Shown here piece by piece: positions 1 to 64,000 of a stretch of 64,000 nucleotides of DNA; position 1 is the stretch's first letter; each line of letters begins with the position of its first letter. A program made the translations under genes and the position numbers. The notes beneath the pieces were generated by a model that was given only the letters and a program-made list of their open reading frames with translations, had not been told where the DNA came from and searched no databases. This stretch comes from Eledone cirrhosa (Eukaryota), in contig OZ024752.1 in assembly GCA_964016885.1 (NCBI GenBank), forward strand, positions 42,718,001 to 42,782,000, in the 5' to 3' direction.

Positions 1-80
1 ACCTAGGCATTTGCCGGGTCCCTCTGCTAGTAAAATGCGAATGAAAGAAAGGAAAGGGTGAGAAGAGAAGAAAGGAAGAG
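1..80 (-). other. Possible first exon of a divergent gene (5' UTR plus ATG CCT AG|GT)
   Basis: Minus strand reads CTCTTCCTTT...GGCAAATGCCTAGGT to the window edge. TOP-like start, ATG at 10-8 with A at -3. Confidence 0.3.
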
Positions 81-254
81 TAAGAATACAATACGTAAGT
101 AGGTCATTAGAATGACAGCAGTTTGAATAATGTACGCATGCGTGGGAATGTGGAAGCGTTGACTTCCGGTTCTATTTGTATATTCTATTGCTTGGCGTAC
201 TGAATGAGTAGGTTAGCGTATACACTGGTAATAATTGAAGAGAAAAAGGTCAGT
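43..254. promoter_or_regulatory. Candidate bidirectional promoter with non-coding first exon of NDST
   Basis: NRF1-like ACGCATGCGT (134-143) and ETS/GABP ACTTCCGGT (162-170). + strand donor AAG|GTCAGT at 248/249. - strand pyrimidine tract CTCTTCCTTTCTTCTC starting near 80. Confidence 0.5.
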
Positions 255-606
255 GCGCGTATATTTTTTTGGTGTATATCTCTTTTCATTCACTACTTAG
301 TATTTTTACTCCAATATATATATATATTGTATATATTTGGACAGTTTTATCATTTTTCCATCTATGTTTATCGTTGTTGTGTTTTTTTGGCAATTAGATT
401 ACCATTAATTACTGACGTGTGTGTGTGTGGTGATTCACAGGTGAAAACTATACATTAGATCTAGTTGTTTAGATGAGATGAAACAACATATTTGAAAATC
501 AAACATACACACACCGTCTAGTGAGTTCGTAAGAAGACTAACTGTATAAGATCGCCCTGCTGTTGAAGAAAAATGTTTAGTAGGGAAAATGCTAATGGTG
601 TGTGTA

Positions 607-654
<48 letters not shown>

Positions 655-656
<2 letters not shown>

Positions 657-872
657 TTCCGGGTTCAATCGGGGGTAACGCCAGTAAGTAAAGTACTCAA
701 TACATAGAGTATTTACAAGATTTAATACAGGAATGGCTTCTACAGGACTAGAACTATTTCATTCGAAGGAAATCATCAGGGCTTTCGTGATGATTTCATC
801 ATCAGTTCCTGATGATTTCATACAAATGAAACAGTTTTAGTCCTGTAGAAGCTTTTTCTATATTAAATCTTC
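655..872 (-). mobile_element. Family A hammerhead-bearing element (Penelope-like terminus) with inverted arm, within (TA)n
   Basis: Homologous to 7560-7710, 7776-7975 and 50978-51170. Inverted repeat about 722-870. Confidence 0.6.
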
Positions 873-873
873 G

Positions 874-907
<34 letters not shown>

Positions 908-1400
908 GGTAAAGAAATGTTACACTCTAATCAACATGTATTGAGTGCTTATTCAATTTATGTTTGAATATAAGTACAGGCAGATTTTGACAACAAATGT
1001 GATAGGTCTTATACAGCGGAAAATAGGATACTTAGAAGAAGGTGGGAACTATTTCAGATATGTACTTTGTTAGGCTTCGTGCTGTTTAGTTTGTCTATTA
1101 TTTTCGGGGTGTTTTGATCATATTTCCCTAATTATTATTACATATTTACTACTTTTCAGTTAACTTCTTCCCTTTCACTCGAGTTAAAATAATACGTTAC
1201 AATATATATATGTATATATATATATATACATTTGATCACACACATACATACATACATACATACATACATGCATGCATGCATGCATGCATGCATGTGTGTG
1301 ATGCCAAAATGGGACAAAAACTAGGAAGACTAGGTTTTATATATATATATATAAATGAAGGTATAGAAATTGTTTTAGCGAGAAGCTAATAGTATTCTAT

Positions 1401-1446
<46 letters not shown>

Positions 1447-1571
1447 GAGAAGAGGTTACAATATATATATATATTTATGTATGTCTTACCATTCTAACAA
1501 TGCTAAGTGAACAGCTTATTGGGCAATTCTTTAAGACGTCGTACCCTAATTCTCTCTCTCTACATACACAC

Positions 1572-1608
<37 letters not shown>

Positions 1609-1689
1609 CGAAGGAAATGTGGTAAGGAACCAGATGGACCATAACGCACCAAAGTACTCAATACTTAGGGTAGTAGAGTGGGTAATAGG

Positions 1690-1782
1690 AACGAGTAGGA
1701 CCCCGACGGCTGAGCTCAAGCCGTTTCGCCAGAATTAGCCGTCGAAACGGCTTGAGCTCAGCCGTCGGGGTCCCACTCGTTC
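1690..1782. repeat. Inverted repeat carrying the 3' half of a hammerhead (GAAACGGCT..AGCCGTC)
   Basis: About 38-bp arms. The element terminus at 1607-1690 recurs at 7983-8060, and a fragment lies near 38345-38390. Confidence 0.75.
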
Positions 1783-1849
1783 ATATATATATATATATAT
1801 ATATACACAATATATTAATAAATGGAAACTATATTTATAAAACCATATT

Positions 1850-1915
1850 TATTTTATTATACATATTTCAAGGGCAACCAAGGTAAATTATGGTGCGCTT
1901 TCATCAGATAAAATA
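1850..1915 (-). ncRNA. Type I hammerhead ribozyme motif (family B)
   Basis: Reverse complement reads TATTTTAT-CTGATGA-AAG..CTT-GAAA-TATGTATA-ATAAAATA. 8-bp stem I. Confidence 0.7.
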
Positions 1916-1989
1916 CAGATTTGTTTTATAAATAAATATTGACATACCCGGAAAAAAAGACAACCTTAACGGTTGGAGCTTCCTGGATA

Positions 1990-2039
<50 letters not shown>

Positions 2040-2634
2040 GTTTCTATTTTTGGCACAAGGCCAGCAAATATTTCGAAGGTAGAGAGAGAGAATTAGGGTG
2101 CGACTTCTTAAAGTACATTACTGGTATTTTATTTTATTGACCCCGTAAATATGAAAGGCAAAGTTATATATAATATATATAATATATATAATGTATTATG
2201 TATGTATATATAAGATATAGTCGTGGCTTGTTGCATTTGTAATACTGGCTCCTTTTTGCCCCTATTCACATTTCCACTGAGTGAGCGTAAACAGATTTCT
2301 GTGTGAAGAAATGGAAGTTATTTCAGATGAGCGTTCAAGAATCTCATGAATATGTTTTCGCCTTCACTTCAAAGAAATCCGTGTGTGGATTAATTACTAC
2401 CTTGTATTATTTTTCTTCTTTCATTGTTTAGCATTTTGTGTGTATGTCTGTATATATATATATAAATATATATCCTAGAAACGATCGTTAAATAATGAAC
2501 TTTTTTTGTTTAATATAAGGAACTGTTTCATTGTTTATTCATTATTTGTTTAATATTTTATATAAATATATATATATATATATATATTGTCTTTTTTTCC
2601 GGGTATGTCAATATTTATTTATAAAACAAATCTG

Positions 2635-2700
2635 TATTTTATCTGATGAAAGCGCACCATAATTTGCCTTGGTTGCCCTTGAAATATGTATAATAAAATA
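2635..2700 (+). ncRNA. Type I hammerhead ribozyme motif (family B)
   Basis: Stem I TATTTTAT/ATAAAATA, core CTGATGA..GAAA, stem II AAG/CTT, near-palindromic stem III, AUA cleavage triplet. Confidence 0.72.
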
Positions 2701-2869
2701 AATATAGTTTCCATTTATTAATATATTACGATCTGAGTTCAAATCCCGCCGAGGTTGACTTTGCCTTTCATCCTTACGGGGTCGATAAAATAAAGTACCA
2801 GTAATGCACTGGGTAATTTGCTGGCCTTGTGCCTAAAGTAGAAACAATTAATATATTATATATATATAT

Positions 2870-2919
<50 letters not shown>

Positions 2920-2959
2920 CAAAATATTAATAAATGAAGACGTTCACATAATCAAAATA

Positions 2960-3031
2960 TATGTTTTATTATATATATTTCGGAGGTAACTGTGTTGTTT
3001 TTCCAGTACGTCCTCATCAGATAAAATATAT
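2960..3031 (-). ncRNA. Type I hammerhead ribozyme motif (family C, left arm of inverted repeat)
   Basis: Mirror copy of 3103-3172: CTGATGA-GGA..TCC-GAAA-TATATAT-A-ATAAAA. Confidence 0.72.
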
Positions 3032-3102
3032 GAATTGATGTATGACATACCTCAACTGTGCTGATGGTTCAATTCCAGTATTGGCAGACAGTTGAGGTAT
3101 TC

Positions 3103-3172
3103 ATATATTTTATCTGATGAGGACGTACTGAAAAAACAGCACAGTACCTCCGAAATATATAACAAAATATAT
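3103..3172 (+). ncRNA. Type I hammerhead ribozyme motif (family C)
   Basis: ATATATTTTAT-CTGATGA-GGA-cGTACTG..CAGTACc-TCC-GAAA-TATAT-A-ACAAAATATAT. All three stems can be drawn. Confidence 0.78.
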
Positions 3173-3272
3173 TTTGATTGCGTTGAATGTCTATATTTAT
3201 TAATATTTTGAATTAATATATATATATATATATATATATAATGTATTGAAGTTTCCGTTGGAATTGTTTTAT

Positions 3273-3350
3273 ATTGCCTTGTCCGACGAACGAATGAGGA
3301 CGTTTCTTTCGTATTCGTTTTATTCGGGAAACCTCTGGTAATGAGGTAAT
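3273..3350 (+). ncRNA. Hammerhead-like motif with variant core (family E)
   Basis: 10-bp stem I ATTGCCTTGT/ATGAGGTAAT (with G.U pairs), core CCGACGA..GAAA, stem III ACC-tct-GGT, GUA triplet. Confidence 0.6.
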
Positions 3351-3449
3351 TATATTGTATTGTTTATTATACATTATATATATATATATAAAATAAAGTA
3401 CCAGTAATGCACTGGTTAATTGTGGCCTTGTGTCTAACGTAGAAACAAT

Positions 3450-3482
<33 letters not shown>

Positions 3483-3553
3483 TTGACGCTATAGTCACAT
3501 ATATTATGGAATACTGTTGGCTTCTTGCTACAATAATTTCTATACTTTTCATT

Positions 3554-3584
<31 letters not shown>

Positions 3585-3732
3585 GCTAATAAAGACTTTT
3601 GATGTATTGAAGGCTTCTTTGGTTTATTTTCATAATTCTTCGGCTCTGTTTAATTACATGAGCTATACTTTTACTGTCATTTCTATAATACGAAGAGGGT
3701 GTTTAACTCCAACACACTCTAGTATTTTAATT

Positions 3733-3782
<50 letters not shown>

Positions 3783-4067
3783 CGTGTGTGTGTAACAAAA
3801 ATATGTATGTTGCACACACGCACACAACTCGAATTTCTTGGCACAATTGTCACTTATAAATGCCTTTGGTGGATCTTAGACATTTCAAAGTAAATCGTGT
3901 GGACCTTTCCTAACTTATGAAATGATTTTCTATTTAGGTTGTCATTCAAACATACACATATCTCTGTGTATGTGTGAGCATGTTTGTATGTATAGATGTA
4001 TATGTGCGTACGGACGTACGCGTGTATATGCCCGTGTTATGCATGCTTCTATGTATAGATGTCTATA

Positions 4068-4100
<33 letters not shown>

Positions 4101-4451
4101 GTATATATGTGTGTGTATATATGTGTGTATATATGTGTGTATATATATATAGATGTATATGTGCGTACGGACGTACGCGTGTATATGCCCGTGTTATGCA
4201 TGCTTCTATGTATAGTTGTCTATATGTGTGTGTGTGTATATATATGTGTGTATATATGTGTGTGTATATATATATATAGATGTATATGTGTGTATGGATG
4301 ATAGATGTATGCGTGTATATGTTTGTGTTAATCATGCTTGTATGTATAGATGTTTATATGTGTGTGTATATATGTATTTATATATATTTGTATAGATGTT
4401 TATATGTGTGTATGGATGTATGCGTGTATATGTCTCTGAAGTGCATGTTTG

Positions 4452-4490
<39 letters not shown>

Positions 4491-4564
4491 ATATGGATGT
4501 GTGTGTGTGTGTGTGTCTCTGTTATGCATGTTTGCATGTATATGTATATATATATATGTGTGTG

Positions 4565-4595
<31 letters not shown>

Positions 4596-4827
4596 ATGGA
4601 TGTTCGCGAGTGTATACATGCTTGCTTGTATATATGTATGTCTATATATATATATCTGTATATATGTGGGTGTGCGCGTTCGTATTGAAACCAAATTAGT
4701 GTTTTTTAGTAAATTTGCTGATGAATGGAAAAAATTGTTGGATTTGATTCTATGAATGGTGTTAGTATTGGTGTTGATGGCGATGATGTTGGTGACAGCC
4801 CCCCCCCCACACACACACACATACACG

Positions 4828-4880
<53 letters not shown>

Positions 4881-5042
4881 CAAAATTTAGTACATCATCA
4901 TCGAAGCTTTGGTTGCACCCGAGCTAACGAATGCAATCTCGGTGTACAGCTAAGCACTCAATAGGGTATATTACCCTAGAGTTATAACATTACGTTTAGA
5001 CAGCTTTGCATACGTCAATATTATATATATATATATATATAT

Positions 5043-5176
5043 ATTATTATGTAATAAACAACATAAGGCAATTATTCCATTTACCAGTGGTTTCTTAAAA
5101 GCAAAAAACGTTTTTTGCTTTTAAGAAACCACTGGTAAATGGAATAATTGCCTTATGTTGTTTATTACATAATAAT
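5043..5176. repeat. Spacer-less palindrome (about 67-bp arms)
   Basis: Centre AAAAAAC|GTTTTTT at 5109/5110. Contains GAAACCACTGGTA, similar to the family E stem III. Confidence 0.9.
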
Positions 5177-5247
5177 AATAATTAAGCTCTGTTGCTTACA
5201 TAGAGCACTCTTTTTTCCTGGACTTTTCCGATGGAATTACTTCATTT

Positions 5248-5293
<46 letters not shown>

Positions 5294-5505
5294 TACGTAT
5301 CGAGAGAGATAAAAGGAGGGTTAGGTGATCATGTAGTTATTTCATGAAAGGAACGCTTTTTAGTTAGTTATTATACCCTTGAGAAGCCCATTCGGGCGAA
5401 GCGTTCCTTTCATGTAAGGAACGCTTTTTAGTTAGTTATTATGCCCATGAGAAGCCCATTCGGGCGAAACGTTTTAACTGTCTGTTCTGTATTTTACTTC
5501 TCCAC

Positions 5506-5549
<44 letters not shown>

Positions 5550-5733
5550 AAATGGGGAGAAGAATACTGCAGGTTGCACATGGATAACATGTTATAAAAT
5601 GAGTCCCTCATCAGTGATTTGCCGACGATCATAGATATTTCATTGCATTAATACTATATATATATATATATAATTATTGAGTAAAATGACAGGAGGCCGG
5701 TCTGGTGAAATTCCTTCAAAGATTTATTATAGC

Positions 5734-5795
5734 AAACACTATGTACATTTCATTGGCCAGGTTCCGTAAGATCCTGGTGACATCATCGGGCGTTT
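5734..5795 (-). ncRNA. Hammerhead-like motif with variant core (family H)
   Basis: Reverse complement reads AAACGC-CCGATGA-..CCAGG..CCTGG..-GAAA-TGTACAT-A-GTGTTT. Palindromic stem III. Confidence 0.6.
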
Positions 5796-5927
5796 ATTGC
5801 ATAACAGTTATATAATAAAGGTATAATGGTAAACACAATCCAAGAGGCTAAGAAAAACACACAGAGAAAAATGTTTTTGACTCAAAGGCGGTTAGGGCCA
5901 GTCAGTTTGTCCAAATCGTCCTTGTAT

Positions 5928-5995
<68 letters not shown>

Positions 5996-6275
5996 CATAT
6001 ATACAGGGAGTGTAACGTGTAGTTACTGTAGGTTCACCCGGGTGAGCACTCCATGTTTAGGTTCACATCAGTGTCGAGGTGTAGAGCTTTTTTTCATTAC
6101 CATTGTAAGGGTTCTAACGAGCCGCGGATTACAGAGTCGGGATAGATCGATACAGCTCGAACCTTGAGCTTAGTAGATACATATATATATATACATACAC
6201 ACACACCCACACATTATATATATATATATATACAATATTAAATAAATGGAAAACTATATTTATAAAACCATATTT

Positions 6276-6339
6276 ATTTCATTATATATATTTCGGGGAT
6301 ATCATATTAACAATATGCTATGCCTTCATCAGACAAAAT
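6276..6339 (-). ncRNA. Type I hammerhead ribozyme motif (family D, left arm)
   Basis: Mirror of 6500-6563 within the 378-bp palindrome. Confidence 0.65.
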
Positions 6340-6499
6340 ACAATATAAACAGTTTTATAGATAAATATATTCGACATACCGTAATAAACATCAACTTCAT
6401 TTGAAGAGGTTCACTCTAGCTAGAGTGAACCTCTTCAAATGAAGTTGATGTTTATTACGGTATGTCGAATATATTTATCTATAAAACTGTTTATATTGT

Positions 6500-6563
6500 A
6501 TTTTGTCTGATGAAGGCATAGCATATTGTTAATATGATATCCCCGAAATATATATAATGAAAT
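6500..6563 (+). ncRNA. Type I hammerhead ribozyme motif (family D)
   Basis: ATTTTGT-CTGATGA-AGG..CATATT/AATATG..CCC-GAAA-TATATAT-A-ATGAAAT. Related to family B. Confidence 0.65.
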
Positions 6564-6692
6564 GAATATGGTTTTATAAATATAGTTTTCCATTTATTTA
6601 ATATTGTAAATATACTCCAAGTATTTGTCGAGTGCTTTTATATCAGTTATAAATATTTACTAGTTGTAACCCACCAATTTTAAATATAACTT

Positions 6693-6742
<50 letters not shown>

Positions 6743-6963
6743 GTGTGTGTGTGTATATATATATATATGTGTATCTATTGTTATTGTGGTATATGTATGG
6801 CCACTAACTTCGGTTGTTTTTCTTGGTGTCACACTTTTTAACTGTTGTTTCCTCTCCAGACGGTAATGTATTAACATAACCGTTCTATTGAGTGCTTTGT
6901 GACTGCCTCAAACAACTCAAGTAGTATCTGCTATATAGTTGCTACAACTTCGTTTCATACCTA

Positions 6964-7008
<45 letters not shown>

Positions 7009-7016
7009 GATAAATC

Positions 7017-7054
<38 letters not shown>

Positions 7055-7236
7055 GATAAATCTACCAAGAGTTTACGGTAGTGTCCAATCCGTATGAAGA
7101 ACTCAATGTAATCCGGATATCATGGAAAGAAGAGATGCATTCAAAAATCACTTTCGGTGAAAGATAAACGGAATACAGAGTCAAGATAAAATATTAAAAA
7201 AATAATGAATAAAACAATATTAAACAAAAAAAGTGC

Positions 7237-7383
7237 ATTATTTAACGATCGTTTCTAGGACATATATGTGTTAGAATTGGCATGCATATTCAACAGATCT
7301 ATGTACAAAATTATACAAAATTATACAAACTATCAAATATAATATACATACCAACACATACATATGCCGTCTTCAGAAATAAT
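7237..7383 (-). ncRNA. Type I hammerhead motif with long stem II (family I)
   Basis: Reverse complement reads ATTATTT-CTGAAGA-cGGCATATGTATGTGTTGG...CTAACACATATATGTCcta-GAAA-CGATCG-TT-AAATAAT. A truncated + strand copy lies at about 2472-2550. Confidence 0.6.
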
Positions 7384-7404
7384 ATAAATATATAAATAAA
7401 TATC

Positions 7405-7445
<41 letters not shown>

Positions 7446-7708
7446 ATTAGAATACTGGAGCGTGTTGGGGTTAAACACCCTCTTCGTATTATAGAAATGA
7501 CAGTAAAAGGTATAGCTCAATGCAGTTAAACAGAGCCAAAAAACTATATATATATAGTTTTAATATAGATGAGATTCTACAGGACTAGAACTGTTTCATT
7601 CTTTAGAAATCATCAGGAATCAGAATCAGGAATATTAAAACTTTTATACTCTGCAATGTATTGAGTACCTTACTTACTGTGATTACCTCCGATTCAACCC
7701 GGAATAAC

Positions 7709-7779
<71 letters not shown>

Positions 7780-7895
7780 CAAACGGAGGGTATCCACACT
7801 AAGTAAGGTACTCTTTACATAGTAGAGTATATAATGTTTAATATAGAAATAGCTTCTACAGGACTCGAACTGTTTCATTCGAAGGAAATCATCAG

Positions 7896-7954
7896 GGATT
7901 TCCTGATGATTTCCTTTTTCCTTCGAATGAAACAGTTCTAGTCCTGTAGAAGCC
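7896..7954 (+). ncRNA. Type I hammerhead motif (family A)
   Basis: TTTC-CTGATGA-..TTC/GAA..-GAAA-CAG-ttctagtc-CTG-TA-GAAG. Stem III ACAG/CTGT, GUA triplet. Confidence 0.55.
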
Positions 7955-8071
7955 ATTTCTATATCAAACAATATATATATAAAACGAAGGAAGTGTGGTA
8001 AGGAACCAGATAGACCCATAACGCACCAGAGTACTCAATACTTAGGGTAGGTAATAGGAAAATGTTTTTCC

Positions 8072-8109
<38 letters not shown>

Positions 8110-8146
8110 AGGGTGTTAAAGTTTGCTTGAAGCATTGTGAAATGTG

Positions 8147-8308
8147 TAAAAATACGTATTTAAGAAAGCCACAACAATGCAAAGGGAAATCTCGAGGTAG
8201 GAAGTGAAATATAGATAGGAAAAACACCTGTTTTTCCTATCTATATTTCACTTCCTACCTCGAGATTTCCCTTTGCATTGTTGTGGCTTTCTTAAATACG
8301 TATTTTTA
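8147..8308. repeat. Palindrome (about 80-bp arms, 2-nt spacer)
   Basis: TAGGAAAAACA-cc-TGTTTTTCCTA centre, flanked by (TA)n. Confidence 0.9.
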
Positions 8309-10135
8309 TATATATATATATATATATATACTTAAAAATGTATAACATAATTATGATTATAATTACTCACACTAATATTATAATATTAGTACTACTGTTA
8401 TATATATATATACACACACACCATATGTGTGCGTGTATATATGTGTATATATACCGTCTGTGTATATATATGTACCGTATTTGTGTGTGTATATACATAC
8501 ACACCTCCAGAGACAGATTGTTGGCAAAGAAAATAATGTTTTATAACCGTTGCCCCTTCTTTTGTTTTATATTTTTGTTCCATAAATTTTACATAAAATA
8601 ATTTTAGAACGTTTTTGCGAGCACGTAATGTTTGTGTGATAGACGGACAAACAATCCAATACAATCATTATTATATAATAGAAAGTACCTAACAAACCTA
8701 TTCCGTTGCTTGTATCTAGCAGAGAAAGACGAGTAGAAAATATAATTTATGCTTAGCTAAGTATTTTTACTTCCCAAATCTGTTTATTTATGTTCGCAGT
8801 GTTTGTAGGAAATGTCACTAGCGAAAACTATCTCTCAAATTCTGAGGTTTATATTTATAAACGAGGGGATGATTAGGGCGTCACCTTTGAACATTTTATT
8901 CGCTGTTGATACGGACCTGTCATCTCTCCCCGTTTGGCGGGGAGACCTCCCACCCACACCAAAGTGGGCGGGAGGTGTCTTTTGTGAAAATAAAAAAAAA
9001 GAGAAAAGGGGGAAAAAAACCCAAAACGAAAATAACATTTCAAATATTGAAGGTCAATGGGAAGCAGATTATGGATAAGAAAATGAAAAAGAAAAGAGGA
9101 AACCAAGGAAGCTGTAATACATCTAGAAGTTTCTCTTGTTGAATCTTTTCCTAGCTTCCATGTACTCAAAGATTTTGTGTATATTTGGTAGACCTTTAGC
9201 ATTTAAACCGGCTGTACCTGGCCAGAATTCTCTCACCTCTTTCTGTTCAAACCAGCTGTTTGCGGCCCACACAAAGGTTTTTACAGCACAAGCATGTTTT
9301 ATCTTGGTAATATAAAATAAAAAAATTAGTTGTAATGTGTGCAATAGGTTTTCGTGGTGTGTAGCCCTCAGACAACACGTGACTCTCAGGGGACTCTTAG
9401 TTTGACGTGCTTGGGGAAAATGACCTTGCTTTTTCTGGTTGTTGTTTGTTGTTGTTATAGCCTTAAAACTGTTGTTCATCTTTTTCCTTTTCTTCTATGT
9501 TGAATAATACTATAGCAGGGGAAGTGACCTTAACATCCTTTTCTTCTATGTTGAATAATACTATAGCAAGGGAAGTGACCTTAACATCCTTTTCTTCTAT
9601 GTTGAATAATACTATAGCAGAGGAAGTGACCTTAACATCCTTATTCTTAGGGGAATGCTGACTGCTTAGAAGAATGGTTGTTCCATACTCAAAACATTTT
9701 ATACTATAGTGGAGGTGTCAGACAACAACAAAATCTAGTTGAACTAGTGAACTAGTGTGATTGTACTTGAAATAATTGTTTCTACTTTAGGCACAAGGCC
9801 AGCAATTACCCAGTGCATTACTGGTACTTTATTCTACCGACCCCGTAAGGATGAAAGGCAAAGTCAACCTCGGCGGGACTTGAACTTAGATGGTAATGTA
9901 CTGGGTATTTGCTGGCCTTGTGCCAAAAGTTGAAACAATTATTTATTTTGAGAACAATACCTTAACATCAGTATGAGCGGGTAGTTATGGCTGGTTTGAA
10001 CAGAAAGAAGTGAGAGAATTCTGGCTGGGTTATAGCTGGTTTAAATGCTAAAGGGTTAAATAGTAGCAGTCACTGAACAACGTTGTGACATCATAAAGGT
10101 TTTTTTTTTAAATAGTTCCCTTGAGGGCTCTACAG

Positions 10136-11042
10136 CAGTTGTTGCCCACCTTTCAGACTTCACGGACCACTAAATTCATGATATTAAATCGCGTGGACCA
10201 CTAATTTGAATTTTTTAAAAAAGATAAATAGATTTGTAAAATAATTGTTTCTACTTTTGGCACAAATCAGCCAGTGCATTACTGGTACTTTATTTTATCG
10301 ACCCCGTAAGGATGAAAGGCAAAGTTAACCTCGGCGGAATTTGAACTCAGATCATAAAGGGCCGTAACTCTATGCGTCAAAAGCATGGCGTCCGACCCTT
10401 TACCGATACTGCCAATCCCATCAAAGAACTTCCATTTTATTGATATGAAATGCACCAATTAAAACATTTTTTAGGGATGTTATAAAATATATTTTAACCA
10501 AATATTATTTATGTTTTATTATTAGTAAAACATAAGGTGCTGGATTGGCAGTATCGGTAGAGGGGCGGACGCTTTGCTTTGCAGCATAGAGTTATGGCCC
10601 TTTGCGGTCTGAGTTCAAATCCCGTTGAGGTTAACTTTGCTTTTCATTCTTACAGGGTCAATAAAATAAAGTACCAGTAACGTACTGGGGTCGATTTAAT
10701 CGACTTTCTCCTCACCCCAAATTTCTTGCCTTGTGCCTATACTAGAAATCATTATTATAAGGGTGGTGGATTGGCAGTATCGGTAGAGAGTCGGACACCA
10801 TGCTTTGATGCATAGAGTTACGGCCCTTGCCATTCTGAGTTTGAATCCCGCCGAGGTTAACTTTGCCTTTCATCCTTACGGGGTCGATAAAATAAAGTAC
10901 CAGTAATGCACTGGGTAATTGCTGGCCTTATGCCAAAAAGTAGAAACAATTATTAATAAAACATAAAAATTGCAAATAATGTCAAAATTTTTCTGCGGAC
11001 CACCAAATTTTTTTTTTTTGGACCACTGGTTGGCAACTGTTG
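10136..11042. mobile_element. hAT (Charlie-like) non-autonomous element containing three nested SINEs
   Basis: Imperfect TIRs CAGTTGTTGCCCACC / GGTTGGCAACTGTTG. 8-bp TSD CTCTACAG / CTCTACAC. SINEs at about 10243-10420 (-), 10535-10755 (+) and 10760-10955 (+). Confidence 0.6.
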
Positions 11043-11144
11043 CTCTACACACTACAACCTCCACATAAGCAGCATGTGGTTTTATCATAGCTGTTACCAG
11101 GTGTTAATTATAGCAATATATACTACAGTAACAAATGTTACAAT

Positions 11145-11678
11145 AATAATGTGATGCGTATGAAGGATGACAGCTGCATAAAAAGGTACAGAGCACTAGA
11201 AGCCAATGGAAACCGCGGAGTGGGGGAGACACAAGAAGACCTGGGATGAGGTGATAGGGGCCGACCTTACTCAGTTGCACCTCTCAAAGGCGATGACACA
11301 CGACCGTGACCTCTGGCGTCACGCAGTAATACAGAGTACCCGACCTCCCATGGGTACAAGCTGAAGCATATAGACAATATGCCCCTACACCCTCCCACTG
11401 CAAAGTGGTCGTGGAGGTGCCACGGCAAAAAAGCACCCAGCCCACACTGTAAAGTGGACGCGTAGGCGCCACGGAAAAAAGCACCCAGCACTCACTGTAA
11501 ATGAGGTTGGTGTTAGGAAGGGCATCCAGCTGTAGAAACCAAGCCAAAATCAGTTCCTGTATGAGCAAGGCATGGTCAGCCGACCAGACACTGCCCACAA
11601 CAGGACAACCAGTCTAACCCATGCTAGCATGGAAGAACGGACCTAAGACGGTGATGATGATGATGATGATGATGATGA
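11145..11678 (+). mobile_element. RTE-like LINE fragment fused to an RTE-tailed SINE body ending in (GAT)n
   Basis: Decayed VMRMKDD..GRHKKTW segment, then AGGAAGGGCATCCAGC and a GGACCTAAGACGG(TGA)n tail. Similar fragment at 57160-57310. Confidence 0.65.
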
Positions 11679-12584
11679 TTAAATAGATTTGTGATAAATT
11701 ATACCTTAAACATATTGAACTATGAAGCTATGCATGTATATACACATTATTGAAGCAATGCATACAAAAATGGCAATATAGTGGTATAATGCTGCATATA
11801 TATATGCACATTTTTAAGTAATGCATACAAAATCGTCCATGCTGTGGTATAATGCTACAATGAAGCTATGCACATTATTGAAGCAGCGCATACAAAATCG
11901 TCCATGATGTGGTATGATGCTACAATGAAGCTATGCACGTGTGTATGCAGTTGTATAATGCTGCAATGAAGCTATGCATGTATATGCACATTATTGAAGC
12001 AGTGCATACAAAAACGTCCATGCAGTTGTATGATGCTCCATTGAAGCTATGCATGTGTGTACATACTGTAGAAGAGCTCAAAGAACTTAAGACTAAGTGA
12101 AACATATCAAATGCATATGTTCGAAGCAGGTGCATGTTTTATAAGTTCATGTTAATAAAAGACCAAATTCACTACTATGTTATCTTTTAATGTTAAAAGA
12201 TTTCAAATGTATCATCACCACCACCACCACCACCACTATCATCATCATCACTATCATCATCACCACCACCATCACCACTATCATCATCACCACCATCACC
12301 ACCACTATCATCATCATCACTACCATCATCATATGTCTGCTTTTCCAGCAGTGCTTGCATTCCCTTGTCATCTCCTTTATACAGGATCAATTCTCACTAC
12401 TTCTACCCAGGTCTTCCTTTGTCTTCCTATACTGCAGCTGCCTTCTGCTGTGATCTCTTGGCACTTCTTTACTCAACAATAACTAGACACAACTACATTG
12501 GTTACTGACTATATGAACAATCAAACTGGGCAATTTGTGTTTTGATATAAATTGTTTGCATAAGAGAAATCCTATAGTTTATAT

Positions 12585-15500
12585 TAACCCTTTAGCATTT
12601 AAACCAACTGTATCTGACCAGAACTCTCTCACCTCTTTCTGTTTAAACTGGTTGTATCCAGTCAGAACTCTCACTTCTTTCTGTTTAAACCAACTGTATC
12701 TGACCAGAACCCTCTCACCTCTTTCTGTTTAAACCGGCTGTTTCCAGTCAGAACTCTCACTTCTTTCTGTTTAAACCAACTGTATCCAGTCAGAACTCTC
12801 ACTTCTTTCTGTTTAAACCAACTGTATCTGACCAGAACCCTCTCACCTCTTTCTGTTTAAACCGGCTGTATCCAGTCAGAACTCTCACTTCTTTCTGTTT
12901 AAACCAACTGTATCTGACCAGAACTCTCTCACCTCTTTCTGTTTAAACCAACTGTATCTGACCAGAACTCTCTCACCTCTTTCTGTTTAAACCAACTGTA
13001 TCTGACCAGAACTCTCTCACCTCTTTCTGTTTAAACCAACTGTATCTGACCAGAACCCTCTCACCTCTTTCTGTTTAAACCGGTTGTATCCAGTCAGAAC
13101 TCTCACTTCTTTCTGTTTAAACCAACTGTATCTGACCAGAACCCTCTCACCTCTTTCTGTTTAAACCGGTTGTATCCAGTCACAACTCTCACTTCTTTCT
13201 GTTTAAACCAACTGTATCTGACCAGAACTCTCTCACCTCTTTCTGTTTAAACCAACTGTATCTGACCAGAACTCTCTCACCTCTTTCTGTTTAAACCAAC
13301 TGTATCTGACCAGAACTCTCTCACCTCTTTCTGTTTAAACCAACTGTATCTGACCAGAACTCTCTCACCTCTTTCTGTTTAAACCAACTGTATCTGACCA
13401 GAACCCTCTCACCTCTTTCTGTTTAAACCGGTTGTATCCAGTCAGAACTCTCACTTCTTTCTGTTTAAACCAACTGTATCTGACCAGAACTCTCTCACCT
13501 CTTTCTGTTTAAACCAACTGTATCTGACCAGAACTCTCTCACCTCTTTCTGTTTAAACCAACTGTATCTGACCAGAACTCTCTCACCTCTTTCTGTTTAA
13601 ACCAACTGTATCTGACCAGAACCCTCTCACCTCTTTCTGTTTAAACCGGTTGTATCCAGTCAGAACTCTCACTTCTTTCTGTTTAAACCAACTGTATCTG
13701 ACCAGAACCCTCTCACCTCTTTCTGTTTAAACCGGTTGTATCCAGTCACAACTCTCACTTCTTTCTGTTTAAACCAACTGTATCTGACCAGAACTCTCTC
13801 ACCTCTTTCTGTTTAAACCAACTGTATCTGACCAGAACTCTCTCACCTCTTTCTGTTTAAACCAACTGTATCTGACCAGAACTCTCTCACCTCTTTCTGT
13901 TTAAACCAACTGTATCTGACCAGAACTCTCTCACCTCTTTCTGTTTAAACCAACTGTATCTGACCAGAACCCTCTCACCTCTTTCTGTTTAAACCGGTTG
14001 TATCCAGTCAGAACTCTCACTTCTTTCTGTTTAAACCAACTGTATCTGACCAGAACTCTCTCACCTCTTTCTGTTTAAACCAACTGTATCTGACCAGAAC
14101 TCTCTCACCTCTTTCTGTTTAAACCAACTGTATCTGACCAGAACTCTCTCACCTCTTTCTGTTTAAACCAACTGTATCTGACCAGAACTCTCTCACCTCT
14201 TTCTGTTTAAACCAACTGTATCTGACCAGAACCCTCTCACCTCTTTCTGTTTAAACCGGTTGTATCCAGTCAGAACTCTCACTTCTTTCTGTTTAAACCA
14301 ACTGTATCTGACCAGAACTCTCTCACCTCTTTCTGTTTAAACCAACTGTATCTGACCAGAACTCTCTCACCTCTTTCTGTTTAAACCAACTGTATCTGAC
14401 CAGAACCCTCTCACCTCTTTCTGTTTAAACCGGTTGTATCCAGTCAGAACTCTCACTTCTTTCTGTTTAAACCAACTGTATCTGACCAGAACTCTCTCAC
14501 CTCTTTCTGTTTAAACCAACTGTATCTGACCAGAACTCTCTCACCTCTTTCTGTTTAAACCAACTGTATCTGACCAGAACTCTCTCACCTCTTTCTGTTT
14601 AAACCAACTGTATCTGACCAGAACTCTCTCACCTCTTTCTGTTTAAACCAACTGTATCTGACCAGAACCCTCTCACCTCTTTCTGTTTAAACCGGTTGTA
14701 TCCAGTCAGAACTCTCACTTCTTTCTGTTTAAACCAACTGTATCTGACCAGAACCCTCTCACCTCTTTCTGTTTAAACCGGTTGTATCCAGTCAGAACTC
14801 TCACTTCTTTCTGTTTAAACCAACTGTATCTGACAAGAACTCTCTCACCTCTTTCTGTTTAAACCAACTGTATCTGACCAGAACTCTCTCACCTCTTTCT
14901 GTTTAAACCAACTGTATCTGACCAGAACTCTCTCACCTCTTTCTGTTTAAACCAACTGTATCTGACCAGAACTCTCTCACCTCTTTCTGTTTAAACCAAC
15001 TGTATCTGACCAGAACCCTCTCACCTCTTTCTGTTTAAACCGGTTGTATCCAGTCAGAACTCTCACTTCTTTCTGTTTAAACCAACTGTATCTGACCAGA
15101 ACTCTCTCACCTCTTTCTGTTTAAACCAACTGTATCTGACCAGAACTCTCTCACCTCTTTCTGTTTAAACCAACTGTATCTGACCAGAACTCTCTCACCT
15201 CTTTCTGTTTAAACCAACTGTATCTGACCAGAACCCTCTCACCTCTTTCTGTTTAAACCGGTTGTATCCAGTCAGAACTCTCACTTCTTTCTGTTTAAAC
15301 CAACTGTATCTGACCAGAACCCTCTCACCTCTTTCTGTTTAAACCGGTTGTATCCAGTCACAACTCTCACTTCTTTCTGTTTAAACCAACTGTATCTGAC
15401 CAGAACTCTCTCACCTCTTTCTGTTTAAACCAACTGTATCTGACCAGAACTCTCTCACCTCTTTCTGTTTAAACCAACTGTATCTGACCAGAACTCTCTC

Positions 15501-17920
15501 ACCTCTTTCTGTTTAAACCAACTGTATCTGACCAGAACTCTCTCACCTCTTTCTGTTTAAACCAACTGTATCTGACCAGAACCCTCTCACCTCTTTCTGT
15601 TTAAACCGGTTGTATCCAGTCAGAACTCTCACTTCTTTCTGTTTAAACCAACTGTATCTGACCAGAACTCTCTCACCTCTTTCTGTTTAAACCAACTGTA
15701 TCTGACCAGAACTCTCTCACCTCTTTCTGTTTAAACCAACTGTATCTGACCAGAACTCTCTCACCTCTTTCTGTTTAAACCAACTGTATCTGACCAGAAC
15801 TCTCTCACCTCTTTCTGTTTAAACCAACTGTATCTGACCAGAACCCTCTCACCTCTTTCTGTTTAAACCGGTTGTATCCAGTCAGAACTCTCACTTCTTT
15901 CTGTTTAAACCAACTGTATCTGACCAGAACTCTCTCACCTCTTTCTGTTTAAACCAACTGTATCTGACCAGAACTCTCTCACCTCTTTCTGTTTAAACCA
16001 ACTGTATCTGACCAGAACCCTCTCACCTCTTTCTGTTTAAACCGGTTGTATCCAGTCAGAACTCTCACTTCTTTCTGTTTAAACCAACTGTATCTGACCA
16101 GAACTCTCTCACCTCTTTCTGTTTAAACCAACTGTATCTGACCAGAACTCTCTCACCTCTTTCTGTTTAAACCAACTGTATCTGACCAGAACTCTCTCAC
16201 CTCTTTCTGTTTAAACCAACTGTATCTGACCAGAACTCTCTCACCTCTTTCTGTTTAAACCAACTGTATCTGACCAGAACCCTCTCACCTCTTTCTGTTT
16301 AAACCGGTTGTATCCAGTCAGAACTCTCACTTCTTTCTGTTTAAACCAACTGTATCTGACCAGAACCCTCTCACCTCTTTCTGTTTAAACCGGTTGTATC
16401 CAGTCAGAACTCTCACTTCTTTCTGTTTAAACCAACTGTATCTGACAAGAACTCTCTCACCTCTTTCTGTTTAAACCAACTGTATCTGACCAGAACTCTC
16501 TCACCTCTTTCTGTTTAAACCAACTGTATCTGACCAGAACTCTCTCACCTCTTTCTGTTTAAACCAACTGTATCTGACCAGAACTCTCTCACCTCTTTCT
16601 GTTTAAACCAACTGTATCTGACCAGAACCCTCTCACCTCTTTCTGTTTAAACCGGTTGTATCCAGTCAGAACTCTCACTTCTTTCTGTTTAAACCAACTG
16701 TATCTGACCAGAACTCTCTCACCTCTTTCTGTTTAAACCAACTGTATCTGACCAGAACTCTCTCACCTCTTTCTGTTTAAACCAACTGTATCTGACCAGA
16801 ACTCTCTCACCTCTTTCTGTTTAAACCAACTGTATCTGACCAGAACTCTCTCACCTCTTTCTGTTTAAACCAACTGTATCTGACCAGAACCCTCTCACCT
16901 CTTTCTGTTTAAACCGGTTGTATCCAGTCAGAACTCTCACTTCTTTCTGTTTAAACCAACTGTATCTGACCAGAACCCTCTCACCTCTTTCTGTTTAAAC
17001 CGGTTGTATCCAGTCAGAACTCTCACTTCTTTCTGTTTAAACCAACTGTATCTGACCAGAACTCTCTCACCTCTTTCTGTTTAAACCAACTGTATCTGAC
17101 CAGAACTCTCTCACCTCTTTCTGTTTAAACCAACTGTATCTGACCAGAACTCTCTCACCTCTTTCTGTTTAAACCAACTGTATCTGACCAGAACCCTCTC
17201 ACCTCTTTCTGTTTAAACCGGTTGTATCCAGTCAGAACTCTCACTTCTTTCTGTTTAAACCAACTGTATCTGACCAGAACTCTCTCACCTCTTTCTGTTT
17301 AAACCAACTGTATCTGACCAGAACCCTCTCACCTCTTTCTGTTTAAACCGGTTGTATCCAGTCAGAACTCTCACTTCTTTCTGTTTAAACCAACTGTATC
17401 TGACCAGAACTCTCTCACCTCTTTCTGTTTAAACCAACTGTATCTGACCAGAACTCTCTCACCTCTTTCTGTTTAAACCAACTGTATCTGACCAGAACTC
17501 TCTCACCTCTTTCTGTTTAAACCAACTGTATCTGACCAGAACCCTCTCACCTCTTTCTGTTTAAACCGGTTGTATCCAGTCAGAACTCTCACTTCTTTCT
17601 GTTTAAACCAACTGTATCTGACCAGAACCCTCTCACCTCTTTCTGTTTAAACCGGTTGTATCCAGTCAGAACTCTCACTTCTTTCTGTTTAAACCAACTG
17701 TATCTGACCAGAACTCTCTCACCTCTTTCTGTTTAAACCAACTGTATCTGACCAGAACTCTCTCACCTCTTTCTGTTTAAACCAACTGTATCTGACCAGA
17801 ACTCTCTCACCTCTTTCTGTTTAAACCAACTGTATCTGACCAGAACTCTCTCACCTCTTTCTGTTTAAACCAACTGTATCTGACCAGAACTCTCTCACCT
17901 CTTTCTGTTCAAATCAGCTG
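12585..17920 (+). repeat. 44/42-bp minisatellite (about 120 monomers) derived from the MITE left end
   Basis: Starts with the MITE TIR TTAACCCTTTAGCA. Monomers TTTAAACCAACTGTATCTGACCAGAACTCTCTCACCTCTTTCTG and TTTAAACCGGTTGTATCCAGTCAGAACTCTCACTTCTTTCTG. Confidence 0.95.
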
Positions 17921-18589
17921 TTGTTAAACTACTTGGGAAAATTCCTATGAGGTTGTAAACCGTAGCAATAACTATAATAATATGAATGTGTAAATGTTTA
18001 AAATCCAATCCAATACCATCTTAATGTAAATTAACCCTTTTAATAGCAAACCAGTTGAAACCACCTCTGGTTTAATGATAAAAAAAACCCTTTAGCATTT
18101 AAACCGGTCGTATCTGACCAAAACTCTATCATCTCTTTCTGTTTACCTGGAGATGAGGGTTGCACATTTTTTCAGGGGTATGTGTTACCCATATAAACTG
18201 TCTCCCCCTATTGGGGAAAATCGACTAATTTTTTTAATTACATTTGTGATAACATTTTACACGTTTTTATTGTATGTAAACTTCCCCCTTTGTATTTGTC
18301 CCCTTCTTTTGTGCCCCTGTGGCTAATAAAGAAACATATCATCTCTTGGCTGTATCTGGTTGCTCATACCTACATTAAGGTATTGTTCTCAAAATAAATA
18401 ACATCAATATCTCACAGCTTGAATGTGAGATGATTATGTAAGGTAAAGCCTTTACCATGAAAATACTATAGTAAATATAGAATAAGGTAAATGCTAAAGG
18501 TTAATTACTGAAATGGGGAAGTAAGGATAATATTTTAATAATTTATTTCTAGGATATAATTGCACAATTGTTCAGCAAATAATTAATTG

Positions 18590-18815
18590 TTAACCCGTTA
18601 GCATTTACATTACTTTATATTTATTATTGTATTTTCATGGTAAAAACTTTATTTCACATAATTATCTTACATAATATCGAATCTACGAAATTTTGATATT
18701 ATTTATTTTGAGAACAATACCTTAACATAAATATGAGTAGCAGTTACGGCCGCTTTGAACAGAAAGAGGTAGAGAATTCTGGCCTGTTATAGCCAGTTTA
18801 AATGCTAAATGGTTA
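18590..18815 (-). mobile_element. TTAA/piggyBac-type MITE copy
   Basis: TTAACCCGTTAGCATTTA...TAAATGCTAAATGGTTAG. Reverse of the 29176-29403 copy. Confidence 0.75.
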
Positions 18816-18976
18816 GTAATTGTTAAAGTCCTTTTGTCACACCCTGTAACCTTATAACAATTGTCTTCTGTATCTCCTATTCGTCCACACTTATTCCATT
18901 TTTCTGTCTTCTTTTAGAGCCTTATGCCTGGATGTTGTGTACACATTTCACTATTTCTTTCTGTTTCATATTGCAG

Positions 18977-19339
18977 AACTCCCTGAAAGAGAACAAGCAT
19001 TCAATTCAATACATTTGGTGTATTAAGAAAAAGAAAAGGAAAAAACAAACACAAAACAAAACAAACAAACAACAACAACAATAAAAGATGGATTTTGGAA
19101 TAGAAGATAGTATATTGTTTGTTACTATGTCTAAGCTATAAATATAAACCAATATTTTTTTGAACTGTATAAAAAAGGTAAACTATGAATTTAGAAATCA
19201 GCTTAACAGTTTTGGTGTCATTAAATACAGCATGTTAATTATACATCACTGGCAACCACCTTGAAGCTTGTGTCTGAAGAATTAGAGCTATTTTGACTTG
19301 TGTATTTATTACATCACCCACCTCCACCAAACAAACAGC
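18977..19339 (+). other. NDST: Probable 5' UTR part of the first NDST coding exon, with short uORFs
   Basis: Polypyrimidine tract plus ttgcag ending at 18976 (alternative acceptor ttttag ending at 18917). Unique non-repeat sequence up to the ATG. Upstream ATGs at 19088, 19185 and 19232. Confidence 0.55.
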
Positions 19340-20344
19340 ATGTATAGTAGACGCTGTTTCGTTTGGTTAAAAAATAGTCTTGTGTGGAAAAGTAATTTCC
19401 GCAAATGTTCATGGACGAAGATTCTGATAGCATTATTCAGTCTATCGTCATTAAGTTTCCTTGCATATCAATGTTTTAATGTACATTCTAATGTGAAAAG
19501 ACACGAGATTCCCGTGTCGACGATTGAATGCCGCTTGAATCCTATTAGTGGCGGCATGTTTAGCCCTAGTGATCATTCCTCCAACAATAATCATCGCATA
19601 GACAACAAAGTTCTTGTCATTGTGGAGACTCAATATTCATATCTTGGACAGGAAATCATCTATTTACTAGAAGCAATACGGGTAAAATACAAAATTGAGC
19701 CGAATGGCAAGACACTGCCATATTTAACACATGGAGATAAAGGAAAGTACAGCACTATAATATTTGAAAATTTCGAGGCTTATGTTAACATGGACGCTTG
19801 GAATAGAGAACTACTTGACAAATACTGTCGAGATTTTAACGTAGGAATTATATCTTTTTTTGCAAGTCGAGATAACTCTGCTTATGCTAAACGAATTAAA
19901 GACTTTCCCCTCACGATTTACCAATACATGGCAATCGAAGATTACGAACTTAATCCCATGTCAAATATATGGCGGATTACGCGACCTGGAGAAATAATCC
20001 GAGGACCTTTAAAAGATGATGAATGGGTCTTATTCCAATTTGAACATGCAACTTATAAACCACTTTCTTATGCCAAACTGTCAAGGAATTACAGACGCTA
20101 CTCAAAACTTTCTGGAAACGCTGTCTTTCCAGCTATCCAAGATTTGGGACTTCTGGATGGAATACAGAAAGTTATTTTTGGGAACGGATTAAGATTCTGG
20201 CTCCATTGCCTTATGTTCCTAGATAGCCTGTCCTACCTGTCACATGGGAAGCTGAGTACACCTTTAGATCGTTATGTTCTCATTGACATTGATGATGTCT
20301 TTGTTGGAGCGGCTGGCAAACGGATGAAAGCCTCTGATGTTCAT
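19340..20344 (+). CDS. NDST: Heparan sulfate N-deacetylase/N-sulfotransferase (NDST/sulfateless), first coding exon
   Basis: ATG at 19340, 335 codons. N-terminal hydrophobic type II anchor (ILIALFSLSSLSFLAY). NDST motifs VLVIVETQYS, LPYLT..DKGKY..IIFEN, WNRELLDKYC, QDLGLLDGIQKVIFGN.L.FWLH, LDRYVLIDIDDVFVG. Ends at CAT|GTAAGT, phase 0. Confidence 0.96.
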
Positions 20345-20477
20345 GTAAGTATCTATATATATATATAAATTTCTGTGATACTGTAACGACATGTAAAGAG
20401 AGAGGAGTAGTTTGACTACCTCATACTACTCCTCTCTCTTAATATAGGTTAAAGGTTAAAGCTAAATATTTCTCATA

Positions 20478-20825
20478 TTATCATCATCATCATCATCATT
20501 TTACGTCCGCTTTTCCCTGCTTGCAAGGGTGGGATGGGAACTGATTCTGGCTTGATTTCTACAGCTGGATGCCCTTCCTAACACCAACCTCATTTACAGT
20601 GAGTGCTGGGTGCTTTTTTTTGCTGTGGCACCTCCACGTCCACTTTACAGTGGAATGATAGGGACCCCAGTCCCTATCATCTCATTTCTACAGCTGAGTA
20701 AACTGGAGCAATGTGAAATAAAGTGTCTTGCTCAAGGAAACAACACATCACCCGGTCTAAAATTTGAACTCACAGCCTTTTGGATGCAAGGCCAATGCTC
20801 TAACCACTAGGCTATGTGCCTCCAT
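20478..20825 (-). mobile_element. Composite tRNA-head SINE with RTE-derived tail
   Basis: Reverse complement of 57911-58250, with a (CAT)n tail. Confidence 0.85.
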
Positions 20826-20981
20826 CTATATATATATAAATTTCTATGATTCTGTCACAACATGTAAAGAGAGAGGAGTTTGATTACCTCATACTACTCC
20901 TCTCTCTCTTTACGCCTGCTACCTGCTTGAATATATGTGTGTAAAAGGAAGGCAGGGGATGGTGAAAAAACTATAGCAAAA

Positions 20982-21178
20982 TAATTGTTTCTACTTTTTG
21001 GCACAAGGCCAGCAATTACCCCAGTACATTACTGGTACTCTATTTTATCGACCCCCATAAGGATGAAAGGCAAAGTTAACCTCGGCGGGGTTCGAACTCA
21101 GAATGGCAAGGGCCGTAACTCTATGCGTCAAAGCATGGTGTCCGATCCTCTTCCGATACTGCCAATCCACCGCCCTTA
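20982..21178 (-). mobile_element. tRNA-derived SINE (family S1), full length
   Basis: A box TGGCAGTATCGG and B box GTTCGAACC on the - strand. Flanking direct repeat AAAACTATAGCAAAATAAT. About 18 S1 copies or fragments occur in the window. Confidence 0.88.
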
Positions 21179-21402
21179 AAACTATAGCAAAATAATGGAT
21201 GGTGTTCCATTTGTTATGCTGTGTATGTGTGTGTGTATGTTTGTGTATATCTGAGTGTGTATTTTTCTAAGTGTGTCTGTGTTTGCACGTTTATATTTAC
21301 ATACTCATACATATAAATATATGCATATGTACATACACACACATACACATCAATATTTTGAAAAAAAATCCTAGTATATATATATTTATATATGTATAGA
21401 GT

Positions 21403-21822
21403 TTAATCTTTTAGCATTTAAACTGGATGTATCTAGAAAGAATTCTCTCACCTTTAACTGGACACTCATACTGATGTTAAGGTATTGTTCTCAAAATAAA
21501 TAACATTAAAATGTCATAGATTTGATATCATGTGAGATAATTATGTAAGATAAAGCCTTTACCGTGAAAATATAATAGTAAATATAGATTAATGAAAATA
21601 CTAAAGGGTTAAACTAGCTGTATCTGGCCAGAATTCTCTCACGTTTTTCTGCTCAAACCAGCCATAACTGGCTGCTCATACTGACATTAAGGTATTGTTC
21701 TCAAAATAAATAACATCAAAATCTTGTAGATTTAATATCATGTGAAATAATTATGTAAGATAAAGCCTTTACTGTGAAAATACAATAGTATATATAGAGT
21801 AATGTAAATGCTAAAGAGTTAA
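21403..21822 (+). mobile_element. Two tandem TTAA MITE copies
   Basis: Two units, each ending CTAAAG(G/A)GTTAA. Confidence 0.75.
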
Positions 21823-22080
21823 ACCAAAATGTCAGCACACTGTTCTCTTTCATTTGGTGTAAATATTTTCACTGTACACACATTGTTCATGTTTACATCT
21901 GTCTTGCTAATCATGTCTTAATATTTATATATCATCATGAAGGCTTAGTGGTTAGCGCATCGGGCTTACAATTGTGAGGTTGTAAGTTCGATTTTCGGAC
22001 TGGGCTTTGCATTGTGTTTTTGAGCAAAACACTTTATTTCAGGTTGCTTGTAATTACAATATACTCAGTGTATTAAACTT

Positions 22081-22360
22081 GGAGGTGGGGTGTGTGTGTG
22101 TGTGTGTGCATTGATGGAGGTGGGGGTGCTTTGGTGGGAGGGGTGCATTGATGGAGGTGGGGGTGTGTGCATTGATGGAGGTGTGTGTGTGTGTGGGGGC
22201 ATTGATGGAGGTGGGGGTGGGGTGCATCGATGGAGGTGGGGGGGGGGTGCCTTGATGGCGGTGGGGGTGCATCGATGGAGGTGGAGGGGGTGCATTGATG
22301 GAGGTGGGGGTGGTGCATTGATGGAGGGGTGTGTGTTGGAGTGGAGGGGAGGGGGTATAT
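22081..22360 (+). repeat. G-rich degenerate minisatellite (GCATTGATGGAGGTGGGGGT)
   Basis: About 10 variable units with G-runs. Confidence 0.8.
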
Positions 22361-22541
22361 GATGCTTGCTGATGGAGGCAACATCCTACTGTGGGAGAAG
22401 CAAGTAACTAGGTCGTGGGGGGGTGGCTCTGAGGTTGGTTGGTACGGTGCCTAATATATTGTGGGATGACTTTCTGTGGACAAATGGAAACATTGTTTCC
22501 TTGGTTGGATCAGATGATCAGCTCTTTTCTTTTTCTACATT

Positions 22542-24226
<1,685 letters not shown>

Positions 24227-24329
24227 AAAACCTGTAGATGTCTTTAAATTGTAAGGGTTAACCTTATTGTTGCTATTTAGAACAGGAAACTAAATAGACA
24301 GGGATGTGTATGCATGAATGCCTTATCGT

Positions 24330-24364
<35 letters not shown>

Positions 24365-24596
24365 ATTTGTGTACAAACACTTGACATTCTAGTTGAGTAT
24401 AGTGGGGTAAAGTTTAATTCCTATTCAGTGAATTACTTACAAGACCTTTTTGTCAAGTTGTAAAACAGCTGTTATAGAAACAGTGTATGCTTCATTAACC
24501 CTTTAATGTTCAACAGAATTCTCTACGTCTTTCTGTTGAAACTGGCTGTAACTGGTCGCTCAAACTGATGTTAAGGTATTTTTCTCAAAATAAATA

Positions 24597-26040
24597 CTTC
24601 CCATGTGTCTAACACATGTGGACATGCCCACAAAGTAAGAAAACAGCACAGTTCCCATGACTTTCGGAAACATTTTTTCACGCTCAGAGTTGCTGAAGCA
24701 TCGAACAAACTACCTGCATCGGTTGTTAGCTGTCGAGACACTGCATCCTTTAAGGCCTCCATGGAACAAACTACCTGCATCGGTTGTTAGCTGTCGAGAC
24801 ACTGCATCCTTTAAGGCCTTCATGGAACAAACTACCTGCATCGGTTGTTAGCTGTCGAGACACTGCATCCTTTAAGGCCTCCATGGAACAAACTACCTGC
24901 ATCGGTTGTTAGCTGTCGAGACACTGCATCCTTTAAGGCCTCCATGGAACAAACTACCAGCATCGGTTGTTAGCTGTCGAGACACTGCATCCTTTAAGGC
25001 CTCCATGGAACAAACTACCTGCATCGGTTGTTAGCTGTCGAGACACTGCATCCTTTAAGGCCTCCATGGAACAAACTACCTGCATCGGTTGTTAGCTGTC
25101 GAGACACTGCATCCTTTAAGGCCTCCATGGAACAAACTACCTGCATCGGTTGTTAGCTGTCGAGACACTGCATCCTTTAAGGCCTCCTTGGAACAAACTA
25201 CCTGCATCGGTTGTTAGCTGTCGAGACACTGCATCCTTTAAGGCCTCCATGGAACAAACTACTTGCATCGGTTGTTAGCTGTCGAGACTCTGCATCCTTT
25301 AAGGCCTCCATGGAACAAACTACCTGCATCGGTTGTTAGCTGTCGAGAGACTGCATCCTTTAAGGCCTTCATGGAACAAACTACCTGCATCGGTTGTTAG
25401 CTGTCGAGACACTGCATCCTTTAAGGCCTCCATGGAACAAACTACCTGCATCGGTTGTTAGCTGTCGAGAGACTGCATCCTTTAAGGCCTTCATGGAACA
25501 AACTACCTGCATCGGTTGTTAGCTGTCGAGACACTGCATCCTTTAAGGCCTCCTTGGAACAAACTACCTGCATCGGTTGTTAGCTGTCGAGACACTGCAT
25601 CCTTTAAGGCCTCCTTGGAACAAACTACCTGCATCGGTTGTTAGCTGTCGAGACACTGCATCCTTTAAGGCCTCCATGGAACAAACTACCTGCATCGGTT
25701 GTTAGCTGTCGAGACACTGCATCCTTTAAGGCCTCCATGGAACAAACTACTTGCATCGGTTGTTAGCTGTCGAGACACTGCATCCTTTAAGGCCTCCATG
25801 GAACAAACTACCTGCATCGGTTGTTAGCTGTCGAGACACTGCATCCTTTAAGGCCTCCATGCTTTCCGAGATCCGCCAACACTACAGCTAATGTTCCCCC
25901 TCCATACACATACACACATGTATACCATGACACTATTCACTTCCCTGACATTTGTGTATTATTCTATGTACTATACATACACCTTTGACGAGTTGTAGTG
26001 CACCTGAGCACTGTACACAATAATTTCATTATTATTATTT
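24597..26040 (+). mobile_element. CR1/L2-like LINE 3' end with internal 61-bp array, inserted in a MITE (24496-26146)
   Basis: TCGHAHKVRK..RKHFFTLRVAEA.NKLPASVV..TASFK resembles the CR1-group RT C-terminus. (ATT)n tail. MITE halves flank both sides. Confidence 0.7.
24703..25861 (+). repeat. 61-bp tandem repeat x19
   Basis: Unit GAACAAACTACCTGCATCGGTTGTTAGCTGTCGAGACACTGCATCCTTTAAGGCCTCCATG. Confidence 0.95.
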
Positions 26041-26203
26041 TAAAATCTCATAGATTCGATACTATGTGAGATAATTATGTGAGGTAAAGATTTTACCATG
26101 AAAATACAACAGTAAATATAGAGTAATGTAAAGGCTAATGGGTTAAATACTGCGGAAAACTTATTTCATTGCTAAAACATTTATTGTCATTTATATATAT
26201 GAA

Positions 26204-27020
26204 TGGGCGGTGGATTGGCAAAATCGGTAGAGCGTCGGACGCTATGCTTTGCAGCATAGAGTTACGGCCCTTTACGTCCTGAGTTCAAATCCTGCCGAGG
26301 TTAACTTTACCTTTCATCCTTACGGGGGCGATAAAATAAAACACCAGTAATGTACTGGGGTCAATTTAATCGACTTTCCCCTCCCCCAAAATTACTGGCC
26401 TTGTGCCTATACTAGAAATCATTGTGGATTAGCAGTATTGGTAGAGGGTCGGACACCATGCTTTGATGCAAAGAGTTACGTCCCTTTACGATCTGAGTTC
26501 AAATCCCGCCGAGGTTAACTTTACCTTTCATCCTTACGGGGTCGATAAAATAAAGTACCTGTAATCATCATCATCATCATCATCATCATCATTTTACGTC
26601 CGCTTTTCCCTGCTTGCAAGGGTGGGACGGGTCTTATTCAGCACAGCATCTCTCCACTCGTCACAGTCCCTCGTCATCTCCACCGTGAGCTTCAACGATC
26701 TGAGGTCTGTTCTCACCACCTCCGCCCATGTTTTTCGTGGTCTACCTCTACCACGTCTTCCTTCAACTGGCAATTCCTGGCACTTCTTCACCCATCGGTC
26801 ATCCTCCATGCGCATCACATGTCCATACCACCTCAGTCTCCTCTCCCGTACACTACATTCTATCCCTCTCAGACACAGTTTCTCTCTCAACACATTTATG
26901 CTGGGTTGTTCACGCACATTTACACTGCACATCCAACGGAGCATGCTTGCCTCATTTCTCTCCAGCTGTCGCATATCCTCTGGGTAATTGCTGGCCTTAT
27001 GCCAAAAGTAGAAATCATTA
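26204..27020 (+). mobile_element. Tandem S1 SINE dimer, second copy interrupted by an RTE LINE
   Basis: The SINE breaks at AAAGTACCTGTAAT (about 26565) and resumes at CTGGGTAATTGCTGGCC (about 26980). Confidence 0.8.
26565..26979 (-). mobile_element. 5'-truncated RTE-clade LINE (ORF C-terminus)
   Basis: ORF 26594-26974 EASMLRWMC..RERRLRWYGHVMRMEDDRWVKK..GRRGRGRPRKTW, followed by a (GAT)n tail. Confidence 0.88.
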
Positions 27021-27249
27021 TATATCTGAATATATAATATACCATCCCATCTTAAAAATGATTGCGTAATTGGTAGATTTTTGTATTTGAAAGTTGGTTA
27101 TATTGTTGAAGGAAAATGGCAGTTTCAGTGTGTTGAATAAGTCAACCATAAGCCTTTGGACTCAATGGCTACTTCAACCTTTGAGTGGCCACTTATAATT
27201 GTTATATATTATTGCCAATGGTCCACTTAGTTTATGGAGCTAATGGTTT

Positions 27250-27922
27250 CAGGTAGCCGCAATAGCAATAGTAGTAGAAGTGGTAGTGGTGGTAGTGGTG
27301 GTGGTGACAGCAACAGTGGTAATAATTATAGTAGCAGTAGTGGTGGTGGTGGTGGTGGTGGTGGTGGTAGTGGTGGTGGTGACAGCAACACTGGTAATAA
27401 TTATAGTAGTAGAAGTGGTGCTGGTGGTAGTTGTGGTGGTGGTAGTTGTGGTGGTGACAGCAACAGTGGTAATAATAATAGTAGCAGTAGTAGTAGAAGT
27501 GGTAGTGGTAATAATAATAGTAGCAGTAGTAGTAGTGGTGGTGGTGGTAATAATAATAGTAGCAGTAGTAGTAGTGGTGGTAGTGGTAATAATAATAGTA
27601 GCAGTAGTGGTGGTGGTGGTAGTGGTGGTGGTTGTGGTAGTGGTGGTGGTGACAGCAACAGTGGTAATAATAATAGTAGTAGTAGTAGTAGTAGTGGTGG
27701 TGACAGCAACAGTGGTAATAATAATAGTAGCAGTAGTAGTAGTGGTGGTGGTGACAGCAACAGTGGTAATAATAATAGTAGCAGTAGTGGTAGTGGTGGT
27801 GGTGACAGCAACAGTGGTAATAATAATAGTAGTAGAAGTGGTAGTGGTGGTGGTGACAGCAACAGTGGTAATAATAATAGTAGTAGAAGTGGTAGTGGTG
27901 GTGGTGACAGCAACAGTGGTAA

Positions 27923-27971
<49 letters not shown>

Positions 27972-27994
27972 GACAGCAACAGTGGTAATAATAA

Positions 27995-28037
<43 letters not shown>

Positions 28038-28059
28038 GGTGGTGGTGACAGCAACAGTG

Positions 28060-28100
<41 letters not shown>

Positions 28101-28123
28101 GGTGACAGCAACAGTGGTAATAA

Positions 28124-28166
<43 letters not shown>

Positions 28167-28188
28167 GGTGGTGGTGACAGCAACAGTG

Positions 28189-28226
<38 letters not shown>

Positions 28227-28252
28227 GGTGACAGCAACAGTGGTAATAATAA

Positions 28253-28301
<49 letters not shown>

Positions 28302-28323
28302 GGTGGTGGTGACAGCAACAGTG

Positions 28324-28361
<38 letters not shown>

Positions 28362-28431
28362 GGTGGTGACAGCAACAGTGGTAATAATAGTAGTAGTAGT
28401 AGTAGTGGTGGTGGTGGTGACAGCAACAGTG

Positions 28432-28469
<38 letters not shown>

Positions 28470-28498
28470 GGTGGTGACAGCAACAGTGGTAATAATAA

Positions 28499-28541
<43 letters not shown>

Positions 28542-28563
28542 GGTGGTGGTGACAGCAACAGTG

Positions 28564-28601
<38 letters not shown>

Positions 28602-28753
28602 GGTGACAGCAACAGTGGTAATAATAGTAGTAGTAGTAGTGGTGGTGGTGGTGGTGACAGCAACAGTGGTAATAATAGTAGTAGCAGTGGTGGTAGTGGT
28701 GGTGGTAATACTAATAGTAGCAATAGTGGTGACAGCAACAGTGGTAATAATAA

Positions 28754-28811
<58 letters not shown>

Positions 28812-28834
28812 GGTGACAGCAACAGTGGTAATAA

Positions 28835-28865
<31 letters not shown>

Positions 28866-28923
28866 TGTAGTAGTAGCAGTAGTAGTAGTGGTGGTGGTGA
28901 CAGCAACAGTGGTAATAATAATT
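27250..28923. repeat. Compound trinucleotide satellite (GGT)n-GACAGCAACAGT-GGT-(AAT)n-(AGT)n
   Basis: Invariant 12-mer anchor recurring about 30 times between variable triplet runs, abutting the tail of an S1 SINE fragment (28918-29017). Confidence 0.92.
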
Positions 28924-29175
28924 GTTTCTACTTTTTGGCACAAGGTCAGAAATTACCCAGTGCATTACTGGTACTTTATTTTATTGACCCCGTAAGGATG
29001 AAAGGCAAAGTTAACCTCATGATAGTAGCAGTAGTAGTGGTGGTGGTGGTGGTGGTGGTAATAGTAGATGTGGTGACGTTGGTAGGAGTGGTGGTGGTGG
29101 TGGTGGGGTGATCGATTTGACAACCAGGGGCAGCTTTTGGTAATGTGTTATCAAAAAGGTTTATAAATTTTAAAC

Positions 29176-29403
29176 TAATCCTTTAGCATTTAAACCGGCC
29201 ATATCCGGCCAAGATTCTCTCATCTTATTCTGTTCAAAATGGCCATAACCGGCTGCTCATACTTATGTTAAGATATTGTTCTCAAAATAAATAATATCAA
29301 AATCTCATAGATTCGATATTATGTGAGATGATTATGTAAAATAAAGTATTTACCGTGAAAATACAATAGCAAATATAGAGTAATGTAAATGCTAAAGGGT
29401 TAA
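29176..29403 (+). mobile_element. TTAA/piggyBac-type MITE, uninterrupted (about 225 bp)
   Basis: TIR CCTTTAGCATTTA / TAAATGCTAAAGGG followed by TTAA. More than 12 related copies in the window. Confidence 0.8.
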
Positions 29404-29446
29404 TTTATTTAACGCCTTTCATACCTTTGTTCCAGGAACTAGCTTC

Positions 29447-29803
29447 ATATCATCATCATCCTTTTACGTCCGCTTTCCCTGCTTGCAAGGGTGGGATGGG
29501 TCCTATTCAGCCCAGCATCTCTCCACTTGTCACGGTCCTTCGTCATTTCCTTCATGAGCTTCAGCTATCTGAGGTCAGCTCTCACCACCTCCGCACATGT
29601 TTTTTGTGGTGTTCCTCTACTGCGTTTTCCTTCCACTGGGATTTCTTGGCACTTCTTTACCCAGCGGTCATCCTCCATGCACATCACATGCCCATACCAA
29701 CGCAGTCTTCTCTCCTGCACACTACAACTTATCCCTCTTATAACCAGTTTCTCTCTCAACTCATCTATGCTTGGTCGTTCATGCACATTGACATTGCACA
29801 TTC
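29447..29803 (-). mobile_element. Second 5'-truncated RTE LINE copy
   Basis: ORF 29565-29801 homologous to 26594-26974. Confidence 0.85.
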
Positions 29804-29861
29804 AAGAAATGGTTAACTTATTTTCATTTAAGTAATTTCGTTTCATTTCATTTCATTTCAG

Positions 29862-29988
29862 GCACTTCTGGCAGCTCAAAACCGGTTACGGAATCACATC
29901 AAGGGTTTTTATTTTAACCTGGGATTTTCTGGTAAATACTACCAAAAAGGCACACCGGAAGAAAACTTGGGTGATCGTCTTTTAGTAG
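29862..29988 (+). CDS. NDST: NDST coding exon 2
   Basis: Acceptor tttcatttcag|. Translates ALLAAQNRLRNHIKGFYFNLGFSGKYYQKGTPEENLGDRLLV, matching the NDST FNLG.SGK segment. Donor G|GTTGGT, phase 1 (127 nt). Not in the ORF track. Confidence 0.95.
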
Positions 29989-30503
29989 GTTGGTTTCAAT
30001 ATATGTTTTTAATTATTTTTTTTAATATCATTTCTAACATCAGTTCTTCTTGTTAAATTTTTGTTGACCATATTTTGATTTTCTGGCACCTCCTGGCCAC
30101 AGACTCATTCTAGATTATCAGTTTTGTTGCACAAAATAATTCACTAGAGATGTTAAGTCAGAAACACTTTCCCTAACTCCTAACTATAATAATTGTTTCT
30201 ACGTTAGGGACAAGGCCAGCAAATACCCAGTGCATTACTGGTACTTTATTTTATCGACCTCATAAGGATGAAAGGCAAAGTTAACCTCGGCGGGATTTGA
30301 ACTCAGAATGGCAAGGGCTGTAACTCTATGCGCCAAAGCATGGCATCCGACACTCTACCAATACTGCCAACCCCTAACTATAATAATGATAGCATTTGGA
30401 CCCTTATAAACAGTTTTTTTCAAAATCCCACTGGGATCAACTAACTTAGCCTTTTTATCCTTCCAGAGTTGATAAAATACAGAACCTATCAGGTACTGTA
30501 GAC

Positions 30504-30672
30504 CAGGCATGTCAAACATGTGGCCCTTTACAAGCACACCTGCGGCCCACATAAAGGTTTTTACAGTGCGAGCATCTTTTATCTTTGTAATATAAAATTT
30601 AAAAAATTAGTTGTAATGTGCGCAATATGTGACCCATGTGGTCCTCGAGGGACCCTCAGTTTGACATGACTG
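30504..30672. mobile_element. hAT (Charlie-like) MITE
   Basis: TIR CAGGCATGTCAAAC / GTTTGACATGACTG with perfect 8-bp TSD CTGTAGAC. Partial copy near 9262-9412. Confidence 0.85.
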
Positions 30673-32183
30673 CTGTAGACAATTTGATTTTTCCTTTCAA
30701 GGATTGGACTGTCTCTGCTCCCTATCATTAAGCCTCATAGGAGGTCAGCTAAACCTACAGAGGTCTGAACTGGAATAACAACAGTATATATATCCATACA
30801 TAAACATTATTACATAGCAATTAATTACATATGTACAACAAAATAGATTAAATTAATTTGACAAACCACAAATTACCAATTATATTTTTTCTCTCTGTTG
30901 AACACACACATACGCACACACACATACACACAATCTTACCATCCCCTTTCCATAAAGACTTGAGGTCACCAGCGCCAACACTACCACAGATCTCACCCCC
31001 CCCCCCCCACTCATACTCACTCACTCTCTCACACTCACATACAGCCAGATACACACTCACTCACTCCCAGATACACACACACACACACACACACACACTC
31101 AGTTACTCACAAACATTTTCACACTCACACACACTGACAGGCAACAAAATAGATTAAATTAATTTAAACCAGTTGTATCCAGCCAGAATTCTCTCACCTC
31201 TTTCTGTTCAAACTGGCTGTAACAGGTCACTCATACTGATGTTAATGTATTGTTCTCAAAATAAATAATATCAAAATCTTATAGATTCGATATTATGTGA
31301 GATAAAGCCTTTACTGCAAAAATACAATAGTAAAAATAGAGTAATGTAAATGCTAAAGGGTTAAAACATGTAAGAAAACTCATAGGAGGTCAGTTAAACC
31401 TACATATGTGCAAGCTATGACAGCAAATATGCATACATAAACATAATGAGATTAGGTCCCCCCTGTCACTAAACTACTCGAGACAACTCCCACGAGATAC
31501 GACCTTATAGGAGGTTAACTAAACCTACAGCGGTGTAAGCTGTAGTAACAACAACATTTATGCATACATAAACATCACATGACTAAGTCCCCCGTTGTCA
31601 AATCGGACCGAGGGAACAATGTTTCCGTCGGTCTTTCCAATTGCTAATACTATCTATCGGTCGCAACTCCAGGTAGAAGGAGCAACGTGAAATAAAGTGT
31701 CTTGCTCAAGGACATAACGCATCGCCTGGTCCAGGAATCGAACTCACAACCTTACGATTGCGAATCCAATTCTCTAACCACTCAGCCACAGATTCGATAT
31801 TATGTGAGATAATTATGTAAGATAAAGCCTTTACTGTGAAAATACAATAGTATATATAGAGTAATGTAAATGCTAAGGGGGTTAAAGTGTCTATATTTAT
31901 CTAAAAAAGAAAACCTTCTCTCATAATTTTACATCCCAAATCCAGGGTCATCTCACTTCCTATATTGAGCCATGTACGGCTGAATGGTATCGGGTCAGAT
32001 CATTGTACCATGTTGCCTTTAGCCACCCTCTGGTTCTTCCCCATTGCCTTGGGGTCCACTCTGTCACTCTAATAGTCCACCTGTTGTCTCTAGAACAAGA
32101 GACATAGCCAGCCCATCTATGTTTGCCCTTCTTATCTTAGAACTTTTATATTCCTAACATTAGCTTAACAATGCCTAATTACA

Positions 32184-32362
32184 AAATCCTTCGAAATTCT
32201 TGATTATTTTCAAAATCCTTCGAAATTCTTGATTATTTTCAAAATCCTTCGAAATTCTTGATTATTTTCAAAATCCTTCGAAATTCTTGATTATTTTCAA
32301 TATCCTTCGAAATTCTTGATTATTTTCAAAATCCTTCGAAATTCTTGATTATTTTCAAAATC
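32184..32362. repeat. 29-bp tandem repeat x6
   Basis: Unit AAAATCCTTCGAAATTCTTGATTATTTTC. Confidence 0.9.
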
Positions 32363-32585
32363 ATTTGTAAACCACAAGCTGTGTCTTCTTTCATTAGGAA
32401 TATGGCAAAGGAAGAATTATCTAGTCAGGCAGTTATTGTAAAGTCAGGTTTCTGTCCATAATTATGTTCAGATAAAGAGGTGGTGGACTATCTGTTGCCA
32501 GGAAATTAATGCTGTACCTGTGAATATATATATATATAATGTATATATATAATGTGTGTATATATATATATATATATATAAAATG

Positions 32586-32645
<60 letters not shown>

Positions 32646-32829
32646 ATATATATATATAATGTATATTTTTTACAAATGGGTAGAAGGGAATTATTCTTTT
32701 TTTTTATGTTTTGCTTTTTATTTACTGTCTTTTGTATAAATATTTTGTTTTTTTCTAATTATTTTAAAATATTTCTTGTAAATTTGCATATATCATTAAA
32801 TGTTTATATATCAAGTTTAAACATACAGA

Positions 32830-33103
32830 CAGGGGCCTCGTTTGCCTTAAAAATGTGAGGGGGACAAACCAACATTTGTTGATTCTTAAAGGAGCATAAA
32901 TTGCTTATGGTGCCTTACCCGGACCCTATCACATAAGTAAAATTTTACACTAATTAAATTTTATATATTTAAATAAAGTTCAGATATAAAAGAATAAGCT
33001 TAAAAAGAATTTATTATATCAAATAAACAAAAAATAAAACATAGACGTTTGAAAAAGTGGGGGGAACTTGTCCCCTGGCACCCCCCCTGAAACAAGACAC
33101 TTG
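32830..33103. mobile_element. Probable hAT-type non-autonomous element
   Basis: Imperfect TIR CAGGGGCCTCGTTT / AAACAAGACACTTG. TSD CATACAGA / TATACAGA. Confidence 0.5.
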
Positions 33104-33322
33104 TATACAGATGTATATGGACTCATTATACAATATATTTTCTGATAATAAATATATTTATAGTCCTATTGTGGGTATTTTAAATCATAACATCCTGAAG
33201 TAATTCAGCAGAAAATATCTAAAAACAGGTTAATTCAGATGTTTATGGTATCATTACTGGTGGACAGATTGTAAAAATTTGTTGTATTAGAGTAAAGACT
33301 TTAATTTTTAATGTGATGCTGC

Positions 33323-34099
33323 TTAACCCTTTAGCATTTAAACCAGCCATATCTGGCTAGAATTCGCTCACCCCATTCTCTTCAAACCAGCTGTAACCGG
33401 CCACTCATACTTATGTTAAGGTATTCTCAAAATAAATAATATCAAAATCTCATTGGTTCAATATTATGTAAGATAATTATGTTAGGTAAAGCCTTTACTG
33501 CGACCTCATTCTCTTCAAACCAGCTGTAACCGGCCACTCATACTTATGTTAAGGTATTGTATTGTTCTCAAAATAAATAATATCAAAATCTCATTGATTC
33601 AATATTATGTAAGATAATTATGTTAGGTAAAGCCTTTACTGTGACCTCATTCTCTTCAAACCAGCTGTAACCGGCCACTCATACTTATGTTAAGGTATTG
33701 TATTGTTCTCAAAATAAATATCAAAATCTCATTGATTCAATAGTATGTAAGATAATTATGTTAGGTAAAGCCTTTACTGCGACCTCATTCTCTTCAAACC
33801 AGCTGTAACCGGCCACTCATACTTATGTTAAGGTATTGTTCTCAAAATAAATAATATCAAAATCTCATTGATTCAATAGTATGTAAGATAATTATGTTAG
33901 GTAAAGCCTTTACTGCGACCTCATTCTCTTCAAACCAGCTGTAACCGGCCACTCATACTTATGTTAAGGTATTGTTCTCAAAATAAATAATATCAAAATC
34001 TCATTGATTCAATAGTATGTAAGATAATTATGTTAGGTAAAGCCTTTACTGCGAAAATACAATAGTATATATAGAGTAATGTAAATGCTAAGGGGTTAA
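33323..34099 (+). mobile_element. TTAA MITE whose interior (about 130-140 bp) is repeated five times
   Basis: Left TIR at 33323, five CATTCTCTTCAAACC...GCCTTTACTG units, then the right TIR. Confidence 0.85.
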
Positions 34100-37000
34100 T
34101 GTAAATACAATAGTATATATAGAGTAATGTAAATGCTAAGGGGTTAATGTAAATACAATAGTATATATAGAGTAATGTAAATGCTAAGGGGTTAATGTAA
34201 ATACAATAGTATATATAGAGTAATGTAAATGCTAAGGGGTTAATGTAAATACAATAGTATATATAGAGTAATGTAAATGCTAAGGGGTTAATGTAAATAC
34301 AATAGTATAAATAGAGTAATGTAAATGCTAAGGGGTTAATGTAAATACAATAGTATATATAGAGTAATGTAAATGCTAAGGGGTTAATGTAAATACAATA
34401 GTATATATAGAGTAATGTAAATGCTAAGGGGTTAATGTAAATACAATAGTATATATAGAGTAATGTAAATGCTAAGGGGTTAATGTAAATACAATAGTAT
34501 ATATAGAGTAATGTAAATGCTAAGAGGTTAATGTAAATACAATAGTATATATAGAGTAATGTAAATGCTAAGGGGTTAATGTAAATACAATAGTATATAT
34601 AGAGTAATGTAAATGCTAAGGGGTTAATGTAAATACAATAGTATATATAGAGTAATGTAAATACAATAGTATATATAGAGTAATGTAAATGCTAAGGGGT
34701 TAATCTAAATACAATAGTATATATAGAGTAATGTAAATGCTAAGGGGTTAATGTAAATACAATAGTATATATAGAGTAATGTAAATGCTAAGGGGTTAAT
34801 GTAAATACAATAGTATATATAGAGTAATGTAAATGCTAAGGGGTTAATGTAAATACAATAGTATATATAGAGTAATGTAAATGCTAAGGGGTTAATCTAA
34901 ATACAATAGTATATATAGAGTAATGTAAATGCTAAGGGGTTAATGTAAATACAATAGTATATATAGAGTAATGTAAATGCTAAGGGGTTAATGTAAATAC
35001 AATAGTATATATAGAGTAATGTAAATGCTAAGGGGTTAATGTAAATACAATAGTATATATAGAGTAATGTAAATGCTAAGGGGTTAATGTAAATACAATA
35101 GTATATATAGAGTAATGTAAATGATAAGGGGTTAATGTAAATACAATAGTATATATAGAGTAATGTAAATGCTAAGGGGTTAATGTAAATACAATAGTAT
35201 ATATAGAGTAATGTAAATGCTAAGGGGTTAATGTAAATACAATAGTATATATAGAGTAATGTAAATGCTAAGGGGTTAATGTAAATACAATAGTATATAT
35301 AGAGTAATGTAAATGCTAAGGGGTTAATGTAAATACAATAGTATATATAGAGTAATGTAAATGCTAAGGGGTTAATGTAAATACAATAGTATATATAGAG
35401 TAATGTAAATGCTAAGGGGTTAATGTAAATACAATAGTATATATAGAGTAATGTAAATGCTAAGGGGTTAATGTAAATACAATAGTATATATAGTGTAAT
35501 GTAAATGCTAAGGGGTTAATGTAAATACAATAGTATATATAGAGTAATGTAAATGCTAAGGGGTTAATGTAAATACAATAGTATATATAGAGTAATGTAA
35601 ATGATAAGGGGTTAATGTAAATACAATAGTATATATAGAGTAATGTAAATGCTAAGGGGTTAATGTAAATACAATAGTATATATAGAGTAATGTAAATGA
35701 TAAGGGGTTAATGTAAATACAATAGTATATATAGAGTAATGTAAATGCTAAGGGGTTAATGTAAATACAATAGTATATATAGAGTAATGTAAATACAATA
35801 GTATATATAGAGTAATGTAAATGCTAAGGGGTTAATGTAAATACAATAGTATATATAGAGTAATGTAAATGCTAAGGGGTTAATGTAAATACAATAGTAT
35901 ATATAGAGTAATGTAAATGCTAAGGGGTTAATGTAAATACAATAGTATATATAGAGTAATGTAAATGCTAAGGGGTTAATGTAAATACAATAGTATATAT
36001 AGAGTAATGTAAATGCTAAGGGGTTAATGTAAATACAATAGTATATATAGAGTAATGTAAATGCTAAGGGGTTAATGTAAATACAATAGTATATATAGAG
36101 TAATGTAAATGCTAAGGGGTTAATGTAAATACAATAGTATATATAGAGTAATGTAAATGCTAAGGGGTTAATGTAAATACAATAGTATATATAGAGTAAT
36201 GTAAATGCTAAGGGGTTAATGTAAATACAATAGTATATATAGAGTAATGTAAATGCTAAGGGGTTAATGTAAATACAATAGTATATATAGAGTAATGTAA
36301 ATGCTAAGGGGTTAATGTAAATACAATAGTATATATAGAGTAATGTAAATGCTAAGGGGTTAATGTAAATACAATAGTATATATAGAGTAATGTAAATGC
36401 TAAGGGGTTAATGTAAATACAATAGTATATATAGAGTAATGTAAATGCTAAGAGGTTAATGTAAATACAATAGTATATATAGAGTAATGTAAATGCTAAG
36501 GGGTTAATGTAAATACAATAGTGTATATAGAGTAATGTAAATGCTAAGGGGTTAATGTAAATACAATAGTATATATAGAGTAATGTAAATACAATAGTAT
36601 ATATAGAGTAATGTAAATGCTAAGGGGTTAATCTAAATACAATAGTATATATAGAGTAATGTAAATGCTAAGGGGTTAATGTAAATACAATAGTATATAT
36701 AGAGTAATGTAAATGCTAAGGGGTTAATGTAAATACAATAGTATATATAGAGTAATGTAAATGCTAAGGGGTTAATGTAAATACAATAGTATATATAGAG
36801 TAATGTAAATGCTAAGGGGTTAATGTAAATACAATAGTATATATAGAGTAATGTAAATGCTAAGGGGTTAATGTAAATACAATAGTATATATAGAGTAAT
36901 GTAAATGCTAAGGGGTTAATGTAAATACAATAGTATATATAGAGTAATGTAAATGCTAAGGGGTTAATGTAAATACAATAGTATATATAGAGTAATGTAA

Positions 37001-37670
37001 ATGCTAAGGGGTTAATGTAAATACAATAGTATATATAGAGTAATGTAAATGCTAAGGGGTTAATGTAAATACAATAGTATATATAGAGTAATGTAAATGC
37101 TAAGGGGTTAATGTAAATACAATAGTATATATAGAGTAATGTAAATGCTAAGGGGTTAATGTAAATACAATAGTATATATAGAGTAATGTAAATGCTAAG
37201 GGGTTAATGTAAATACAATAGTATATATAGAGTAATGTAAATGCTAAGGGGTTAATGTAAATACAATAGTATATATAGAGTAATGTAAATGCTAAGGGGT
37301 TAATGTAAATACAATAGTATATATAGAGTAATGTAAATGCTAAGAGGTTAATGTAAATACAATAGTATATATAGAGTAATGTAAATGCTAAGGGGTTAAT
37401 GTAAATACAATAGTGTATATAGAGTAATGTAAATGCTAAGGGGTTAATGTAAATACAATAGTATATATAGAGTAATGTAAATACAATAGTATATATAGAG
37501 TAATGTAAATGCTAAGGGGTTAATCTAAATACAATAGTATATATAGAGTAATGTAAATGCTAAGGGGTTAATGTAAATACAATAGTATATATAGAGTAAT
37601 GTAAATGCTAAGGGGTTAATGTAAATACAATAGTATATATAGAGTAATGTAAATGCTAAGGGGTTAATGT
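34055..37670 (+). repeat. 48-bp minisatellite (about 75 copies) made of the MITE right end including TIR and TTAA
   Basis: Unit AAATACAATAGTATATATAGAGTAATGTAAATGCTAAGGGGTTAATGT. Confidence 0.95.
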
Positions 37671-38224
37671 GATGCAGCTTAACACCTTTCAAAAACATCT
37701 TGCTAATACGGTTTCATGGGGCATAAGACATTAAGAGTTAAGCTGGGATCATGTAACAGCTCCCTCTGTATGATCACAGTTTAAAATGCTCCCGACGAGA
37801 TCAAATGTATGTTTATTGTACATAAAAATATTGTATATGAGTTCATATACATCGAATCACACCATGTAAAGTCTCAAATCCGGGCGAGGTTAACTTTGCC
37901 TTTCATACTTACTGGGTCGATAAAATAAAGTACCAGTAATGCACTGGGGCTAATTGCTGGCCTTGTACCAAAAGTAGAAACAATTATTAATCAAATTGAA
38001 ATATATTGGGCTATTTCAACATTATATTTATCAAATAACCAATAGTTTAATAATTAATTAAATAAAATTTCACAGTTTAATTAGTAACATTTAGCAAGGA
38101 TTAAAGATCGGTGGCACATTTTAAATATTTTGTTTATTTATTTTATATATATATATATATTTTAAATATTTTATTTATTTATTTATTTTATATATATATT
38201 TTAAATATTTTATTTATTTATTTA

Positions 38225-38306
<82 letters not shown>

Positions 38307-38412
38307 ATATGTACATACACACACGTATATATATGTATAGAGTTTGAATCTAGCTGTTGAAACAGCAGGAGCTCAGCCGTCGGGTGTAAAAATTTTTCAT
38401 AAATATGTAGTG

Positions 38413-38445
<33 letters not shown>

Positions 38446-38453
38446 TATATATA

Positions 38454-38484
<31 letters not shown>

Positions 38485-39019
38485 TTATATATATATATAT
38501 ATATACACAAATACTTAATTACATATATATAAATACTTAAACATAATGAGATTAGTTCCCCCCTGTCATTAAAATACTTGAGAAAACTCCTATGAGATAC
38601 AACTTCAGAGTCAGCTAAACCTACAGAGGTCTGAGCTGGAATAACAACAGTATATATCCATACATAAACATTATTACATAGCAATTAATTACATATGTAC
38701 AACAAAATAGATTAAATTAATTTGACAAACGACAAATTACCAATTATAATTTTCTCTCTGTTGAACACACACATACGCACACACACAATCTTACCATCCC
38801 CTTTCCATAAAGACTTGAGGTCCCCAGCGCCAACACTACCACAAATCTCACCCCCCACTCATTCACCCACACTCATACTCACTCACTCTCTCACATTCAC
38901 ATACAGCCAGATACACACTCACTCACTCCCAGATACACACACACACATTCTCACTCAGTCACTCACAAACATTTTCACACTCACACACACAGACAGGCTC
39001 TCATTTTCACACTCACACA

Positions 39020-42000
39020 CACACTGAGACTCTCTTTCACACACATTCTAAGCACTCACACATACACTGAGAGTCTCTTTCACACACATTCTCGCACTCA
39101 CACATACACTGAGAGTCTCTTTCACACACATTCTCGCACTCACACATACACTGAGAGTCTCTTTCACACACATTCTCGCACTCACACATACACTGAGAGT
39201 CTCTTTCACACACATTCTAAGCACTCACACATACACTGAGAGTCTCTTTCACACACATTCTCGCACTCACACATACACTGAGAGTCTCTTTCACACACAT
39301 TCTCGCACTCACACATACACTGAGAGTCTCTTTCACACATTCTCGCACTCACACATACACTGAGAGTCTCTTTCACACACATTCTAAGCACTCACACATA
39401 CACTGAGAGTCTCTTTCACACACATTCTCGCACTCACACATACACTGAGAGTCTCTTTCACACACATTCTCGCACTCACACATACACTGAGAGTCTCTTT
39501 CACACACATTCTCGCACTCACACATACACTGAGAGTCTCTTTCACACACATTCTCGCACTCACACATACACTGAGAGTCTCTTTCACACACATTCTCGCA
39601 CTCACACATACACTGAGAGTCTCTTTCACACACATTCTCGCACTCACACATACACTGAGAGTCTCTTTCACACATTCTCGCACTCACACATACACTGAGA
39701 GTCTCTTTCACACATTCTCGCACTCACACATACACTGAGAGTCTCTTTCACACACATTCTCGCACTCACACATGCACTGAGAGTCTCTTTCACACATTCT
39801 CGCACTCACACATACACTGAGAGTCTCTTTCACACACATTCTCGCACTCACACATACACTGAGAGTCTCTTTCACACACATTCTCGCACTCACACATACA
39901 CTGAGAGTCTCTTTCACACATTCTCGCACTCACACATACACTGAGAGTCTCTTTCACACACATTCTAAGCACTCACACATACACTGAGAGTCTCTTTCAC
40001 ACATTCTCGCACTCACACATACACTGAGAGTCTCTTTCACACACATTCTCGCACTCACACATACACTGAGAGTCTCTTTCACACACATTCTCGCACTCAC
40101 ACATACACTGAGAGTCTCTTTCACACACATTCTCGCACTCACACATACACTGAGAGTCTCTTTCACACATTCTCGCACTCACACATACACTGAGAGTCTC
40201 TTTCACACACATTCTCGCACTCACACATACACTGAGAGTCTCTTTCACACATTCTCGCACTCACACATACACTGAGAGTCTCTTTCACACACATTCTCGC
40301 ACTCACACATACACTGAGAGTCTCTTTCACACACATTCTAAGCACTCACACATACACTGAGAGTCTCTTTCACACACATTCTCGCACTCACACATACATT
40401 GAGAGTCTCTTTCACACACATTCTCGCACTCACACATACACTGAGAGTCTCTTTCACACACATTCTCGCACTCACACATACACTGAGAGTCTCTTTCACA
40501 CATTCTCGCACTCACACATACACTGAGAGTCTCTTTCACACACATTCTAAGCACTCACACATACACTGAGAGTCTCTTTCACACATTCTCGCACTCACAC
40601 ATACACTGAGAGTCTCTTTCACACACATTCTCGCACTCACACATACACTGAGAGTCTCTTTCACACATTCTCGCACTCACACATACACTGAGAGTCTCTT
40701 TCACACATTCTCGCACTCACACATACACTGAGAGTCTCTTTCACACATTCTCGCACTCACACATACACTGAGAGTCTCTTTCACACACATTCTCGCACTC
40801 ACACATACACTGAGAGTCTCTTTCACACACATTCTCGCACTCACACATACACTGAGAGTCTCTTTCACACACATTCTCGCACTCACACATACACTGAGAG
40901 TCTCTTTCACACACATTCTCGCACTACCACATACACTGAGAGTCTCTTTCACACACATTCTCGCACTCACACATACACTGAGAGTCTCTTTCACACACAT
41001 TCTCGCACTCACACATACACTGAGAGTCTCTTTCACACACATTCTCGCACTCACACATACATTGAGAGTCTCTTTCACACACATTCTCGCACTCACACAT
41101 ACACTGAGAGTCTCTTTCATACACATTCTCGCACTCACACATACACTGAGAGTCTCTTTCACACACATTCTCGCACTCACACATACACTGAGAGTCTCTT
41201 TCACACACATTCTCGCACTCACACATACACTGAGAGTCTCTTTCACACACATTCTCGCACTCACACATACACTGAGAGTCTCTTTCACACACATTCTCGC
41301 ACTCACACATACACTGAGAGTCTCTTGCACACACATTCTAAGCACTCACACATACACTGAGAGTCTCTTTCACACACATTCTCGCACTCACACATACACT
41401 GAGAGTCTCTTTCACACACATTCTCGCACTCACACATACACTGAGAGTCTCTTTCACACACATTCTCGCACTCACACATACACTGAGAGTCTCTTTCACA
41501 CATTCTCGCACTCACACATACACTGAGAGTCTCTTTCACACACATTCTAAGCACTCACACATACACTGAGAGTCTCTTTCACACACATTCTCGCACTCAC
41601 ACATACACTGAGAGTCTCTTTCACACACATTCTCGCACTCACACATACACTGAGAGTCTCTTTCACACATTCTCGCACTCACACATACACTGAGAGTCTC
41701 TTTCACACACATTCTCGCACTACCACATACACTGAGAGTCTCTTTCACACAATTTCTCGCACTCACACATACACTGAGAGTCTCTTTCACACACATTCTC
41801 GCACTCACACATACACTGAGAGTCTCTTTCACACACATTCTCGCACTCACACATACATTGAGAGTCTCTTTCACACACATTCTCGCACTCACACATACAC
41901 TGAGAGTCTCTTTCATACACATTCTCGCACTCACACATACACTGAGAGTCTCTTTCACACACATTCTCGCACTCACACATACACTGAGAGTCTCTTTCAC

Positions 42001-45000
42001 ACACATTCTAAGCACTCACACATACACTGAGACTCTTTCACACACATTCTCGCACTCACACATACACTGAGAGTCTCTTTCACACACATTCTCGCACTCA
42101 CACATACACTGAGAGTCTCTTTCACACACATTCTCGCACTCACACATACACTGAGAGTCTCTTTCACACACATTCTCGCACTCACACATACACTGAGAGT
42201 CTCTTTCACACACATTCTCGCACTCACACATACATTGAGAGTCTCTTTCACACACATTCTCGCACTCACACATACACTGAGAGTCTCTTTCATACACATT
42301 CTCGCACTCACACATACACTGAGAGTCTCTTTCACACACATTCTCGCACTCACACATACACTGAGAGTCTCTTTCACACACATTCTAAGCACTCACACAT
42401 ACACTGAGACTCTTTCACACACATTCTCGCACTCACACATACACTGAGAGTCTCTTTCACACACATTCTCGCACTCACACATACACTGAGAGTCTCTTTC
42501 ACACACATTCTCGCACTCACACATACACTGAGAGTCTCTTTCACACACATTCTCGCACTCACACATACACTGAGAGTCTCTTTCACACACATTCTCGCAC
42601 TCACACATACATTGAGAGTCTCTTTCACACACATTCTCGCACTCACACATACACTGAGAGTCTCTTTCATACACATTCTCGCACTCACACATACACTGAG
42701 AGTCTCTTTCACACACATTCTCGCACTCACACATACACTGAGAGTCTCTTTCACACACATTCTAAGCACTCACACATACACTGAGACTCTTTCACACACA
42801 TTCTCGCACTCACACATACACTGAGAGTCTCTTTCACACACATTCTCGCACTCACACATACACTGAGAGTCTCTTTCACACACATTCTCGCACTCACACA
42901 TACACTGAGAGTCTCTTTCACACACATTCTCGCACTCACACATACACTGAGAGTCTCTTTCACACACATTCTCGCACTCACACATACATTGAGAGTCTCT
43001 TTCACACACATTCTCGCACTCACACATACACTGAGAGTCTCTTTCATACACATTCTCGCACTCACACATACACTGAGAGTCTCTTTCACACACATTCTCG
43101 CACTCACACATACACTGAGAGTCTCTTTCACACACATTCTAAGCACTCACACATACACTGAGACTCTTTCACACACATTCTCGCACTCACACATACACTG
43201 AGAGTCTCTTTCACACACATTCTCGCACTCACACATACACTGAGAGTCTCTTTCACACACATTCTCGCACTCACACATACACTGAGAGTCTCTTTCACAC
43301 ACATTCTCGCACTCACACATACACTGAGAGTCTCTTTCACACACATTCTCGCACTCACACATACACTGAGAGTCTCTTTCACACACATTCTCGCACTCAC
43401 ACATACACTGAGAGTCTCTTTCACACACATTCTCGCACTCACACATACACTGAGAGTCTCTTTCACACACATTCTAAGCACTCACACATACACTGAGAGT
43501 CTCTTTCACACACATTCTCGCACTCACACATACACTGAGAGTCTCTTTCACACACATTCTCGCACTCACACATACACTGAGAGTCTCTTTCACACACATT
43601 CTCGCACTCACACATACACTGAGAGTCTCTTTCACACACATTCTCGCACTCACACATACACTGAGAGTCTCTTTCACACACATTCTCGCACTCACACATA
43701 CACTGAGAGTCTCTTTCACACACATTCTAAGCACTCACACATACACTGAGAGTCTCTTTCACACACATTCTCGCACTCACACATACACTGAGAGTCTCTT
43801 TCACACACATTCTAAGCACTCACACATACACTGAGAGTCTCTTTCACACACATTCTAAGCACTCACACATACACTGAGAGTCTCTTTCACACACATTCTA
43901 AGCACTCACACATACACTGAGAGTCTCTTTCACACACATTCTCGCACTCACACATACACTGAGAGTCTCTTTCACACACATTCTAAGCACTCACACATAC
44001 ACTGAGAGTCTCTTTCACACACATTCTAAGCACTCACACATACACTGAGAGTCTCTTTCACACACATTCTAAGCACTCACACATACACTGAGAGTCTCTT
44101 TCACACACATTCTCGCACTCACACATACACTGAGAGTCTCTTTCACACACATTCTCGCACTCACACATACACTGAGAGTCTCTTTCACACACATTCTCGC
44201 ACTCACACATACACTGAGAGTCTCTTTCACACACATTCTCGCACTCACACATACACTGAGAGTCTCTTTCACACACATTCTCGCACTCACACATACACTG
44301 AGAGTCTCTTTCACACACATTCTAAGCACTCACACATACACTGAGAGTCTCTTTCACACACATTCTCGCACTCACACATACACTGAGAGTCTCTTTCACA
44401 CACATTCTCGCACTCACACATACACTGAGAGTCTCTTTCACACACATTCTAAGCACTCACACATACACTGAGAGTCTCTTTCACACACATTCTAAGCACT
44501 CACACATACACTGAGAGTCTCTTTCACACACATTCTCGCACTCACACATACACTGAGAGTCTCTTTCACACACATTCTCGCACTCACACATACACTGAGA
44601 GTCTCTTTCACACACATTCTAAGCACTCACACATACACTGAGAGTCTCTTTCACACACATTCTCGCACTCACACATACACTGAGAGTCTCTTTCACACAC
44701 ATTCTCGCACTCACACATACACTGAGAGTCTCTTTCACACATTCTCGCACTCACACATACACTGAGAGTCTCTTTCACACACATTCTCGCACTCACACAT
44801 ACACTGAGAGTCTCTTTCACACATTCTCGCACTCACACATACACTGAGAGTCTCTTTCACACACATTCTCGCACTCACACATACACTGAGAGTCTCTTTC
44901 ACACACATTCTCGCACTCACACATACACTGAGAGTCTCTTTCACACATTCTCGCACTCACACATACACTGAGAGTCTCTTTCACACATTCTCGCACTCAC

Positions 45001-47224
45001 ACATACACTGAGAGTCTCTTTCACACACATTCTCGCACTCACACATACACTGAGAGTCTCTTTCACACATTCTCGCACTCACACATACACTGAGAGTCTC
45101 TTTCACACACATTCTCGCACTCACACATACACTGAGAGTCTCTTTCACACACATTCTCGCACTCACACATACACTGAGAGTCTCTTTCACACACATTCTC
45201 GCACTCACACATACACTGAGAGTCTCTTTCACACACATTCTCGCACTCACACATACACTGAGAGTCTCTTTCACACATTCTCGCACTCACACATACACTG
45301 AGAGTCTCTTTCACACACATTCTCGCACTCACACATACACTGAGAGTCTCTTTCACACACATTCTCGCACTCACACATACACTGAGAGTCTCTTTCACAC
45401 ATTCTCGCACTCACACATACACTGAGAGTCTCTTTCACACATTCTCGCACTACCACATACACTGAGACTCTCTTTCACACACATTCTCGCACTCACACAT
45501 ACACTGAGAGTCTCTTTCACACACATTCTCGCACTCACACATACACTGAGAGTCTCTTTCACACACATTCTCGCACTCACACATACACTGAGACTCTTTC
45601 ACACACATTCTCGCACTCACACATACACTGAGAGTCTCTTTCACACACATTCTCGCACTCACACATACACTGAGAGTCTCTTTCACACACATTCTAAGCA
45701 CTCACACATACACTGAGAGTCTCTTTCACACACATTCTCGCACTCACACATACACTGAGACTCTCTTTCACACACATTCTCGCACTCACACATACACTGA
45801 GAGTCTCTTTCACACACATTCTCGCACTCACACATACACTGAGAGTCTCTTTCACACACATTCTCGCACTCACACATACACTGAGAGTCTCTTTCACACA
45901 CATTCTCGCACTCACACATACACTGAGACTCTCTTTCACACACATTCTCGCACTCACACATACACTGAGACTCTCTTTCACACACATTCTCGCAGTCACA
46001 CATACACTGAGAGTCTCTTTCACACACATTCTCGCACTCACACATACACTGAGAGTCTCTTTCACACACATTCTCGCACTCACACATACACTGAGAGTCT
46101 CTTTCACACACATTCTCGCACTCACACATACACTGAGAGTCTCTTTCACACACATTCTCGCACTCACACATACACTGAGAGTCTCTTTCACACACATTCT
46201 CGCACTCACACATACACTGAGAGTCTCTTTCACACACATTCTCGCACTCACACATACACTGAGACTCTCTTTCACACACATTCTCGCACTCACACATACA
46301 CTGAGAGTCTCTTTCACACACATTCTCGCACTCACACATACACTGAGAGTCTCTTTCACACACATTCTCGCACTCACACATACACTGAGAGTCTCTTTCA
46401 CACACATTCTCGCACTCACACATACACTGAGAGTCTCTTTCACACACATTCTCGCACTCACACATACACTGAGAGTCTCTTTCACACACATTCTCGCACT
46501 CACACATACACTGAGAGTCTCTTTCACACACATTCTAAGCACTCACACATACACTGAGAGTCTCTTTCACACACATTCTCGCACTCACACATACACTGAG
46601 AGTCTCTTTCACACACATTCTCGCACTCACACATACACTGAGAGTCTCTTTCACACACATTCTCGCACTCACACATACACTGAGAGTCTCTTTCACACAC
46701 ATTCTCGCACTCACACATACACTGAGACTCTCTTTCACACACATTCTCGCACTCACACATACACTGAGAGTCTCTTTCACACACATTCTCGCACTCACAC
46801 ATACACTGAGAGTCTCTTTCACACACATTCTCGCACTCACACATACACTGAGAGTCTCTTTCACACACATTCTCGCACTACCACATACACTGAGACTCTC
46901 TTTCACACACATTCTCGCACTCACACATACACTGAGAGTCTCTTTCACACACATTCTCGCACTACCACATACACTGAGACTCTCTTTCACACACATTCTC
47001 GCACTCACACATACACTGAGAGTCTCTTTCACACACATTCTCGCACTCACACATACATTGAGAGTCTCTTTCACACACATTCTCGCACTCACACATACAC
47101 TGAGAGTCTCTTTCACACACATTCTCGCACTCACACATACACTGAGACTCTCTTTCACACACATTCTCGCACTCACACATACACTGAGAGTCTCTTTCAC
47201 ACACATTCTCGCACTACCACATAC
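39020..47224. repeat. 42-bp CA-rich minisatellite (about 195 copies; 40- and 43-bp variants)
   Basis: Unit CACATACACTGAGAGTCTCTTTCACACACATTCTCGCACTCA. Confidence 0.96.
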
Positions 47225-48715
47225 TTTGTCTCTTTGTCACCAAATTTGGGGTTCCTTAAATCAATTGTATTTAGGCTATATAACACTAGAATGTTGCCTG
47301 CTACAACATAAGGGTTTACTTGATCTTGTAATAGATTAAATGGAAACAACTTCTGTAACATTTTTATTTATTCTTATATAAAGAAATATTTTTATCAGTG
47401 TTCTCAATTAATAAAATAATATATATATATATTTTAATTATGTAATAAACTATAATAGTATACATAGAGCACTCTTGCTGCTTTTACTCTTTCTATGGAA
47501 ATACTTCATATATATTAATTTAGAAATTTAAAAAATGAAATTTGCATGTTTCATAATTATTTCTTTCATTCAATTAATTTTTATTACTTTTTATTTGAAA
47601 ATTTTATTCATATATTATTTACTTTTTTATTTACAAAATATTCCAAAAATATTGGATTAAAAAAATTTTTTTGATTTAAAAAAAAAAAATATGGGGAAAT
47701 TCCTTTTCAAATATTCTTAGATTTTCAATAAAATTATAAAAGGTTTTGCTTTTTGAAAAGCTGTCATAATGGAGGATGACTATAATAGTTGAATAAATAA
47801 GTTGGATAAAGTACACTGCAGATGGAAAAATGTGGACAAAATTGTTTGTGGGCTTTGAACAAGGCTTCTTCTGTCATACACAGGGTACCCACAGGACACT
47901 TACAGGTCACCCACAGGGCATCTAACCAAAAGATACCCACAGATAGTTCTGTCGATCATTTTCCATCTCCAGGTGTACTTCACCAAACTTTATCTACAAC
48001 AGTGGATTGGCAGAGTTGTTAACCTTTAACACGCTGTCGGTGACAATGGAGTAATATCCCCTTAATACATAATACAGTGTCAAGGGAAATAATTCATAAA
48101 AAAATTCAGCTCGCTGAAGGTTAAAGCATTAAATAAAATGCTTTTTAGTATTTATTCTGGCTTTTTTATGTTTTGATTTCACATTCTGTCCATTTATCCT
48201 CCCAGGGGTCATAAAAATTATTTTCTTTGATTGAATAGTCTTTATATGAGTTAATTTACCAGCTCTTCCCCACCCATACATGCTAACTAACCCCACCCTA
48301 CTACACTACTCTATAATGCCAGGTTCCACTCTTTCTCTCTTTTTCTGTGTTTGTCCCTTAATAAAATTCATTGAAAATTCATAGAATTTAATTAACATAT
48401 TTCTGTCTTGAACAAGTTAAAGTTTCTAAAATGACAGGAAGGAGTGGCTAAAGGCTCTTTGTTGTAGCTGGTATGCAACAGATACAAGGTTCAATTCCTA
48501 CATGAGGCTCTCCACTTTATTTTTCTATCCCCAGGGGTACATTACCCAATTCATTCAACTCTTATTTATAGTTCATCTGCATTGTGGCAGCTTTTCAAAG
48601 ACCAAAAAGCAAAGATATTTTTTTAAAATTTCCTCAATGCTTAAAAAAAAATATATTTAAACCACTGAAATTCTGTTATTTCTTTTGCATGTTTGTTAAC
48701 TTAATTGTCTTTCAG

Positions 48716-48828
48716 AATTAAGAGATAAATTTTGGTGGTTTCCTCACATGTGGCACCATGAACAGCCACATAAGTTTCAACTGCCAGCCTTGGAGCGTGG
48801 AATGTTACAGAATTATCGTTTTGCACAG
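48716..48828 (+). CDS. NDST: NDST coding exon 3 (N-deacetylase domain)
   Basis: Acceptor tgtctttcag|, phase 1 completes GAA. Translates (E)LRDKFWWFPHMWHHEQPHKFQLPALERGMLQNYRFAQ with the hallmark FWWFPHMW.H.QPH motif. Donor CAG|GTAGAG, phase 0. Confidence 0.95.
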
Positions 48829-49103
48829 GTAGAGCATTTGTCTTAGAGAGAGGAATTCTTGTTTAAAGTCATACCTGGATCTCCTCTCTTTCTCAGCAAA
48901 TATTTGATAATAATAATAATAGTAATAATAATAATAATAATAATAATATAAATATTTTTGAATGTTTTTATATTTTTAAAAACTTGAACTGGTTTTAAGA
49001 TAAAATGAAGAAAATATCCTTGTGGTTTATCTGTAACTAGAAATTAAAATTTTAATAAATTGGAATACCATGTTAAGTAGATGAGTTATACTTTTATTTG
49101 TGT

Positions 49104-49152
<49 letters not shown>

Positions 49153-49202
49153 TATATTATATATATACATATATATATATATATGCATTTATATATATGT
49201 AC

Positions 49203-49239
<37 letters not shown>

Positions 49240-49515
49240 TGCATATATATATATATGCATATATGTATATACATATATATATGCATATATATATATGTAT
49301 GTATATATATATATATATATGTGCATATATATATATGTATGTATATATATATATATATATGTACATATATATATATGTATGTATATATATATATATATAT
49401 GTACATATATATATATGTACATATATATATATATATATATGTATGTATATATATATATATATATGTACATATATATATATGTACATATATATATATATAT
49501 ATATTTATATATACA

Positions 49516-49569
<54 letters not shown>

Positions 49570-49812
49570 AAGATATGTAATAAACAGGGACCAAGTTCTA
49601 TCTATACATATCATTGAAGTAATTCTATTTATTTTAAAATATTTAGATTTTTATTTATGAAATAAATTTTATAAAATCTATTAAATACATTTTAAGAAAT
49701 TTTCAAGCTGTATTCTGAGAAAAATTAATCTTTGCTTAGATTTTAGTCATAAAAGGGTGTTGATTGAACAAAATAAAACTAACCAGAATTTAAATATGTT
49801 TATATCTTAGGT

Positions 49813-49847
<35 letters not shown>

Positions 49848-49852
49848 ATATA

Positions 49853-49918
<66 letters not shown>

Positions 49919-50534
49919 TGTATGTATGTATATGGTAAAGAAATTTATCTTCACTCTTAACAATCTGTACTTCATGGAACTACATTAGCAAGATGTTATT
50001 GAAATGTACAAAACAGCACTATTAGTGATAATATTTATTTATCTTTATTCTAATACTGTAAATTTTCATTAAAGAATCTATCCAAATGAAGATACTATAA
50101 ACAATGGAATTAACAAACTATATGTAACCACATTAGCAAGACATTCATAATAAATACAACACATAACTATGACTGCATCATAAAATCGTTCAAACTCTGT
50201 TCAATAGTAAATATGCTATAAACATTTGAATTAAGAAGTCTGTTTTTTTTTTAGATATTTCCTGCTAAGTTATTACAAGACGTTAAGAGTTAAATTTTTT
50301 ATGAGGATTAACATTTTGAACAGCCATGATTTCAATTTAATAAACTAACTTCCCCACCTCAACATAGATTTTCTTTTTAAATATTCAAATGATGGGTAGG
50401 TGTAATGCGTTTATATATATATAAAAATATAAATATATATATATATATACATACATACATACATACCCGTCTAACCGATGCTAGCGTGGAAGAACGGACG
50501 TAAAACGGTGATGATGATGATGATACATACAATT

Positions 50535-50885
50535 GAAAGTTGTGAGTTCAATTCTCAGACCGGGTGATGTGTTGTTTCCTTGAGCAAGGCACTTTATTTC
50601 ACATTGCTCCAGTTTACTCAGCTGTAGAAATGAGATGATAGGGACTGGGATCCCTATCATTCCACTGCAAAGTGGTCGTGGAGGTGCCATGGCAAAAAAG
50701 CACCCAGCCCACACTGTAAAGTGGTCGTGTAGGCGCCACGGAAAAAAAGCACCCAGCCCTCACTGTAAATGAGGTTGGTGTTAGGAAGGGCATCCAGCTG
50801 TAGAAATCAAGCCAGAATCAGTTCCCGTCCCACCCTTGCAAGCAGGGAAAAGCGGACGTAAAATGAAATGATGATGATGATGAAA
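50535..50885 (+). mobile_element. 5'-truncated composite SINE
   Basis: Near-identical to 57958-58250, with one extra internal repeat. Confidence 0.85.
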
Positions 50886-50977
50886 TGATATATATATATA
50901 TATATAAATATATATGTATGTATATATGATGAAATGATATATATATATATATAAATATATATGTATGTATATATATG

Positions 50978-51163
50978 TTTATCCCAGGTTCAATCAGGGG
51001 TAACCACAGAAAGTAAGGTACTCAATACAAAGCAGAGTATAAATATTTAATATAGAAAGGCTTCTACAGGACTAGAACTGTTTCATTCGGGAGAAATCAT
51101 CAGAAAGCCCTGATGATTTCTCCTGAATGAAACAGTTCTAGTCTTGTAGAAGCCTTTCTATAT

Positions 51164-51170
<7 letters not shown>
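50978..51170 (-). mobile_element. Family A hammerhead-bearing element with inverted arm
   Basis: Same terminus (GGTTCAATC..GTACTCAATAC) and hairpin as 655-872, flanked by (TA)n. Confidence 0.6.
51059..51109 (-). ncRNA. Type I hammerhead motif (family A)
   Basis: Reverse complement reads GGCTTT-CTGATGA-tTTCtcccGAAt-GAAA-CAG-ttctagtc-CTG-TA-GAAGCC. 6-bp stem I, U.U mismatch at the base of stem II. Confidence 0.65.
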
Positions 51171-51212
<42 letters not shown>

Positions 51213-52982
51213 CTGCAAACATGTTCTTTATGGTCAGTTTTTGTTAAATTATCAATCTATTAATTAATTAGTTAATTAATTGATTATTCCTACTAGAAAT
51301 AATTAATTGAATATTATTGAATGAAAGCCAAAAGAGAGATATATATTATTAGCTGTTATTGATCCCTTTGTTCAATTTTTGGAAGTTCTGTTCGTTAGAA
51401 GATCTCTTAGCTACAATATATTAAATAGTAATAGAGTAATTTTCTTTTAGGAAATAGTCCAACCTGTTTTGTTTAAGGTTTTTGTCTTTACTCTCTCTCT
51501 CTCGCTCCCCTTCTTCCTCCTCTCTTTCATCCCCCTCTCTTTCTTTCTCCCCTCTCCCTCTCTGTTTAAATATAGAGTAATGTAAATGTTAAAGGGTTAA
51601 CATAAAAGTGTTCAACTGGCTATAACTGGCCACTCATACTGACATTAAGGTATTGTTCTCAAAATAAATTACATCAAAATATCGTAGATTTGATATTATG
51701 TGAGATAAAGTCTTTACCACAAATATGCAATAGTATATATATATATATAGAGTAATTTAACCCTTTAGCATTCACATTACTCTATATATACTATTGTATT
51801 TTCATGGTAAAGGCATTATCTCACATAATTATCTCACATAATATCGAATCTATGAGATTTTGAAAGTATTTATTTTGAGAACAATACCTTAACATCAGTT
51901 TGAGCGACCAGTTACAGCCAGTTTCAACAGAGAGAGGTAGAGAATTCTGGCCAGTTTTGGCCGGTTTGAACATTAAAGGGTTAAATGCTGAAGGGCTAAG
52001 GCATTGTTTTATAGCCAGATGTCCTTTCTAGTGTTAAACATTTCAGACATGTCTTACGACATAGGGCTATGGTGTACCTTGCTCTGAAATAGATACACTC
52101 AGCAATATGCCTATGACTACTTCAGGTGAATGTGTATGACCAATTGGTTAGGATGTTGGGTTTGCAGTCATCATATTGCTCCAGTTAACTCAACTAAAAA
52201 TAAATACTAGCAGCTGCTGGAGTTGCTTATGGGATGAAACATGTCCTTTCTTTCTTTAAGATGTGTGGCCTAGTGCTTAGGGTTTTGGGCCCACAATCAT
52301 AAATGGAGTGTTGTGTTTTACAGCAAAACCTTCATTTCACATTGCTTTTCTGACTGTAGTGTGTGGTATGAAGGAGGTGTTGGCTACCATTTCTATCCGG
52401 TCTGATTATGTAGAGATGTTCTCATTTGTATGTTGTTTTATATTATTTCATATCCTGTTGACAATAATTTCTCTGCTAATTATAGAAGAGGAAAAATAAA
52501 TTAAAAACACATTTAGTCCTTGTTAATTTATAAAAACATGGCAGCCAAATTATGTTAGAGCTTTGGATTAAAAATACTTTATATATACTCAGGTTAGTCT
52601 AAAGTCTGTCTTAAGCTAGAAGGTTCATTAGGCCAGTACTTATCCTGGTTTCATGGCATGAAGCGACTGAGAGTACAATTCTCTCCTCTGGATAGGATGC
52701 CAGTCTATTGAAGGGTTAAACAACGTCTTTTTTTTATAAAATTGTTAACCCTGTAGTATTTAAACTGGCCATATCTGGCCAGAATTCTCTCACCTCTTTC
52801 TGTTCAAACTGGCCATAGCAGGCCGCTCATATTGGTCATAGCAGGCTGCTCATATTGGTCATAGCAGGCCGCTCATATTGATGATAGATCTCAAAATAAA
52901 TAACAGCCAAATCTTATAGATTCTATATTATATGAGATAATTATGTGAGGTAAAGCCTTTACTGTGAAAATACAATAGTATA

Positions 52983-53874
52983 CAGGGTGCGGACGATATT
53001 TGTTCACAATTTTCAACTGCTAATTTTATGCAAATTTTTTTTATTTCTGTTGTCACTCTTGTCTTCATAAAAACGGTGACTATATTTCCATTATTTATTT
53101 TCAGAATAATTGATTCTGAATAATTTTGAACCTCCAAATTTGTGGAAGAGACACGGAGTTCTTCTTGGAATCCGCGCTGGGAGGACAAATAAGTCCAGAA
53201 CAACAACTCCCAGAACAACAGGTGGCTCGCTGTCTCATCCAAAGACGTTCCCAGAGTCATGCAGACAAAGTTTCCAGCGACAATATTGGTCTTAGGTGTC
53301 GTCAGCAATTAAGGTGACGTCATGCCACCTCACGTCTTCCCTGAGGGCCTCAAGCTGAACACCGATGGCTACATCCGTGTTCTGAGCGAGGTAGTAAAGC
53401 TCTGGATCGACCAGGTAGCTGCAGGTAGGCTGTATGTGTGGCAGCAAGGCTCAGCGCCCTGCCATAGCAGCTGAAAGACCCAAGCCTGGCTATCAGAGAA
53501 CTTCGTCGACCACACTTCACCTGACATCTGGCCTTCCAGCTCGCCTGACTGCAACCCCCTCGACTTCTTTGTGTGGGGCGCAGTGCAACGAGACACCAAC
53601 AGATCTAGCTGCAATACGAAAGACGATCTGAAGGCCAGGATCACAAGTGCCTTTAGGGGCCTAAGTCGGGGGACAGTGACGAAGGCCTGTAGCCGGTTCC
53701 GAGGCCGCTTTGAGGCCGTCATCAAAGCCAATGGCGGGTTTATTGAGTGAGATCGAAAGAACAAGTCATGAAGACAAACTGACCCAAGTTTGATAAATAA
53801 ATCTTAAAAAATAAAATTACTGTGTTATTTTTTCCTAGACAGTAATCTTGCGAACAAATATCAGCCGCACCTGG
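52983..53874 (+). mobile_element. Internally deleted Tc1/mariner DD37D (maT) transposon nested in a TTAA MITE (52745-53905)
   Basis: TIR CAGGGTGCGGACGATATTTGTTCACAA / TTGCGAACAAATATCAGCCGCACCTGG at a TA site. Confidence 0.88.
53185..53750 (+). pseudogene. maT-family transposase catalytic domain relic
   Basis: NSQNNRWLA..TKFPATILVLGVVSN*GDVMPP..YVWQQGSAPCH..*..WPSSSPDCNPLDFFVWG..FRGRFEAVIKANGGFIE*. 37 residues separate the second D position (mutated to G) and the third D. Two in-frame stops. Confidence 0.88.
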
Positions 53875-54132
53875 ATATAGAGTAATGGAAATGTTAAAGG
53901 TTTAATTAAAAGCATTTCATTAAAAAGCAGTTTGTTTTAAAGTGTTTATATTTAACTAAAAATCTTCTATAATTCTTTGTAAGAATGTTTAAGCTACGTT
54001 CCAAACATCAAATTAATTATGAGAAAGTTAGAGTATTTAATTAGGAATCCAGTCACAAAATGGTTAAATATAATTACACAGACATTAACTACTACCAGCG
54101 TTAACTCTTTGAGTTTATTGGGTGCATATTAT

Positions 54133-54852
54133 CATAGCAACAGCACTACCACTTCAAAGAGTGGGCTGGGTGCATTTTATTGTGACACCAGCACTACCAC
54201 TTTACAGAGTGGGCTGGGTGCATTTTATTGTGACACCAGCACTCCCACTTTACAGAGTGGGCTGGGTGTATTTTATTCTGACACCAGCACTCCCACTTTA
54301 CAGAGTGGGCTGGGTGCATTTTATTGTGACACCAGCACTCCCACTTTACAGAGTGGGCTGGGTGTATTTTATTGTGACACCAGCACTCCCACTTTACAGA
54401 GTGGGCTGGGTGTATTTTATTGTGACACCAGCACTCCCACTTTACTGAGTGGGCTGGGTGCATTTTATTGTGACACCAGCACTCCCACTTTACAGAGTGG
54501 GCTGGGTGTATTTTATTGTGACACCAGCACTCCCACTTTACTGAGTGGGCTGGGTGCATTTTATTGTGACACCAGCACTCCCACTTTACAGAGTGGGCTG
54601 GGTGTATTTTATTGTGACACCAGCACTCCCACTTTACAGAGTGGGCTGGGTGCATTTTATTGTGACACCAGCACTCCCACTTTACAGAGTGGGCTGGGTG
54701 CATTTTATTGTGACACCAGCACTCCCACTTTACAGAGTGGGCTGGGTGTATTTTATTGTGACACCAGCACTTCCTCTTTACAGAGTGGGCTGGGTGTATT
54801 TTATTGTGACACCAGCACTCCCACTTTACCGAGTGGGCTGGGTGCATTTTAT
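54133..54852. repeat. 48-bp tandem repeat (about 15 copies) derived from the RTE-tailed SINE body
   Basis: Unit TGTGACACCAGCACTCCCACTTTACAGAGTGGGCTGGGTGCATTTTAT resembles SINE segment CCACTTTACAGTGTGGGCTGGGTGCTTTTT. Confidence 0.9.
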
Positions 54853-55302
54853 CCTGATAACAACACTGATAATATTATTGATATTATCATCACTACTGCT
54901 AATTTACTTACAAACCCTCATTAAAATTTATTATATATATATATAAAGAATTATTTTAGCAAAATGGCTGGGAGAAAACAGTCTAAATATTTTTTCAAGC
55001 AAAAAACTTAGGAGGAAGTTGTAAAGATTTTTAAGGGTTGTACAGTCTAAATATTTTTTCAAGCAAAGAACCTAAGAGGAAGTTGTAATAATTTTTAAGA
55101 GCATAAATACTTTCAATTAGTTGTATGATGATTACCATTGCAATACTTCTCCCTAGCCTCATTTCCCACCACCATGTTGACATTAATAATTGGTCCCATT
55201 TCCTGTTAGTATTTATTTGTTTGTTTGTCTGTCTGTTTGTTTGTCTATCTATACTGCTCTCTCTCTCTCTGTCTCTGGCAGTCTGGTTGTAGAATCATTG
55301 TT

Positions 55303-55303
55303 G

Positions 55304-55336
<33 letters not shown>

Positions 55337-55946
55337 TCATCATCACTGCCACTTCTATATCCACCACCACCACCATCATCACCACCACAGCCACTACCAT
55401 ATCCACCACCACCACCACCATCACCACATCCATTACCATATCCACCACCACCACCATCACCAAAGCCGCTATCATATTCACCACCTCCACCACCATCACA
55501 TCCACTACCATATCCACCACCACCACCATCATCATCACTATCATATCCACCACCACCATCATCATTACTATCATATCCACCACCACCACCATCATCATTA
55601 CTATCATATCCACCACGACCACCATCACCATCATCACTATCATATCCACCACCACCATCATCATCACTATCATATCCACAACCATCACCACCACTACCAT
55701 CCCCACAACCACCACCACAACCACCACTACTACTACCATCCCCACAACCACCACCACCACTACCATCCCCACAACCACCACCACAACCACCACTACTACT
55801 ACCATCCCCACAACCACCACCACAACCACCACTACTACTACCATCCCCACAACAACCACCACCACTACCATCCCTACAACCACCACCACAACCATCACCA
55901 TCCCCACAACCATCACCAATCACCACCACAACCATCACCACCACCA
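55303..55946. repeat. (CAC/CAT)n compound triplet repeat
   Basis: Low-complexity triplets. Confidence 0.9.
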
Positions 55947-56291
55947 TTTCTTTTAATTTTTAAAGGTTTCTAATGAAAAACACTGTCTATGGGTTTTTTG
56001 TTTGAAATCATTTTGAAAATAAATCTTCTTATCACTTTAGTGTTTGGAACATAGCTTAGAGGTTCTTTCGTAAAAATTGTGATGGAAAGGTTTTAGATAA
56101 ATATAAAAATTTTAACACTTTCATTACCATATTTCAAAAGCCTTTGATTTTCAAATCATTTTTTACATAAAGAATTTCAAAGGATTCAATCATATAATTT
56201 ACTCATTATTTTTCTGATGTTAGGGACATAATTTAAAATTTCCTAAATAAAATTATGCTTCAAAGTTTTGGGAGGGATCAATATAAACACT

Positions 56292-56912
56292 TTAACCCTT
56301 TAGCATTTACATTATTCTATATTTACTATTATGTTTTTATGGTAACATAATATGGAATCTATGAGATTTTGATGATGTGATTATTTAATTTGAGGGCAGT
56401 GGATTGGCAGTACCGGTAGAGAGTCGGATGCCATGCTTTGCAGCATCGAGTTACGGCCCTTTACGGCATGAGTGCAAATCCTTGCTGAGGTTAACTTTGC
56501 CTTTCATCCTTACAGGGTCGATAAAATAAAGTACCAGTAATGCACTGGGGTATTTGTTGGCCTTGTGCCAAAAGTAGAAACAATTATTTATTTTGAGAAC
56601 AGTAGCTTAACATCAGTATGAGTGGCCAGTTATGGCCGGTTTGAACAGAAAAAGGTGAGAGAATTCTGGCCGGATATGGCTGGTTTAACCCTTTAATGTT
56701 CAAACCGGCCAAAACCAGCCAGAATTCTATACCTCTTTCTGTTGAAATTGGCAGTATCTGGCCACTCATACTGATGTTAAGGTATTGTTCTCAAAATAAA
56801 TACTTTCAAAATCTCATAGATTCGATATTATGTGAGATAATTATGCAAGGTAAAGCCTTTACCATGAAAATATAATAGTATACATAGAGTAATGTAAATG
56901 CTAAAGGGTTAA
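56292..56912. mobile_element. Two back-to-back TTAA MITEs, the first interrupted by an S1 SINE (about 56393-56590)
   Basis: MITE termini near 56292, 56685 and 56911. The SINE is flanked by ATTATTTA(A/T)TTTGAG. Confidence 0.75.
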
Positions 56913-57331
56913 AAGTTTTGTATCACAGAACCCGGAGTAGTTTGGTATCAAAAGGGTTAAAATATGTGATGATGCTGTTGTTTTTATATCATACCCAAAC
57001 AAGTTTTTGAGGAAGAAATCATGATTATTTTTACCAAGAATGTTAATAGTCTATCTAGTACAGCAGCACATAGTAGAATTGTTGCCAAGATTTTCTTCGT
57101 GCTGACTTCCATCTAACTATATTGGATGGTTCTGCTTAATACTTATTGCATGCCATATTTCATGTGATGTGCATGAAAGACGACAGTTGTATAAAAAAGT
57201 GCAGGGTGATCAAAATTGATGGAAGCTATGGAGTAGGTAGACCCAGAAAAATCTGGGATCACATGATAAAAACTGACCTTGCACACTTACACCTCTCTAA
57301 GACAATATCATTGGATTGTGTTTGTGTGTGT

Positions 57332-57424
<93 letters not shown>

Positions 57425-57489
57425 ATATATATATATGTATATGTATATATATATATGTATATATATATGTATATATGTATATATATATG

Positions 57490-57546
<57 letters not shown>

Positions 57547-57595
57547 ATATATATGTATATATATATGTATATATGTATATATATATGTATATATG

Positions 57596-57649
<54 letters not shown>

Positions 57650-57685
57650 TATGTATGTATATATATATATATATATATGTATGTA

Positions 57686-57748
<63 letters not shown>

Positions 57749-57755
57749 GTATATA

Positions 57756-57812
<57 letters not shown>

Positions 57813-57841
57813 GTATATATATGTATATATATATGTATATA

Positions 57842-57910
<69 letters not shown>

Positions 57911-57914
<4 letters not shown>

Positions 57915-58246
57915 AGGCACATGGCTTAGTGGTTAGAGCATTGGCCTTGCAATCGAAAGGTTGTGAGTTCAATTCTCAGACCGGGTGATGTGTTGTTTCC
58001 TTGAGTAAGACACTTTATTTCACATTGCTCCAGTTTACTCAGCTGTAGAAATGAGATGATAGGGACTGGGGTCCCTATCATTCCACTGCAAAGTGGTCGT
58101 GTAGGCGCCACGGCAAAAAAGCACCCAGCCCTCACTGTAAATGAGGTTGGTGTTAGGAAGGGCATCCAGCTGTAGAAATCAAGCCAGAATCAGTTCCCGT
58201 CCCACCCTTGCAAGCAGGGAAAAGCGGACGTAAAATGAAATGATGA

Positions 58247-58250
<4 letters not shown>
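57911..58250 (+). mobile_element. Full-length composite SINE: tRNA head, CORE-like segment, hairpin, RTE tail
   Basis: A box TGGCTTAGTGG, B box GTTCAATTC, segment CCTTGAGTAAGACACTT, hairpin ATGATAGGGAC/GTCCCTATCAT, and a tail matching the RTE LINE 3' end. Confidence 0.88.
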
Positions 58251-58284
<34 letters not shown>

Positions 58285-58744
58285 TCATCATCATCGTTTA
58301 GCATCCATTTCGTATGCTAGCATGGGTAGGATGGGTTGACCCTTTGGGAGAGAATTTGGTCAGAGGACCGTGTTTCGCTCACCCAGGGCAGATTTTGGCT
58401 TGGTTTCTACAGTTGGATGACCTTTCTAATGACAAACACATTTACAGTGTGTGCTGGGTGCTTTTTTTCATGCCACCTACACGACCACATTACAGTGTGG
58501 ACTGGACGTTTCTGTTTTGTATCATCATCATCATCAGCATCATCGTTTAATGTCCATCTAGAATGGGTTAGATGGGTTTGTCCCATTTGAGGCAAGTTGG
58601 GTTGGGTATAGGACGGTTTATGGCTGGATGCCCTTCCTCATGCCAACTACATTTAGTGTGTGCTGGGTGCTTTTTACCATGTCTCCTACACAACCACTTT
58701 ACAGTGGTTATCATGGGTGATTTTTGTCATGACACCTACATGAC

Positions 58745-58797
<53 letters not shown>

Positions 58798-58817
58798 GAG
58801 TGTGTGTGTATATATAT

Positions 58818-59217
58818 ATAATTGTTTCTACTTTAGGCACAAGGCCAGCAATTACCCAGTGCATTACTGGTACTTTATTTTATCGACCCCCCCCGTAAGG
58901 ATGAAAGGCAAAGTCAACCTCGGTGGGATTTGAACTCAGATCATAAAGGGACGTAACTCTATGCTGGAAAGCATGGCGTCCGACCCTCTACCGATACTGC
59001 CAATCCACCGTGTGTGTATATATATATATATATATAATTGTTTCTACTTTTGGCACAAGGCCAGCAATTATCCCAGTGTATTACTGGTACTTTATTTTAT
59101 CGACCCCGTAAGGATGAAAGGCAAAGTTAACCTCGGCGGGATTTGAACTCAGACCATAAAGGGCCGTAACTCTTTGCTGCAAAGCACGGCGTCTGACCCT
59201 CTACCAATACTGCCAAT
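58818..59217 (-). mobile_element. Two tandem S1 SINEs
   Basis: Two near-full copies separated by (TG)n(TA)n. Confidence 0.85.
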
Positions 59218-60461
59218 ACACACACACACACACATTATATATATATAATGTGTGTGTGTATACATGTATATATAAAACAAGCTCCTACTGTCTCTGTGTA
59301 CCAAACTTCACTGACATTTGTGTGTGTGTGTGTAAATGTTTGTGTGTGTATAAAGGTTTGTGAAAACCTGTGTGTGTGTGTGTGTAAATGTTTGTGTGTG
59401 TATAAAGGTTTGTGAAAACCTTTGTGTGTGTGTGTAAAGGCTGTGATAGCATTTGAAGTCAGCTGCTAATCATTAATTAGTTCATGTGTAATGTGAACGG
59501 TTTGTGGGTGTTTGTTGTTGAGGAGGGGTTGCAGTGAGTGTTAGAGGTCTGTGGTGGTGGTGGTGGTGGTGGGTGAAAATATGGCTGAGGTGGTGTGGTG
59601 TGGTGTGGATGGAGAAGGAGGGAGGATTAGATTAGTAATTAGGGGAACGTGTTTGTTCTTATGATCCACTACTTGTGGATCAAGGAATAATTAAATTCTT
59701 GGCTCGATAATTTTAAGCCAAGGAGGCGGGCCAAAGTGGGGGATCTGGGAGTGTGTGTATGGGGTTAAGGGGTTTTAGGTGGATCAGTTGGTATGTATTA
59801 TCTATGGGGAGGGTCGTGGCTGGAAAAGAATAAGCTAGCTAGATACTAATTATGTATAATTAGCTAGAAAACTGATTAGTCAAGGCACTTAAAAATTAAG
59901 TATTTAAAATGTATTAGTTATTATAACAAAATGTATATAGGTATGTGTAGGCGTGTATATGTGTGTGTATGTATATGTATATTTGTGTTTATGCGTATAC
60001 ATGTGTGTTTGTGTGTATACTTTGTGTGTGTGTGTATACTTGTGTGTGGGAATGCTGACGGGAAAGCGTCACTTGCTGTGTAGTTAGTTACTTTGATGAT
60101 ATCTATCTGTCTTTCACACACAGTCTCTCTCACTCTCTCTCTCTCTCTAAATATTTCATATGGGAAAAATAGTTTCAGTTTGCAAACATTTTAAATGGTG
60201 AATGGCCTTCCAGAACGAATTAAGTTCATGAACTGAGGCTCCATTCATCATCATCATCATCATCATTACCATCACCATCACCACCATCACCATCACCACC
60301 ACCACCATCATCATCATCATCGTCATCGTCATCATCATTATCATTTAACGTTTATCTTCCATGTTAGCATGGGTTAGACGGGTTTGTCCTATTTAGAGGC
60401 AAGTTGGGTCAAGTGCCCGTGTCTCGCTCATATAGGATGTGTTTCTGGCTGGTTTTCTACA

Positions 60462-62325
60462 GCTGGGTGCCCTGCCTAACCCTAACCACATTTACAGTGT
60501 GTGCTGGGTGCCCTGCCTAACGCTAACCACATTTACAGTGTGTGCTGGGTGCCCTGCCTAACGCTAACCACATTTACAGTGTGTGCTGGGTGCCCTGCCT
60601 AACGCTAACCACATTTACAGTGTGTGCTGGGTGCCCTGCCTAATGCTAACCACATTTACAGTGTGTGCTGGGTGCCCTGCCTAACGCTAACCACATTTAC
60701 AGTGTGTGCTGGGTGCCCTGCCTAACGCTAACCACATTTACAGTGTGTGCTGGGTGCCCTGCCTAATGCTAACCACATTTACAGTGTGTGCTGGGTGCCT
60801 TGCCTAACGCTAACCACATTTACAGTGTGTGCTGGGTGCCCTGCCTAACGCTAACCATATTTACAGTGTGTGCTGGGTGCCCTGCCTAACGCTAACCACA
60901 TTTACAGTGTGTGCTGGGTGCCCTGCCTAACGCTAACCACATTTACAGTGTGTGCTGGGTGCCCTGCCTAACGCTAACCACATTTACAGTGTGTGCTGGG
61001 TGCCCTGCCTAATGCTAACCACATTTACAGTGTGTGCTGGGTGCCCTGCCTAATGCTAACCACATTTACAGTGTGTGCTGGGTGCCCTGCCTAACGCTAA
61101 CCACATTTACAGTGTGTGCTGAGTGCCCTGCCTAACGCTAACCACATTTACAGTGTGTGCTGGGTGCCTTGCCTAACGCTAACCACATTTACAGTGTGTG
61201 CTGGGTGCCCTGCCTAACGCTAACCACATTTACAGTGTGTGCTGGGTGCCCTGCCTAACGCTAACCACATTTACAGTGTGTGCTGGGTGCCCTGCCTAAT
61301 GCTAACCACATTTACAGTGTGTGCTGGGTGCCCTGCCTAACGCTAACCACATTTACAGTGTGTGCTGGGTGCCCTGCCTAACGCTAACCACATTTACAGT
61401 GTGTGCTGGGTGCCCTGCCTAATGCTAACCACATTTACAGTGTGTGCTGGGTGCCTTGCCTAACGCTAACCACATTTACAGTGTGTGCTGGGTGCCCTGC
61501 CTAACGCTAACCATATTTACAGTGTGTGCTGGGTGCCCTGCCTAACGCTAACCACATTTACAGTGTGTGCTGGGTGCCCTGCCTAACGCTAACCACATTT
61601 ACAGTGTGTGCTGGGTGCCCTGCCTAACGCTAACCACATTTACAGTGTGTGCTGGGTGCCCTGCCTAATGCTAACCACATTTACAGTGTGTGCTGAGTGC
61701 CCTGCCTAACGCTAACCACATTTACAGTGTGTGCTGAGTGCCCTGCCTAACGCTAACCACATTTACAGTGTGTGCTGGGTGCCCTGCCTAATGCTAACCA
61801 CATTTACATTGTGTGCTGAGTGCCCTGCCTAACGCTAACCACATTTACAGTGTGTGCTGAGTGCCCTGCCTAACGCTAACCACATTTACAGTGTGTGCTG
61901 GGTGCCTTGCCTAACGCTAACCACATTTACAGTGTGTGCTGGGTGCCCTGCCTAACGCTAACCACATTTACAGTGTGTGCTGGGTGCCCTGCCTAACGCT
62001 AACCACATTTACAGTGTGTGCTGGGTGCCCTGCCTAATGCTAACCACATTTACAGTGTGTGCTGGGTGCCTTGCCTAACGCTAACCACATTTACAGTGTG
62101 TGCTGGGTGCCCTGCCTAACGCTAACCACATTTACAGTGTGTGCTGGGTGCCCTGCCTAACGCTAACCACATTTACAGTGTGTGCTGAGTGCCCTGCCTA
62201 ACGCTAACCACATTTACAGTGTGTGCTGGGTGCCCTGCCTAACGCTAACCACATTTACAGTGTGTGTTGGGTGTGTTGAGTGCCCTGCCTAACGCTAACC
62301 ACATTTACAGTGTGTGCTGGGTGCT
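60462..62325. repeat. 41-bp tandem repeat (about 45 copies) inside an RTE-tailed SINE
   Basis: Unit GCTGGGTGCCCTGCCTAACGCTAACCACATTTACAGTGTGT. SINE sequence continues on both sides (about 60330-62360). Confidence 0.93.
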
Positions 62326-62456
62326 TTTTTGCTGTGTTTCTTTATTGACCACTTTACACTGTGAGGTGGATGTTGTGTGGTACCAACATATATATATATA
62401 CATATATGTAGTACCAACATAATATATATATATATATACATTCACACACATCATGA

Positions 62457-62632
62457 TAATTGTTTCTACTTTTGGCACAAGGCCGGCAATTACCCAGTGC
62501 ATTACTGGTACTTTATTTTATCGACCCCGTAAGGATGAAAGGCAAAGTTAACCTCGGCGGGATTTGAACTCAGACTGGCAAGGGCCATTCTGAGTTCAAA
62601 TCCTGCCGAGGTTAACTTTGCCTTTCATCCTG
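62457..62632. mobile_element. S1 SINE with fold-back inversion
   Basis: GGATGAAAGGCAAAGTTAACCTCGGC..CTCAGA-ctggcaagggccat-TCTGAG..GCCGAGGTTAACTTTGCCTTTCATCC. Confidence 0.8.
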
Positions 62633-63327
62633 CACACACATCATGATAATGATAAACATATACATCATCATCATCATCATCATCATCGTTTAACGTCCAT
62701 CTTCCACGCTTGCATAGGTTTGGACGGGAGTTTTCCCACTTGAGGCAAGAGTGGTTGTCTTGCTCGTATAGGACTGTCTGGCGGGTTTTCTACGGCTGGA
62801 TGCCCTTCCTAACACCAACCACGTTTACAGTGTGGACTGGGAGGTTTTTACCGTGTTACCTACATGGCCACATTACAGCGTGGACTGTCTGGCGGGTTTT
62901 CTACGGCTGGATGCCCTTCCTAACACCAACCACGTTTACAGTGTGGAACTGGGAGGTTTTTACCGTGTTACCTACACGGTCACATTACAGCGTGGACTGT
63001 GTGTTTTTTGTTGTGACACCTACACGACCTCATTTGTTTCGGACTGGATGTTGTGGCACCAACATAACTTTACATTGAAAGGGGTGGTGTGGATGGGGTA
63101 GGGGTAGTGGGACGGGGGTGTAATTTTTTTTTTTTACTTATCTGCGCATATTCATATCTGCATGATAATACTTAGTATATAGTCGCGCATAGGTAGCACT
63201 TGTTTAACGATAAATAAGTATAAATTTTTGGGGTGCGATCTATCCGATCGGCATCAGACTGACCAATGATTTTTCATAGACTTAATCAACGCTGGGTATT
63301 TATAAAAATAACTTTGTTAATATTTTT

Positions 63328-63510
63328 TTGGCAGTATCGGTAGAGGGTCGGACGCCATGCTTTGACGCATAGAGTTATGGCCCTTGCCATTCTGAGTTCA
63401 AATCCCGCCGAGGTTAACTTTGCCTTTCATCCTTACGGGGTCGATAAAATAAAGTACCAGTAATACACTGGGTAATTGCTGGCCTTGTGCCAAAAGTAGA
63501 AACAATTATT
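63328..63510 (+). mobile_element. S1 SINE
   Basis: Matches the S1 consensus. Confidence 0.85.
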
Positions 63511-64000
63511 TAACATAATAATTTCATATATCTACTTTCTTATACATATATATATTTCTTGATTTTAAATTTTTTACTAAAACTTTGTAGTGTTTATGTT
63601 TTTTTCTATCTGACCGAACCATCTGTCATTAAAATCCATAGAAATGCATACCCGGTAGTTAAAATGTGATTTCATTGTCTTAGCGTTGTTATGAACACGT
63701 ATTGTGACATATTTACTTTAACAGGAAACAGATTATTGCACGTGGCATTTCTTTTCAAAATTAGCAAGTGAGAAAAATTAATAGTTGAAATCTAGCAGTT
63801 TTCCGAACAGGTGAATTAATTAAAAATGCAGATATAATCAGTACAAGGTTTTAGTCTTTCTCTACATTCCAGGCAAATATTTTCATTGAAAAAAATGTAT
63901 AAAACCTTTTCACCAGTCAAAATAATATTTGCAATGTACTCTTACACAATGTACGGTGTAAATTTACGTAACAGAATGTTCCCAATATATAAGTTCATTA

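Follow-up and report, generated by a model that had tools for sequence, protein, structure and literature searches.

Type I hammerhead motifs clustered in an NDST intron of Eledone cirrhosa are very probably termini of Hydra-clade Penelope-like elements

Introduction

The Hydra clade of Penelope-like elements (PLEs) is defined by a C-terminal GIY-YIG domain, the motifs RW[K/R] and DKT, a CxCX5C linker, CxxC and CxH around E/N, and the absence of CCHH (PMC8557442). Hydra-1_Obim from Octopus bimaculoides belongs to this clade, and Craig et al. (2021, PMC8557442) described 'a small number' of extra families, generally <3 kb. Since published Hydra elements, one from Octopus among them, already combine hammerheads with insertion into (TA)n, the kind of element discussed below is known. 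In a PLE of another clade, Poseidon, reverse transcription requires downstream RNA (PMC11167929). Non-LTR retrozymes, which also carry type I hammerheads, reach up to 120,000 copies in axolotl (PMC7229834; bioRxiv 10.64898/2026.07.22.740005).

We analysed a window of 64,000 nucleotides from Eledone cirrhosa (contig OZ024752.1, positions 42,718,001 to 42,782,000), to which all coordinates refer, and in which islands with hammerhead-like sequence lie between (TA)n tracts. Motifs are named by the position of C3 and the strand, and families by the letter F and a number.

Hammerhead motifs in the window

The original prediction proposed ten type I hammerheads with a stem I that differs between families yet still pairs, and this was borne out. 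All ten places (10/10) fold into three helices in type I order, with C(U/C)GANGA, GAAA and an NUH triplet. Two F1 hammerheads lie at 1850-1915 (minus strand, C3 1907, H17 1858, AUA triplet), inside a 5′-truncated pLTR at ~1805-1990, and at 2635-2700 (plus, C3 2643, H17 2692), where the sequence is an inverted match (98%) to 1840-1963. F2 forms a fold-back insertion (2916-3211) with hammerheads at 3020- (H17 2970) and 3114+ (H17 3161), the latter being degenerate, with a shortened stem III and a mismatch in stem I. The F4 hammerhead (3273-3350, plus, C3 3283, H17 3340) has a GUA triplet and the CCGACGA core common to its family, and that of F5 (5732-5797, minus, C3 5789, H17 5740) has a weak stem II base; F5 copies elsewhere in the genome mostly read CUGAUGA. 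F3 is a fold-back insertion (6225-6698) comprising a short arm at 6225-6419 (minus, C3 6332, H17 6283) and a long arm at 6420-6698 (plus, C3 6507, H17 6556), and F6 is a terminus with a tail (7052-7411, minus), whose hammerhead (7237-7383, C3 7376, H17 7244) has a GUU triplet and a long insert in stem II. F7 is represented by a hammerhead that had not been listed before (7572-7622, minus, C3 7616, H17 7578), by a fold-back insertion at 7779-7977 with a hammerhead at 7896-7954 (plus, C3 7903, H17 7948, 4-bp stem III, GUA triplet), and by a fold-back insertion with a rearranged junction at 654-874, whose cores (779-, 805- and 809+) fail our descriptor. Several stems I are almost wholly A-U.

Three islands contain half a motif, without CUGANGA (1609-1785, 2466-2565 and 5045-5177). 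The first is a fold-back terminus of F8 that is cut inside stem II and retains only GAAAC, stem III and GUC, and the last is part of a fold-back terminus with a tail (5045-5253), likewise cut inside stem II, of a further hammerhead family. The islands at 2040-2164, 2729-2846 and 3392-3447 match a very abundant repeat, which we take to be a SINE, and contain no hammerhead. At 5546-5654 the minus strand has CUGAUGA, but no hammerhead fold was obtained, and we rejected this island as a hammerhead.

A strict descriptor recovered four of the ten listed motifs, one tolerating a mismatch at the first stem II pair recovered eight, and one without stem II recovered nine; no single descriptor recovered all ten. 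The final descriptor, which was tuned post hoc with the data already seen, found nine and additionally 7616-, did not catch 5789-, and had only one match in the remaining 55.7 kb of the window. The search with Rfam hammerhead models that had been recommended as a check gave 0 matches at the gathering score in the window, and hammerheads were absent among the best 150 of 185 Rfam E-value matches.

The post hoc adjustment of the descriptor, the lack of any Rfam score and the nearly pure A-U composition of some stems I could all suggest that the motifs are chance folds of AT-rich palindromic sequence. However, dinucleotide shuffles of each island yielded on average 0-0.018 motifs and never more than 1 (500 shuffles per setting, 300 with the final descriptor), so the motifs occur above chance, and four decoy cores gave 0, 0, 0 and 1 matches with the final descriptor. 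A covariation test blind to stem I was run on 24 recurrent types, noise among them. Pairing was seen at 65% of the positions in stem I (0.653), versus 40.5±3.9% (0.405±0.039) with swapped partners, and none of 5000 swaps equalled the 65%. Across the genome, one hammerhead superfamily has 58,642 exact matches, and the reversed-pattern control has 0. The pattern control, the shuffles and decoys, and the covariation thus already refute the chance reading, to which we assign practically no weight.

For comparison, we used 41 background hammerheads. In 27 of these 41, stem III is perfectly palindromic, and folding predicted no stable self-hairpin of stem III in five of six window families. The 10.1-11.1 position is G-C in only 1/41 background matches and U.U in 17/41, which departs from the conserved G10.1-C11.1 described before (PMC4209133) and therefore makes their activity uncertain.

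Parent elements

The islands had been interpreted as ORF-less PLE termini of at least six families in (TA)n, and this interpretation holds, with seven families counted, for five of which linked RT/GIY-YIG ORFs exist at other loci of the genome. Searching the islands against the genome for such ORFs, as had been suggested, was thus successful for F1, F3, F4, F6 and F7, but within the flanks fetched there was no ORF link for F2 (0/25 loci) and no correctly placed ORF match for F5 (25+10 loci). An F3 element (L239) has, all in sense, a hammerhead (183), an intact 738-aa frame encoding RT and GIY-YIG (419-2632) and a second hammerhead (4302); pLTRs with hammerheads thus flank one ORF that combines RT with a C-terminal GIY-YIG. 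The links of the other four families are partial: F1 is linked to an RT/GIY-YIG-related ORF (with Pfam, a GIY-YIG match below threshold only), in F4 the C-terminal part of EN lies upstream of the hammerhead in the same orientation at L067, L068, L082 and L240, F6 has an ORF start downstream in L115, L117 and L132, and F7 has RT/EN matches beside 15/30 longer copies.

The F3 unit is 4.0 kb long with a 3′ region of ~1.6 kb. All 86 scored matches to its ORF are 98-100% identical (86/86), and three lie in tandem with a period of 4011 bp; F3 is a young family with many intact 738-aa copies. Its ORF contains RWR, DKT, CNCRDRSKC (CxCX5C), CDLC-AEE (CxxC-E) and CKH (CxH), with no cysteines inside GIY..YIG, and thus has the Hydra motif set of PMC8557442, F3 being the only family checked on a full ORF. 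In addition, it was compared by eye with the rows of the published alignment. We also considered a Neptune endonuclease for F3, which the motifs contradict, as neither the CX2-5CxxC linker of Neptune/Nematis nor the endonuclease CCHH is present. Pfam assigned the F3 ORF to no family, and a homologue search returned mainly matches without a name, the named cephalopod matches being from Argonauta hians.

Insertion into (TA)n, as in the Hydra clade, is also observed: (TA)4+ occurs within 260 nt downstream of 38/41 background hammerheads. Further hallmarks of PLEs are present, namely 5′ truncation, tandem and inverted copies, and a tail on one end. We consider it very probable that the hammerheads in the window are borne by pLTRs of Hydra-clade PLEs, and that the cluster consists of 5′-truncated copies from seven families, often in fold-back form, that inserted into the (TA)n tracts of one NDST intron and likely have no host function.

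The label 'retrozyme-type' that had been attached to the cluster did not stand. No array of tandem 150-450 bp hammerhead monomers exists in 650-8310, so these are not retrozymes, and those parents that were identified are autonomous. A narrower proposal concerns F7 and F8, and perhaps also F2 and F5, which would be non-autonomous units resembling retrozymes and would use PLE proteins to spread in the form of short RNAs or circles. An F7 35-mer indeed has 3,337 exact matches, only 2/30 unbiased F7 loci visibly reach the upstream sequence of the parent (most end near the 5′ edge of the hammerhead, as read by eye), and most F8 copies break off at about the same place within stem II (25 of 81 contexts listed). 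However, the junctions vary between copies, the tandem monomers that define non-LTR retrozymes are absent, and half of the 30 longer F7 copies retain the RT/EN fragments noted above, so that we regard such units as unlikely. A fixed fold-back junction of F7 was a candidate that we rejected as being partly a query bias; the unbiased sample has varied junctions near the hammerhead 5′ edge.

Insertion ends and a conserved hairpin

The insertions have two discrete classes of 3′ end, and in an inverted pair each arm usually has a different one, with a short end +48-56 nt and a long end +138-151 nt after the predicted cleavage site. A hairpin of the form RCUC...GAGY is present twice and lies a few nucleotides behind both ends. 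Hairpin 1 of F3 (6614-6635, plus) is ~7 nt behind the short insertion end, and the hairpin starts elsewhere in the window at 924+, 5186+, 7648+, 710-, 1679-, 4982- and 7828-. It is also visible in the published coral and sea-cucumber Hydra consensi of PMC8557442, though the main text of that paper does not contain the word 'hairpin'.

Hammerhead-ORF-hammerhead order, Hydra motifs in the ORF, TA flanks, two discrete 3′ ends and fold-back arms are the observed part of a model in which the RT/GIY-YIG protein would nick (TA)n and begin reverse transcription inside its own RNA, presumably a few nucleotides 5′ of the conserved hairpin. The two hairpins would give rise to the short and the long ends. 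Copying would halt early and often fold back, so that only the hammerhead-bearing end remains, and TA on the flanks of the insertion could provide a fresh target for the next one. Judging from related PLEs, most hammerheads would cleave slowly, as dimers or with the help of proteins, and serve the element's own RNA.

The hairpin likely positions the start of reverse transcription. We see an even chance for the fuller proposal that a duplicated 5′ UTR hairpin, RCUC-[inner stem]-NN-GAGY-RC, shared from coral and sea cucumber to octopus, is bound by the RT, that copying starts a few nucleotides upstream of it, and that it thereby sets both ends and explains the PLE 'tail', in a genome whose ~3x10^5 hammerheads and intact young family would place it among the most ribozyme-dense known. 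A hairpin behind both ends amounts to a sharp model of start-site choice by a telomerase-related RT, which is an open point in PLE transposition, and if the model is true, the young F3 family with its intact ORFs would be a ready system for reconstituting the reaction.

Abundance and the NDST intron

The estimate of ~3x10^5 hammerheads (2-4x10^5) in the genome corresponds to a background density of ~1 per 10 kb, and the cluster has ~13 times this density. The idea of a 'ribozyme hotspot' is thus correct as to local density, but a negative binomial fit predicts ~8 windows with at least 10 motifs and ~290 with at least 7, i.e. pile-ups of this size are expected in a genome so rich in these motifs, and the majority of sense copies should, according to the predictions, be unable to fold in the pre-mRNA. 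The cluster is ordinary for this genome. The numbers of TA tracts and hammerheads in the 40 background stretches were not significantly correlated (rho 0.22, p 0.18), and target abundance alone therefore does not explain the pile-up. The scale is notable, as hammerheads with this many exact matches and copies were nevertheless missed by Rfam models in the window.

The cluster had been placed in the presumed first intron of NDST, and it does lie in the first detected intron, within the 5′ UTR. The part seen of the 5′-UTR exon (207-248, plus) is followed by a GT donor at 249, and the intron (249-18976, GT...AG) is defined by one contig of one run (X4) of unrecorded kind, which joins 248 to 18977. 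The next exon (18977-20344) has an ATG at 19340 and encodes HSNSD_N (Pfam, E 2e-77), its 3′ end being inferred from a GT donor at 20345.

This location in a transcribed intron, together with the high density and the five sense motifs, raises the question of whether NDST pre-mRNA is cut by the sense hammerheads, acting singly or as heterodimers of neighbouring families, or whether the fold-backs are ADAR substrates that tune splicing or expression. The palindromic stem III is nearly identical in F1, F2 and F3, the fold-back duplexes are perfect over up to 195 bp, and 3283+ has no antisense partner, which all fit such a role. On the other hand, four of the five sense cores are predicted to be fully paired to an upstream antisense arm (P ~1.0), and stem I of 3283+ is predicted to form at a probability of only ~0.1 in context, so most sense hammerheads in NDST pre-mRNA are predicted to be sequestered. 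In addition, the long arm of the F3 insertion differs from the 3′ pLTR of the intact element at only 3/279 nt, so the insertion is recent and not an old conserved feature, and the expected tail of the distribution already covers such pile-ups. We thus find a host effect very improbable, and prefer the reading as PLE insertions.

Comparison with known systems

The elements share the Hydra motifs, the lack of CCHH, (TA)n insertion and a hammerhead near the 3′ end with the Hydra-clade PLEs of PMC8557442, but differ in comprising many families, a 4.0-kb unit, 10^4-10^5 copies and one very young family. The motifs of a 2017 study of hammerheads, as described in a review (PMC6765202), likewise have type I topology, a short palindromic stem III and many families per genome, and are mostly solo copies with some opposite-strand pairs 100-700 bp apart; in contrast to that account, stem I is longer here (mostly 8-10 bp), U.U or A-U usually takes the place of G-C at 10.1-11.1, and the counts far exceed the 2,000-9,000 per genome reported there. 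Non-LTR retrozymes (PMC7229834; bioRxiv 10.64898/2026.07.22.740005) are animal repeats that also carry type I hammerheads and are related to the pLTRs of PLEs, but they consist of tandem 150-450 bp monomers, whereas the present copies are truncated termini of coding elements that stand alone or form fold-backs. The Poseidon PLE of Anolis (Frangieh et al. 2024, PMC11167929) has AT-rich targets and two internal RT start sites that give rise to a 'tail', with which our two 3′-end classes are in agreement. However, Poseidon belongs to another clade and starts inside the ORF, at an AC-rich stem-loop, with sites 30-40 nt apart, whereas both ends here lie in the 5′ UTR, ~90 nt apart, each directly before one copy of the conserved hairpin.

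Hammerhead motifs in the cluster

The cluster (650..8310 in the window, G000:C12:42718001-42782000 of a 3.0-Gb genome) was originally predicted to hold ten type I hammerheads, all of which were recovered by hammerhead descriptors, plus one extra, 7616- (C3 position and strand). Rfam gave no match in the window at gathering score, and no hammerhead was among the 150 listed of 185 weak hits. A strict descriptor found four of the ten motifs and relaxed descriptors eight to nine; the final descriptor, tuned post hoc on data already seen, found nine of them plus 7616-, and missed 5789-. Dinucleotide-shuffled sequence, the control proposed with the original prediction, came nowhere near this frequency (mean <0.02 motifs, maximum 1), decoy cores gave 0-1 matches, and the window outside the cluster gave one with the final descriptor. 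As a guard against circularity, detection used the core and stem III alone and stem I was scored afterwards. The stem I sequences do, as claimed, differ between families yet still pair: 65% of positions paired versus 40.5±3.9% with swapped partners (24 recurrent types, noise included), a level reached by 0/5000 swaps. The hammerhead motifs are real. A repeat island at 5546-5654, present at nine loci with identity up to 97%, has GAAA ahead of CUGAUGA on its minus strand and yielded no convincing hammerhead fold.

The NDST frame (360 aa, 19286-20368; Pfam HSNSD_N, E 2e-77) lies downstream. A single contig from run X4, whose kind is unrecorded, joins 207-248 to the sequence at 18977, defining a GT-AG intron at 249-18976, which places the cluster within an NDST 5′-UTR intron, the first NDST intron seen, as presumed. 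Inside this transcribed intron are perfect palindromes with arms of 68-195 bp (5045-5177, 6225-6614 and 8142-8313), which, judged by sequence, are likely to form dsRNA and are possible ADAR substrates. Long minisatellite arrays occur farther downstream at 12598-17921, 34055-37670, 39002-47224 and 60462-62324, with periods of 44, 48, 42 and 41 nt, respectively.

Element families

All the island families are repeats scattered through the genome (each search gave 670-2,099 first-look candidates); their copies vary at the 5′ end, are often joined in inverted orientation and terminate in (TA)n on the 3′ side. A Penelope-like origin was well founded for five of the seven terminal-repeat families (F1-F7), which are linked to RT/EN ORFs elsewhere in the genome. 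The clearest is F3, a fold-back insertion at 6225-6698, whose long arm differs at 3/279 nt from the terminal repeat of an intact element (L239) with the order hammerhead, 738-aa RT+GIY-YIG frame, ~1.6 kb, hammerhead. All 86 scored F3 ORF matches have 98-100% identity, many being intact, and three intact units stand in tandem with a 4011-bp period (G000:C7:78452852-78462361; L326-L328), as would be expected for expression and for the formation of hammerhead dimers. Elsewhere in the genome, a frameshifted RT/EN precedes F1 (window copies 1850-1915-, 2635-2700+), EN C-termini precede F4 in four loci, and an ORF start follows F6 in 3/25 loci. Longer F7 copies have RT/EN matches in 15/30 loci, mostly within inverted arms, with same-strand matches upstream at L351 and L371. 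The upstream walk gave no such link for F2 (2916-3211) or F5 at the loci examined, though stems I and III of F2 are also those of F1 and F3. The label ‘retrozyme-type’ was abandoned, since tandem hammerhead monomers are absent from the cluster.

Most F7 copies (7779-7977; L244-L273) stop ~20 nt or less from the hammerhead 5′ edge; transcription may begin there, or RT may stall or fold back at that point. The further family F8 (1609-1785, 7982-8070) is very abundant, occurring in 12/40 background stretches, and most of its copies are cut off within stem II. Two that extend further have a GUC triplet, a variant core and a stem III that is long; this is a candidate monomer-active hammerhead parent. 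Between two F1 ends, L243:3876-9122 holds an apparently intact non-LTR element with two endonuclease/RT-like ORFs (595 and 1153 aa).

Genome-wide abundance

In 40 stretches of 10 kb, chosen at round coordinates and not randomly drawn, the final descriptor found 41 hammerheads (maximum five per stretch; shuffled totals 0, 1, 0, 0), which extrapolates to ~3.1x10^5 per genome (bootstrap 2.0-4.3x10^5). Exact matching across the genome gave 58,642 hits to a pattern for the F1/F2/F3 superfamily (control 0) and 3,337 to an F7 35-mer. The proposed ribozyme hotspot stands as regards density, with ten motifs in 7.66 kb (~13x background), but not as regards rarity: by rough extrapolation from a negative binomial fit to the 40-stretch counts, ~8 windows this dense are expected per genome, and ~90-290 if the cluster is scored as 7-8, roughly its number of independent insertions. 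Flanks of hammerhead loci carry 1.75 additional motifs per 10 kb, which means that mild clustering is the general rule. The number of TA tracts alone predicts little of the hammerhead count (rho 0.22, p 0.18).

Ribozyme activity and host role

In 27/41 background hammerheads stem III is perfectly palindromic, and in 5/6 window families it is predicted to lack a stable self-hairpin, the exception being F7, with a 4-bp stem. By analogy, palindromic stems would fit the slow dimeric cleavage reported in PMC4209133. At position 10.1-11.1, U.U or A-U predominates, and activity may be reduced as a result. In NDST pre-mRNA, 4/5 sense cores are predicted to be fully paired with an earlier-transcribed antisense arm, and predicted stem I formation in the fifth is ~0.1; on such modelling, a host role for the cluster is unlikely.

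A conserved hairpin at the insertion ends

In the F1/F2/F3 superfamily, 3′ ends lie mainly +48-56 or +138-151 nt beyond the predicted cleavage site, and the two arms of an inverted pair usually differ in class; the insertion end is thus not set by the ribozyme cut. In 8/8 families tested, copies pass into (TA)n or run on, a few nucleotides further, into an RCUC...GAGY hairpin (mode 4-8 nt from chosen anchors; 18 F7 and 72 F8 contexts unclassed). This hairpin (window 6614-6635; L239:294-400) lies just behind both insertion ends and is duplicated before the ATG. The long ends of F3 and F6 fall just before the second hairpin, which is visible only where sequence continues towards the ORF (16/52 contexts in F3, 3/20 in F6), and the pair precedes the ATG, read by eye, in 4/4 families with an intact 5′ junction seen. 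Among 33 types, a noisy set including antisense hits, there is covariation in the outer pair (A-U 14, G-C 12, A-C 6, G-U 1; Fisher p 0.0009) and a weak signal of it in the inner stem (0.495 vs 0.376, 20/5000). An island at 906-1201, with the hairpin at 924 and no match among fetched loci, is possibly an old Hydra 5′ region.

We infer that an element protein would bind the hairpin and nick (TA)n, with reverse transcription beginning upstream of the hairpin; copying would halt early and then fold back.

Comparison with known elements

The two 3′-end classes agree with the two internal RT start sites described in PMC11167929 for a Penelope-like element whose hammerhead is assisted by protein and not required for insertion in vitro. 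By eye, published consensi from coral and sea cucumber also contain the hairpin: after the hammerhead in Hydra-2_Amil and Hydra-2_Ajap, twice before the ATG in Hydra-1_Ajap, and as looser variants in the remaining three Hydra consensi. Neither a description of this hairpin nor an octopus hammerhead census was found in literature covering few subscription papers; the main text of PMC8557442 does not describe the hairpin, and ‘ribozyme’ occurs 0 times in PMC13282606. The value lies in genome-wide scale and the conserved hairpin, not in the NDST-intron locus itself.

The F3 protein, whose named homologues are from Argonauta hians, carries RWR, DKT, CxCX5C, CxxC-E and CxH motifs and lacks CCHH. 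PMC8557442 defines the Hydra clade by this motif set, likewise without CCHH, and its supplement lists Hydra-1_Obim with a (TA)n preference and a hammerhead. The cluster is thus a real, further example of an already described kind of element, octopus precedent included.
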